Source: Klebsormidium nitens
Lineage: Eukaryota; Plantae; Klebsormidiophyceae
Reading direction: 5' to 3'
Assembly (NCBI GenBank): GCA_000708835.1
Contig: DF237114.1
Location: 1-64,000 of the forward strand
DNA length: 64,000 nucleotides
Part shown: positions 1-64,000 of the stretch, piece by piece
Numbering within the stretch: position 1 is the first letter of the stretch
Layout of the letters: every line of letters begins with the position of its first letter
Position numbers and translations under genes: made by a program
Notes under the pieces: model-generated
What the model saw: the letters and a program-made list of their open reading frames with translations, nothing else
Told to the model about the DNA's origin: nothing
The model's database searches: none

Positions 1-1929
1 ATCATTTTGACTGGTGTGCCGGCTTGTGTCGAACTGGCACCGCCTGGGCCCTGGGTCCTGGGCCTAGACTGGAACTGCGCAGTGCGCACTCCGCAGCCAG
101 CAGGCTGGACAGTGATGGTACTTGCTATCCGCATGCGATGTGGCGGCGCGCTCATATTGATACCGGTATCCTGTGATTTGATCTTGTGAATGATCTCGCG
201 AGGGCGCACAATATGCCAGCTACATGCGGTTAGTTCCATAGGTCAAGTTACCTTGAAGCCTTGAATTCGCCTCTAATGCGTATGTAGCAATTCTGCGGTA
301 ACCCTGGGTTTACGTAAGTCAGGAATCAGGATATTACTGTTGTTGTGTAGTTGTGTACCGCCGGGTACCGTGATACGCGATCAGCAACGTCGTACCAGCT
401 ACTCTCGTCTCCTGTCGTCTCCTGTTGCAAGAGGGGTGTCCGAGTTTCCTAGCTAGGGACAAACACTGCCGCGCAAATACGGTATATATATAGACGGCCG
501 GCCCGGCAAAACGATTTCTCCTAGGCGCAAGCTAATTCGGGTTAGGCACGTCGAGACTCGACGCCCTTAAGCGACGTTGAAAAGATGTATAATATCGATT
601 TGGAAAATGTTTTTGGGTTTTGGGGTGGGGTAATCGACGCTTCCCCTATTATTTGCTTCACGTACCATTCTTTCATTCTTTGATTCGTAGCACCCTACTA
701 GTGGCCGGTCAGCGTTTGGTTTATAGGCTTCCATGGGTGCCAGAAGAATCCTACCTATTCGTGATTCGTTAGGACTCCGGTGGTTAACATCATACCAAGC
801 CTGGGGCTACTAGTTACCTATAACGGTGTGTTGACATAAAACGCAGGTGGGTCTACAAGATTTTCTTAGAGCAGGGTCACTGCAGTAGGTGTGCACCGGG
901 TGTTTCATCACAAGAGGACGACCCCTCTCATTAGATGGAGACGAGAGTACCGTACTTGTGACAACACCTACTAGCATTGTGCCCTGAGCGTACCAGTAGG
1001 AGGTACCTAGTAGCAGCGAGATCTTGTACCTACTTTAGATTTTATTCGGATCAGTGGACTAGGGTCGCGACGAGCCTGATACATTATAAGATTCTCTACT
1101 GACATGTACCACAGCCTTACGTCGGCAGTATAAAAAAAGTACAGTAGTTGTACCGTACGTTAGAGCAAAAAGTCAGAGCACACCCTGCTGCGGAATGCGT
1201 GTACCGGCACGGTATGTGCAAAGTAGCGATCGGACCATCGACGATCCCTTGCCAGGCAGCCTCGTATTTGTCCTCGTGCCTAATACCTTGGTCTAAGTCG
1301 TGGTCTCTCTCAGGTCTCTGCTCCTGTTGACGCTGGGCTCTGCAGGTAGCTGTGCCCGGGTACGTACCAAAAGAACAAAGCAATCCCTGCTGCGGAATCT
1401 ACCGCTATGTGGAAGCTGTCAGTGGCATTCATTCGGATCATCCCTCGCCACTGGCGCAGCCTCGTCGCGATGTCCGATCCTCAATTAGGAGTCTTTGAGA
1501 CTTGCTTTTCCCACGACTGTCGATGCATATGGTATGCTGGGTTCTGCAGATTAACACACCCGCCCTCAATGGGAGCGCCACAGTCCATGAGCTAACGTAG
1601 CTTACTGAGGCATGCCGGAAAGACCGAGTAATCCCCGCAGCTGACTGATAATCTGGGGGACGAACATCGGTGATCGATCTGGTGCAGCATACCTATAAAA
1701 CTCGTTGCGAAATGCCTCTGTTCTCATAACCCCAAAGAGGCAAATTCTGCATTTGAAAACCAGCTCAGTTCAAGATTGTCTCTTTGGCAGCATTGAGCTA
1801 TCCGCCAAGCTCTGCAAATCAGTCTGCAATTTCCGGCTCTGCATCTGAGAGAAGCTGTGTCGAAGGTGAGTCCAGCTGCTTTTTGGTGAGTGGGCTCCGT
1901 TAAGAGATGACATGCTCATTCAAACACCA

Positions 1930-3944
1930 CGGGCTTAGATCTAGGCTTAGCAGATCGTGCTCTAGCTGCGCCTGGTCAAATGTTTTAGGAGTCTTCAAGC
2001 AACCTCCACTTCTGCATACTAGCGTGGTGAGAATGGTCTTATGCTTCTAACGCTTTGCTCTTGGCAATTAACGTACTTTGTTTCTTTTTTTACTTGTCCA
2101 AGGAGCCGCTTCTGTGCTTTTTCCATGGTTCAAGGGGGTTGTGATTCTCCTGACAACAGGAGAGACTGATTGGATCCAACAACCCCGGAGCTAATGGGTG
2201 CTGCTTGCATTAGTCTCTGTTCATTGAGTTAGGCAGACGTGTCTGACAGCCTTGCTAAATTCTTTTGCAGTTATTGGATTGAGTACCAGTGCTGGTGCGG
2301 CAATTGCTACCAAGATTTGCGTGGCTGCACCGGCTGCAGCAATGGCGTCAGCCTTGCACTCCGGATTTCAAAGCAACGCTGCCATCCAGCTGAGGCAGAC
2401 CAGCCTTGCTGCTAGTGTAAGAGACCGCTCTCTGCCATCCCTCAATCGCATGGTACGTGGACATTGATAATATAGTTCTCATTGAAAAGGAGGCCGTACA
2501 AAAGCGGAAAAAAATAACAACAAACGTGCAGAAGTAAGATCTGCATCATTTATGTGAGGACCTAGCGACCTCCAAAAGGATCAGCGGGGCCGGGCTTGTA
2601 TCAGCTTCTTGCTGATCCTCACTTCAACAGTGCATGACTTCTTTACTTGCTACTCCATTATTTCTGGCGCAAATCTGCTCACAAAAGGCTAGCTTTACAA
2701 GACCGAGGATCGATCAATAATGCATGATGTTTGCTCTCAGAGACAAGAGTCATGTTGACTTGATCCAGGAACGGCCTCTCTGACGATACATAGGACAACT
2801 TTGACATACCAAATCATCTGATGATGCATCTATCAGTTCTACCAGTCAAGGACTTCGTTCTCTTGCCCACCAGGGAGATCTGAAGACCAATCTACAATTA
2901 ACTTCCTTTATCTAAATGATTTGTGCACTCAAATTCCCCTCCAGGTGAAGCTAGATGGAACGGCATCTCGCTTCCTTGCCACAGGACCTGCCATGCATTC
3001 CCTGAGTCCTTCAAGATTTGGTTTCCAGGTCAAGAAAAGCCGCGGCATGAGGTATGGTCTCGCACTACTACATCCTCCAGAATGAGAGGACGAGCATTTT
3101 AACTGAAGTCGGTCCTGGGAGTAAGAGCTCTTCGATGGTCAGGCCAGCAAACGAACTTTGAATACAAGTGACAATGACTCCTCTTGGAAGCAATAAATCA
3201 GAGTCGCTGCTGCTCACTAATCAACTTCACCTGGAGCTCGATTGGAATACACTGAGTCATGACCGGCTGAATCGAAGTAAGAGACACATAAGAGCAGCTA
3301 AACTTGTCAACTTGAACCTCAGCTCGAATTTCGATTCTTAGGCTGGTAGCAGAAGACTGGGATTCGTTTCTGAGCAGTTTCAATCGATTCCGGTTCCAAT
3401 CCAGAACACCACAAGGGAACTGGGATGAACCCAAAGTCTGTTCCCTGCATCTTTCTAAAGACTTATCTCAATCTTGGTTACGGCTAACCGGTGTCTGCCC
3501 TTCCACAGCCCATCCTACGGCAGAGGCGCTGCCGTTGCGCTCCTCGTTGGCGCCGCGTCCGACGATCCCACGTGGCAAACGTCCACTGTCCCGGTCAAGA
3601 TCAGCGACCCGGTCAGCGTCATCTGCATCGGGTCTTTGGTGATCAAGCTCGCCAAACCAGAGCCTCTGACCATTAGCCTTCAAGCGACCCCCGTTGAGAG
3701 CCCACCATCTGGCGACAACGCACCGGCAGAGACAGCCGTGGATGAGAAACCGGCCATTGAGTACCGCGTTCAGCTGCCGCCGGCCCCCGAGGGTACTGCC
3801 GGTTCTCCTGAGCCTCACGCCGGAGGTGGAATGCGGCCCATGTCTGCACGCCCCGTTGTACCCCCCGTCGTTGTAGGCGGCCGAGTTGACATTCACCACC
3901 CCGTACCGTGGCCCCGCCCCCGCCCCCCCCACGTCCCCCAATAG
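1930..3944 (+). pseudogene. Decayed plant-type LRR gene fragments followed by a Pro-rich coding stretch
   Basis: Hand translation of + frames gives LxxLxLxxN-like pieces broken by stops and frameshifts: TGLDLG (~1930), LIGS/TPELM (~2165-2200), NQLHLELDWNTLS and KLVNLNLSSNF (~3220-3330), YLNLGYG*..SALP (~3460-3500). The GC-rich ORF 3474-3944 ends in PVPWPRPRPPHVPQ. No intact gene could be built. Confidence 0.35.
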
Positions 3945-4122
3945 ATACCCCAGATACCCCACTTTCTTAATCATTCTCACCCGGAGTCTGCAGTGCGCTG
4001 GCAGACCCTTCGAGGTTGCGTGCATGGCTCCTCAGCGCCCAGAATAAGAACAGTGTGGGAGACTGATCGGTGAAGGTAGCCACAATCATTAGGATCGCTT
4101 CTAGGCTTATAAGAAGTGCTCT

Positions 4123-4427
4123 CGCACCCAGCTTGATCTGGATAGCAAGTAGAGTATAGATAATGATCGTACCTGCAATGTCACAATATACCTATATAAT
4201 ACAGTACCCTAGATCGACTGGACATACTATCTTCATTTGACAGCACACACAATTGTCACTAGAATTAATTGTGTAATGGATTATAAGCAGAATTACAGTC
4301 TTCGCACCCAACTTGATCTTGTTAGAAAGTAGAGTACAGAATGACGATCTTACCTGCAATGTCACAGTAAACAGGACATACAGTACCCTAGATCGACTGG
4401 ACATACTATCTTCATTTGGAAGCACAT
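4123..4427. repeat. Diverged tandem duplication, period 180 bp
   Basis: CGCACCCA(G/A)CTTGATCT starts at 4123 and 4303. Both copies contain TACCTGCAATGTCACA and an identical TACAGTACCCTAGATCGACTGGACATACTATCTTCATTTG block. Confidence 0.9.
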
Positions 4428-5231
4428 CGTCACTAAAATCATCTGTGCAGTGACTAAGCGGAATCACAGTCGTTGCCAGCCAAAATCAAAGCAATCCAAC
4501 ACTCACCAACTGCCAAGTTCACCATGCGACATGCAATGAGCCCTTGGGCCCATGCTTAGGCACGGGGCCCGAACGTGCAAGTGACCGTCTCACGAGCATG
4601 TAAGTACAAACACGATACTTCTATCTATCTATCAACCATCAACGGAGATGCCCTAGCGGGAAATGATCAAATATGAACCGATCGGGCCTAGGGACAGCCT
4701 CCAGTATATATATAACTTCAATCCCCACATGAAGGTACTATACCGTTGTGCGCATAATGATCATGTGTACACCTTGAGTCCTTCAACGTGCATCAGATTC
4801 GTTAACAGGCAAGCATAGCAATGACGTGTTTGGCAAATAAGCTAGGAGAGACTGCAGCTTTGCTTCACTCAATAACCACGTCAATCTGGCGTTTGGTCGA
4901 GTGTATGAGCAATGCATATGCACCGATTTCGGAAAGGCGACCTGGTCGAAGCGTTACGTCCAAGTTCAAAAAAACGTCAAAACGTCAAAACGTCCAGCTT
5001 TTCGTTGGTTGAAGCAGCATACTAAACAATAGTCATCAAGGGAGTTCCGTCTCGTCTGTATTTCAAGCTCGCTGGCGACGTTCCGGCCCACTTTATCATA
5101 CACATAGTACAAGTACTGATCTGTCCAAGTCAGCTAGCCTAGCCCTAGCCACGCTTAATTCGCCCATCCAGCTTCGTACGAATCCAGCACACCCCTTTTC
5201 GCGCGCCCGGCGCATTCTACCGACCAACCCC

Positions 5232-8200
5232 TCAGTCCACGACCGCGAGCTTCTCATACTCGGGCCCCGCCACCGCCCGGTTCATAACGCTCACCGGATC
5301 CACCCCCCCCGGCTCGCCCACAAACAATCTCAGCAGATTCTTCGAGAACCCGGAGACTAGAGCCACCCCCTTCTGGCCCGCGGTCACGGGGGTGCTCGCG
5401 CCGTTGCACAGTTTCCAGACCACGATTTCGGGGGGGGCGCCGTACCCCCCCGCCGCGAACTTGCGCTCGATTTCCATGTAGTCCGTCTGGTAGGACTGGG
5501 CCGATGCCGCGTCGAATTCCATGGCGGAGAAGACGTAAAGGCGGCGCACCATCGCCTCGGGGGGGAGCTTGGCCGCGCGCGCGAGCGCCAGGATGTTGTC
5601 GAACACCTGCAAATACGGAGGACGTCAGAGCCGGAATTTACAAGACTCCAGCATGATTGCATCCAAAGAGCTTGGTGAGACGTCACTTGTGATGGTCCTA
5701 CGCTTGAGTCGGAGTTTGTACGACCAAAGAACTCAAAATCCCAATACAGAGTCTCTCCGTGCCAGTCGATGGTCGTAACAAGACCATCAACGAGAAGAAG
5801 GCTGTGCTGCCATGATGGGTGAGTAGGTTTCGACGTAGTAGATTGACGACTTCCAGAGAGTGCTCTAAACCTCTCAAATACAACGCCGATTTGTCTTAGC
5901 ATAACTTCCCAAAGCTTCAACTTCGCCGTTTAGAATTGTTGCTGAGATGTGCAGAACGAGTGAGCTACAATGCAATTCAAGCGACACGGACTGACGACAA
6001 GGAGACCTTTTGTCTACGTGATTCTTTTGTCCCAATTCTGTGACGAAAGGAAAGCTTGTTAGCCTGAGGACCGCTCCTCGACAACTCCACATCAAACCTC
6101 GTGCCGATGACAGTTCTCGTCGGGCGAAATTGTTATTCTGGTGGTTTCAGAAGCAAGTTTTCGGAGGCATTTGTCGTAGAAACGTTACCTTCTGGAAGCC
6201 GGCACCCCCGCCCGCGGCCGCGTCCCCCACGAACGCGTGCCGCTCCTTGACCGTCTTCCCCTTCAGCGCGTGCATCTGGGGAAGCGCACCAAACGTGATG
6301 ACCTGTCCCTTCCACGGCCCCTCCGCCAGCTCCGACACAAACTGCGCGAGCGCGACAGCCGCCTGCGCGGCCGCGCCGCGCACCGACCCGCTGATGTCGC
6401 ACACCGCCAGGCAGCTGGTGAGCGGCTTGGCCGAGCCCGCGCGCGCGCCGCTGCCCCGCCACTGAAGCTCCGCCACGTGGCGCGCCCCCCACCCGAACCC
6501 CGTGACGGCGGCCCGCAGCACCTCGTGCGGCGGCAGCGCCGCGCGCGCGACACCCGCCTTGCCCGCGCTGACGTCGGCGAGGAACTTCTTGAAGCGCGCC
6601 TTGTCGCGTTTGAGGAAGAAGCGCGCGTTGGCACGCATGCACGCGGCCGGCACGCGCTTGTAGTCGAGCTCGGCCCACCGCCCCGCCGCCACGTAAACCT
6701 CCGGAACCCCGAGCGCGGCGCGGAGGGGCGTCAGCACCTCTTTCCGCAACCGGTCCCGGGCCCTGCAATCGAAATAGGAGAGAAGATGTGCACTTCGCTT
6801 CGCCTATTTCAAAGAATTCGATGAAGCAACAGCTAGGACGAGAAGAGACACGATCAGTAAGATAGAACCTCTAGAACAACTGCTGAGACGAAAAGAGATA
6901 CGATCCTAGAAAGAAACAAAAATGTAAGGAAGTACGCGGATTCGAAAGCGAGGAGCGAACTGAGGCCACTTAAAGATAACAGAACTTGCAAGACCCGACG
7001 AGAGATCCGAAACCGGCACGGGGTCGTCAGCCTGATGTGCAAAGCCGTTGCTTCATTGTTTCGTATTCCACATCGGCGGGAGATTGGCGTTTGTGCTGAC
7101 TCTGAGAAGTCTTACCTGCTGACGTAAAGCGCATCCGGGAGTTCCCCGTCTTCCTGATCTGCCCGGGGGAACATCCGCCTTGCGATGGTCTCGCACAGCA
7201 GCGTCTGCCGGTCGTAGCTGCCGTCCAGACTGGGCGCCCACTTCGCCGCGAGGCTGACGTCACGCGCGCGGCCGGCCGCGAGGCTCTCGAGGTCCCGCGC
7301 GAGCTGCCGCGCGAAGACGTCCGCCACCGCGTCGTGCAGCGCGCGGTAGCTCCCGTTGTACGCGTACGCGCGCACCGCGCGCTCCGCGGCCGCGAACTCG
7401 CGCTCCTTGCGCGCCGTGCGCGCCTGCGCGCCGCGCGCGCCTGCGCGCTCGCGGCCTTGTCCTTTTTCAGCTGCGCGGCGACGCGCTCCTCGCGCGGTCG
7501 GAGCGTGCCCTCGCGCTTCGCGCGCCGCGCGGCTTCGCCCTTCCGGGGGTTCCACCGGCTCCCCCTCGAGTTTCGCTGACGATAGGAACGGCTTTGGGGG
7601 CCGTATCCAAAAACGTCTTCATCATAGTCAACCGGATAGCCTTCCCCCCACCGGGGAGAGAAGACTCCCGCGTCTTTGAGCTCCTGCGAGCTGAGCTTGG
7701 CATCCGCGCGCGCCTTGGCGGCTGCGCGCGCCGCGTCGTGGGTCGCCTTCCGCCGCGCGCGCAAGGCCGTCCCCTCGGGTCCCTCCAGGACTCTGCAGAA
7801 AGAAAGGATGCGAAATGGTGAGAAGCTGCCGGGTAATTATCCACGTGCTGCTCTGTGTTTACTTATTTTGAAACTTTGGTCTGCTGTCTGCTGTACGAAC
7901 TTTTCATGGGCTGTTTATATTGTTCTCGTGAAATTAAAAGCAGAACCAACTTGACTTATCGCAATTTCGAGTCAGAAGGGCCTGGACAAGAACGGATGGA
8001 GGGGCTTGCTTTTTTGGGAAAGGAAATAATATAATGCCTTGAGCATCAATCTTGCAGGCGATCGTCAACCCTGTAGACGGTCCAAAACAAAACATGGTTT
8101 CCGGGTAGACCCCCATCGGGTTTACAAGGGCCCGAATTCTCGTGTGAATTAGACAAATATACGGAAACGCTTTCCGTCTGGAAGATCAGCTTTTCATTCA

Positions 8201-9284
8201 AGATACCAGATCGCTGCTTTTGGTAATGCGCTAAAAGTACCTTCGCTTCGTCAAAGGCCTCCGCAGATGGTTCAGACGTTTTCGCTCTCACCTTTGCAAC
8301 GGTTCTCGGATTCAACTCAGGACAACTTACCTTCAATTTCGCACCAACAGCGGAAGAGAAAATATGGAAAAGACCGGGCGCTGCCATTATGCTCTTTCTG
8401 CCGAAAAACCTTTTGAAAAGCTAACCATTGAATGCAATCCGTTGATCACCTCGAAACTCAAACTTTGAAGCTGCAAAGGCGTCAGACCGTTACCTGAGCA
8501 CGATTTCTAGCAGGTCCTTGTAGTACCCAAAGCGCGCAACATGGCCCAGGTTCGTCAGCAGCGTCCCCGGGTGCTTCTCCGCCAGCCACAGCGCCCCGGT
8601 GTAAAACCCCTCCCGCTCACACTTCCCGGTTCCTCTTACCCCCCTGAGCTGGAAAAGGAGCTTCAGCGCCAGCAGGGAGTCCTCTTTCCACGCTGCTTCC
8701 AGCAGCTGGCGCAATCTTTCCGGGGGGGTGTCGGGGAGAATCTGGAAGAAGAAGTCCAGGCAAAGATTGCCGGAGCTCGTGTAGGTCCAGGAGCGGTTCT
8801 GAGTGTGGCCCATGGGGGGGGCCTGGACGCCCGCCTTGAGCGCACCCCCGGAAAGCATCCCCAGGAAAGGGTTGCCGGCAGCAATATCGCCACCCCCCTG
8901 GGACGGATCTGCTGACGTGGCAGCAGCTTCTTCCTCCTTGCGTTTCCGCCATTCCGCCAGGCCCTTGGGGCCGCAGAGGGAGGGGGTGGCGGAAGGGGCG
9001 ACGACGGGGAGGCTGCTCTTGATCGCCATGGCCGGAACCTGAGCGGAGCTTGAGCGGAACCTGAGCGGAACCTGCTTGAGAAACGCTAGCGATTGACGAA
9101 AAGTGAAGCGCTTGGTAAGCGGCGGAAGAAAGCTGGAGGAAGCCAGCAAAGATGGCTGCGAATGGGTTGAGCTTTGCGGCGGGGAAAGGAAGCTGGAGAA
9201 TGAAGATGCTTGCAAAAGCACGGATGCCATTTTGAGGACGGCGCAGCCCCTTACCTGGGCGACGGCTGAAGTTGCAAGCATCAT
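5232..9284 (-). CDS. DUF2828 family protein with C-terminal VWA-like domain; one frameshift in exon 2
   Basis: Exons 9284-8494, 7792-7116, 6762-6189 and 5606-5232, all with GT-AG borders and compatible phases. Family motifs: MGHTQNRSWTYTSSGNLCLDFFF, LRGVRGTGK..EGFY..ALWL..KHP, SLAAKWAPS, RDRLRKEVLTPLR, LPPHE, AVCDISGS, ITF, FQKVFD.IL, MEFD, GVALVSGFSKNLLRLF. The frame switches near 7435. Confidence 0.9.
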
Positions 9285-10595
9285 CAGGGAGCAGAAGGTT
9301 GCTCCAAGTACGCAACAGTCTAGCTACTCTCTAATTGTTTGATGTTGTTTGATGAGCTTCCTCACTTCAAGGTTGCTCTGCTCGGCACGTCACTGGGGCG
9401 TCACAGGTCACGGAGCGATCCCCCGCGGCCGGGCGCGGTCGCGTAGCTGCCGCCAGGGTTTCGCCGGGGTTTGAAGTACTGAGATTACCGTTCGATTGAT
9501 CAGTAAATTTTGTCGGTCTTCACTGTTGACCAACACAATTGCAAGCAAGAAGCCTGGGCGAAGCTCCTTTGTCCCGAGGCAAAACGGAACCTTTTCAGAG
9601 AAACCCAATAAATTGAATACTGTCGTAATCAAAGTCTATTTTGGATAGCACAGCAGATTCGGACCTTGATTGAGAAAGGCCCACGTGACAACGAGCCTCA
9701 GAATGGTGCAATTCTGGGATTCCAATCCCTAGAAGCGCGGAAGCCTGGAACTGGTTCCCTTAATTGGTTTTAGATGCTTTGTTCAACTCCTCGTCAGGGC
9801 AGCGCCGCTTTTGGTCGATGCGATGAGCAAAAGAATTTTGACGGTCGCTCAGATCCTGTCCCTCAATGCTGGACGTACGACTTAGCTGTACGACAGCCGT
9901 CTTACCATGCATATGGGCTGCAGCTTGTGACAAGACAAGGATGAACATTTCTAAAATAAGATGCTCACAGTCTTCCTCTCTAGGCTGGGCACCACTGGTC
10001 CTTTGACTATCTTGCGCCATTGAGGCTGATCCTTGTCGCGCAGTTGAACATCAAATAGCATAGCGGCCATATATCCATACATATGCTGCTGGAAAATATA
10101 TGCTGCACGAATCCGTGTCAATATTAGCAACTAAAAAACAAGCACGTATGGCCATAAGCGCACATCTAAAGGCACAAGCCCGGTTTATGTATTCGAAAAG
10201 GGATGTAAGTAGCAATACTGAACAACCCTCAACCAGCCGTGACAAGTATCGTGCACAAGTACTGCAAGCAACATTCCTTGAACAATCCATCTTCCGGTTC
10301 CAATCATCAGATAAGACTGATAATCATGCCGGAAGCGGCCATGCTCTTCAGTCTCCGATTGACAACCTCCACTTTCACGATTGACTTGTATCTGGAGAAA
10401 GCCAAGATGCTAGTAATCCCTCAGCCTTCAAATCAGTTGAACCAGCCGGTACGGGCACGCCTCGATGCATCTATTTGAAAATAAGACGACTGTACAATCT
10501 TCAAAACGCCACGCACGTTGTCTTGCTTAGACCACAGCCCGATGCCGCAGGCCTGGTTGTTCGAGTGTTTCCAATGATCGATCCTGCATATGGGG

Positions 10596-11573
10596 TTAAG
10601 CTGCACCTAAGGGCCCTTCCTCCCACTCGTACTGCGTCCAGAACGCATCAGTGTCGCCTGTTGGTGCGGGCCAACTAAAATTCCACCCGGGATGTTTCGC
10701 GCCTTCAAAAGAAAAGAATCCCAGATATGACGAGCTACTGCGATACTCTTCGGGTTCCGCACGCTGCAGAGTCCCGTACAAAAAAAGCAGCGGTGCACCC
10801 TGTTCATGAGGTGTACTCTCACGGTACGTATACCCGCCGGCACTCTGCACAGCACAAGTGCCGCACCAAAGCTGCTGATAGGTACTGTCATCGCCACGTG
10901 GCAGCTTCTTACACCCGTAGAACTCTACGCAGAAGCTTTCCTTATCAACTCGGCCGTCTGCTAACAGCACCTTGGCATAGATGTCTTGAGGCGGGATCGC
11001 TGTAACTGTCTGGAGCTGAAGATCTGCAAATCTGCCTGCACGTTTCAAACTGGCCTTCTCTTGGGCATCGTAGACACCATACGCGACTGGAAGACCGTAT
11101 ATCCTCATCAGAATCAGAACATTTCCTGCAAGCTCAAACCGTGGACGGTGGCTATAACTACGTGCTGGGCGAGAAATTTGAGCAGAGATGCAAGTAGCAC
11201 TCCCAGACTTGACGTCTGTCTCCTGCTCAAAAAGTTTTCGCTCAGGAGCTAATTGCCAAGCAGATAGGGCCTTCTTAACTCTGACCTCATGGCTCAATTT
11301 CGCTGCCAAAAGAAGCTTGTAGCCTCCCAAAGCCTCTACCTCCGCGTCTAGCCTCTTCTCAGAGTGCTTGAGCTCTTCAAAAGGGAGCTTTGGTACGCTC
11401 TCAAACACTGTTCTCAGAGGAGTGAGAAACGCCCTCTTCCAGACGTATGGCGCTTCTTTCCCCGCGCTGTAGAGAGCATTGCAGACCCACGTGGCGCGCA
11501 GCGAGGAAGGAATGTCCTGCGACGCAAGCTTGTCGAGGATCAGGACCAGGACTCCGCTGGGAAGGTGCTCCAT
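10596..11573 (-). CDS. Intronless F-box-like protein (325 aa)
   Basis: ATG-initiated ORF. The N-terminus MEHLPSGVLVLILDKLA..SLRATWVCNALY..(P)YVWK fits the F-box pattern (LP..(V/L)L..IL..L ... VC..(W/L)...W). The C-terminal domain was not recognised. Confidence 0.7.
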   Translation of the reverse strand: MEHLPSGVLVLILDKLASQDIPSSLRATWVCNALYSAGKEAPYVWKRAFLTPLRTVFESVPKLPFEELKHSEKRLDAEVEALGGYKLLLAAKLSHEVRVKKALSAWQLAPERKLFEQETDVKSGSATCISAQISRPARSYSHRPRFELAGNVLILMRIYGLPVAYGVYDAQEKASLKRAGRFADLQLQTVTAIPPQDIYAKVLLADGRVDKESFCVEFYGCKKLPRGDDSTYQQLWCGTCAVQSAGGYTYRESTPHEQGAPLLFLYGTLQRAEPEEYRSSSSYLGFFSFEGAKHPGWNFSWPAPTGDTDAFWTQYEWEEGPLGAA

Positions 11574-12199
11574 ACTGACCGCCCCCCAACACTACTCTGT
11601 TTTAGAAGCTTTGTCAGGCACTGGTGCCCATTGATTTCTGATCAGCACCGCAGTACTCGCAGTGGCGTTCCGGCGCGGTCTGCATCCCGCGGCCGCGTGT
11701 CCGCGGCCGGCTCGACAACCCAAACCTCTCAGGGCTTCATGACGGTGCGCGGCGGCGCGGCAGGCCCCGTAGCGCAAGCGCGCTCAATTAGCGAATACAT
11801 CGATCAGCTGGCCGAGCCAAATCGCTTTCTGTAGGTACTCGTGCCTACACAGGGGCCTCGGTCTCTGAAGGGTATGAATGAGGAGGCAGGCACGTTCTAA
11901 ATTGGAAAGCACTGGCGACGTCTCACGGACTTTTGCTTCCACGCGGGAGGCTGCAAGCTACTGTGCTAAGAGTCGTTATTGAGGTCGAGAGCTCCGGCTT
12001 GTCATAGTCTAAGATGATCAAAACCATTGATGAGCAGCCGTGTAATCTAGACAATCCCTATGCAAAGTGGACCGGCTGCTCTGACTGATGAACCGTTCCA
12101 CGCAGTGTCGTTTTAACAACAGTCTCCTCGAGTCGTTCAGACGATCAGAAAAGGGGCCGCTCAGTGCACCGTTTATATCCCGGAGCTGAAAGTATCTGC

Positions 12200-13700
12200 C
12201 TGCAACGTGAGCTCTGTTACATCAATTCGCAGTCAACCCATGCGGCTCTTGGCTCCAGTTTCAACTTATTTGAGACTCGAAATTTCCCGCCAGGCGTCCC
12301 GGCAGCAAGAAGATGCCGATCATCTGGCCAATGCAACACGGAGAACTCAGTCGATCTTAGACTCCGAGTCCGCTTGCGCCCGAAGATGAGTACAGCTGAC
12401 ATTGTGTGAGATTCGAGCCTGGCAGACCACATCTTTCTTTCGTGCTGGTAAGGTCCAAACGTAAGGGGACAGCTTCGCATCTGGGGGCTCGCTCGTGAAG
12501 GCAATGGTAGCCACATTGGACCTTGAGCTGGTGAGAAGCGGCCTTCCATATTCTATAGTTGCTAACAATAATCCCGACCAGTACGAGCCTGTCGTTGCAG
12601 ATAACATCAAATGTTTACAGATCCCTTCGCGCAACCGAATTTCGACGTCGCTTTGGACAACTTCCATGCAGGCTCGGCACGCGATGCACTAGCAGAACTA
12701 AGCGCATGGGCATGGAAGCAAAGTTCACGTTCTCACTTTCTGGAGTCGGGCCAGCATCATCTGGTTCGTTTTCAACGGTATGTTGCACTCGTCCTGGGAG
12801 ACGCACAATTTCAGATCGAGACGTTCATAGGGGTCTATTCTACCAGGCGTAGGCTCGTTCATACGTGCCTGGAAACTGGCAGTAGTTCCGAAGCCCATGC
12901 ATACCATGTCGAATCATTCAATTACAAATGCAGGCGGTGTACAACAAATTGAATCAAGGCGTGTCGTTGCTAAGACTGCAGTTGCTAGGTCTCCTATATA
13001 CTAGCCACAGTCGGCATGACTTAATACTTGCCAGGTCTAACATATATCAATGCAAGCCTAGCACATGATGTTTCTGAGTGCTTAATCGTCCGATCCCACG
13101 TGACGTACTAACAAATGTAAAAAACTGAGAGGGCCCACATAGTGATTCCGATGCATGATCGGCGGACTGTCAGTGTCAGCGTGTGCGATTTTGTATTGAA
13201 ACTTGAAACTCACAGTCGGTTCTCTATCTTGAGTCCATTGCCAAGTTAGATTGACTTCGTTTCCCACATGTTGAATAACTGTTGTTTACTCGTCCAGCTT
13301 CACTTATTTGCCAATTCATGAACCGGCCAGTAACTTTGGCTGCGTTGCACATGTCATACCAGGTCCCGTCCTTGTCCAGGAACAGCTGACCATATGCATG
13401 TACCATTGCAACCAATCACGCGCATGCGATTGGCTTTTACTAAGCCAACCGAGAGTGTTGCTGTGGAACCGACTGGACGGTCAAACGACATGAAGTTGGA
13501 GCTCGAGTTGACTCAGCAAGATTCGAAAACAGTGGCTAAAGAAGGCCCTCTCAAGAGCTTGATAAAACGGGACGCTCGACGAATTGTGCCAGAGACGCCT
13601 TCCTTTCAAGACAATAGGCTAATCCGTGTCACGACAGACATCTGCGACGACAGTACGTGTTCGGTACATCCTCTACAACAAAACAACGCAGTGAAAGCTG
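12200..13700 (-). pseudogene. Possible decayed gene of unknown family
   Basis: A chain of overlapping protein-like short ORFs on the - strand (13415-13224, 13267-13082, 12907-12725, 12667-12347) is linked by apparent frameshifts. No recognisable domain. Confidence 0.25.
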
Positions 13701-13835
13701 TAATAAGCAAACACTAAACAATAAGCTACGGTAGCCAACCGTCACACCGGCTCGTCTCTTTCTACATCCGACTTTTGACGAGCACCAAAAACCTGCACCA
13801 AAAGCCCGACCCTACAGTGGTATTCGAAGCCGCCG

Positions 13836-16800
13836 CTATAACGACTCTCCCTGCGACCCGGGGCGCACAAACTGCTGTACAGCGTTGGGGAACGTCGCCT
13901 GCCGCACGAACTGCCCGCGTATCCGCGGCCGCTGCTCGGCCAGACGCTTCCGGCTCTGGTACCGCACCTTCTTCTCAAAGTTCCGTTCCTTTCTCTTCTG
14001 GCGGAACTTGTTCAGCGCCGCCTCCCTTCTTGCTGACCGGTCCACTTCCTCCATCCCGTCGAGCGCCATATCACTCGCGCCAGCCTGGGGGGCGTGCGCG
14101 GGAGTCTGCTGATTTGCCTCAGCCCCCGTTCCGCTAGCGCCGGTTCCGGTTCCGGTCTCAGTAGTAGCTCCGCTCCCCGGAGTGGCGGAACTCCGGCCGT
14201 TGGAGCCGAAGTTGGACCCGCCACCGCTGGTGTTGTTGGCGTTGCTCTGGCCGCCGCTGCTGTTGGGGTTGTCGCTGCCCCCACTGGTGTCAAGACCGTC
14301 CATCCTGCAAAAAAAGCCAGATGCGTACTTTCAGAGGCCAGTCCAAGAGTGGCGGGAAGAGGCAAAACTGAAAGAACTTTGGAGCACACGCTCGCCTCCA
14401 ATACAAGGCGTCGATCTGCAGTCATGATTGGATGCCAGAAAACGAGATGAATTGCAGCCAGCGGACTCGTCCTGAAAACGAGCCAAATCTGCTCAAGCTA
14501 TCACCAAAAGCAACTCAACTCAGGTGCAAACCACAAGCACAAGTCGCAAAAAGGTCTCATAGACAACAGCAAGAACAGCGTTCTCAAAGGTGTCCTCCAG
14601 ATCCTCACCTATGGGACTCGCGCTTCTCCATGTGCTCTGCCCGGTCCAAATGCGCCGCCACTTTCCCCGCCTGCTCGGCCCTGCTCTGCGCAATCTCCTG
14701 CCGGCTGCTCCCGGCCAACCCCGATTCGCCACCTGGCGCGTCCGCAGCCCGCGTCGCCTGCGGGTGGGACACCTTGTGGTGGTTGTGCTTGGGGTGGCGC
14801 TCCGGCGGGCCGTCGTGATGACGTGGCGAGGCGTCATGATGACGTTGGTTGGCGTCATGGTGGTGGGTGTGGTGGTGATGATGATGGTGATGATGGATGC
14901 TGACGTCTTTGGGGTTTTGGGGCTTGGCAGGGGGGAGGGGAGGGTTGGGGGGGTCCTTTCGGGGGGGAGCCGAGTTCCAGGTCGGGGCGGTGCCTGACGA
15001 AGGGAGTAAAGAAGAAAGAATCAGCAATAGTGAAGCGGAACAATACTCCATGCAAAAAGGCAATCCGGCCCCGGATGAGAAGAAGAGGAAAGCGGGAGTT
15101 TGCAGTACCACGAATTGAATCGAAAAGGAAGAAGGACGAAGGAGGAGACTAAAGCAGAAACATCAATGAAAACCGTGCTTTCAATAGCTGGTCTGAAAGA
15201 GAAACCGTCTCGTATTTGTTCAAGCTAACACGAGCAAACCAAGAACCTCATATTAACTCGACATCGTCAATCACCTGTGTTCTGGGGCTGGAAGTAGTAG
15301 CCGAAGTGGGGCGGGAACGGCCCAAATCCAGGTTCCGGGAAGCCTGGCGGCATGAACCCCTGCGGCGGAATCGTCATTGACGACGGCCCAAGCGGGCCTG
15401 CCGAGTACTCTTCTTTCATCTGGGGGGGTGCTGGCCCAGCTGGCTCTGCCCCCCAACCGCCGGTCTGACGCTTTGCAGCGCTTGATACTTCGCCGCTTCC
15501 CAGTCTCGAAGGACCTTGCATCTCGGGGCCGGCTTCGACAGTGCGGGGGTTGCTGAAATCAGGGGGGAGAAGGTGCGTCGGCATTTGAAAAGCGGACGGC
15601 ATTTGGAACTCCGGGGGCATGAAGGAACCCATCGCCGAGCCTCCATTGTGGGGGGGTCCAATCGGCCCTGAGGAGTAACCCCCAACGTGCTGCGACTGCG
15701 GCGGCTGGTTCTGGCTCTGCCGTGAAGAATTGGTCATTGCCCCCCCCATTGAGTACCGGGAAAATGCAGACCCCCCAGATTGGCGAAGCGTACGCATCTG
15801 CTGCTTTGAGGGGGGCTGTGCCTCCTCTGAGCTGTCCCCTGCCGGCCGCCCCCTCTTGAGAGAAAGCTCCAAACCCGGCATCGGACCCCTTCCTTCCCCG
15901 TCCTCGCTGAAAACCCCCCCTCTCTCTGCCCCTGCCGGCTGACACCCTTCGCCCCCCCTGGGAGATGTAATCTCAACCGCCTTCTCTTCTACAAAATTAC
16001 CAATCAAATCGGCAGCCTTCTCTGAACTTCTGGAGGGACTGCCTTCTTCCTCCTCAGGCCGCCTCGTGCTACCAACCCCCGCGTCACCCCCCCTCTCCCG
16101 CATCGGCTGGCCCCTGGAAACCTCCTCCCTCCTGGACCCGTCCTTCCCCCCCACCGTCTGCAGCAGATTCTCTACCCGCCGCTCTGGCGTCTCTTCCCTC
16201 TGCACCTCAAGAGCTTTCTCTTCCAGAGGCGGAGACGTCTCCCCCCCATCCCCGTTAGCAAAGACCTTCTCATCAGGAACCGGGCTGCTCTCATTACGAG
16301 TCCCGCTTCCATTGTCTGAACCGTTTCCCCCGACATTGACCTGCCCGCCCGCGCTGTCTGACCCGCTCCCCGAGCGATCCCCTGAACCGTCGCGCACACG
16401 GCCGCGCTCCTTCCTTGGCACTTTTGTTGCAGCATTCGTTCCAGAGCCGCCACTGCCGCTGCCGCTTGACTGCACGGAAAGCGTTTGCAACTCAGCTCTA
16501 ACCGTCTGTGCAAATCAGACTCAAAAGTTGAGATGTCCAGTGCTACGGTACAAGTCAAAAGTTGAGAGACGTCGACTTATCAAAAACAGCAATTTTTCCA
16601 ATGCCGCTGTCGGACCAGTCTAGGCTTTGCTGATGTGAACAGTAGCCACTTTTCTTCATTTACAGAATCTTTGAACAGACCCTCAAACCCACGCAAGTTC
16701 CCAGCATCAGTGTGGAAGGCCCTGTCTTACCATCAGCAAGAATAAGTCAGAAAGCAGATACTCCCAAAAGTCTACATTGTTAGATAAGCACGACCAGGAC

Positions 16801-19378
16801 CAAGTGAGGGTAGACCACTCACGCTTTTGCACCGCCGCCAAACGTGCTGCCAGAGGTTCTTGAGCTCATTCTTCCTGACAGGCTTGACCAGGAAGTCAGC
16901 GGCCCCCCGCTGGAAGCACTTGAAGACCACATCGGTGGCGTCTTTGGAGGACATCACTGCAGAGGAGGAGAAAGCAAATGATCAGAACAACTGTCTCATG
17001 AGGGGGTATCTTGACTTTTCCTCTGAAGGTTACCCCTTTCTCAACAGAACACATACAAACTTGCTTCTGTAAGAGGGTTTATAATTACAAGCAGTGAGGA
17101 GTGACAATCATCATGATTAACCAGGGATGTTCACTTGTTGGCCAACCTCTGGAGTAGAGTTGGCCAATAAACCCGGATCACAAACCAAGCACCCACATCT
17201 TAAAGCACACGATCAACCTCGTGCATCAAAACTGCGTTATGAAAAAATACATACGACAAATAGAGAGCAGCACACTCAGCTCGTCTTCAAATTGCTTGAT
17301 CAACTCGGACAAACTTGCTGATTGAAAAGCGGCAATCTCAAGAGAAGCCACAAAGAGGAGGGGAAAGGCCTTTGGAATGTACACGAGTAGGTTTCTCACT
17401 AATGACTGGCATCCGCTTGTGTTGATCACGTTGCTGGATCCTTGACAGCAGCTGAATGCCGCTAAGGCCAGGCATGACAACCTCAGTCAGCACAAGGTCG
17501 AACTGCTTCATCTTGTCAGAGAGCAGCTTCAACGCCTGGAACCCATCCGCGGCGGGGGTGACTGCAGGTTAAGCAAACAGGTTAGCAATGGGTTGATCCT
17601 CGAGACTGAGCAATCTAGCCTGGCCTTCAATAAACCCCGAGTGATGAACGGAGGTTAGAGTGATCCATCTGACATTTGGAGGGCTTCTTGAAGGTCGCCC
17701 AATTTGATGCGTGCTGTATCTAGGCCGTCAAAGGGGGGGGGGTACCAAATTTATCTTGTACTTGTATCTGACCGGGTCGAATGGCTAATAGTACAAGAGG
17801 GGGCTCTGACCATCTGAACAGCTAGGCACGCCTTGGCCCCCTGTTTCAAGGCCTTCTCCAGGTTGCGATAAAGCACCCTCCCTGATCAGCTTTCCAAGAA
17901 CCTCAGCTCCTAGTACTATCTACTCTTCAAACCTCAGGGACGTACTTGATCCTTGCCTTTGAGTCCTGCTCGACAATCTCCAGGTCTCAAGCATTCGAAC
18001 ATAACTAAGTCAATGCCAGTCCCTGAACCAGTAGCGGCTGCAAAATCCAGTCTTCCCATCAAACTGTTTCTGAGGTCTCTACAATATCACCCTCCTATCC
18101 GTTCAATGTCTACTCAAGAAGTCCGTTGCCAGCCCCTTGTCAATACGCCTAGGAAGAGTTGGCCAATCTCCGTTGTGGATGCTAAGCTGACCAGCAGACA
18201 AGAGCAGTATACAGAGGGACAGTGAACCTTTCTCAACGCTTGGGGTGCAACTATGACTGCTTGAAATCATTCGTTCAAGCAATCCGCTCAAGGGAACCTG
18301 CATTTGGCGCAGAGTGCAATGAAACTATGCTCCCAAGCACTTCCTGGTATCATGGAAATGCTCGATAGTTATCCCGCTGTGCCTTTCAGAGATGAATGCT
18401 ATGCATAGCCCTGATTGACCAGAGTCAAAGACATCCATTTTAGAGCATCTGGCACTTGATTGTTCCCCTATTACAGCTGATGGCCCTGACTAAAGCTCAG
18501 AAGATATAATTCCCAGCTTGACACCACAGATGACAAAATCAGTCCCACTTCAACTGGACCCCGAATGTCACAGGCCACTGCAATTTGAGCACCTATGACT
18601 GAGACCAAAGACAGGCTGAAAGGAGGTTCAGAGAGGTTCCAATCTGAGGGAAGGCTTGCCACACACCTTCATAGCCACAATTCCTCAGCAGCGCGGCCAC
18701 AACATGCCTCGTGCAATCATCGTCCTCAACCAGCAGCACCCTCAAATGCTTTGAAGGCAGGGTCGCCTGCCAACTTCCATCCAAATCATCGACCTCATCC
18801 AACCCTTCCCCCTCCTCATCGTCGACATCTGCCTCATCCTCATCAGAAGACTCCAACATATAAACCTTGGCAGGCACCCTTCGATCCCGGCCCCCCCTCT
18901 CTGGCTCCTGCTCAGTCTCTCCCCCCCTGACCTGCATCTCCCCTACATTTCTACCGACATCCAATCTGGCCTTTCCGTCCTCCAGCCCTGTGTTAGCCAC
19001 AGTCCGAGCAACCTCATCCACAACCCTCTCCTGCATCACAGGCTCCTGAGTCCCCTCCCCATCCCCACTCGAACCGGCACACCCCTGCTGACCGCTGGAG
19101 TTGCCCATCTCGGTGTCCATACCACTGGGGCCACTCCCAGTGCCGCTGCCCCCGCCCTTTCTGTGCTCCACGGCCCGTTTCTCATTGCTGCCATTCTCTA
19201 CCTGGCCCAACTCTGGGGTTTCTGAGCCGTCTCTCCCCTGCTCTTCCTGCGAGTGTCTGGATCCCTGCTCTGTGCCCACCTCACGAGGACTCTCTACCGT
19301 CTGTCTGTTTGACCGTCCCGTTGATGTCTGGTGGGGGCCACCGGCCCCTGTGTTCTGTCTCTGCAGTCCGCCAGTCAT
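13836..19378 (-). CDS. PRR: Circadian pseudo-response regulator, PRR7/PRR3-like (pseudo-receiver + CCT), 1018 aa
   Basis: Exons 19378-18667, 17561-17400, 16956-16823, 16469-15275, 14993-14609 and 14304-13836 (3057 nt, in frame, GT-AG). Receiver-like: [27 protein letters not shown]...[11 protein letters not shown]...MPVIMMSS...[25 protein letters not shown]. Linker motifs [23 protein letters not shown]: [43 protein letters not shown]. Confidence 0.95.
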
Positions 19379-19640
19379 GACAGGTCTGGATCTTCTTGCA
19401 TAATTCGACCGCTCAAACGTCTCGAAAACCGCAAGCAAACGCCTTGCTGCGTACCGCAAAGAAGGCGTTACAAACACAAGCTTTCCTCCGCCAGCAACTT
19501 CAGCTCTGGATACCGGTAACAAGGATACTTTCTGGAAGCCCTTGCCCTTCGCCAGATGTCCCTTGCAACGTTCGCTCAGATATCATCGTCTCTGTGGAGG
19601 CTTGTCAGCCATTTCTTCTCCAAGCGCTTTTCCCTGCTGA

Positions 19641-20051
19641 AGATATTTGCCTTAGCGTATCCTGCGATTTTAGAATCGCTCGCGAAGAGGTTCCTCGTGA
19701 TGTGGACCCACGAGGGCCGTGCAAAAGATTTGGCACGAGGGTTCCACAGAGTCAGCCAATCGCGGAAAGGCTAAAGATCGGTCTGTTGCTGATAAATATC
19801 TAGAATTGTCCTCTGAAAGTTCGCCTGCAAACCGGCCAGCTTGTCCCACAAAATCTCAGGATACGCGGCTGTCCGGGAGAGGACTGACAAGAGATAACCG
19901 TCAAATCCCGTTATGGAAACTGGTTGCGGTTAGGAGCGCGCGGAATTTGTATGACGTGGCATAAAGTGAACTCGCACCGTCCAATCGATCGAGCCAGATG
20001 GACTGCTTGTAACCGCAAGATGCTCAAGGCAGTCGCATACCAACACGTGGC
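19641..20051 (-). promoter_or_regulatory. Clock/light-type motif cluster upstream of PRR
   Basis: AGATATTT 19641-19648 and AAATATCT 19794-19801 (evening-element core), AAAATCT 19850-19856 (CBS-like), TGACGTGG 19952-19959 and ACACGTGGC 20043-20051 (G-box), all 260-670 bp upstream of the ATG. Confidence 0.5.
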
Positions 20052-21039
20052 AGATGTCACTTTTCACTGACATGAGAATGTGCGGTTGAGATGTTGATCG
20101 ACGGTTAGGGTTCCGGCTTGAAGCATCCCTCGGGCACAGGCTCCGGTCTTGTGGTCTTGAGACTGGTCATGCTGTAGACTTGAGAATTTCTTGTGCTCTT
20201 CCCTCTCGCAACGTTGTGCATGAGACATGGTGAGAAGGGCGTGAGAACATTATCACGATCACTATCTACAGCTTATAGTCCGACAAAAACTTTGTATGTC
20301 ACAACGTGACAGGCGAACAGCGGCTGCATGTGGCTTGATGGGCCGGCTCGATCATGCAATCTGACCATTGACAACATCGAGTTAGATTGAGGTCGGACAT
20401 GACTTACAGCCATAGCAAGCTGTAGAGTCAACAAACTATCCCGGGTCTGCCGGAGACCATGCTCCATGGCTCTATAACGTGGCTATAAGGGCGTTAATAA
20501 ATGAGAAGTTACCATCGATCATCACGATATCATGAGAAGCCTATGGCCCTACTGGCTACGGCGTATTTGAAAAGAGACGTCGGAACGAGACGTCGGAATA
20601 TGACCTCGTCAGCTGAGGCCATGCAGAGTGCATGAGGTGTCGGACCCCCCCGGGGTTACCGGGCCCTTCCAATGATGCCCATTGGCTCATGCATGGAAAT
20701 CACTCGTGAGTCGAATCCTCCCGATTGTTCCTTCAAATAGTGAGGACTAATATAGTAGTCCAGTTAGGTCGAGCAAGGTGCCGCGCAGAGTATTGTATTG
20801 ACGGTGAGCTTGTACATCGATTCGATAAAAGCTAATTGGAAGGATTATAAGCTGTAATTAGTGATCGTGATAGTATATCTCACGAAATGTTGCAATACAC
20901 TGTGACGAGCCAACTCAAGGATCGGAAAGTACATGCTTGACAAATATGTAGGAACGGTTCAGAGAGTTGACCGAGTGTTACCGAGCCTACTAGAAGATCA
21001 AGCATAATACTACAGTCGCAGTAAGTTGAACTGATCATG

Positions 21040-21483
21040 CCCGGGTAGGCAACTCATATTTAAAACGTACAGGTGATCGGCTGGGACCGCCAGAAAAGTG
21101 TGGGTCCCTACATGGTTATAAACATGGTTAAAACACGGAAAAACACGAAAAACACGGTTTAAACATGTTTTTCGGGTTTAAATATGTTTTAACCATGTTT
21201 TAAACAATAAACATGTTTGTTTATAATGTTAATTGCACTCAGAAAATCATGGCTTCGCCCGATGACATGTACAAACATCATTTGATGTTTTAAACATGTT
21301 TGTCGATGTTTATAAATCTCTGGGGGGGGCAGATTTTGAAACCAAGTATGTTTTTGAAAAGCTCTCAACGAGCTCGTATTGAAAACAAGAATGAATATGT
21401 TAGAATATGCAGTGATAACGAGATAAACATTGTTTCATCTCAAAAACATTGCTCGGGTTTAAGACCCTAGTTGCCTACCCGGG
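21040..21483. mobile_element. Non-autonomous DNA transposon (MITE), 444 bp, 15-bp TIR, 8-bp TSD
   Basis: CCCGGGTAGGCAACT (21040-21054) and AGTTGCCTACCCGGG (21469-21483) are perfect inverted repeats. TGATCATG flanks both sides (21032-21039, 21484-21491). The interior is AT-rich and non-coding. Confidence 0.87.
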
Positions 21484-22265
21484 TGATCATGAGTGAAATG
21501 TGCCTACCACTTCTAGCTTGGTATTCAGTAAGTTTCGACGTAGATTGGAGAACCTGAAAAGAAGACAAATAGGTGTAGTGCAAATACTTTAGCAAACAGC
21601 TTTTGCAATGTGCGTCCAGGTCATGTGCAATGTAGTTTGGGATGGAACCATGTCTCGGTCGGTGTCACAATCATTAAGGTGACAACAAGCGTAAAGCTGG
21701 CTCTCCGAACTGCATCATATGCGACCAGCCCTTTTGTTGAGACTTTGTCGAGGCGGCCTATATATGCGAAAATCTGACTCAACCACCTTGGGCCCAAGGA
21801 GGAACGTGCATGTGGGCCCAGTTGACGACAGAAGTGTCTATAAGTTGATCACTCGGACAAAATACCAGGGATTCAACACGACTGATCAAAAGCGTTACAA
21901 AAAAGGGCACTGACGTCTCTTATTTGGAACCCGGAGTTACTTTGAGATGTTCTTCAACTTCGTCAAAAGACCTTTGGCATCAATGCTTGCAGAAGGGAAC
22001 ATGCATCTCTCGTACTCGATGAGACGTAGATAACGAGAAATGGACGTCATTAATCTAGGAGCGAAGACTTGCAAACGGCTTACCACAGGTCTCAAAGAAC
22101 GAAGTCCTTGCCAGCGTTGTTCAAGACTCGCTTGAACTTTGGACTAGGAGACGAGGCTTCACAGGCACACAGGGCCACTAGTGATGGAAAAACCGCCCAG
22201 ACTGGTCGTCCACATGTGTCGACCTGCAGCAAGAATCGACACGCCCTAAGCAAGGGGACAGGTAA

Positions 22266-22348
22266 GGGATTGAAACTCAAAAGAGATTAGAACTCTTAAG
22301 AGATTGGAACTCAGAAGGTTCTGGAACTCATAAGGGAGTGGAAATCAT
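22266..22348. repeat. Short degenerate minisatellite, ~17-bp period, ~5 units
   Basis: Units resemble GAGATTGGAACTCA(T/G)AA and start near 22266, 22283, 22300, 22317 and 22334. Confidence 0.6.
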
Positions 22349-23349
22349 GGTGATGGTATGCGTCTTCAAATTTACTTGAGATGACGCACAAACAAAGAGC
22401 CTTTGAATTTAAGCAGATCTCAATGTGGAACTCGGAAGGACAAGTAGCTAAGTCTGAGGCCCGAGCCAAGCGTGCTTCGCCGAAGCCAACCATGTCCAAA
22501 TTCTTAAGCACGAAACTGGAAACTTCATACCGTTTACAATAGAGTGGTGGGGGAGTGGAATTTCAAACATCGTCCAAGTGATGATCAATTACTAAGATGG
22601 TTGCCAGACGGGTCACTAGGGACTGTCTGGCGTCGAGCTTTATGACTTTCTTTGGAGGGCAGGTCATACGGTAGTCAATTTCATTGACAACCAGACAGCG
22701 AGCAGGGGCCATGGGATCTGAAGCGACACCATGCACAAGGCGCAAAAGGAAGAAAAGCATTCAGATAGCCTTTGATCAGATATATACAACTCTTTGTAGT
22801 CAATATCTTCTTGAAACACAATATCCAGAGTCTGCACATGTCGCCTGACCTCGTCGGTAGTTGACTTGCTGCCGACCCCACCAGCTATTGGGTGGTCATC
22901 AAGCTCGTTCGCACTGACCACCTTGTTACTGCAAGCGACCGCACATCAGTCTCTAAGATAGCAATAGATCTGCAAGATAGGGAAATATAATAAGGATTGG
23001 CTATGACACAGATTAGCAGTGGTAGATCTTCAAGACGGGGTAAAGGACTTGGTAAAAGAATGTGCGACAGACAGTTGAAAAACGGTTGATTGTGAAGACT
23101 TCTAGTATAGATGAAAAGTTGCCTGATGAGTGGCTGCCCTCGATGAGGTCACCCTCTTGTGTGGACAGCTATTTCAGAGTCCGCGTGAGAGCAGGTTTCT
23201 TTTTCGGTGAGATTTGGAAGGGTCAGGACATGAGCAGGGGAAAGACCAACAAAGTTGCTTGATTCAAATTGCACTTGCATATCATGTGCAAGCTTTCCTT
23301 CTACTTGGAGCCTTGAGTAACAGGAGAATAAGAATCTACTCTGGTACAA
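22311..23349 (-). pseudogene. Decayed LRR/RNI-like gene
   Basis: ORFs 22921-22664, 22760-22563 and 22511-22311 join through one frameshift (~22745) and one in-frame stop (22563-22565). The result is VQTLDIVF..YKELYISD..FLRLVHGV..RCLVVNE..KVIKLDAR..LKNLDMVGF, with LxxLxL-like periodicity. Confidence 0.35.
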
Positions 23350-24162
23350 AGAGCCAGCAGGTCATGCAGAATGTGAAAATGAGGTCAGTTGATAGCACAG
23401 GGCACAGAAGCCAGAAGTTTGATGTGGCGCCCAAGGAGTCTGCTATGGGATTTTAAGTTCTGTGCAAAGAGTACTTCCTGCAGATTTGTTAGTGGATAGA
23501 AATCGGTGCAAGTTACTCAATGTTTCAAGCACTGTTTCAAGCCTATGAGGCTATCGTTCACTACTACCTCACTTGGCAGCATTGGCCACGTGCCCATGCG
23601 ATTGATATATGAACTAAAGCATTCTTTGAGTCGACGGACATGAGAAAGTCTCACATTTATTGTCCCTTCTCACCAAAGGTTGCTGCCGAGGGCATGAGGC
23701 CCTCTTTGTTCTCCAACAGCCTACTGTATGCATCTGCATATGCCGTTCTGCACTATCCACATTGCGAAGCTCAGATGCTGTCAGTAAGCCCTAGACGTTT
23801 CAAGGAGCACCTTCGGACTTGTTGTGCTGCTCCAATTTCCTCTCGAAGTTGAGGGAAACCTCTAGCTGCAGAATGTAGAGCCTTGAGACTGTGCTCTTGC
23901 CATGCAGCTGGCGCCGTTTTGCTCGTCCGCTCGTAGGACGGTATTTGCAGCCTCGGCGGTTCGAAAGCTCGCGGCGGTATCGAATCGAAAATACCGCACA
24001 TTTGCCCTGCCCCGACGGAGAGTCGGGGAATTGGCGGTGTTTGGTAAAGGTCTGACTCCCATTCATTACCACGCAGTCTACAAAGAAGATCATCGTTCTG
24101 CCGCCGCTAGTTTCCTGTCCTTTTTGCCCTCACACTGCCAGCCTTTCCAAGAAAGATTCATA

Positions 24163-25171
24163 ATGGAGCTGGAAGACTTGCCAAAACCCCCTGAGCGCTT
24201 CTACCAGCTAGGAGGGTATGACGTCCTCGAGGATTTCATAGAAGGGATAGGCGAGAACGAGCTTATGCTGGCAAGTCTTCTGGCCCTTTACAACGAGGAG
24301 TACTTGCAGCAGAGGCCTGTTCCCCAGACCAAGGGTTTCAAGAAGCTTGTCAAGCCTGAAGTGTGGGAAACAGAGAACCACAGGTTTTGGTGGCGCAGGC
24401 ATGCAGCATATCTTCTGGGCTGGCAGGGGAGAAGGCAAGAAGGAGAAGGGGATGGCTTCACTGAAGCTATCAACAAGCTGTTGAGAAAGTATTGGGTGAG
24501 TAACTTATGACTTGCCAATCCTTTCTAGGGTTTCTTGCTTGAGAAGCAAAGAAAATTAGTGTACAGGACTGCGGTTGCAGTCAGTGTACTTGGTTGGTCT
24601 ACATTTGGTTTTGAAGCGGGGACAATGTCAAGGGTTTCTCAGGATTCAGAATCCTCATCCTGGTTGACAACAGAAAAGTTGCTTGCCACACTAGATCAGC
24701 TGACAGCAAATGAACGGCATACATTCATGCAGCAGGTTGGGTTGGAGTTTATTCAAGTTCCTTACTGAACGCTGACAAGAAAGACAAGCAGCATTGCCAA
24801 CCGTTGTCAGACCTATACTTCTGTGAAATGTAAGCTAGCGCTGTCGGCTGATGGTTTTCGGCTGGCCGTGGTTGCAGCCTAAGAAGGAGGACAAGAAAGA
24901 AGATCGTGGGCAGGCTACCAAGGAAGAGGGTGCAGCTGAAGGGATTGCACCTACTGACGCACCAGTAGCAGGGGCGTCGCGTGCACTTGCTGTGGACGAC
25001 CGCGCCGCACAAGGGAACCCTAAGGTGTGTAGTTTGGCAAACTTTATCCCTGTTGGGATTATGAGAAGGGTATGCCACACAATCTCAAGAAACCCTCTTG
25101 GTATCCTTCTACAACATACAACCGGCTGCTTGCGCACATGTGTCTGGACCTTCAAGAACGGTGCGATGTGA
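24163..25171 (+). CDS. Transposon accessory protein, KolX / P2X7 C-terminal-domain-like (putative, spliced)
   Basis: ATG 24163 MELEDLPKPPERF...ENHRFWWRRHAAYLLGWQGRRQ...FTEAINKLLRKYW, donor GTGAGT at 24496, acceptor TTGCAG then exon 24878 PKKEDKK. The join gives LRKYW|P, matching the IRxx(F/W)P end of that domain family. The 3' end of the gene is uncertain. Confidence 0.55.
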
Positions 25172-25717
25172 TGAGTGTCTAAAAGGGTGCAAGGTGGTGA
25201 TTGTTTGTTGCGCTGCCCTTACGATGACTCATTCTTCTATTTCAGAAAACTCAAAGGGGGCCTGTAAGCCGAGTTGTGGTCAAACGCCGCAAGGTGAAGG
25301 CCGGTCGTGCGCGGATTGCTCGCTTGGAGGACGAAGAGGTGAGCCGGTTATGGATGATCACTTGAGGAGTTGGCGAGCTTTGCGAATCTCGATGCACTTC
25401 ATATAGCGTGCTGTAACAGCCAGGCCTAAGACCATTTCAAAAAACATGCTTTGATGTCCGATGCCTCTGGTTGGTACTGGCAGCTCTGTGCAACATCGCT
25501 GTCAAGGCTCCTGTCTTGAAGCTTCTCTTGCTTGTATGCTTGCAGGACAGCCCCTCTCCCTCTGTGAAACCAGCCTTCATTGCTTCGGATGCGGAGACCG
25601 AGCCCCCCTCCGAGGATGACAACAATGTGAACTCGCCCCGTGCTTGAGGTGGGTCCGTTTCTTTGATCGTGTCAAAGCATGGACATGTGGTATTGCAATT
25701 TAGGGGACAGAGATGGT

Positions 25718-26133
25718 GGTTGCTTTGCGTCCGCCAGACCTTTTGTTTTTTGGGGGGTGGGAATTTGGTTGCGTCGCGTCCACCAGACCTTTTGTTTTTT
25801 GGGGGGGTGGGGGGCAGGTTGTGATGCGTCCGGCAGAGATGAATCTTCCCGGGGGGGTGTTACAAACAAGTTGTGTCGCGCCTGCCAGACCTTTTGTTTT
25901 CTGGGGAATGGGGGCAGGTTGCGATGCATCCGCCAGAGATGTAGTTTGGATCCGGGGGGGTGTTGCGAACAGGTTGCGTCGCGTCTGCGGTACCTTTGTG
26001 CTCAGGGGGCGTGGGAGCAGGTTGAGGTGCGTCTGCAAGAACTTTTGTTTTCGGTGGGGTTGGGAGCAGCTTGCGGTGCGTCCGAGCGAGCTTTTGTTTT
26101 CTGGGGGGGTGGGAGCAGCTTGCGGTGCGTCAC
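25718..26133. repeat. G-rich tandem array, ~8.5 units of 48-55 bp
   Basis: Consensus approximately GGTTGCGTCGCGTCCGCCAGACCTTTTGTTTTTGGGGGGGTGGGGGCA. It lies immediately upstream of the transposase ATG at 26195. Confidence 0.9.
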
Positions 26134-26194
26134 ATTGAAACGTGTCATTCTGTTGTGGATTGTCCTGCCAGATCTGCTGTCTTTACAAACTAAT

Positions 26195-28762
26195 ATGGAG
26201 AGTCAGATGGAGTACGCTACTGTTTCATGCTTGTGTGGTTCAGTTGTGAGGGGCAGGTTATCGTCGCGCTTTGCCAGATTCCGATTTCGGGGGATATATT
26301 TCGTGACTCGTTTTACAGCAACATTGGAAAACTTTGCTACAGCCGGACAGTCTACAAGAATCTGTCTGCAATGCTCACAACTTCAGAATTCCGTTGTACA
26401 GGGAGACTTGCGTGTTGCGATGGCCACGCCGGAGGGGACATCCGGCGGCCTCTCGTTCGGAGCGGCGATGGCGGCGAGGAGGAGCGTGAAGAAGGCGGCG
26501 GACAAAAGACAAGTTGCTGCCGCGAGTCTCGCAAGTGTGGCCTCCGTCAGCGTTGCAAGTGGTTCAGCCCCTAGGTGTTGGAAGGGTCGTTTAGAGCCGT
26601 CGGGTAGCTCCCCGGTTCGCACTAGAGGGGAGGAACTTGTGCGTAAACCGGAAGCATACAGTCCAGGGATGCGCGTCGTAGGAGAGAGTCGGGGAACTGG
26701 GTCGGTCGGAACCGATAACCGGGTTGTAAAGCGAAGGCTGGTCTCCAAAACAATCGGCCCGCTGTATGCACGCCCAACTATCATAAGGCGGGCTCCCGCA
26801 TGTAGGCCACGTCCTCGTGCCGAGAATGATGCCCCTTCCATGCCCACAGGGAATCGGATTGTTAGCATGAAACTTATGGCTGACTTTCTAGAGACCACTT
26901 GCTCGAACTGTGAGTTTGGCGGGCGGCTGCGCCTAATAGGGGAGGATAAGAAGATGGGCTTGGCTAGCCGGTTGCTTTTTGAGTGCGCTTGCGGTAAGTC
27001 GTACTCTTTTGAGACGACCGAGGAAGTTGCAAGCGCGCCGGGGGTAAGGGGTCGAAAGGCAAGGGGCATCAACTATCAGGCTATAGTCGGCGCAATAGCC
27101 ACCGGTAGCGGGTTGAAGGGCTTGCAGAAATTGATGGGGTGCCTGAATGTGCCCTCGTCCGGACACGACGCATTTGATGCGGCAATGGAGAAAGTCATAG
27201 AGGCGATGGAAATCCTGTGCGATAGGTCTTTCAAAGAGGCCATCGATGAGGTCATCCGACGCCTTGAAGAAAACGGGGAAGTGCCGCTAAGGATAGTGAC
27301 GGAGCAAGGGAAAGAGGCGTCGTTGTTTTGGGCCATCGCGGCAACCTTTGACGGCGGTTGGCCGAAACGGGGCACGCGGTCGGGGGGGTATAACTCTCTC
27401 GGGGGGATGGCGGCGTTGATGAGCGCGCTAACGGGCAAGGTCCTGCAAGTGGAGGTGTTGAACACGCGGTGCGGGATCTGTGACCAAGCGGAGGACCTCA
27501 AGACGGAACCCCCCGATCACCGGTGCCACCGGAACTACGCTGACAGCGCGAAGTCGATGGAGCCGGAGGGAGGCGTGCGGATGCTCGAACGCATCACGAA
27601 ATTCGGGTGTGTTGTACGCGATCTCATCGGGGATGCCGACTCAAGCGTGATGGCCGCTGTAAGGGAGCGCTTGCCGCCATGGATTGCAAATGTGGTCGAG
27701 AAGGCGCTTGATATCGGCCATCTCAAAGGCAATCTATATGATAAGATGACGAAATTGAAAGCGTCACAATTTAAGAAGGATAGGAAGGCCTTCACGGATG
27801 GGCAAATACGAGCTGTAAGCTCGTATTTCGCCGCGGCAATTCTCAGTAACCGCGGCGACCGCGCAGCAGTCAAGCAAGCGCTGGAAAGCATAGTCCCCCA
27901 CCTCTTCAACGAGCACGATAAGTGCAAAAAGAAGAGGCACCCGGAGGATGAAGAGGGTTGGTGCAAAGCCGGTTTGGAGCCCGATCACGTTCCGAACCGG
28001 TTGAAAAATCACGGCGGCTAGTTCACCGGAGACAATTTCCGGAAAGCGTTGGAAGACCTCATTGGGCACTATGTGCAGCCGGCAATGCTCGATCAAATTT
28101 ATAAGGGTTACTCGAGCAATCAAAGCGAAAGCCTCCATAACACAGTGGGAGTATTCGCCCCAAAAAGGTTGCACTACTTGAGGTCGGGTTCGTATTATCT
28201 CCGGGTCCTAGCCGCGTGCTTGAGCAAAAACCATGGAGAGGGATGGGAGATAGCTCTTCTAGAGCAGCTAGGGGTCAATAGTGTTGCCGAGCTTGGGTCG
28301 CCGGGCGAGTTGATTTTTAAAAAGTTGAAGAGAAATAATAGGAAGCAAGTGGAGCGGAAGATGCTCGTGCCCGTAAAAAGGCGCCGGCTGCAGTTGAAGC
28401 AAGCGCGGCATAAGAGAAACTGGCACGAAGAGCAGAAGGACGGGGGGCCGCATGCCATGTACGGCTCGGGGATGCACGAGCTTCCACCGAGCATGCCCGA
28501 GCGGACCGCGCCGCAGGCGGCGGTGCCAGAGACGCCCGAGCCGGAGGCAGTGGCGGGGCCAGGGGCGATGAGCCGCGCATGTGCTGTCGCGACGAGCGCA
28601 TCCGCGTTGGGGCAAGTTGTCCAAGTTACGTCGGCGGCCGAATACGAGGGCCACTACATTGACCATCCCGTTGTCAAAAAGCGCACTTTAACTAGGTACA
28701 TTTCGGGGTCCCGAACTTTCCGCTGGCTGGGGCTGGCACCGTCCGATGAGTGCCACGTATAG
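26195..28762 (+). pseudogene. DDE transposase (Kolobok / 'Mutator-like transposase' type) with in-frame premature stop
   Basis: Motifs C..C...GLASRLLFECACG, INYQA....ATGSG, TFDGGWPKRG...YNS.GG....TGKVL..EVLN.RC.IC....H.C.RNY..S...ME.EG, LIGDADS, HLFNEH.KC...WC and NQSESLHN....FAPKR. TAG at 28019-28021 is followed in the same frame by FTGDNFRKALEDL and ORF 28049-28762. Confidence 0.9.
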
Positions 28763-28942
28763 GGACCGAGTCCAAGTCTGTCAGAATTGCACTTGTACAC
28801 TGCGGCAGTACTTTCTCCGTCGAGTGTACTCGGAAAATTCAAGGTTACAAGAATTCACCGTCGGCAGGTTTATCCTAGCTGGCGGTACTAGCCGAAGGCT
28901 ACCGCGCGGGCCGTACCGGGCATTATTTACAGCCTACTCAAT

Positions 28943-29733
28943 NNNNNNNNNNNNNNNNNNNNNNNNNNNNNNNNNNNNNNNNNNNNNNNNNNNNNNNNNN
29001 NNNNNNNNNNNNNNNNNNNNNNNNNNNNNNNNNNNNNNNNNNNNNNNNNNNNNNNNNNNNNNNNNNNNNNNNNNNNNNNNNNNNNNNNNNNNNNNNNNNN
29101 NNNNNNNNNNNNNNNNNNNNNNNNNNNNNNNNNNNNNNNNNNNNNNNNNNNNNNNNNNNNNNNNNNNNNNNNNNNNNNNNNNNNNNNNNNNNNNNNNNNN
29201 NNNNNNNNNNNNNNNNNNNNNNNNNNNNNNNNNNNNNNNNNNNNNNNNNNNNNNNNNNNNNNNNNNNNNNNNNNNNNNNNNNNNNNNNNNNNNNNNNNNN
29301 NNNNNNNNNNNNNNNNNNNNNNNNNNNNNNNNNNNNNNNNNNNNNNNNNNNNNNNNNNNNNNNNNNNNNNNNNNNNNNNNNNNNNNNNNNNNNNNNNNNN
29401 NNNNNNNNNNNNNNNNNNNNNNNNNNNNNNNNNNNNNNNNNNNNNNNNNNNNNNNNNNNNNNNNNNNNNNNNNNNNNNNNNNNNNNNNNNNNNNNNNNNN
29501 NNNNNNNNNNNNNNNNNNNNNNNNNNNNNNNNNNNNNNNNNNNNNNNNNNNNNNNNNNNNNNNNNNNNNNNNNNNNNNNNNNNNNNNNNNNNNNNNNNNN
29601 NNNNNNNNNNNNNNNNNNNNNNNNNNNNNNNNNNNNNNNNNNNNNNNNNNNNNNNNNNNNNNNNNNNNNNNNNNNNNNNNNNNNNNNNNNNNNNNNNNNN
29701 NNNNNNNNNNNNNNNNNNNNNNNNNNNNNNNNN
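28943..29733. other. Assembly gap (791 N)
   Basis: Run of N inside the transposon. Confidence 1.
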
Positions 29734-30163
29734 GGGCATTCGGCCAGTGTTGACAGCTGGGGACGAATCGGGTGAGTCGGAAGGGGAGTCCGACAGCGAA
29801 GAGGAGTTGGAAACGGTGTTGGGGAGAGAGGGTTTCGAAGTGCCGGCGCCAGGGTACGACACCTCGTCGGAGTCGGACGACGAGGAAGACCGTGTTGGTT
29901 TCGAGGAGAACGCGATAGTCGAAGATGCCTCCGATGGGGAAAAGGAGGACACGTCGGAAAGTGAGGAAGATGATTCGGCGAAGCGCGTCGAATTGCCGGC
30001 CATCGTCGGCTTTCGGCAACGCCGGCCAAGTCGGAAGGCATTGGAGTCCGCTTCAATAAGCGAACTTCCGGTGGCAAAGAGGACAAAGCGGGAGGTTAGC
30101 CGAGACATATTCGACGTAACATGGGCTGTGCAGAGAGGACGGTCGAAAAGAAAGCAGGCATAG
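29734..30163 (+). CDS. Acidic low-complexity C-terminal coding fragment with basic NLS-like end; 5' part lost in the gap
   Basis: Open frame GDESGESEGESDSEEELE...SESDDEED...KRTKRE...RGRSKRKQA*, on the same strand as the transposase; probably its tail or a third element ORF. Confidence 0.5.
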
Positions 30164-31106
30164 CTGTAAAGGGAGTGTCCGGAGACTTTGCAGCATGTTC
30201 GGCATAAAATAACGGGCCTCCGGATTCAAAATCGCGAACATTTGAAGAAGCTAAGCATGACGTATTGAGTAATGAGCAATGAAATGTCATACGAAGTGCT
30301 TTGCTCTTCCAATGCCTCGAAGTAGAAGTACATCATGGTATATCTTCATGGAATAATGCAGTGGCGCTGCCTAGACGCCTGAGGCATGCATTTCGCGCCT
30401 TTTGGCGAGTGTACGATGCTCAAATTGCATGTCACAACACCCTAGATTACATAATTGTTGCTTGGAAGTCATACATGAAACTTTTCATTGGTTATATGAC
30501 GTTGAAGAAGGATTTCCATGTCATATTCGACAGGTGCTGCAGTTCTGCGCCAGTTTTTGCTGTTCAGGGCCTATTTTCTTTGGATTTTTGTGGACTTTTT
30601 TTGACACGATAGAATGCTTTCAACCAAGGGGGTTTATGCATGGGGGGAAGCTGGGATGCTAAAATGATTTTGTGCATTATTTTTGAACGGAGATGTGCAC
30701 CGCTAGCACTACCTTTTCTTATCACCAGCAGCAGACTGGCGCAGTTTGCTGCTGGCACAAGAGAAAGCAAGGCTGGCGGTGCACATCTCCGTTAAACTCG
30801 GGATTTGAGCACGCAGGCGGGATCCCAGCTTCCCCCCATTGGTCGATACTGGTGTTACACGTCATTCTGTCGTGAGAATTTGCGCCTAGCCATATGGTCA
30901 AAGTAGGGGGGCCAAAAGGCAAAAATGGTACTGTATGCACTATTGCCAGACCTTACTGGCTGGGCTTAGGGTGGCCGAGGAGTGGTTTGGGGGGGCCCCT
31001 AGACCCCCCCTGAAGGATGCAAAAGACTCGACTCAATTTGAGTCGGTTATGACCAAGTTACGCCATGGGAACCCCTGTTCCGAGCTGGAATTACCGTCCT
31101 ACCACC

Positions 31107-31500
31107 GAACAGGCCTCTGCTGCAAGTACTCCTCGTTGAAAAGGGCCAAAAGACTTGCCAGCATAAGCTCGTTCTCGCCTATCCCTTCTATGAAATCCTC
31201 GAGGACGTCATACCCTCCTAGCTGGTAGAAGCGCTCAGGGGGTTTTGGCAAGTCTTCCAGCTCCATTATGAATCTTTCTTGGAAAGGCTGGCAGTGTGAG
31301 GGCAAAAAGGACAGGAAACTAGCGGCGGCAGAACGATGATCTTCTTTGTAGACTGCGTGGTAATGAATGGGAGTCAGACCTTTACCAAACACCGCCAATT
31401 CCCCGACTCTCCGTCGGGGCAGGGCAAATGTGCGGTATTTTCGATTCGATACCGCCGCGAGCTTTCGAACCGCCGAGGCTGGAAATACCGTCCTACCACC
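31107..31500 (-). repeat. 394-bp inverted copy of the element's left end (23929-24323)
   Basis: The reverse complement matches 23933-24323 with only three substitutions noticed by eye. It includes the first ~53 codons of the accessory ORF, and TTAA follows at 31501. Confidence 0.95.
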
Positions 31501-31569
31501 TTAAGTCAAAAATGAGTTCAATTTCTTCAACTTCAAATTCAATTCTCTTCAAGTTCAAGATGGCGGCAT

Positions 31570-31577
31570 TAGGGTTT
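31570..31577. promoter_or_regulatory. Telo-box-like motif upstream of DUF1223 gene
   Basis: TAGGGTTT (reverse complement AAACCCTA) ~410 bp upstream of the ATG and 70 bp from the transposon end. A single short motif could be chance. Confidence 0.35.
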
Positions 31578-31987
31578 GCTTCATTTGCTGGATCCTAAGC
31601 CCTATTAAATTTGTAGGGGACTTCTTTTGTGCAGGTCGTCAGGAAGCTGCAGAGCTGCATCTTTTCCAAGTTTCCTTTGCAGTCTTTTGATCTGGCGCCT
31701 TCGTGGTTCAAAGCGACAGCACTATGTAATGGACATTTATGCGGAAAGCTGCTGAGGACACTTTGAAGCATTGTTGAAGGCTCCCAGTACATCCAGATTG
31801 AAGCTTGGTTTTGGAAAAAGAGCATTTTGTAAAATTCGAAAAGCGGCTTGCCAGCGAAACCCGAGTCACATGGGAGCAGAAAGAGCTTCAGAGAATCTGG
31901 ACCTGAGATACCATCTGTCCAGTATACAATGTTTCATGCGCGAGCAAAATAAGCAAATCACATTCCTTGTCAAGGCGGGAAGTAGAT

Positions 31988-34900
31988 ATGGGGGCATGCT
32001 TCAGTAAAGGTTCGAGGAATGTTTCTGAAAAGAGGTCAGAGCTACACAAAGAGCCGGACGGGCCTGGTAGCCTTGCGGCACGAATTGCAAACGGTGAATT
32101 TGAGAAGATGAGTCAGGCAACATTGAGCCTGGCAAACGGCAGAGTGGGGATGGAGCTGAACGCACAAGTGTCAGACGCGCAGATGCCGCTTATCCTGGAG
32201 CTCTTCACTTCTCAGGTTGGTTCAAGTGCTCATGCCTCCTCGCATTAAGTACCTTCAGCAGTTCAAGTAAAGTGCTAGAGACAGGACATTGAGCAGATTT
32301 CCGCAAAGTGTCACTTGTCTTGTGATTAATTCGTAGCTCATCCGATGAGACAGTTGTGATCAGTGCCTTCTAAGCAACTGAAATGTTGAGCTTTGTGAGC
32401 ACGATTTATGCAATGCCGAGCTTGGAGCTTGACGGACTGGTAGAAGAATCCTCTACTGACTGATGGCAAGTGGTGTGAAGGCAAGTGGTGGTGGCTATTG
32501 ATTACGGGTTTGAGCGGTAGCTACTGGAATGTTTCTTATCAGTATACATTTAGGCGTGTTTGAAGAAAAGGTCCATGACAGGTGACACATATCTTGTTGA
32601 GCCATCATCGATTACTTTGCCTGGCAGCCACAGACGGTGCCTTGCTCTGAAACCTTGCGTTTACAATCCAACGTCAGGGATCTGGGTTCCTTCTTTTACA
32701 TGATAAGGAAGGACTGCAGTGACCCTTTTCTACAAATAATGCAAGCGCGTATTGTGTGGAAGGTAGGACGTTCCCCGATCAATTTTGTTCAGGGTGCTTT
32801 CCTGTTTGAGCCGTGATCCTTTTTTATGTCCTTCAAGATTCCTGGTTTTCTCTAGTAAGCCTGTCGTGTCTGAGACCTGAGTTTGTGTTGCATCTTGATA
32901 TGAATCTTTCTGCAGAGGCTTTGTGAAAGAGCACTGATTGGCTGGAAGGCAGAGCAGATGCATGTCATGCGCGCTTGTCTAACTCGCTTGTCTAACTCGC
33001 TTCTTGTCATCCCCGTGTCTCTTTCAATGCCAGCAAGAGCATAGAATCTGCTCTTTCACCGATTATAAAGTTTTTACCCTCTCACCCGACTGATCTGAGA
33101 AACCCACACCATCTGCAGGGTTGTTCTTCGTGCCCCCCCGCCGACGACCTCCTGAAGCATGTCGCAAAGCAGGGGGCCATCAGCGGGATTCCAGTGATCC
33201 CCCTGGTGTACCATGTGGACTACTGGGACCACCTCGGTTGGACGGACCCCTTTGGACGGAAGGAGTGGACGCAACGGCAGAGGACGTACGCAGAGAAACT
33301 AGGGGAGGGAAAGAAGGTGTACACACCGCAGCTGGTGATCCAGGTGAGCGGAAGGAAGATTGAATGTAAGCTCGGGGTTAAGCGCTCAATCAGTTTGCTT
33401 GACAGTCTACTGTCCCCATGTCTTTTGGATTGAGATGGGCTTCAGAGTAGTCCACCTGTGATTGGTTTCTTAAGCCACACTGCCAGTACTATTTTTCTTA
33501 AAAGCCGAGTTTCAGGTTGACACCTTGAACTCTGAGTCAAAGTTTGGGCCTGCCCGCTGTTGTGCTCTGCATGCTTCCAAGAATCTAGCAGGAGCATCAG
33601 GGTCGGCGTTTGCAGCTTTGCGGCATCGCAGTCATGATTGTAGAACAACAGATATCTTGTAGTAACAACCTTCCAAACCAAATGACCGTCAGTTTGCCGA
33701 GCGTCTGCTTTTGACTGACTCGAAATTGCATTCTGGATGCTGCAGGGATCTGTCGGCGAAGTGGGCTCCAAGAAAGATGCCATCGTCCGAAATGTGTCAC
33801 AAGCGGCCCGGTACCCCCCTTTCACGGCCAAGGTGAGCAGACAACGAGGTGTACTAAGTATGCGGAGTTGACGGTCTACGCAGAAATGGGGCCAGAGGCG
33901 ACAGAACGAAGACTTCACATAACCGTTGTTCAAACGTGGTGATGCTGTTGGGGTGGAAAATCGCCTCCAGGAATGAAGTCGAGCATCCCAGAGTTCCTTT
34001 TTCCTCGCCTGTTAAAGACAGCGCGGGGTTGTATCCAGAGAACACGGAGAAGCGGTGCGTTAAGATGGTGGAGCGCGGTTTTGGAACTAGCTGTGCACTA
34101 AAGCACGTCCTTTTTGTGAAGACTGACCGCGTTTCCTGGTGGGATTGTCCTGTTGGGGATCGTCCTCTTTCTGCACGTCCTCTAGTTTGCCACGAAGGCA
34201 GGATTTGGTCATACTCCTTCCTTTTGGATAACTCTTATACGGTTTGGTCCTCCTTGATCCGTTTCTCCTCTCCTCTCTAGAATCGAAACCAAGTTCGATC
34301 GGCACAACGTGAAACGGTTCGCTCTTTCCGCTTCCGGGTGTTTGTATCATTTTCTCAAACCCTTCTCGTCCCTTTTATCGGACTTAAGTCCAATTTACAC
34401 GACCCGGAAACGTTTTTCAATCCTTTTCAGATTACTCGGATTGCGATAATTCTGTTTCGCATTAGCCAGGCTTTTCAATTACACCAAGTCTTACGACAAC
34501 TCCGTCTTAACCGAGCGTTGTTGTCAAGCTTCTCACCTCAGAGATCAACCAGACCTTTCATTTCATATTGCACCAACTCAGGTTGACGACTACGTGTGGT
34601 CATGTCTCCGCCGCACGTCCCCCAAAAACGAGGTCGGGAGTATCCAACAAGGAGTACTACATGTCTATCCGTTTGTTCCCTTTTCTGACGCTTCATTCGC
34701 TCCTGTAACCTCCCTCCAGATCGAGGTAGAGCTTGACCTACACAGCCTGGAGCTCGAGGTCGACCTGACGATGCAACCGCTGCCTGCGGCCTACGCTTCG
34801 CTGACGTCATCCGCTGACGTCATGGTAGCCCTGTACGAGGACGGGCTGCGGACGGACGTGCGGTCGGGGGAGAACTCCGGGCGGTCCCTGGAGAGCGTGC

Positions 34901-35094
34901 ACGTGGTGCGGTCTCTGGAACGAGCCTTCTCGGTACCAACCGGCGAATCGAACCGGGAGGAAAAGAGAGGGAAAGTGCGGATGAAGCTGGCCGGGGGGAA
35001 GTGGAACCGGTGTGGGCTGGTGGTCTTTCTGCAAGATGGAGACACGTGGCGCGTTTTTGGAGGCACGCAGATACAGCTGTCGGACGACCTGTGA
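31988..35094 (+). CDS. DUF1223 thioredoxin-fold protein (304 aa)
   Basis: Exons 31988-32215, 33119-33343, 33746-33832 and 34720-35094, all phase 0 and GT-AG. Motifs LELFTSQGCSSCPPAD, YHVDYWDHLGWTDPF..EWT.RQR.Y, YTPQLVIQG, VMVALYEDGL...V.SGEN.GR.L....VVR.L, CGLVVFLQ. Confidence 0.92.
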
Positions 35095-35499
35095 GGTAGC
35101 TTTGCAAGGTGACATATGCTTGCAAATTTTTAAAAGAACTATGAACTTCTGCTTGCGAAAGTCAAAGAAGTACTGGTCAATGTGTCGGTTCTTACATTAA
35201 AGCGAAGTCCCGCTTCTGGTGAACCAGACAGAAGCACAAAGTGCTGGATTGCAGACAAACAAACGTGTGTACAGATTGCAAATTATAGGTAAAAATCCTT
35301 CCCGCCGCAAAACGTGCGAGGGTTCGAAATCTGAAAGCTATGCGATGTTTTCACGTGGTCAACGTTGAGTTTGGCGAACGACTCTGCCACACCTCTCTCT
35401 CTTGTCCTTTACTCTTCTCAAGTTTCTTTACCCGTGAGCCTGTTTTTCGCGCTTAAGCGAGCAGATCGTCCACTTTCTGATTTCCTGGCTTTTAGTTTC

Positions 35500-38400
35500 C
35501 TGCAGCGCTTTTTTGGTAATATCGAGCAGCAACCAGCTTGATTCACAAGCGAGCCGCCTGACGGTCGTCGTAGGGCATCTGACGAGACGGTGGCATTTGT
35601 CTCTCCCTTCTCGTTGCTCTACGACGTGGACTTGTGAGTGCCAACTTCTCCCAGTTGTGAGACCAGGTTTTGCGAAACTCCTTTTTGATAACTGGTTGTG
35701 ATTGTGTCACTTTGTCAAAACCGTTCGATAATATTTTTTGTTATGGCGGCACCAGGAGAACTGCAAATTTTCCAGTTTACCAAGCAATCTCTACCGCCCG
35801 TTTATGCTCCTCTTCCAGCATCGTGCCTCTCTGCGAGTATTTGACAACCTTTGAAAGCTGGCTTGGCTGCAAGGTTCCTTGAATGGGGACCAACAGCGTC
35901 TAAGTGCTGCGAGGAATCTGGTCTCTGGGACAGCGCGACGATTGATAGCGTGTTGGTCTGGGTCTTGGAGGTTTCTCTTATTGGTCGATTGTGTTTTTAG
36001 AGACTTTCCGAGCTTCTTTGAAGGACAATCAATCACCTCTTGGACCGTGGCACCTGTAACCAAGATAATATGTCCAGGCAATGACAACCGCTTGACTGGT
36101 TGATCCTGGTAGCCAAAGGCGAAGTTATGCGGACCTTGAGCCACCAATTACTTCTTACTATTTTTTTCGTTCTTCTCTTCCCCTCCTTTCTTTGTTAAGG
36201 AGCGAGGCTTCAAGCTTCTCATGTCGAAAGGTCAGCTTTGCGTCCTTGTTCGCATTCGCTGGCGTCTTGTGGATAACGCAATCTTCGAAACGAAGCATGC
36301 TTGGCGCATCTTTGGTCGACAACTCTGTCAGGGGTCTCCGAATTGCAGATAGCCTTCTCAAGCGTGGCCCCGCGATTTTAAAGGATCAAGTTTGAACACG
36401 TCAAGGTGCGGTCAGCCTTTTGGAGCATTCGGCCGACATGATTAGCGGATGGGCGTAATAGTAGATGACAAAATGCCATTCGACTGCGTTCGCAGTGATT
36501 TCGTAAGCGACCGCGACTGCCTCTGGTTCTGCTGATTGGTCGCCGAGACGTCGGTATCGGAATTCTTTTTCGAGGCGGGAGCTCAATCATCGAAAGATAA
36601 TGGCATGTGGAACCGCGGCCTTCAGATTGTGCTTTGCCTTACTTCCCGCTTGTTCCTGTTCTAGCTCTTTGTTGCGATTGTACACTTCTCATGTGAAGGT
36701 CCTTTCCAAACGTCAGAAAGTTGTTTCAAATCTCTGCTGGCTCGACATGCACTTTTTGCTTCCATTCAGAGACTTGTACTGAAAAGAGCGGGCCTCTGTC
36801 TCTTCTCGTTCAATTCTTCAAATAGTGACCGGCTGCTGTCAAAGGTCAATGCTGAGTTCGTTAACCACGTTCTGGCACTGTATTTCCCCCACAGACTGAT
36901 CGGGCAAACGGAGATGGACAATTCTTCCAGAACCCACGGCAGTTTAGATGAGCACGAAAATTTGTAAGAATCTGGAATGCGCAATGTCAAGTCACTATCA
37001 GTTTCAACCAATCTTGCGGTGGTCGTAGCTTGCATTCTTTGTCAAGTATGGCAATGGCGTTCGCGTTTTGCCCGCTCATGGCTGCCAACAGGGTGGTCGG
37101 ATGTAAGCTATGAAGCCGATCAAGCTCTTGAAGCATTGTCTCTGACACCCAGCTCGACGCTAACCCGCGCTTTTACATATGAACCCGTTCGCCTCGGACC
37201 GCCGTCTTGTTGTGATCACCGTGTCTATGTTGTGCTCCATAGCGAGAAAATTTGGCAATGCTGAATCTCCCAGTGGCTGCTGATCACGGCAACCTGGCTG
37301 TGAATTCTTCGAAGCCAGCTCCTCACTCGGGTCGTCTGTAGACAGCTGTTAGTACCCTAAGGATCCAGGCGCAACATGTCCAGTCTGAGCAGCGGGGCTT
37401 TGCCCCCTCGTAGACTCTTCCTGGTTGTCAAAACCTGTCAGAACAGTGGCGTTTGGAGTTTGTGATTGGCATCGCGACGCTTGTCGAGAAGCAACGCCTT
37501 GATATTCATCCACCTACGGACGTTCGTATGGCAACTGAATACTGTACCGGAGAGAGTGCGTCAGCCGTGCGTCCTTCAAGTTTAGGCAGGTACAAAATGG
37601 CCGGGTATCAAGACGTCAATGTAGTGAGTCATCCATTAGTGCGTCTCTTTGTTCAACAATGTTATTCTGTCCGTCTGGTTCAGAACGGGTGCTGAGTCCG
37701 GCCGTCCAGCGTTGACGAAGCAGAAAATCTTTGACTTCCGTGCGGGCAGCACGCTTTTAACGCTTAAAGTTTGCCACGCGGTTGCCTTCGTCGATAATGA
37801 AACTGCGACTTGCGATTGTGAGTGCTCTTTCTGGCTTTTTTCTTGCGACTAAACATGACCGCGTCTCCTCAAGTCGGCCCTGACGATCTCTCCTCCTCTG
37901 TTGGAGGAAGTTTTGGAGCATATCGACCTGAGCCGCGTGGACCCGTTTTTGCCGGTCCTTCCGTTAAAAGTTATCGCACTTCATGAACGCCTGAGCAGTA
38001 CTGGTGGCGAGAGCGGCATGATTGACTGCAAGTATAAGCAGAGTTCCAGGTCATCCTACCCCGCAATCAGGGTTCTGTATCTATACCTTAACTGGGCTTT
38101 TCAAACGAAGCCGCGCACAACTTGGGCCCGCTTCATTTCGACCTTGAAAAATAAGCAGCCGTTGGGTCGCTGGCTATCTGTCATTGCGCATGCCCTTTGA
38201 TTTACTCATCAAAATTACCGCCCTCAGTACACTGTTACTACGTGTTGTTCTGCCGTTATGCCTTCTGTTTACCTTTGCGTTTTGCGCAGTGTCTGGTCCC
38301 TAATCATGGTCGTCAGAAGACCACTGTCTTGAAACAACAGCACATTTGACGTATCTTTTTCTCAGAAACATGATTCTTCTCCAGGAGATCTCACACGGTG

Positions 38401-41400
38401 TTTCACCTTTTATCATTTGCACCCACTCCACTACCAAGAGCAGGCCGAGCTGTCTGGGCAACGATGAGCTCATGAGATGCGCAATCACAGCGCAGATACC
38501 TTTCCAAGTCCGGCTCTGAGCCATGGCCAGAGCTTTGAGTTGCCTTCAATCCTTTCGCGTTCGCTCTCCGCCTCGTCCCTACGCGGACTTTGAACGAGGG
38601 ATAGGCGGATGCTTCCGCACCTGGCGACTGAGACCAACGCGCATAAACAGCATTTCCGGTCGCCGAGACTTACACGATTTGACTTATTGCAGCGACGGTA
38701 ACAGCCGGTCTTGCAGGTTTGAGGCCGCCGTGACAGAGTCGAGCATCACAACCAGATCAACACCTTATGTGTCCTAGGTCTAGTAGGTCTATGAAGAGTA
38801 TACGTTACGGATTGTCAAGGCACTCACTGCTGTGCTTTGTGCTTCGTGTCGGAATCCCTCTGTAGAGGGATCCCTTGCTTCACGACTGTTAATAGAGCTG
38901 ACACAGGCTCGTATTTGGACCAGCGAGGCATAGACTTACACAAGGGTTTCCAGCGAAGTACGGCCCATCAAGGCGTGGCCCCCGCAGTATGGGACACAAG
39001 CTCGAAAACAGAAATCAGTTCTGCCCAATGCGATACCCAGCTGAGGGTGCGAGTCAGGGATGCTCCTCTTGCGTGCCACGTGGATCCGGCCGGGCGGACG
39101 CCTTCGGACGGCCGGAACGGATGCAGCGGAAGCGGACGTCAGGAACGGACGTGTTTGTGCGTCCACGTGGAAGGAGTGCTTGAATGAACGGCGTTCAAGG
39201 CCGACGATTTCAGGTATGACGTCAGCTTTTCTTGTGTGATTTTATCTCTGCATTGCATGGCCCCGGTCGTTGAGTTCTTACACGAACAATCGAAAAGGGC
39301 CCTTTCCTCCGTCACAATTGTAATATTTTGGTGTGTTACAAGACTGTACTTCTTGCGTCAGCCAAAAGGTTTCCACTTAAAAGGGTCGTCCTTTAATTTG
39401 TTTTCGCCCTCGTTGACCGATTTTGTGGATTCCTGTCAAAAATTCACGCTGAAACTCGCCAATGACGCTTTGACACTGCGCTACTGCCCAGAGCTTGTCT
39501 TTGGCAAGTAGGCGAAGTTCTTCCGACAGCGAGTCGGCTGCTTCTGAAGATAAAGGATCTGCAGTGACTTGTTTTCTGGTCTATATGTTGCTAATGTTGC
39601 CACTACCGTTTTCCTATCAAGACCTCCTTTGGGTGTAGGGAATGAGGTTCTGCGTTTATAGCTGCTCACAGCAACCACAAACTTTCGACAGTCGCGCCTT
39701 CAAATCATGTAAAGAAATTCTGGAAGACTAGCAGCTGGACACTCGGCCTGCTCGCTTTGAAAGTCTTCTCCTGAAAATCCTGTCTTGGTTTGTTTCGCTT
39801 TATAGTCAAGACACCTTGACAATGCCGAACACAGCATGGCTGCCAAGTTTGGCCGGCCATCTCAAGGGCATTCGCACAGATCTCCAAGCCAGGGTAAGAC
39901 TAAGTCGTCCGTGCAAGTGGACAGCTATTTACTGTTTTGTGAAAGGTCCAGACGCAGGGCCCTCTTTTTCACGAGATCGGGGTCTCGTTGTGGCAGGAGT
40001 GCGCGTTCAATGACAGCGGTACCATCGACTGTAGGTTGAAACCAGAACCACCCGCCAAGCCAGGTCTTCAGTATCTGAAAATTGGCTTTTTAAAGAAACC
40101 CTCGCACCCTTGCACCCTCTAAAGTTGCAAAACGCGCAACTATTGGGAACACCGGCTGAGGATTCCTGGAGAAGTCGGTTTGCAGTGCGGTAAACTATAC
40201 CGCTGCCCCTGCCAGCTTGCTCCCTCCCGACCTTGCAGAACGTACTTTTGTAGGGTCGCCGGCTGATGCTCTTACATGCGATAGAGGTATCGGTGGGAGT
40301 CATGACACGTGGTATGTGCGCGTCTTCGGAAAGTACACCGGAACTGCGGCCATCATCTTTTAATACCTGTTTTCTGACCCTGTTGCTTCTCGTTGTTTGC
40401 ATTTTCGCCAATGGCACGTCACGTAAGTAGGGTCATGCTAGCTTCACTATTTATACCACACTCTTTGACGTGCGCTCAAAAATAGTCTTAACCCATATTT
40501 CACCTGCATCTGCCTTTGAGCGGTGCTGTGCTGTTTGGCCACGATGAGCTTTGGCATGCGCAGAATATTACGCACGATCTGGTTTGAACTCAGAGCCATG
40601 TCCTGGACCTTCAATTTCTGCGAGCGCTTTTACGTTTCTGTTTCGGGTCTTAGCGGAGTCCTGGAATAGGTTCTGGGCGGATGCGTCCGCACTCGAGGAG
40701 GACGCCTTTTCGACGGCTGGAACGGGTGCAGCGAAACGGACAGGCCGAAACGGATGCAGCGGAACCGGACTTGCTGTAGAACAACGGACGGACGCGTCCG
40801 TGGGGTCCATGTGGAAGCAACGGGAAAGCGTGAAGCGCGTTCCAGGCGAGACTCTCAGAAGCTGAACGTGTCTTGCTCCGGCCTTTTCGTTTTCTTTGAA
40901 CCGGCCTGGACGGGTTCAGTCGTACGATTGCGGAAGGTAACGCTCCTTCTCCTCCATTCGAGCTTTGTGAGATATATTGGTGCTGACGTAACTCGCAGTG
41001 CTGGCGTCGGAGGCTTTCTGTAACGAGAGCGGCTCTTTCTGTGCCTTATCCTGTCTCTGACTTCAATGTCGAGATTAGACCATGCCGTCGAACGTCCACT
41101 TAAAGCTCGTCGAGAAGCTTCGACAACAAACCAATTCCCACGGACCCATCGGGGCTACGAACAAACTTATCGAATTGTGAAGAAAAGGAAAGGTCATTTG
41201 ACGTGTTGCCGTTTCCCTCCTTCGTTTTCTGCCATGATTCCCCCATCATTTGGCGGTAACAGAAGCATGTTTTCATGTACTCGGGGCAATGAACGTTCTC
41301 CTTTGTGGCTGCTGATTACAGCCACACCTGTCCTTGAATCACAGTGAAAGCCAATCTAAGTTATGTAGCAATCATCTCCGACGACCAGCTCGGAAAACGA

Positions 41401-44400
41401 TTTGATTCTTTTCAGGATTCAGCTTGCCTTGGATACCTTGGATAACTTGGTTTGATCGAATTGTCTAAGCGAGTATGTTTCAATAGCGACAGACCTTGGT
41501 AGTGCCGAGATTCTCAATGGCTGCTGATTACGGCAGCTGGGCAGCTCTGTTCTCGGCGCCAGGTGCTCATCCTAGTCGTCTGTAAACAGTTATGAGTATT
41601 CCAGAAAAGTCCAGGCCAGGCACAATACGCAGAATTTCAGCAGCGACCCGGCGTTGGCCTTCGGTCTTTTCCTCGTCAGCTTCCTGTTTTTGTCACTGTC
41701 TGAGTAGTGGCTTTTGAAGCATGTAACTTGTATTGCGACGCTTTTCGACGAAAAATCCCCTGGTAATTACTGGCAGCGAGTACGCGGTTTGCGTGGCAAG
41801 TGCTCATTGTCCCGACCGTGCGCCACTCAAGTTTAGATGGATGGGGAGATCATTACACTTTTCCTTCAGCGCGGTTCTCGGAGTTGGTAATGACTCACTC
41901 GTCTGGCTAAGAACCGGTAATAAATTCACTGCCGTCTGCCGTCAAGGAAGCTACAAGCCTTTGACATTTGTGTCAGCACTTTCAATGCCTCGACACGCGC
42001 TTGCATACCATCGAAATCTGATTTGCTTTTTGCGGCCGGGATGCCGTTGTTAGTGGTAATTGTTCTTTACCGCGTCCATCGAGTGTTACAGTGACGTCAG
42101 TCGGCTCTGACGGTCTCCATTCCTCTGTCGGAGAACTGACGTCGTCAGATCGACCCGAGCCTTGTGGCCATGTATTCAAATTTCAATCTAGGTGAGTCAG
42201 TCGGCTCCGACAATTTTCACTCTTGTCGGAGGATTGGACTCGCGCCACGTGACCGCATTGGTAAATCTTCGAGTGACGTTAGTCGGCTCTGACGAACGCG
42301 GGCCACTCCTCTGCCCGAGGATAGAGCCCAGGAGCCACATCCGAGCCACGTTGCCGCAGCTTCCCTGGTCCATCTCTTGGAGTATTGTACTCAATGATTG
42401 CGTGAGCTTTTACTGCGGTGATAGAAGCGGCCGACACGAACAATTGCAAAGCTGTCATCGAGCGAAAAGCACGTGGCAGGTCCTATGCGACTCTGACATT
42501 GGGGTTTCGTACTTCCGGAGCGGCCCGCGTGCCTTTCGGGCAAATTGCGGAAGCAAGAGCCCACTCCCGCCCAACCTTGCAAACTGTCGCTCGCCACTAG
42601 CATCTTGGGTCGTTGTTGACTGTACTTGCGCGGGTGCCCTTTCTTGATCATATACATGCCCAAAATTGCCGCCCTCGGTTCGAAATCATGTATTGTCTTG
42701 CCATGATGCTTTCCCTCGAGCTTGCGTTCCTGCGTTACGGCCGCGTCACGCAATCATGGTATCAGAAGACCACTGTTTTCAAATAATAGCCCGTCTGTGG
42801 TAACTTTGTTCCAGTACACTGTTCCGATCTGGGGATCTCGAACGGTGTTTCACCTTTTCTCATTCGCATCCACTCTTTTACCAAAAGCAGGCCCGGTGGG
42901 CCGGGCTGTAGGCGCAACGATGAGCTTCTGTGGTGCGCGCGGGGCCGGGAAAATGGCGCAATCTTTGTTTCAACGTCTAATAGCTCTGAGCCGCTTCCAG
43001 TAGATTGAATTGGCCTCACTCTTTCTGTTAATCTGCTCCCCGCTTCGTCTACGCGGACTTTGAAAGAGGGTGGGGGGGATGCTTCCGCACTCGGCGATGA
43101 GAAAGCAGCTTTCCCGGTCGCCGAGAAACACGAGTTGAATTAGTGCAGCGACAATCATAGCCGGTCTTGCAGCTTCGAGGACCTCGCAACAGAGCTGAGT
43201 GCGTCGCAACTATTTCAACGCCCTTTCTGAGAGCGTCTTGTAAGACTTATTCTAACAGAACTGTCAAGGAGTTGCTGCGCTTTACAAGGCTTCGCTTGGT
43301 TTGGCACTTTCGAAACAGCTGCAACAGATCCTTTTTGGAGGCATGCACAAGTTTCATTAGGGTGTGCGATTTCCAGAATCTGTTGTCCCAGCTCCTTAAT
43401 TTGAGCTTGCCACGTGGACAAACCAGGTCGGGCGGGCGCCTTTTGATGGCCGGAACCGGAAGCGGCAGAAGCGGATCAATCAAAAGTAGAGCGATGGAAG
43501 AACACTGATGTCCGCATATTTGCCACATTAATAAGCGACACCAGACTGTATGATTACGTGTCAGGCCTACTAGGCCTAATAGGCTTTCAAATATGAATAC
43601 TCTCTTTTTCCAAGATCTGCGGATGGGTCCGGTCGTCCGTTTATCATCTGAAAGGCGGCACACCATCTCCTTGTCCGAGACTTGAAAGTTTGTGTATTGG
43701 CTTACAACATGTTACTCTTGGCACCGGAGCCTCTTGCCAAATAGAGCGGCTTTTTTTGCGTCTCTTTATTCTTCTCTTATAGACCACCGGGTTTTGTTTA
43801 CTGAGCTTGTTAAAATCTGGTCTAGAAACTGCCAATGAGGATTTGACACCACGATACCGCCCAAGAACTGGGCAATAACGATTGGCAATCCTTCAGAGTC
43901 GACAGCAAGTCGGATGGAGAGAATCTTTGAACTACTATATCCACTTTCTATGACCGTGCCTGCCACTTTTCGTTTCCTATTTATCAGGTTGATTCGTAAA
44001 TATAGGCAAGGCAGAATGCTTCTATGGCTGCGCGCTGATCACAGCCACGTCCTCTTTCAGGAATCCTTATTGAGCCATGTGAACAACATCACCAATGCCT
44101 AGCTTGGAAACTCGCTCGTTCTAAGTCACCCCCGCCCTTCGGGAGTCTTGTTCATAGAATCCCATTTGTGTTCCATCCGCAAAACCCTGGCAATGCTCAA
44201 TTTCCTAAGGCTGCTGATCAAGGCAACTTGGTAAGTCTATTTGCGGAAGCCAGGGCCTAGTGATCCGGGTCGTCGCGAATGAAAGATTCTTGGACCTTTC
44301 CCTGAGATTGCTGCTTGCGCGATTGTACAATGTTTCTTATGATCGGGGTTTTGCACACTTTGGGCCCTTTCCTCCGACGTCAGCTGCCTGCGAATATCGC

Positions 44401-47400
44401 GTCAGATTGATTGTGATAGAGTCCTGTGACATGAAAAGTATTGCCTCAGCGGTTCTTCATCAAGAAGGCAAGTCCTTACTGGGTTAGTTGGATTCAACGT
44501 TCTTCTTTCTGAAACGGCTCTGTGTCTGACTGTCATCCGTTTGGCTCAGAACGCGCGCTGACTCCTCGTTCGGCGACAGCAAACCAAAGGTTTTAAATCC
44601 CGTCTATGCAATTTGAGGGTTCCGTATGCGTTGGTTCTCGAACCTCTGGCTCATTTTCTGTGACCAGAGTGCAGCTGTTCTCTTCTTCTGCCCGAAATCA
44701 CCGCGTCTTCTCAATTCGGCGACCCCTCGCAACTGTCCACTCGTCTGTGGAAGGGAAGCAGAAGAGATTGACCCGAGCCGTCTCGACGCATCGTTTCCCG
44801 GTCCTTCCTTAGAGACTGTCGTACGGTTGGTGAATGGGTGACTGACGGTAATGAAAGCGGTTATCGGCATGGGGAGCGGTACGATTGTCTGCATGAACGA
44901 CCAGTCGAAAGATCATCCGCTGAGCCTGCTTTGAGTTTTTTCATAGGCTTGCCATCAACAACCTAGCCTTACTTTGAGTAAAGCCCTCGCACCTTCTGCT
45001 CTTGCAGAGCAGGCAACTCTTGAGTCTGGGCTGATTTTGTTACAAGAAACTTAGTGGAGGTTGTCCGTCAAATGCTCGTGACCCTTCAAAACTTGCACCA
45101 TCTCAATCTTGCAAAAAGAGCGACTGTCTGATTGGCCGACTGCCAGCGTTTGTCCCGGGTTTCAGAAATCCAATACTACAGTAGTAATCTTCGGCGTAAC
45201 TTTCTTCACAGAAATACCAGAAGTGCCCATCTTAAAGGTATCTCGCATCACATACTTGCTGTCGATTCAAGTGCACTGGTTTGAGACCACAGCACTTTGA
45301 AGCGAAGTCGACGTGACTCCGTGTGATTTAGAATCCATTTGATTAAATCTAGGCATAACATCCTAGCAGATCGAAGAATGTTTCACCTGCTTTTTGCCTC
45401 CTGAACTACTACAACACTGGAGCGGGGCTGTGCCGGCCACCGTCTGGCAACGATGAGCTTTTGGAATGCGCCACATCTCACGCACAGAATGGATGCTGGT
45501 ATGGCTCTGAGCTTTGGTTCGCCGGCCTTTTTGCGCCTCGCTCAGTAGGTCATCTCTAAGCAGAGTTTTCTCGAGGGGCGGCGTGTCGGCACTCAACGAC
45601 CGAGAAGTGCTATGCAACTTTCTCAGTCGCCGACTTCCTCCCGAGCTGATTGATTGCAGCGACATGTTCAGTTGATATTGCAGATCCGAGGACGCCGCCA
45701 TAAGTGTGCATCCCCTCCAGATCAACGCTTTCTAAAGATTAATCACACGAATTTCTCGAATTAATGAGAAGGCACCAGAATGACACCTGTTTTAGACGTG
45801 CCCACAAATTTTTATCGGGTCAATCCTTGGTACGTAAGCACGGGACTTTTTTGGTCCGAACGCGCGCTTTATCTCAGCTTATTATGCGACATCAGCCTTT
45901 GAGTCGCAGCTGATTTGAATTTAACTCTTCTAAAACTTCCTGCGTCTTGCTGATCTCTCACGTGCTCTCCGAGTACGTAGTTGATCGGAGCATGCCTGGA
46001 TTGCAGACTCGCTTTCTTGCGTCGAAGCACAAATCGGGGTCGAAAACTCTGGGCCTACAATATTCTTGACTTCCCAAGCTCAGTCCAGTCGATTCAAGGT
46101 GTTCGTGTCTCGCTGGTCAACCTTAGCCCGTCTTTCAGATGAACACACGTCAACACGTCGAACGCTCAGGCAATTCTGCTGCAACGTACACCACCCGTCC
46201 GGCTGCGTATCTTCAGAGGATCGGCAATGACGGCTCTTCCGTGATCTTGATCAAAATTGATCATGCAAGAGGGAGAGTGTGATTGAGCCTCCTCGGCTCG
46301 CCGTTCCACAGCATTCACATTTTCTGCGGAATTACTGCAGCTTCAAGGGAAGTTTGCGAAAACTTCAATGTTGAGGTGCTTTTAAATGTCAACACCGTAT
46401 CGTTTATCTCGACATGCTTTTATACTCGTAGATTCTGTTCCAAATAAAGCAGTAGAATAGAAATAGCGTATCGATGAGTCGGGCAGAATCTGCCCAACAC
46501 TTTTGTGGCTTTGTATCCGTTCCCGTCCTCGCTTCTCTTAATCGGGATTATCCGAGTCCGTTCTGCCTTTTCCGGCTCTTCGTTTCTCGCATCTCTTTTC
46601 CAAAACTAATCTGGTGCCATGCCTAGCTATGCATGATGCCATTTGTGAGGTACCTACGTCGGCCTTTTGGTTTCCCATGAAATGAACGCGGCAGCGTGCT
46701 CTGCGCAATCGAGCTGCAGCTTTTTGTTCTCTGCCCGTTATCCTTGACTGCAGATTGCGTTACATTCAGCGAGGCAGATTCAGCGTGCCTAGTAATATTG
46801 GGCCATAATCGACGAGCTCCGCTTGCGTTTGTGAGGCGCAGCGACCTCTCCTTCCGCCGTTTGAGCCACATTCTAGAGGCTTGCATGTTATCATCTAGAT
46901 GGCCCTCTGACTACATCTGACATCCTCGACGTGTCGTCCTCACTGCATATCATGAGCCACTGAGAGCGGTAAGACTCGAAACCGGTCCGGGAAAACACCG
47001 GCCCGGGCTTTACCTAAGCCCAGGCTCCTAGTCTCAGTGCAGTGCTATTCTTATCTGATCGTATCCCTGGGGGTTCGCCAGGGAACTACGGTCCCCAGAT
47101 TGCCCGGTCTGGATCCCCGGTTTTGGAAAACCACCATTTCTCCCTGTGGTGTCGTCAGGACTGCCTGTTCCGAGCTACACTCTCGTTGCTTCACTTTTCG
47201 CTTTCTTCCTGCGACGGCTTCCCTAAAAACGAGGATTCGTGCCCACCTTCAAGGCTATACAAGTTGCAACTTCTTCATTCAATCATCTTCACCGCTCTGC
47301 TTTGCCGTCGCTGAATGTCGGCACCGGGACAATCAACGGCCAGAAGCATTTTCATGGATATTATACCAGATTATCGACCCTGCTGGAAAAGATTCACGGG

Positions 47401-50400
47401 CTCTTCGCAACCTGTGGCTTCTAATGATTATGTGCCCCCGGCCAGTCAATCGGCTCATGACCGCAGATCAGCCCAGAAAAGAGGGTTCAAAGGGCTTTGT
47501 CTTTGTTTCCTACAAAAGCTGCACTTGGACGCGTGAGCCCAGCGCTTTTGTGGGACCCTAGCTTACTGTTGCGGCAAAGACGACCCACTCTTGCCGCACA
47601 CGAGCGGCAGTACGCCTCCTGATGCAGAGCCTTCCGCTGAGCCGCATGCGTATCTGCATGACTTTCTTTACATTATGCTAAATGCCTCAAGAAGTAGATG
47701 TGGCAAATGACGAACCCAATTTGCTGCGCGATTTTACCAACTTCTCGCCGATGGTTGCTAAGCCAAGTCTCACTAATTAAGATCGTCTTCTTAAGCACGT
47801 TTGGCACCTGGCAATCAACCTTCTGGAGGGGAATATTACGCTTGCTTTACTAACGACCACTGGCAATAGTCTCTAAGCTTCCTGAGACTTGCGCATTTGC
47901 TTTTGAAATTCGAATAAACCTGAATTCAAAGCATTCTCTAATTGCATGGTCCAGTATTATGGCTCTCTAGGTCTGGCTTTTTGAAATGCTGCCGAGGGCT
48001 GATGGCCCTCAAAGGGACACTATCTCACGAGCATTTGCACCGCTGTGAGAAAATTCTCCAGCTTTCCCGTTTGACGACCCCTGTAAGGGCACGTACGACC
48101 GTCACTCGAACGGTTGCAGTCAGACGCTCATTCACTTTTGCTTAAACATCTTTCAAAGAATCGAGCGTTCCTAGCCCCCACCCAAGAAAAAGACAAATCA
48201 GGACCGACAGGACCGTCTTCTCTCCTCACCGCTCATGGCTACAATCATGTATCTGCCAATCCTTGCTGACGGGCTGCATGTCTTGGCCATGTATCGAAAC
48301 CGAAAAGCACTTACGATTCATAAGCGTACTGCAAAAGGCTGCTGTCGTTACTTTGTTCTCCGAGCTCGTTTTCCCAATGAACGTGCGCTCTTTCAAAATA
48401 GGTCGCGCGATGTCCTTTATGTTCTCTCAGGGTTTACCCGTCGCTTGTCCAACAGTGCTTAGCACGTTTACGAAGGCCTTTTTCGCTACCAGCCGTTTTC
48501 CAGGGCTTCACCTGTTTAAAGTCACATTGTCCCTCAGCGTGGCAGCTAGCTCTTGACCGGCCTTCCGTTTCTGGCAACGACGAGCTCGAGATATGCGCCA
48601 AGATTCGCGCAAACGTCTCGGAGATTGAGTCGGAGCCACAGTCATTGACAAGCAGCCTTGCAAGCTATGAAGGATACATTCCGGTTCGCTTCATGTCCTT
48701 CTCATCGGATGTCCTTCGATTTTCCCCTAGGCGAGCTTGAACGAGCCGTTCCTGCCATCAGTCCGTCTCTTAGGACACTGCTGCGAAAGGCTCTGACTTA
48801 AGTAAAGCAAAGCTATGTAGTACGAGTCCGCCGTCCTCCTCAACAGAGATGTTTGCACAACACAACAAAGAGAGGCTTTAGCGGGCATAAATCTTCTCCA
48901 GCCCCATTCGCTAAAGTTAGCTCCTATACCCGTCCGGAAAGCCCTTAACAGCTCCTTCCTACAACGTTTGAACCAGTAGTCAAAACTTTGGGCACGGTGT
49001 TGGTATGTCTTCTGCAGAAAGATAGTCCCATGCATGGTAAAGACGAGACTGTCTAACGCTTACATTGGAAGTCAGACTTCGGGACATCGAGCCGCTCTCT
49101 GCTCTGTAGATAAACGTTTCTTCCTGTTCCCTCTTTACGGACTACACCTTGCACGCGGGTATTATGAGCGTGGTGCCGCTCCGTTTGGATCTCTCAATCG
49201 CTCCAGTGTTACTTTCGAGATTTGCATGGGCGAACGGTTCCTGCTGTTTGTCTATGTCTTCCTCTTCAACCTTCCGTGATGCGTTATCTCTTGGTTTGCA
49301 CGTCCCCTATCTAGAGTGACTCTGAAGGCGTTTGCGTATGGACAACTTGAAGTCTGCGCTGCTCACTGGTTTCAGCATAAAAGAGAACTTTGATTTTTAC
49401 CAGAAGCTACGGGAGCCGTGTTACGGTTTGGGCAGTGAAGGGAGTAGGCCGGTTTGCGGAACAGATGAGCATACCAGCTGCTCAGCTGCTCATCCTGCTT
49501 CTTTCTTCCTTAATCCTTAGGTCGATATGGATCGTGCGGCTTTACTACAGCGTGGCAAGGATTTTTGATGCGAGATGCGTGCTGAATGCTTTCGGCAGCC
49601 TTCGTCTTGCCAGTTGTCGTGAGCCACGTTTCCGGTCTAACTGAAATAATCTAGTTTCCATTGCATCAAATTTCACAGCTCTTGGTTCATCTTTGAAGAT
49701 TTGCCACTGTTGTTGCCTAAGGAGGGTGTCGTGCTGTCCTTTCATTTAGCATTGGTGGGCAGTCCCTGGCATACGCAATATCTGACCCGTAGTTGTGACC
49801 GTGCTAAATATATTTATGAAGACCAGAGGTTCTTCAGATGTTCGATGTTCGCAAGACTCCATGAAAGAAGTGTGTTCGTAATGACACATATGTAGATATC
49901 AGTGGCCGGTATAACTTCGACTCTGGCAATACTAAGATAGACATCGCCCGCCCTCGCCCGTGAAAAGCTTCTCATATTAGGTGGTCTGTAAGACTCTCCA
50001 GTTGAATGGGCTCTTACACACTTCCATTCTGCTCCTTTTCTGGACATCTCGTTTCTTCTGTGACTCTCTTTCCGTTCCTCCGTCCTGGCAGGACGCGATT
50101 ATTTCCAAACAGATGTCTCCAACAAAGGTCTCCTTACATTCAGCTTGGCATTGACGATTCAGCTTTTGAGCTGGCCTTTGCGGCCAAGCTGAAGCGTGTC
50201 CCTGTCGAGCCTCCGTCATGTTTGATTGTCATAACAGCAGGTCTCCGAGACCTTACTTGACTCCTCGACGGTGCTTTTTCTCGAGAGAGAGTGCAGCTCC
50301 GTCTTCCGTGCAAAGCGCCGACGTTGGTGATCTAGCTGCCGATAATCCTCATTAGATCCCCTCTTGGGGTGATCATCTGACATCGGCCAATTTTCCGTTG

Positions 50401-53400
50401 AATATACAACCCTTGATCAAGTAGTTACCTTGACACAGCGGTTGTAGCCCCCGAGTCAAAGCATTGGGCAAAGCAGTTCGTCCTCGAGCGAATCGGCCTC
50501 ACGCTGAGACAAAGCACCGTGTCGATATCGATGCACCGGGCTCTGCCCAGGAGCATACGTCCTTGAGCGGATTGGACTCGCACTAGTTGATATGTGCCGT
50601 TTCTGCCGCATCAACGTGCAGAACAAAAAGCGGGCCGTCGCCTCCTTGGCCCGGTGTCTGCAGATAATCCGCAGTGCATCATCAAGCTCGTACATTATTG
50701 CCTTGCTGGGCACTCATTGGGGAGGGGGTCTACAGACTGTAACTCGTATACAGACTTTTTGGAAAATGCTTATTAAATGCTGACTGCCGAGCCCACTCGG
50801 TTGAGTTAACACCGTCGGTACCTCCTTGATTCAGCTACACCTGGGCGTATGTTGATGCCGGCTGGCGCTTTGTCAGGATCAGCTCACACTTCGCGGTGAA
50901 GACGACCGACTCTTGCCCGTCATGAGCGGCAGAAAGGGTCTCAGATTGTGGTTCATTACGCTGAGCCGCTTGCTTTTCCACGTCTTTTCACTGCTTTCGC
51001 TCATCCCTTGCGTCAAGAAAATAGATGTGGGGTAACGAAGCACGAACTGCTGCGTGACCGCATGGGCAATAAGTTTGGGAGCACCGAGCCAGGCATCCGT
51101 GATTTGGCCTTTTTCGCGAAACGATTGGCACTTTTCAGTGACTCTGCTCGAGCAGCTTCTTAGCTCGTCCTAAAATCGTCTGAAGCACACCTGCGGTTCA
51201 GTGTAGATTACTGCAGTGGATAGGTCAATCACATGTGACAGATTCAAACACTCTGTCTCGAGCGGCGCTTGCGCTTCATCCTGTGGTCGTGCGACTCTGT
51301 TGTGACAGGCCTCATTGCTCGTCCAAGCCCAATAGTGCTGCGCGGAGCTGCAAAGGCTCCAAGTCGTACCGGCCATGTTTTATGATTCACATTGAGACTC
51401 CCATGGCGGAGCTCGGGAGCAGCCTTACAAGTTGTTCTTTTTGTCAACGATGAGCTCCTGACGTGCGCAACTTTCGCGCATGTGCGGGTCCGAAACTAGT
51501 CAGAGCCATAGCAATTAACCCACCTGCAGCTTTGCCAGTCCTGACTGTTGCTCTTTACTTCCGCGCTTTCGTTCTCACGGATTTGTCCCGGCTGTGACCT
51601 CAAAGGTCGGCCTTTTCCCGCTGACGGTCGGACATAGGGATTAAATGCAGAGCGCGCTTGCAGGCCACTTGCAGCTCGAAAGGGCAGCTCTTGAGCCAGC
51701 CGGTCCGGCTCGGAGAATACGACGACACTCGCTCTCCAGCTTCGATAGGCAATGACTAGCTTTGAGGTAGTTCGTTCCTTTTGTGCAAAATTCGCCTGCA
51801 AAGCGCAAGAAAGGGAGGATCAAAAGGGCGAGGTTGTTTTCGCGCATGAATAGCAAGTTTCGCTGCCGCTGCTTTTCTTAAGTTTCAAAATAGGTCTCAG
51901 AACAATTGATGGTTAGCAGTTCCGCACGTCTGTGAGAAAGCTACGTTCGCGCCGTCTCATGTGTGCTGCTGTAAGAAGTAGATCGGCAAAGACGAGATTG
52001 TCTCTGGCTCACACAAACCAGAAGGTCAGATGGCGAACCAGATGCCGCGAGCCGCTCTTTGCTCCTCATGTTGACCTTGCATTTTGTTCCTTCGGTTCAC
52101 GAGAGACACAATCCGCGACCGAGAAGTAGGCACTCGCTTTTCTAGTCGCCAAAAATCCCACGAGGTTAAAGTCTGCAGCGACGTTTCCGGTCGGAATTGC
52201 AGCTTCAAGAACGTCGGGACGGTTGAGTGTGGTATATTCGAATTCAACGCCCTCTTATGGATCGAAAAGTTTCTGAAGGGTTCTTGTCCAAGACTTTCTC
52301 TGCGACGGGAAGGCTGCATCTTGTTGCTTCTTCCGACGTGCCAACGGGATTCTTGCGTGACTTGCGTGGACCTCAGTCCTTATTTCGTTTCAGGGACGTA
52401 TAGAAAATGTAAATGGGCCGGTCGCTCAAGTCTCGAGGCGAGGAAAGAGCACCTCTTTCCAGCGCACGTCCGACGTTACCGCAGGCTGAAACTATTTACG
52501 AGGGTTCTCGTATATGGCGATAGTTGTGCATGTCTTACATGCGCACCAGGATGGCAATCCGAGTTGGCGCTTGTACGACTGCTGAGTGAGTGCCTCGCTC
52601 ATATTTTACTATCTCCAGTGGCTCATCCTTCCTTCCTTGTTGTTGGGCCTCAAAAGCTTGAGTTTCACAGTAATTTGATTTTGCGTTGATAAGAACCAGA
52701 TTCGTAATCGAAGGTCTCCTAGTTTAGTCTCCTGCTCGGGCCCGCGGCCCCTCTTTGAGCCTGACGCCATTGATTTCAAGCTGGGTCGTTTCGGATCGAA
52801 GTTCCAGCAGTATTGCAGGAATTCAACCCTGAGTCCGACTGGTTTTAACACCTTCCTGAGAGGTTTGGCAATGACAGAGTGTTTGTGACGTCAAAAAGAT
52901 CACATTCGGGGTCAGTATACCACGTTTGATCGAGCCGCCTCAGCTTCTAGGTCTCCCCGTCAGGTCGATCTGTCCGGCGGCACTTTCCAGCCATCTAAAT
53001 GTGTTTTGCATAATATAAGGTCCAGTCTTTGAACACGGTAAAGAGTAATTAAATTTCCCGTCGCGGGCGTCTTTTTCTACAACGTACTTATCGTTTCCGT
53101 TCTTTCTTCTGGAGCATGGTACATTCTACTTTTGTGTCGTATATACAAAGACACGAGCCGCACGCAATGTTGAAAGTTTGCCTAATACGCTGAGCCGTCT
53201 TCTTCACGATTCCAAGACTTTCTTACATTGGTTCGCTTCACTTCTGCTTCAAGAAAGTAGCTGGGGCGAAGACGAAACCGAAGTTGCTGCGTGTTTGCAA
53301 CGGCTGGACGTTGTGATCGCTAAGCTAGCCACACATCCATTCGGTCGTCTGTCAGGGAAGATCTGCTCTTGGCAGAATTCTTGAAACCAAACAATTTCAA

Positions 53401-55600
53401 GCGCCCATCGTCTTGAGGCTTAATCTTCAGAGCCGCAATAGTTTTTGCCTATGGATAATTCCCTCTAATCAGACCCACACCGATTCCGTTAAAATGGAAG
53501 TAAAGTGCGCCGACCGCGAGTTCCCATGGTGTTCATGCAATCTAGCTGACTTCAAGCAGAGCTGCCAATCGAGTAATATGATGGCCCTCACAGAAAGTAG
53601 ACTCCTTTTCTTTTCTCGCACCGCCATGGACTTCGTCGTACGTGTTTACGTGAGTCTGCAACCAAGCTTGATAGTGTCCGGACTGTAAGGGGATGTATGC
53701 TAAAGGATCACAAACACACAAAACGTCTTGGTATAGACGTTCATGTTCCAGGAGAGTAACATCTTTAGCTAGCCACGTTTTGAAATCGACCTTCTTGAGG
53801 AATTGGGCCTTCCGATTTGAACCTCTTAACACTGATCTGATCATTCTTCGATGAGTCGGCCGTCTATTTGCTGGTCGTTCTGGTGGACTTCGACAATGAA
53901 CACCAAAAGGGGAATTGCACTTGATAAGCATCTAAAACGACTGTCCTCCATATGTTCTCTAAGCTCTTTGTCTTGAATCTTGATCGACCTTGCGCTTGAA
54001 GTAGATGTTTTTGTCGTGACGCCGTGTTCTGCCAGGGCTTACTCGTGCAAGCCCACAAGTTCTGGCATGCTTTGTCTGGCACCAAGCGTGTTTTGCTTCA
54101 CCCATTCACGAAATAACATAGTCCATGGCGGAGCTTTGGGCCGCCGACCTTGGTGGCAAAGATGGATCATGATGTGCGCAAACCTTTGCACACTTGTCAC
54201 TTAGGGTCGGAGGCAGCTTTTGCCAGTCATTGTTGCTTTCCAAATGCTTCCCCTTTGTCATTCTAGCTATCGCCCCCCGCTTACAGAGTACGCTCATAAG
54301 CTTCCTACTAATTCACATATCTTCGTTTGCTGGCTGCGGAGCCCAAGCAGTGAAACTCGGATAGCATTGTCGCTACTCCTAACTTGGGACACTCGCATCC
54401 GGGCCTATGAGGTGGGTAGGCGCTTGCTTTTAAGATTTAGCTCAGTCTCGCGGCAAAGACGTCGACTCTTGCCGGAAGCGAGCGGCAAACCAAGTATCAC
54501 AGCACACTACGCCGAGCCGCGCCGCATGCTTATTTACCTGGACGATTTGCTTCAATCTGCTTCAAGACTATGTCACAACCCGGGTTTGCTTTGGCGATGA
54601 CGAAACCCGAAATTCTTGCAGGCTGCTTGATCCTGCGCCTGCAATGATTGGTCGTAGGATGACGTTACCAAGCCAGCCATCTGTTGAATTGAAGTCGTGA
54701 CTGATTGAGTGGTGTTCTGTTCTGATTTAGGAAACTCTCAACAGCAAGTTCCCGCTCGTCGTTATGAGTGGCGCTTGCCGGATTTTCCTGAATTCCTTGG
54801 TCCTGTTGCGCGCCCTCCAGTTCGGAACGTCGCGCTGCGCAATCTTTTCCAAGTGCTTATAATAATCTCAAAGAAACACTGACTAACTTTACTTACCCGC
54901 ACTGCTGTGGTGTGCTTCAAAGAGTTGGGTCCGTTCCGCTTCACGTTGGCCGCTGTGAAGGCATGGACGCGCCGATCTGATCGCAACCCAAAAACTCCTT
55001 ATTTTTCCGTGAGACTTTTCAAACGTTCCTAGCCCCTCTTTAGAAAGGCATATCAGCCTTTCTGTCCGTCCAGCTTTTCCTCAATGGAAGGACGTGCAGG
55101 TTGTGGTGGTCTTGGAGCCTTGGCCACGTGGTCAGCAATAAAAAAGTGCACCTTGAGATTGTCTTTCGTCAATATGTTCTCCGAGAACTTTGTCTCGATC
55201 GACCTTGCAATTTGGCGCAAAACAGGATGGTGTCACGGTTGTCGTGCGAGATTGTGTTCTGTTTTGTTCTGTCGTGCCTACTTGTGCGTCGTCCCAGCAG
55301 TGTTGCGCGATTTATACACAGGTCGATCCCTTCGTCTGTGGTGCCACTAGCCATGTTTTGCTTTGTTAACCAATCTCTTGAATGACGGAGATCCCACTTG
55401 ATACCAACCGCGTACTCAAACTTCGTCGGATCAACAAGCAAACGAATTGAAACTTTACTTAGTTTCTTCTAGTCCCCTCACTGCGTTGTGCGGATGGTGC
55501 CGAATGGGCGTCGAGCTTCTGTCCAGGCCAGACCGCTCATTTTAATCAGCTTTCGTCTCTTACTTCTGCGGCTATGATTGAGACCAGGAATCTTTGGTTG
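35500..55600 (+). pseudogene. Tandem array of >=6 decayed paralogous units (2.1-3.1 kb spacing) with LRR-like fragments
   Basis: The anchor (G/C)(G/T)C(A/C)ACGA(T/C)GAGCT (GNDEL..CA frame) occurs at 38457, 40537, 42913, 45446, 48573 and 51443. Other shared blocks: TACGCGGACTTTGAA (38580, 43050), AACGGATGCAGCGGAA (~39116, 40749), GCTGCTGAT (37276, 41520, 44210). LRR-like peptides NVKSLSV, LEALSL, LEHIDLSRV. No intact ORF. Strand is inferred. Confidence 0.55.
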
Positions 55601-55899
55601 TCAATATAATCGGAGGCAACGTGAGTCGCCCGCCCCCTTGACTTCATCATTGACCTCGCTCTTCCGTTCACGCGATACTAAGTTCCCACATTTCCAAGCA
55701 TTCTGCCCTTTCTCAAACGAGAATCTCGTATACTGGGTCGCCGCGGCTCTGGCTTCCGGCCCTCTTGTACATGGAAAAGCGCGAAGATTTTGGGGCTCCT
55801 TTGGAGTTCGCAGAGGACTTTCTCATGGTTTTTGCCGACTCGTTTCCGAACATCGTAAAAGCGCGCTGCAGACTTTTGTCTTATCCAGGCATGATTCGT

Positions 55900-58800
55900 C
55901 AGAAACGTACCCTTAGCCCCTCACAACTCTGCGACAAGCAAACATCCGGAAGCAATTTTGCGGGCCTGTCGGGACACGTCGGCCCATGATCTTTCGGACC
56001 TCTTTCGCGCCGATATTCACTTCCAGTACTGGATCTAAATTGAGCACCCAGATGCTGACTGCTTGCTAGGGAGGTGCACAAAGGTAACCTGAACTCCTTT
56101 TCGGATGCGCCATCCGCCCCTCAGCATTCATTCAAAGCTGCCCAGTCCCACTTAGCAATGTGCCTCTTATCATATCGTATGATTAAAATTCTCCTTTCGT
56201 CTTTAGGGCGGCAAAGACGGACCAATCAGTCCCTGCTGTAAGGCATGCAGTGGTCGTAGAGTGCCTTCCTGAGCCGCTTTGGATATAGTTTTCAAAGACA
56301 GGATTTAAAGCGGCCTGAACAGGAGTCACGCCGCTGCGCATTTCCGTCTTTACCCCGAGTTCTTTGTCATCCCTCTCTTACGAAGCAATGAGAGACGACG
56401 CGCGAGTCCTTTTAGTAGTGTCCTACAGGGCTCAAGGCTTTGCCGGAGCGGAGCCCTTTTTCCATTTGGCTGTGGGGAGGCCGGTGTTTTTCTCTAGATA
56501 TTTTGAAGGCGCGCTCATTCTCCAGTGTTTCTTTTACAAACGAAACCTTCTTTATGACCAGCTGCAACGGAGGCTATGAATATGGCGCATCCAGCTTGTC
56601 ATCTGGCCCCCCCAACGCTGCGGAGGTCAGGCATATTTCGTGCGCTCCACTGGCTCAGAGCCTTGACGTACCGCTCGGGATAGTGGTACGTCATCCTTTT
56701 TCTATCCACGTGCGCGCCTTGGCTGTCCCCCCTCGACTTCTCAACTCGGCTCTTTTGCTTTCGGGCGGTGAGAAAGGGATTTCAAGCGTTTGTTTGGGTT
56801 GCAGCGAGTATCGGCCCCATTGGAGGTGCTTACTTTAGCGGTTGGGTTCGGGCGGTCAGCATAATGCTGCCGCAACCACAGTTTGGACTGGAGCCCTTTT
56901 CACTTTTTTCTTCTGCCCGACCGAGTCTTCTTTTATTCCACCCTCGTATTTGATCAGAGATATTCACGTTATGCTTGTGCAGTTGCTGGCGTTGAAAATT
57001 TTCTCTCCGCTCGTTTCTTTTTATGGCGCTGTTCTGCGGTCTGTCAGCTGTGAACGGTGGTCAAGGTGCCGGACTGGCAGCTAGCCCCAACCAATTAGCC
57101 CTGGAGCACCTTTGCCCAGTCGTTCCTGCAGTGTGCTGTGGTGCCGTCTTTGAACCCATTCTTAGATTTTGGGTTGGTTGCGGAAATAGCATAGCACACA
57201 AAGCTACACGCCGAGATGGGGATGCTGTTTGCATCCTCGTTTCTTGTATTCTGCCTTTTCTGATCGTTACAAAACCGTGTTGTAGACCACTTTCTGGGCT
57301 ATGACGAGGCGGTGCCACGTCGAAGCAAAAGCTGCGGTTGCGGCCTATGGCTATGTTAGGCACGCGATTGAGCCTCTCTTGCTCTCATGTGCTCTCAACG
57401 GAACACCTTTAGCAACGAGTTGAGATCTCTCTACCACCAAAGGCTCTTATGAGTATCTTGAACGGCTTGCGCTAAACGGAGCCATCATCTGGTTGAAAGT
57501 GGATGGACTCAGAGCCTTAAATAAACCGGTTCACTACCGACCGTGACGCTTCTGGTATCATGGCCAGCAGCTCGCCAGAAGAAAAATGTTTCCGTCTAAA
57601 TGAGCGCACGTCAAAAATCTAGCTTTGATGCCAAGGAAACTGTTGAAGATTCAGCTTCCCCCTTGCTAAAAGCTACGACGAATATTGTACCTTCTTTCGC
57701 GGGTTGGCGAAGATGAGTCCGCTCTCGGCGCATCTTGTTATACTGTGGGTGAAAGGGCCGAGCCAGCTTATTTCAACTTTCTCCTCCTTTCGCTACGGAG
57801 TGTCGGCAAGTTTTTCATCGACGCAGCATGCAGTCTTGTGCCGTAAGCTCCTTTAAAGGAGTCGGGACGAGTATTCGAAGCACGCTCTATGAGCTGAAGA
57901 AAGGTTGCCCTTTGCAGGGACATGACACATCTTCAGTGACCGTTGGGCACACCTGCCCCAGTATCAGAATTAAAACTACGTTGCATCTGCCGATATGATG
58001 TTTCCTGCTTGATTTTGTCCTGCAACGAAACATCTTCTTACATCTCGAACTCCTGTTTCATATACGTGGGTTTGGCGTGGCGTTTCTTTAGTATGCGCGC
58101 GTCGACACTGTCGCCACTGCCCGCTTACGTTGCTTCTCAGCACTATCGATCTTTCAGCATGGACGTCCAAAATAACTTCAAGGTGAAAGATTGGTCAAGT
58201 GACGCTCACACTAATTGTCAGATGGTGACGTCACATGTGGAGTAGCTAGGAAACAGCCTGGTGTAATTATTGGTTACGTTTCTGAACGTTTCTTGGTTCG
58301 CTGTACAAGCGCCGAACGGACGTCAAGTTTGATTAGTTGTCTGAGCTTTTTGTCACCTTCATAGGCCATGATAAAGTGGGACTCTGGCACAGACTTGTCA
58401 GGAGTGCTCTAGCTGATTTGCAAAGCTGAGCCAACAAGCCGTTCAGTTGCCTTCGTTCGCAGCTCACCGACCTTTCTACCCCGTGTCCATATTTCTGCGA
58501 GTCTGACAGTTCTGAGGGTTGGCGGCCCTGATCCCGCCAAGACAACAAGGTGTCGGCAGGAACCCGTTTTTATTTGTGTCGTTTTAGGTACAGTATCAAA
58601 TCCCTGAAGAGAATAGTGGTATTGCATTAAGCTTTAATGAGTCTTTTGGACTTTTCGTGGTAACTTAATCCAGATTGCGCTCCCCGACACTTGTCCAAGC
58701 GCCATGGTAGATTGTTTCTCGAGATCCTATGTCATGATGATCCCACCGTTTCGTTCCTTGATCCGTGCAGTGGCTGCAATTATAAATTTGGAAGCATTGT

Positions 58801-61800
58801 GTATGAGCCTGTCGAGGCTGGGCAAAGCCATCTGACGGGCCTGTGTCTGGACATGTACTTGCAGACGACGCTATCCACTTTGAGTATCAACTCCATCTCG
58901 AGTGCCCAAGAAACTGACTGCTAGCTAGGAAGGTGCACTACGCCAAAAATCCTCCCAAATGCGCCACCCGCCCCTCAGCGTCCATTCAAAGGCTACCTCG
59001 TTCCTGATTCTAACAGCCCCTTATCAATTTAAGGATTGACTCTTGGTAACTGTTCACGGCGGCAAAGACAGAATCGATTATGGCCAGCTGTACGGCACGT
59101 GGTCGCATAGTCCCTTTCTGAGCCGCTTTGGGTCTGGCTCCAGATTTTCAAGCAAGGACACATGGAGAGGAGTTACCGTAGGCCGCTGCGTCTTTTCGTC
59201 TTTGCCTCGCGTCCTACGTCAGCCCTTTCTCCAGAATTGGATAAGTGCAAGTTCTGTTAGCAGTGTTCAACAATCTTGGCACATGGCTTTGCCAGACTTA
59301 ACCCGTTTACATTTGACTGTGGGGAGGCCGGTGTTTTCCTTCCACCTCCTTGCGAGTACGCTCGTTTCCCCGTGTTTCAATCACTTGCGCAATCTTCACT
59401 TGAAGGTTTAATGTCCCGCGCTTCCAAACATCATCATTCTCTATACTTCAATTCAAGGGCCGGCCGGGCCTTGAAAAAGGGAGGAAATCTGACATGTTCA
59501 TTAGGCGAGAATGTCTGCCAGCGACCGAGCCAATGATGGCGCATCCAGCTTGTCATCTGGCCCCCTCAATGTATGCGGAGGTCAAGCATTAGGTTGTCTT
59601 TGGTCCTCAGAGCCTTATCGTACCGCTCGGGCTAGTGGTGCGTCCTTCCTTCTTTTTTGCGAGTGCGCGTTCCGGGTGTCCCCTCACGACTTCTCTGCTC
59701 GACTTCTTTGCTTCTGGGCGGATATGCATGGAATTCGGATACAGCAGATATATCAGCTCCTTTGGGGGTGCTTACTGTATTCTTTTGGGTGGAAGCTCTG
59801 CGTAGGGCTGCCGCGCGCGCCCACTTCAGCACGCTGTTACTTTGGAGGCAATTTTTGTCTCTGCGCTACAGCTGCTGTCATATTGAAGGTTTACGAAAGG
59901 TTTACGTATGTCTGAGCAGAAGGAAAGTACTAGCCCAAGACGCGACAACTAAGGTGTCGATTATCTTCTTTCCCAGTGGTCATACCTAGAACCTTCAGGC
60001 CATCCCATTGTGTTCTGACGTGGCCTTTGATTTCGAAGACCGAAGCATCCTGATGGTCTAGAATTCAGTTTGCCTGCAGAAAGGCCATTCCCTCCGAGAT
60101 CCTGCCAAACGCAAACATAAAAACTAAGCGGATCACTTCGAGGTCCTTATTATTCGACTTGATATTGCCGAAGGCTAGATTGGGTAATTGCTACTCCGCA
60201 CAACCAGGGATCCAGCAAAGTCATCGGGCGAGGATCAAGTGGGGCCGCTTGCATCCGACCTTTGTAAGAGGCCCTCCGGATTGTTGAGCCTGAGATCCTC
60301 ACATCAAATTTTTCCTTACTGCGCGTTTTTATTAACGGCTACCTGCTTTGAAGGGCAATTCTGCTGATTGCTCAAAACGAACTGCAGTTGGTACGGGCTC
60401 TTCTAATGGATGCCGTAGACCTGAATGCTGCGCCGCTTTTAGCGCTCGACAATAATCGTACATGCGTCGCTCTAGTTATCCATTCAAGCTCCCGAGTTTA
60501 CAATCTTGGAAATGTGACTCGAACAATGTGGAATCTGCTGGCGCCGGTTCCGTAGTCAGACTTACATCGTTCCTTTTTCGTCGCCCGACCGATCCTTCTG
60601 TCGTTCCACTCTCGTATCCGCTCGAGATGTTTCAAGTTGTTCTTGTGCAATTGCTGGCCTTGGAACACTTCTCTCCGCTCGTTTCTTCATATGGTGGCAG
60701 TTCTCCGGTGTTTGGAAGTTGAGCGCTGGTCAAGGTGCACCTGGCGGCTAGCTTCATCGACTCCGGAGCTGGGTTTTTGTGCAATCTTTCCTACCGTGTG
60801 CCGTCTACAAAGCAATTTTGGCATGTTCGTCGGTTGCTGGAATAGCATAAACAATGATGAGAGTACTGCATTTGACCGAGACAACCGAAGGTCAAGCTCG
60901 ACAGCACCGTTACTGCTCTCCATGAGCTGTCGTTTCCGTCCATTTAGAGGGTTTGTTTAGAAGATGGTATAAATAGTTGCGGCGATAAAGGATGGTGCGC
61001 GACATAGCGCCTTCCTGTGAGATTGCTTGTTATTTGAGCACCTCGACGCCCTTTCCAACGCAACACTTCAACCTCGTTTCGCACTTTGGGATCAAAAGTT
61101 CGTCGTGTGGTCGGAATACTGTACGCTGCGAGGACAACTTGAAACCGCCCACATGCGGCTGCACCGTCTAAGCGGCTACCTTCCGAGGCAATGATCGAGA
61201 GAAAAGTCTGGCCTGCCCCTCACAGGTGGCAAGAGCGCTACTCATATCTTTTCTGAGCCAACTAATGCTACCCACTTTGTAAAGACCAGTGGCAAGACTC
61301 CGCTCCGCATTATTTGTTGCAAGAATGGACCTCTTGTTCATTAGCTCCATATCATGTCACGCTTCGTGCAGACCTCCTTGATTCGCCCGAGTTCTCAAAG
61401 CCCGAGATTCGAGTTCGCTTTGCGTGGATGTTCTCTTCGCCACATCAATGTCTGCGGCCAGTCCAGGAGGCCGAGGGTCCGAGCCGATTGCACTAAAGTG
61501 TTTTCGTGGGCTTTACGGATGCACTGGTTTGGAAGCACACTCAACAGGAGCTTGAGTCTTCTCTTTGCATGTATGAGTCAAAGGCCTCGATCGCAAGGAA
61601 AAGCTGAAGGTCAAACCAAGCATATCTTCACTTACGACATTCTGCAGCAGGAAGGACGTGACTGATCTGCCTCCTTCCTTATAGGCGGAGAGTTGAGGTT
61701 GTATCTGGGCACATGCTTGCGTCTCTAGCTCTCTGGTTACTTCCTCCAGAGAAACAAAAATTACAAGCCGAGACATAACTAGCTTTTTCATTCACCTTTG

Positions 61801-64000
61801 TGTTCTTTTCTGCGTTTTTCTTTACAACCGTCACTTCATGGACTACTTTTGGGGGCTATAATGAGGCGGTGCCACGTCCATGCAAAACTAGCGTTTGCAG
61901 GCGGTCGGTACGATAGGCACGCAAGTGAGCCTCTCTTCGCTCTTACGCAAAACCCTCGACAACAAGTTGAGAGCTCTCTACTGCTAAAGGCTATGATGAG
62001 TATCCTGAACGGCTGCGCTAAACGGAGCCATTGGAGGTGCTTGGGTTTGGCCTTAGAGCCTTTGAAAAGCAGTATAACCGTCTTACAACCGTCTTTTTCG
62101 TGGCGACCTTTTGTGTATCGAAGTTCAAAAGTTAAGCTTGTCGCGTTGGCTGGCGGGGACCGGCTGTCGATCTAATTCTTGAAGTGGCTACCAATCGGGC
62201 TGTCGCAGCTGTAGCTGCTTATAGGCTGATGGGCCAGCTAATTTTCACAGAACCTCAGAACAGCAGTTTCTGAGCCCGCACGTCTTGTGCTGTCGTAGAC
62301 CTGGCACGTAGGATTTTGGTGTCGTTGAGTAAACATGTCCCGTTCCCGGTGACCTGTTTTCAGTCCAAATATCTGAAGGGCTCACCGGCCCGTAATCGAC
62401 CAGCCGTAAGCCGGGGTTCTCTACGATATGACATAAAGGACTCACTAGCTCCAGAGGCTAGTAGACCCTTGAGAGTTCAAGCTTCGCAAAATGTGAAGCG
62501 AGACTGCCAGCTTGGGTCGTCGGTGCATGGGTAAGCCGCGCGCGCGCCGGCCGTGGCGCGCTGCAACTGGGCGGCCGCGCGCACCGCTGGTCGCACCAAT
62601 GGAAGTTGGCACTGGCTTGGCCCGCGTTTCGCCTCAAAGCGCCGCGCGCGCTCGGCTGCAGCAGCGCGCGGCGCGTGTGCGTTTTTTCAATGCATTAACG
62701 GACTTCATAACGACGTTCGGGACCTATGGAGAGACGGTGCCATGTTGATGCAAAAGCAGCGTTTGCAGCATTGGCTACGTCGGCAGGCACGCGAGTGAGC
62801 CTTTCTTGTATTTACTCAAATACCTTGTGGGCCGATTTAGCTACCGGATGAAAGCTCTCTGGGCCAAGGGAGGCAACGAGCTTGAGTATCTAGAACGGCT
62901 GTGCCTAAACGCAGCCATTCCGGTTCGCCTTTGAGCCGCGAGTCGAACCCGCAATATTATTGCAACATGTTCAAGCTAGCAAACCGTCTAAACAGCACTG
63001 CTTTCCTTCTGACCTCTGAAAATTGTCAATCTGCCGTTGTAAGCCAGCGGTAATCATGGGCGTGCGTTCCACAGAACCTCCAACGTCTGCTTCTTCTCAG
63101 CCTGCACGTCTCCTACTGTCGTAGGGACGTAACCTACAGTAGATTCCTAGGGTTTTGTGGTTAGGAATTTCTATGGTGACCCGGTCGTTCTTCATTTGAA
63201 GGGCTCACCGGGGGAAACAGCGGCATAGTGCATGGGACCAGCAGTGACGCTATCCAGATTTGAACCAAGGCGACTGCCCATCAGATCTTGAGACTCTCGA
63301 GCAAGAGGCTTCTTTTTTGCAGATGTGAAATATGTGAAGCGAGCGTGCCAGCTGCGTGTCGCGGGTCCACTTGCGCGCGGCCGCTGCCGCGGCACACAGC
63401 AGCGGCCACGCACGGCGGCCAGCCGGGCGGTGAGTCCGCACCTCAACTTTTGCAAAAGTTTGCATTCGAAAGTCGAGGAGAACTTCTGAGGAGAACTTCG
63501 AGGAAACTTTTGAACTTGTGGAGAAAGTTGTTATTCTAGAGACATTTCTGGAAAGCATAAGGAGGTTCGAGACCGCATTACAGCTAGCAGCGCGCGGCGC
63601 GGGTGTGTTGCACCGGACGTTTACACCGTAACAGCACCTCATGAAGCGTTGCATCATGTTCTGAATAGGTGACTCGCTTAACTTCTCTTACCTAGGGACT
63701 GGGCAGCCCTTCGGCCCCCCCGTCTCCTCCGTTTGAGGATTTTCTCCCCCATTAGGAACCAGTGGATCCTGGTCTGACCACTGGCGAGTGACCGACGTCG
63801 TTTTTTTACGCAGTCCTGGACTCCTTGCACAGCCTGCCGATACCCCTCCGATATTGCGAAGGTCGCTTTCGTGAATATGGATATGCCAGGAATTGGACTT
63901 GCGCGTGCCTTGACGTAGTCGGCCATCGGCAGTACGTCAAAGTCGAAAGAGCTTTGCGATGCCGGCCTGCGTATCTTAGCAGTCCTTTTACTCGTCTCTG
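55900..64000 (+). pseudogene. Second set of decayed paralogous LRR/RNI-like (possibly F-box-LRR) units
   Basis: Shared blocks: CTGTGGGGAGGCCGGTGTTT (56470, 59317), GGCGCATCCAGCTTGTCATCTGGCCCC (56584, 59538), TTGTGCA.TTGCTGGC (56975, 60643), GAGGCGGTGCCACGTC (57306, 61863; variant 62735), GAGTATC..GAACGGCT (57451, 61998, 62884), GAAGGGCTCACCGG (62375, 63198). Peptides DLTRLHL, HLRNLHL, EYLERLCL, NLQRLLL. Confidence 0.6.

Follow-up and report, generated by a model that had tools for sequence, protein, structure and literature searches.

The region 23929-31500 of the analysed window, i.e. the first 64,000 nucleotides of contig DF237114.1 of Klebsormidium nitens, is best explained as a single defective, probably single-copy DNA transposon of the Kolobok superfamily, and we consider this overall reading likely. 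The query was found to be 100% identical to the public gene model KFL_001650040 (Klebsormidium nitens), which represents the annotation of this locus. A Kolobok transposon is thus placed in a streptophyte alga; the plants covered by the 2022 Kolobok survey were only a chlorophyte (Micromonas) and rhodophytes (PMC9587614), and none of the papers searched mentions Kolobok together with Klebsormidium or streptophytes. As this copy is a broken relic, its biological weight is modest.

The DDE transposase with the motifs DGGWPKRG, GDADS and NQSES, which had been noticed in the first-pass annotation, is encoded on the + strand in a reading frame that spans 26420-28018, is broken by an in-frame TAG at 28019-28021 and proceeds from 28022 to 28759. 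The exon 26402-28018 (+ strand), with its annotated acceptor at 26402 and its first ATG at 26420, carries the match to Pfam family PF20700 and the conserved alignment columns; it comprises an N-terminal C2C2 zinc ribbon, the catalytic D within FDGGWPKRG (D codon at 27350-27352), a CCHC finger, the GDADS motif (27632-27640), DxxH and an HHCC finger. The continued frame (28022-28762, + strand) provides the catalytic E within NQSES (codon at 28127-28129), a conserved C-terminal part up to about position 28475, low-complexity sequence and a stop codon at 28760-28762. In the aligned relatives P0002, P0005, P0009 and P0010, the position of the interrupting TAG is occupied by a tyrosine, and this TAG could be a sequencing error.

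By its sequence, the transposase is a member of the Kolobok superfamily. The first-pass annotation had proposed a profile search and a phylogeny; run on the transposase, the former returned PF20700 at E 4.7e-64, covering positions 1-353 of the 357 in the profile, as the sole significant family, with no match to any other transposase family in Pfam at E <= 0.1, and the latter placed the query outside both nuclease-bearing clades. In total, 2112 relatives were found. An alignment of the query with 87 relatives revealed conservation of D, C..C..H.C, GDxDS, [D/C]xxH, H..H..C..C and N..ES.N, in which DIGH of the query aligns with [D/C]xNH of the relatives; H665 is nearly invariant, as are the residues H725, H730, C733 and C746 (P0001 numbering) of the HHCC finger, which sits between DxxH and E. 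Thus, the transposase shows all signatures of the Kolobok layout described by Kojima & Bao 2022 (PMC9587614), that is D, CCHC finger, D, DxxH, HHCC finger and E. Further indications came from the partner domains: 14/64 relatives carry YqaJ, the partner described for KolobokE, and about 13/64 carry a DEDDh exonuclease (Exuperantia/PML_C matches), the partner described for KolobokD (PMC9587614), while relative P0065 reads like KolobokE_1_TC_1p (KolobokE-1_TC) in Data S5 of the same study. The Pfam name of PF20700, 'Mutator-like transposase', might be taken to indicate a Mutator-like element (MULE), and the C/DxxH signature is common to Kolobok and MuDR. However, this alternative is highly improbable: PF20700 was matched without any competing transposase family, no 8-10-bp duplication is present in the flanks of either candidate end whereas MULEs have target duplications of 8-11 bp, the relatives bear the nucleases of KolobokD and KolobokE with one of them resembling a published Kolobok family, and the finger between C/DxxH and E, which occurs in all Kolobok lineages except Kolobok1, is lacking in MuDR, P and hAT (PMC9587614). 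The proposed assignment to Kolobok rather than to the MULEs was therefore borne out by profile, signatures and nucleases of the relatives. PF20700 accordingly corresponds to Kolobok, which should help annotators of such genes. A piggyBac element was rejected as well; TTAA is present, but there was no piggyBac-family Pfam match, and the termini are GG..CC.

In the tree, the query falls outside the YqaJ clade (support 100/100) and outside the group holding the DEDDh-bearing relatives (support 92/90), as a sister to two metagenome proteins (support 93/93). At 43-49% identity, its kin are limited to four fragments that come from assemblies of metagenomes or sequencing runs, and no close relative bears a name, which is consistent with the earlier suggestion of a possibly undescribed lineage. 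The closest full-length relatives, at 30-35% identity, are of the KolobokD type (for example P0005 from scallop, P0012, P0014 and P0017); they share with the query the order D / CCHC / D / DxxH / HHCC / E and lie on the same side of the tree. In KolobokD the transposase is followed by a DEDDh (DnaQ/Exuperantia-like) exonuclease (Kojima & Bao 2022, PMC9587614), whereas the query has neither this exonuclease nor a PML_C-like domain in its readable frames, although the assembly gap could hide one, and it branches outside the DEDDh-bearing group, with a joining to that group not rejected by the AU test (p 0.12). An HMM built from 34 KolobokD-type tails, applied to all six frames of 23000-32500 with 791 N unread, matched the shared transposase C-terminus only (HMM positions 1-109 to residues 36-151 of the transposase continuation, E 2.5e-18), and it detected no DEDDh exonuclease outside these 791 N. 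Similarly, KolobokE (for example KolobokE-1_TC from Tribolium), which combines a transposase with a YqaJ / lambda-exonuclease-like nuclease, has a homologous transposase core and both zinc fingers; the query, in contrast, has no YqaJ (PD-(D/E)xK) domain and is excluded from that clade with the full support given above. Kol0 (Kolobok-1_XT, Xenopus XKol/T2-MITE), with a transposase and KolX, resembles the query in superfamily, purine-purine termini, an element size of 7-14 kb and a TTAA target, which the query shows as a flank on one side, and internal tandem repeats, of which the query also has an array, are known from the Xenopus MITEs. Unlike Kol0, the query carries no THAP domain, its place being taken by the PF20700 C2C2 ribbon, and is devoid of KolX, and no KolX-like ORF occurs downstream of the transposase.

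The element contains an assembly gap of 791 N at 28943-29733, the length of which is only estimated. The transposase frame closes 180 nt ahead of it; two + frames are stopped just before the gap, and the third lacks stops only beyond about position 28692. An ORF at 29735-30163 (+ strand), whose product would be acidic and Ser-rich and end in a basic tail, is open from the gap edge to a stop codon at 30161-30163. Neither a Pfam match nor similarity to relatives was found for it, and it could represent a separate gene or the final exon of the one encoding the transposase. No homology bridging the 791-N gap was found, so that continuity and frame across it are tentative, and the gap leaves the left and right halves united by scaffolding only.

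Upstream of the transposase and in the same orientation lies a spliced reading frame, ORF1 (24163-25647, + strand), with exons at 24163-24495, 24878-25024, 25246-25338 and 25546-25626 according to the public model P0001. All introns are GT..AG and of phase 0, and if the last donor is left unused, the frame reads on to a TGA at 25645-25647. The exons have a GC content of 0.52-0.61 compared to 0.46-0.49 in the introns, and the exon GC3 is also above that of the introns, suggesting that ORF1 is truly coding. A G-rich tandem array (49-bp unit, 8.3 copies; 25718-26131, + strand) separates ORF1 from the transposase, as previously described, and an annotated 21-nt micro-exon (26006-26026) falls inside it. 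A TATA-like stretch is found in the same interval. The splicing, orientation and upstream position of ORF1 are as the first-pass annotation had them, while its separateness is in doubt: since KFL_001650040 joins ORF1 in frame to the transposase, the two may, following this gene model, form one gene rather than two, and a two-gene layout is uncertain.

ORF1 had also been regarded as KolX in an unusual position. KolX is a cysteine-rich protein with a P2X7 'cytoplasmic ballast' domain and is confined to the Kol0 lineage, whereas other Kolobok lineages have other partners or none (PMC9587614). Seven cysteines are conserved in KolX. ORF1, in contrast, contains no cysteine in any exon, has no Pfam match at E <= 1, returned no homologue and has no similarity to 185 Kolobok relatives, and we thus conclude from its predicted product that it is not KolX but an orphan reading frame. 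Accordingly, the identification with KolX had to be abandoned, and so did the notion of a departure from the canonical two-gene layout, as KolX occurs only in Kol0, the other lineages differ, and there is no single layout to depart from. Two separate genes, with a KolX-like accessory gene moved upstream in the same orientation as the transposase, would agree with a spliced, co-oriented ORF that has its own possible stop at 25645-25647, with the array and TATA-like stretch in between, and with relative P0007, which starts at a Met aligned with ATG 26420, so that independent translation of the transposase is conceivable. The missing cysteines, the lack of Pfam match and homologue, the in-frame fusion of the public model with its phase-0 introns, and a transposase nearer to the KolobokD and KolobokE types render this version unlikely. 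The same signs of separateness, together with the higher GC and GC3 of the exons, would also agree with two genes with a novel, non-KolX accessory, of which ORF1 ends at TGA 25645-25647 and the transposase begins at ATG 26420. This we regard as a serious possibility, though one we lean against: there are no homologues to demonstrate conservation, the structure model of ORF1 is of low confidence (pLDDT 47), and the annotated fusion is in frame.

The terminal structure was more complex than the short terminal inverted repeats initially described. As one copy is at hand, the terminal inverted repeats, the target-site duplication and the true right end are all judged at a single locus. The left terminal inverted repeat of about 28 nt (23929-23956, + strand) aligns at 26/31 positions with the reverse complement of 31080-31106. 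Its outermost four nucleotides are GCTC and not GGTG, and these and the flank are unmatched; the left end hence begins with GCTCG instead of the GGTGG previously assigned to both termini, has two mismatches to the terminal 15-mer and has no adjoining TTAA. Starting at 23933, a left arm of 390 nt (23933-24322, + strand), which takes in the 5' leader together with the opening 160 nt of exon 1 of ORF1, is 99% complementary with three mismatches to a right arm at 31107-31496, and it is this inverted duplication, including part of the upstream ORF, that makes up the repeat. Immediately inside the right arm, a probable original right terminal inverted repeat (31080-31106, - strand; repeats D10 and I3) ends in ...TACCGTCCTACCACC, and a second exact copy of the terminal 15-nt motif is located there within the element, at 31092-31106. 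Position 31106 thus looks like the true right end, where the terminal inverted repeat would measure about 27 nt. The window contains four matches to the terminal 15-mer compared to 0.71 expected, the only one elsewhere in the 64 kb being a 3-mismatch match of chance quality. The segment 31107-31500 (- strand) repeats the element's first 394 nt in inverted orientation; it has an intact GGTGG terminus and, with an ORF at 31099-31398 (- strand), holds the start of ORF1 a second time, running on the - strand from the outside inward. Both right-hand termini, read inward, begin with GG (CC on the + strand), in agreement with the definition of Kolobok termini as 5'-RR ... YY-3' (PMC9587614), and the left end is degraded to GC. 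TTAA is present at the outer right terminus (31501-31504), the sole TTAA flank of this copy, and is found neither in the left flank nor at the 31106 junction; as it occurs on one side only, the TTAA duplication assumed earlier is unsupported here.

Alternatively, the 390-nt inverted repeat might be a native long terminal inverted repeat, with the motif at 31084-31106 as a subterminal binding site of the transposase and not an old terminus. Such an arrangement would look similar to the observed geometry, and the 99% identity of the arms, the intact outer right terminus with its TTAA and the existence of long terminal repeats in one Kolobok lineage, KolobokP, would be in line with it. Like the query, KolobokP has a terminal repeat several hundred bases long and, behind the first D, a CCHC finger; however, it is composite-like, with long direct repeats that themselves bear short terminal inverted repeats and with a His-Me nuclease, whereas the repeat of the query is inverted, its unit has no such termini, and there is no His-Me nuclease ORF. 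As the internal motif, moreover, coincides with the right arm's inner edge, whereas the inner edge of the left arm lacks such a motif, native long repeats seem rather improbable. We consider it more doubtful still that assembly or scaffolding artificially produced the inverted repeat or the union of the two halves. The element does contain a 791-N gap in a draft scaffold of the short-read era, but the arms differ at three positions and are therefore not one sequence used twice, the junction 31106/31107 has no shared repeat able to mis-join reads, and the part beyond the gap ends in the matching terminal motif.

Based on what is known of the family, a Kolobok transposase (DDE, RNase-H-type, with an N-terminal zinc ribbon) would bind terminal inverted repeats of about 27 nt (GGTGGTAGGACGGTA...), excise the element and insert it at a TTAA site, which would be duplicated. 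This copy would be immobile for two reasons, the TAG in place of the tyrosine and the left terminus being without its last four bases and TTAA. At the original right end, which would be 31106, a recent inverted duplicate (0.8% diverged) of the element's first 394 nt would have become attached, bringing in a TTAA and a terminus that is intact. The upstream ORF would be a lineage-specific orphan with promoter and first exon inside the terminal region, and would either supply the 5' exons of the transposase gene, in line with the annotation, or be a small gene of its own.

Mu killer of maize is an inverted partial duplication of the MuDR 5' end. Similarly, the present duplicate is an inverted copy of a transposon 5' end with the leader and the first coding bases; in contrast to Mu killer, it belongs to a different superfamily and is attached to the same element. 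Read-through of the duplicate could yield long double-stranded RNA. It might be speculated, as a long shot, that the element represents a Kolobok lineage so far known only from this streptophyte alga, in which the transposase gene acquired either an orphan module at its N-terminus or a partner ORF, with promoter and first exon in the terminal region, and that the 390-nt inverted duplicate folds read-through transcripts into double-stranded RNA by which the element silences itself in a Mu-killer-like fashion, or that the gap hides an accessory nuclease. For now, neither the orphan ORF nor the inverted 5' duplicate is more than a curiosity. In addition, the 3' non-coding part harbors a near-perfect hairpin of 200 nt (30640-30839; inverted repeats I2, I4 and I21) with a folding energy of -124 kcal/mol (z -11.4).

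The transposase of the element at 23929-31500 is encoded on the + strand by a reading frame at 26420-28018, which is interrupted by an in-frame TAG (28019-28021) and continues at 28022-28759. The protein KFL_001650040 of the streptophyte alga K. nitens (NCBI protein), encoded on a 163.6-kb scaffold, is 100% identical to the transposase query; it is the sole member of its own 90% identity cluster and was found on one contig. A word-based search across 5.8 billion proteins gave a single other match, a 381-aa metagenome fragment with 49% identity. A full HMMER search against 1.84 billion representatives returned 2112 relatives at E <= 0.001, of which only four, all of them fragments, show 43-49% identity to the transposase, followed by relatives at about 31-35%; the nearest named ones come from scallops and a thrips. 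A PDB sequence search gave chance-level matches only. The first transposase piece matches PF20700 ('Mutator-like transposase', Pfam; E 4.7e-64, profile positions 1-353 of 357) and no further Pfam family at E <= 0.1, and a piggyBac reading was rejected on these grounds.

Several lines of evidence indicate that the name of PF20700 is misleading and that the family is in fact Kolobok. When the query, its stop written as X, was aligned with 87 relatives of at least 500 aa each, it was seen to share with them the first catalytic D, in the query within FDGGWPKRG, a C..C...H.C finger, the SAKxME block, the GDxDS motif, a [D/C]xxH motif (DIGH in the query), and an H..H..C....C finger followed by the E block (NQSESLHN in the query). 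This layout matches exactly the one given for Kolobok by Kojima & Bao 2022 (PMC9587614), where the C/DxxH signature is common to Kolobok, hAT, P, MuDR and Dada, while the zinc finger between C/DxxH and E occurs in every Kolobok but Kolobok1 and not in MuDR, P or hAT. Among the scanned relatives PF20700 is present in 64/64. It is accompanied by YqaJ in 14 of them and, in about thirteen, by a DEDDh exonuclease that matches Exuperantia and PML_C; these are the nuclease partners assigned to KolobokE and KolobokD, respectively (Kojima & Bao 2022, PMC9587614). The members of PF20700 include fusions of both types. In addition, the relative P0065 reads like KolobokE_1_TC_1p of Data S5 in the same study. 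The Kolobok identity proposed in the first-pass annotation is therefore well supported by the PF20700 match, the motif layout, the nucleases of the relatives and the likeness of P0065. Grouping with MULEs, which the same annotation had considered to speak against it, does not apply, and the MULE reading is rejected, since the Kolobok finger is absent from MuDR, the relatives include KolobokD and KolobokE types, and the flanks of the element show no 8-10-bp duplication. Some PF20700 members are labeled 'Maternal protein exuperantia' or 'Ribonuclease T' by NCBI, after the fused exonuclease.

The superfamily is known and the host group, a streptophyte alga, is new; the finding comes from a single broken copy. 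Plants with Kolobok in the 2022 survey were Micromonas and rhodophytes only (Kojima & Bao 2022, PMC9587614), and in our literature search Kolobok was not mentioned together with Klebsormidium or streptophytes. With regard to placement, we calculated an 86-row tree and a more careful 35-row tree, in both of which the YqaJ and DEDDh labels are each confined to one side of a branch. The query falls outside the YqaJ clade (support 100/100) and outside the group holding the DEDDh-bearing relatives, and its sister is a pair of metagenome proteins (93/93); grouping the query with the latter relatives was not rejected by an AU test on the 35-row set (p 0.12), where the latter are those that carry DEDDh. 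The readable frames of the element, on both sides of its 791 N, contain no exonuclease, YqaJ, His-Me or other extra domain.

Upstream of the transposase lies a spliced reading frame on the + strand, ORF1, which had been taken for a separate, KolX-like accessory gene in a departure from the canonical Kolobok layout. Mapping of the public gene model of KFL_001650040 (P0001) onto the window places the exons of ORF1 at 24163-24495, 24878-25024, 25246-25338 and 25546-25626, followed by a 21-nt micro-exon at 26006-26026 within a tandem array and by the transposase exon at 26402-28018, all on the + strand, with GT..AG at all borders and phase 0 throughout. The annotation accordingly takes the 'second gene' as 5' exons of the transposase gene. 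If the last splice is unused, ORF1 stops at a TGA (25645-25647), and a separate transposase would start at the ATG at 26420; the initial Met of the relative P0007 aligns with this ATG and the residues right after it are conserved, which slightly favours a transposase that can stand alone from this start. However, upstream exons would escape the gene call behind P0007, and ORF1 may be either part of the transposase gene or a gene of its own. The GC content of the ORF1 exons (0.52-0.61) exceeds that of the introns (0.46-0.49) and GC3 of exon 1 is 0.63, suggesting that the exons are real coding sequence. In contrast to KolX, a zinc-binding, cysteine-rich protein of the P2X7 ballast fold (PMC9587614), ORF1 contains no cysteine. 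ORF1 was queried as single exons, with the public model P0001 as the only joined form. Its Pfam search gave no match, no homologues were found among proteins of 111-353 aa or 420-1337 aa, there was no similarity to 185 Kolobok relatives, the ESM Atlas returned sub-threshold bacterial hypothetical proteins only, and single-sequence AlphaFold produced no confident model (pLDDT 47.5). KolX identity is rejected, given zero cysteines, no Pfam match and no homologue. As KolX is confined to the Kol0 lineage and the remaining lineages have other partners or none (PMC9587614), there is no single canonical Kolobok layout from which the element could depart.

The ends of the element proved to be more complex than the short TIRs initially described. 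The repeat arms, at 23933-24322 and 31107-31496, form an inverted duplication of 390 nt each with three differing positions. The outer right end reads ...TACCGTCCTACCACC, then TTAA, in line with the earlier observation of TTAA at the outer end; this does not extend to the left, where the terminus is GCTC in place of the expected GGTG and no TTAA is adjacent, so that in this single copy TTAA duplication is seen on one side only. The 23-nt end motif is repeated at 31084-31106, where it directly abuts the right arm on its inner side; the left arm has no such motif on its inner side. Together with 31080-31106, the left end makes up an imperfect TIR about 27 nt long (26/31 positions, one gap). In the simplest reading, 31106 would have been the original end of the element, an inverted duplicate of the first 394 nt would recently have been joined onto it, and the left terminus would have lost its last four bases (GGTG to GCTC) together with the TTAA. 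Simple nesting of one copy inside another is excluded, since the junction lacks TTAA and the element is not continued in the left flank. At 31106/31107, a mis-join mediated by repeats is unlikely because no repeat is common to both sides of the junction. For the inverted copy that the preferred reading calls for, a transposase-made adjacent rearrangement from the old terminus would be a plausible origin.

The left terminus is damaged and the two intact termini face the same direction, and for the latter reason the copy is expected to be immobile. At the position of the TAG (28019), the relatives P0002, P0005, P0009 and P0010 have a Tyr. In an intact relative, by what is known of the family, the DDE transposase would act on the TIRs to excise the element, with insertion at TTAA. 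Metagenome scans with an alignment of the query and the four nearest fragments, and then with the relative P0004 alone, were blank, as was a scan of bacterial and archaeal genomes, and a search of viral contigs for the terminal motif gave no match.

A run of 791 N (28943-29733) interrupts the element. The transposase frame stops at a TAG (28760-28762) 180 nt ahead of the gap, just before which stops close two + frames and the third opens no earlier than about 28692. An acidic reading frame at 29735-30163 (+), open from the gap edge, differs from the transposase. The match between the query and a profile built from 34 C-terminal tails of relatives ends at about 28475, and the profile shows no match on either side of the gap. 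The only sign that the pre-gap and post-gap parts may belong together is that the latter ends with the terminal motif of the left end.

Within the element's 3' non-coding part, a near-perfect 200-nt hairpin (30640-30839; MFE -124 kcal/mol, z -11.4) is flanked by neither TTAA nor another duplication, and an Rfam search of 23000-32500 returned nothing, including for this hairpin; it may represent a foldback or MITE-like insertion, or else a precursor of small RNAs. In the 5' leader, 17 nt (24018-24034) that belong to a small CCCCGAC..GTCGGGG hairpin are found again, with 94% identity, in the transposase N-terminal coding part (26684-26700), which may be chance. Outside the element, reading frames with DUF2828 (8493-9284, -; Pfam E 2.8e-37) and DUF1223 (34594-35091, +; Pfam E 3e-10) are ordinary host genes in its vicinity; eight other large reading frames have no Pfam match. 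To the left of the element, at a distance of about 2.7 kb, a palindrome with 48-nt arms, 77% complementary around a 1-nt spacer, is composed of short AT-rich repeats (21112-21208), and two copies of a 22-bp tandem repeat (31517-31558, 90% matches) occupy the AT-rich host flank just beyond the TTAA. Several direct repeats of 49-76 nt (75-86% identity) between 38313-38743 and 42762-43199, spaced by about 4.45 kb, suggest tandem duplication of a segment of about 4.4 kb; they are included in a region of persistently negative AT skew (34-62 kb). Two more diverged direct-repeat pairs, at 56963-57380 and 60631-61937, show 78-83% identity and lie 3.7-4.6 kb apart.
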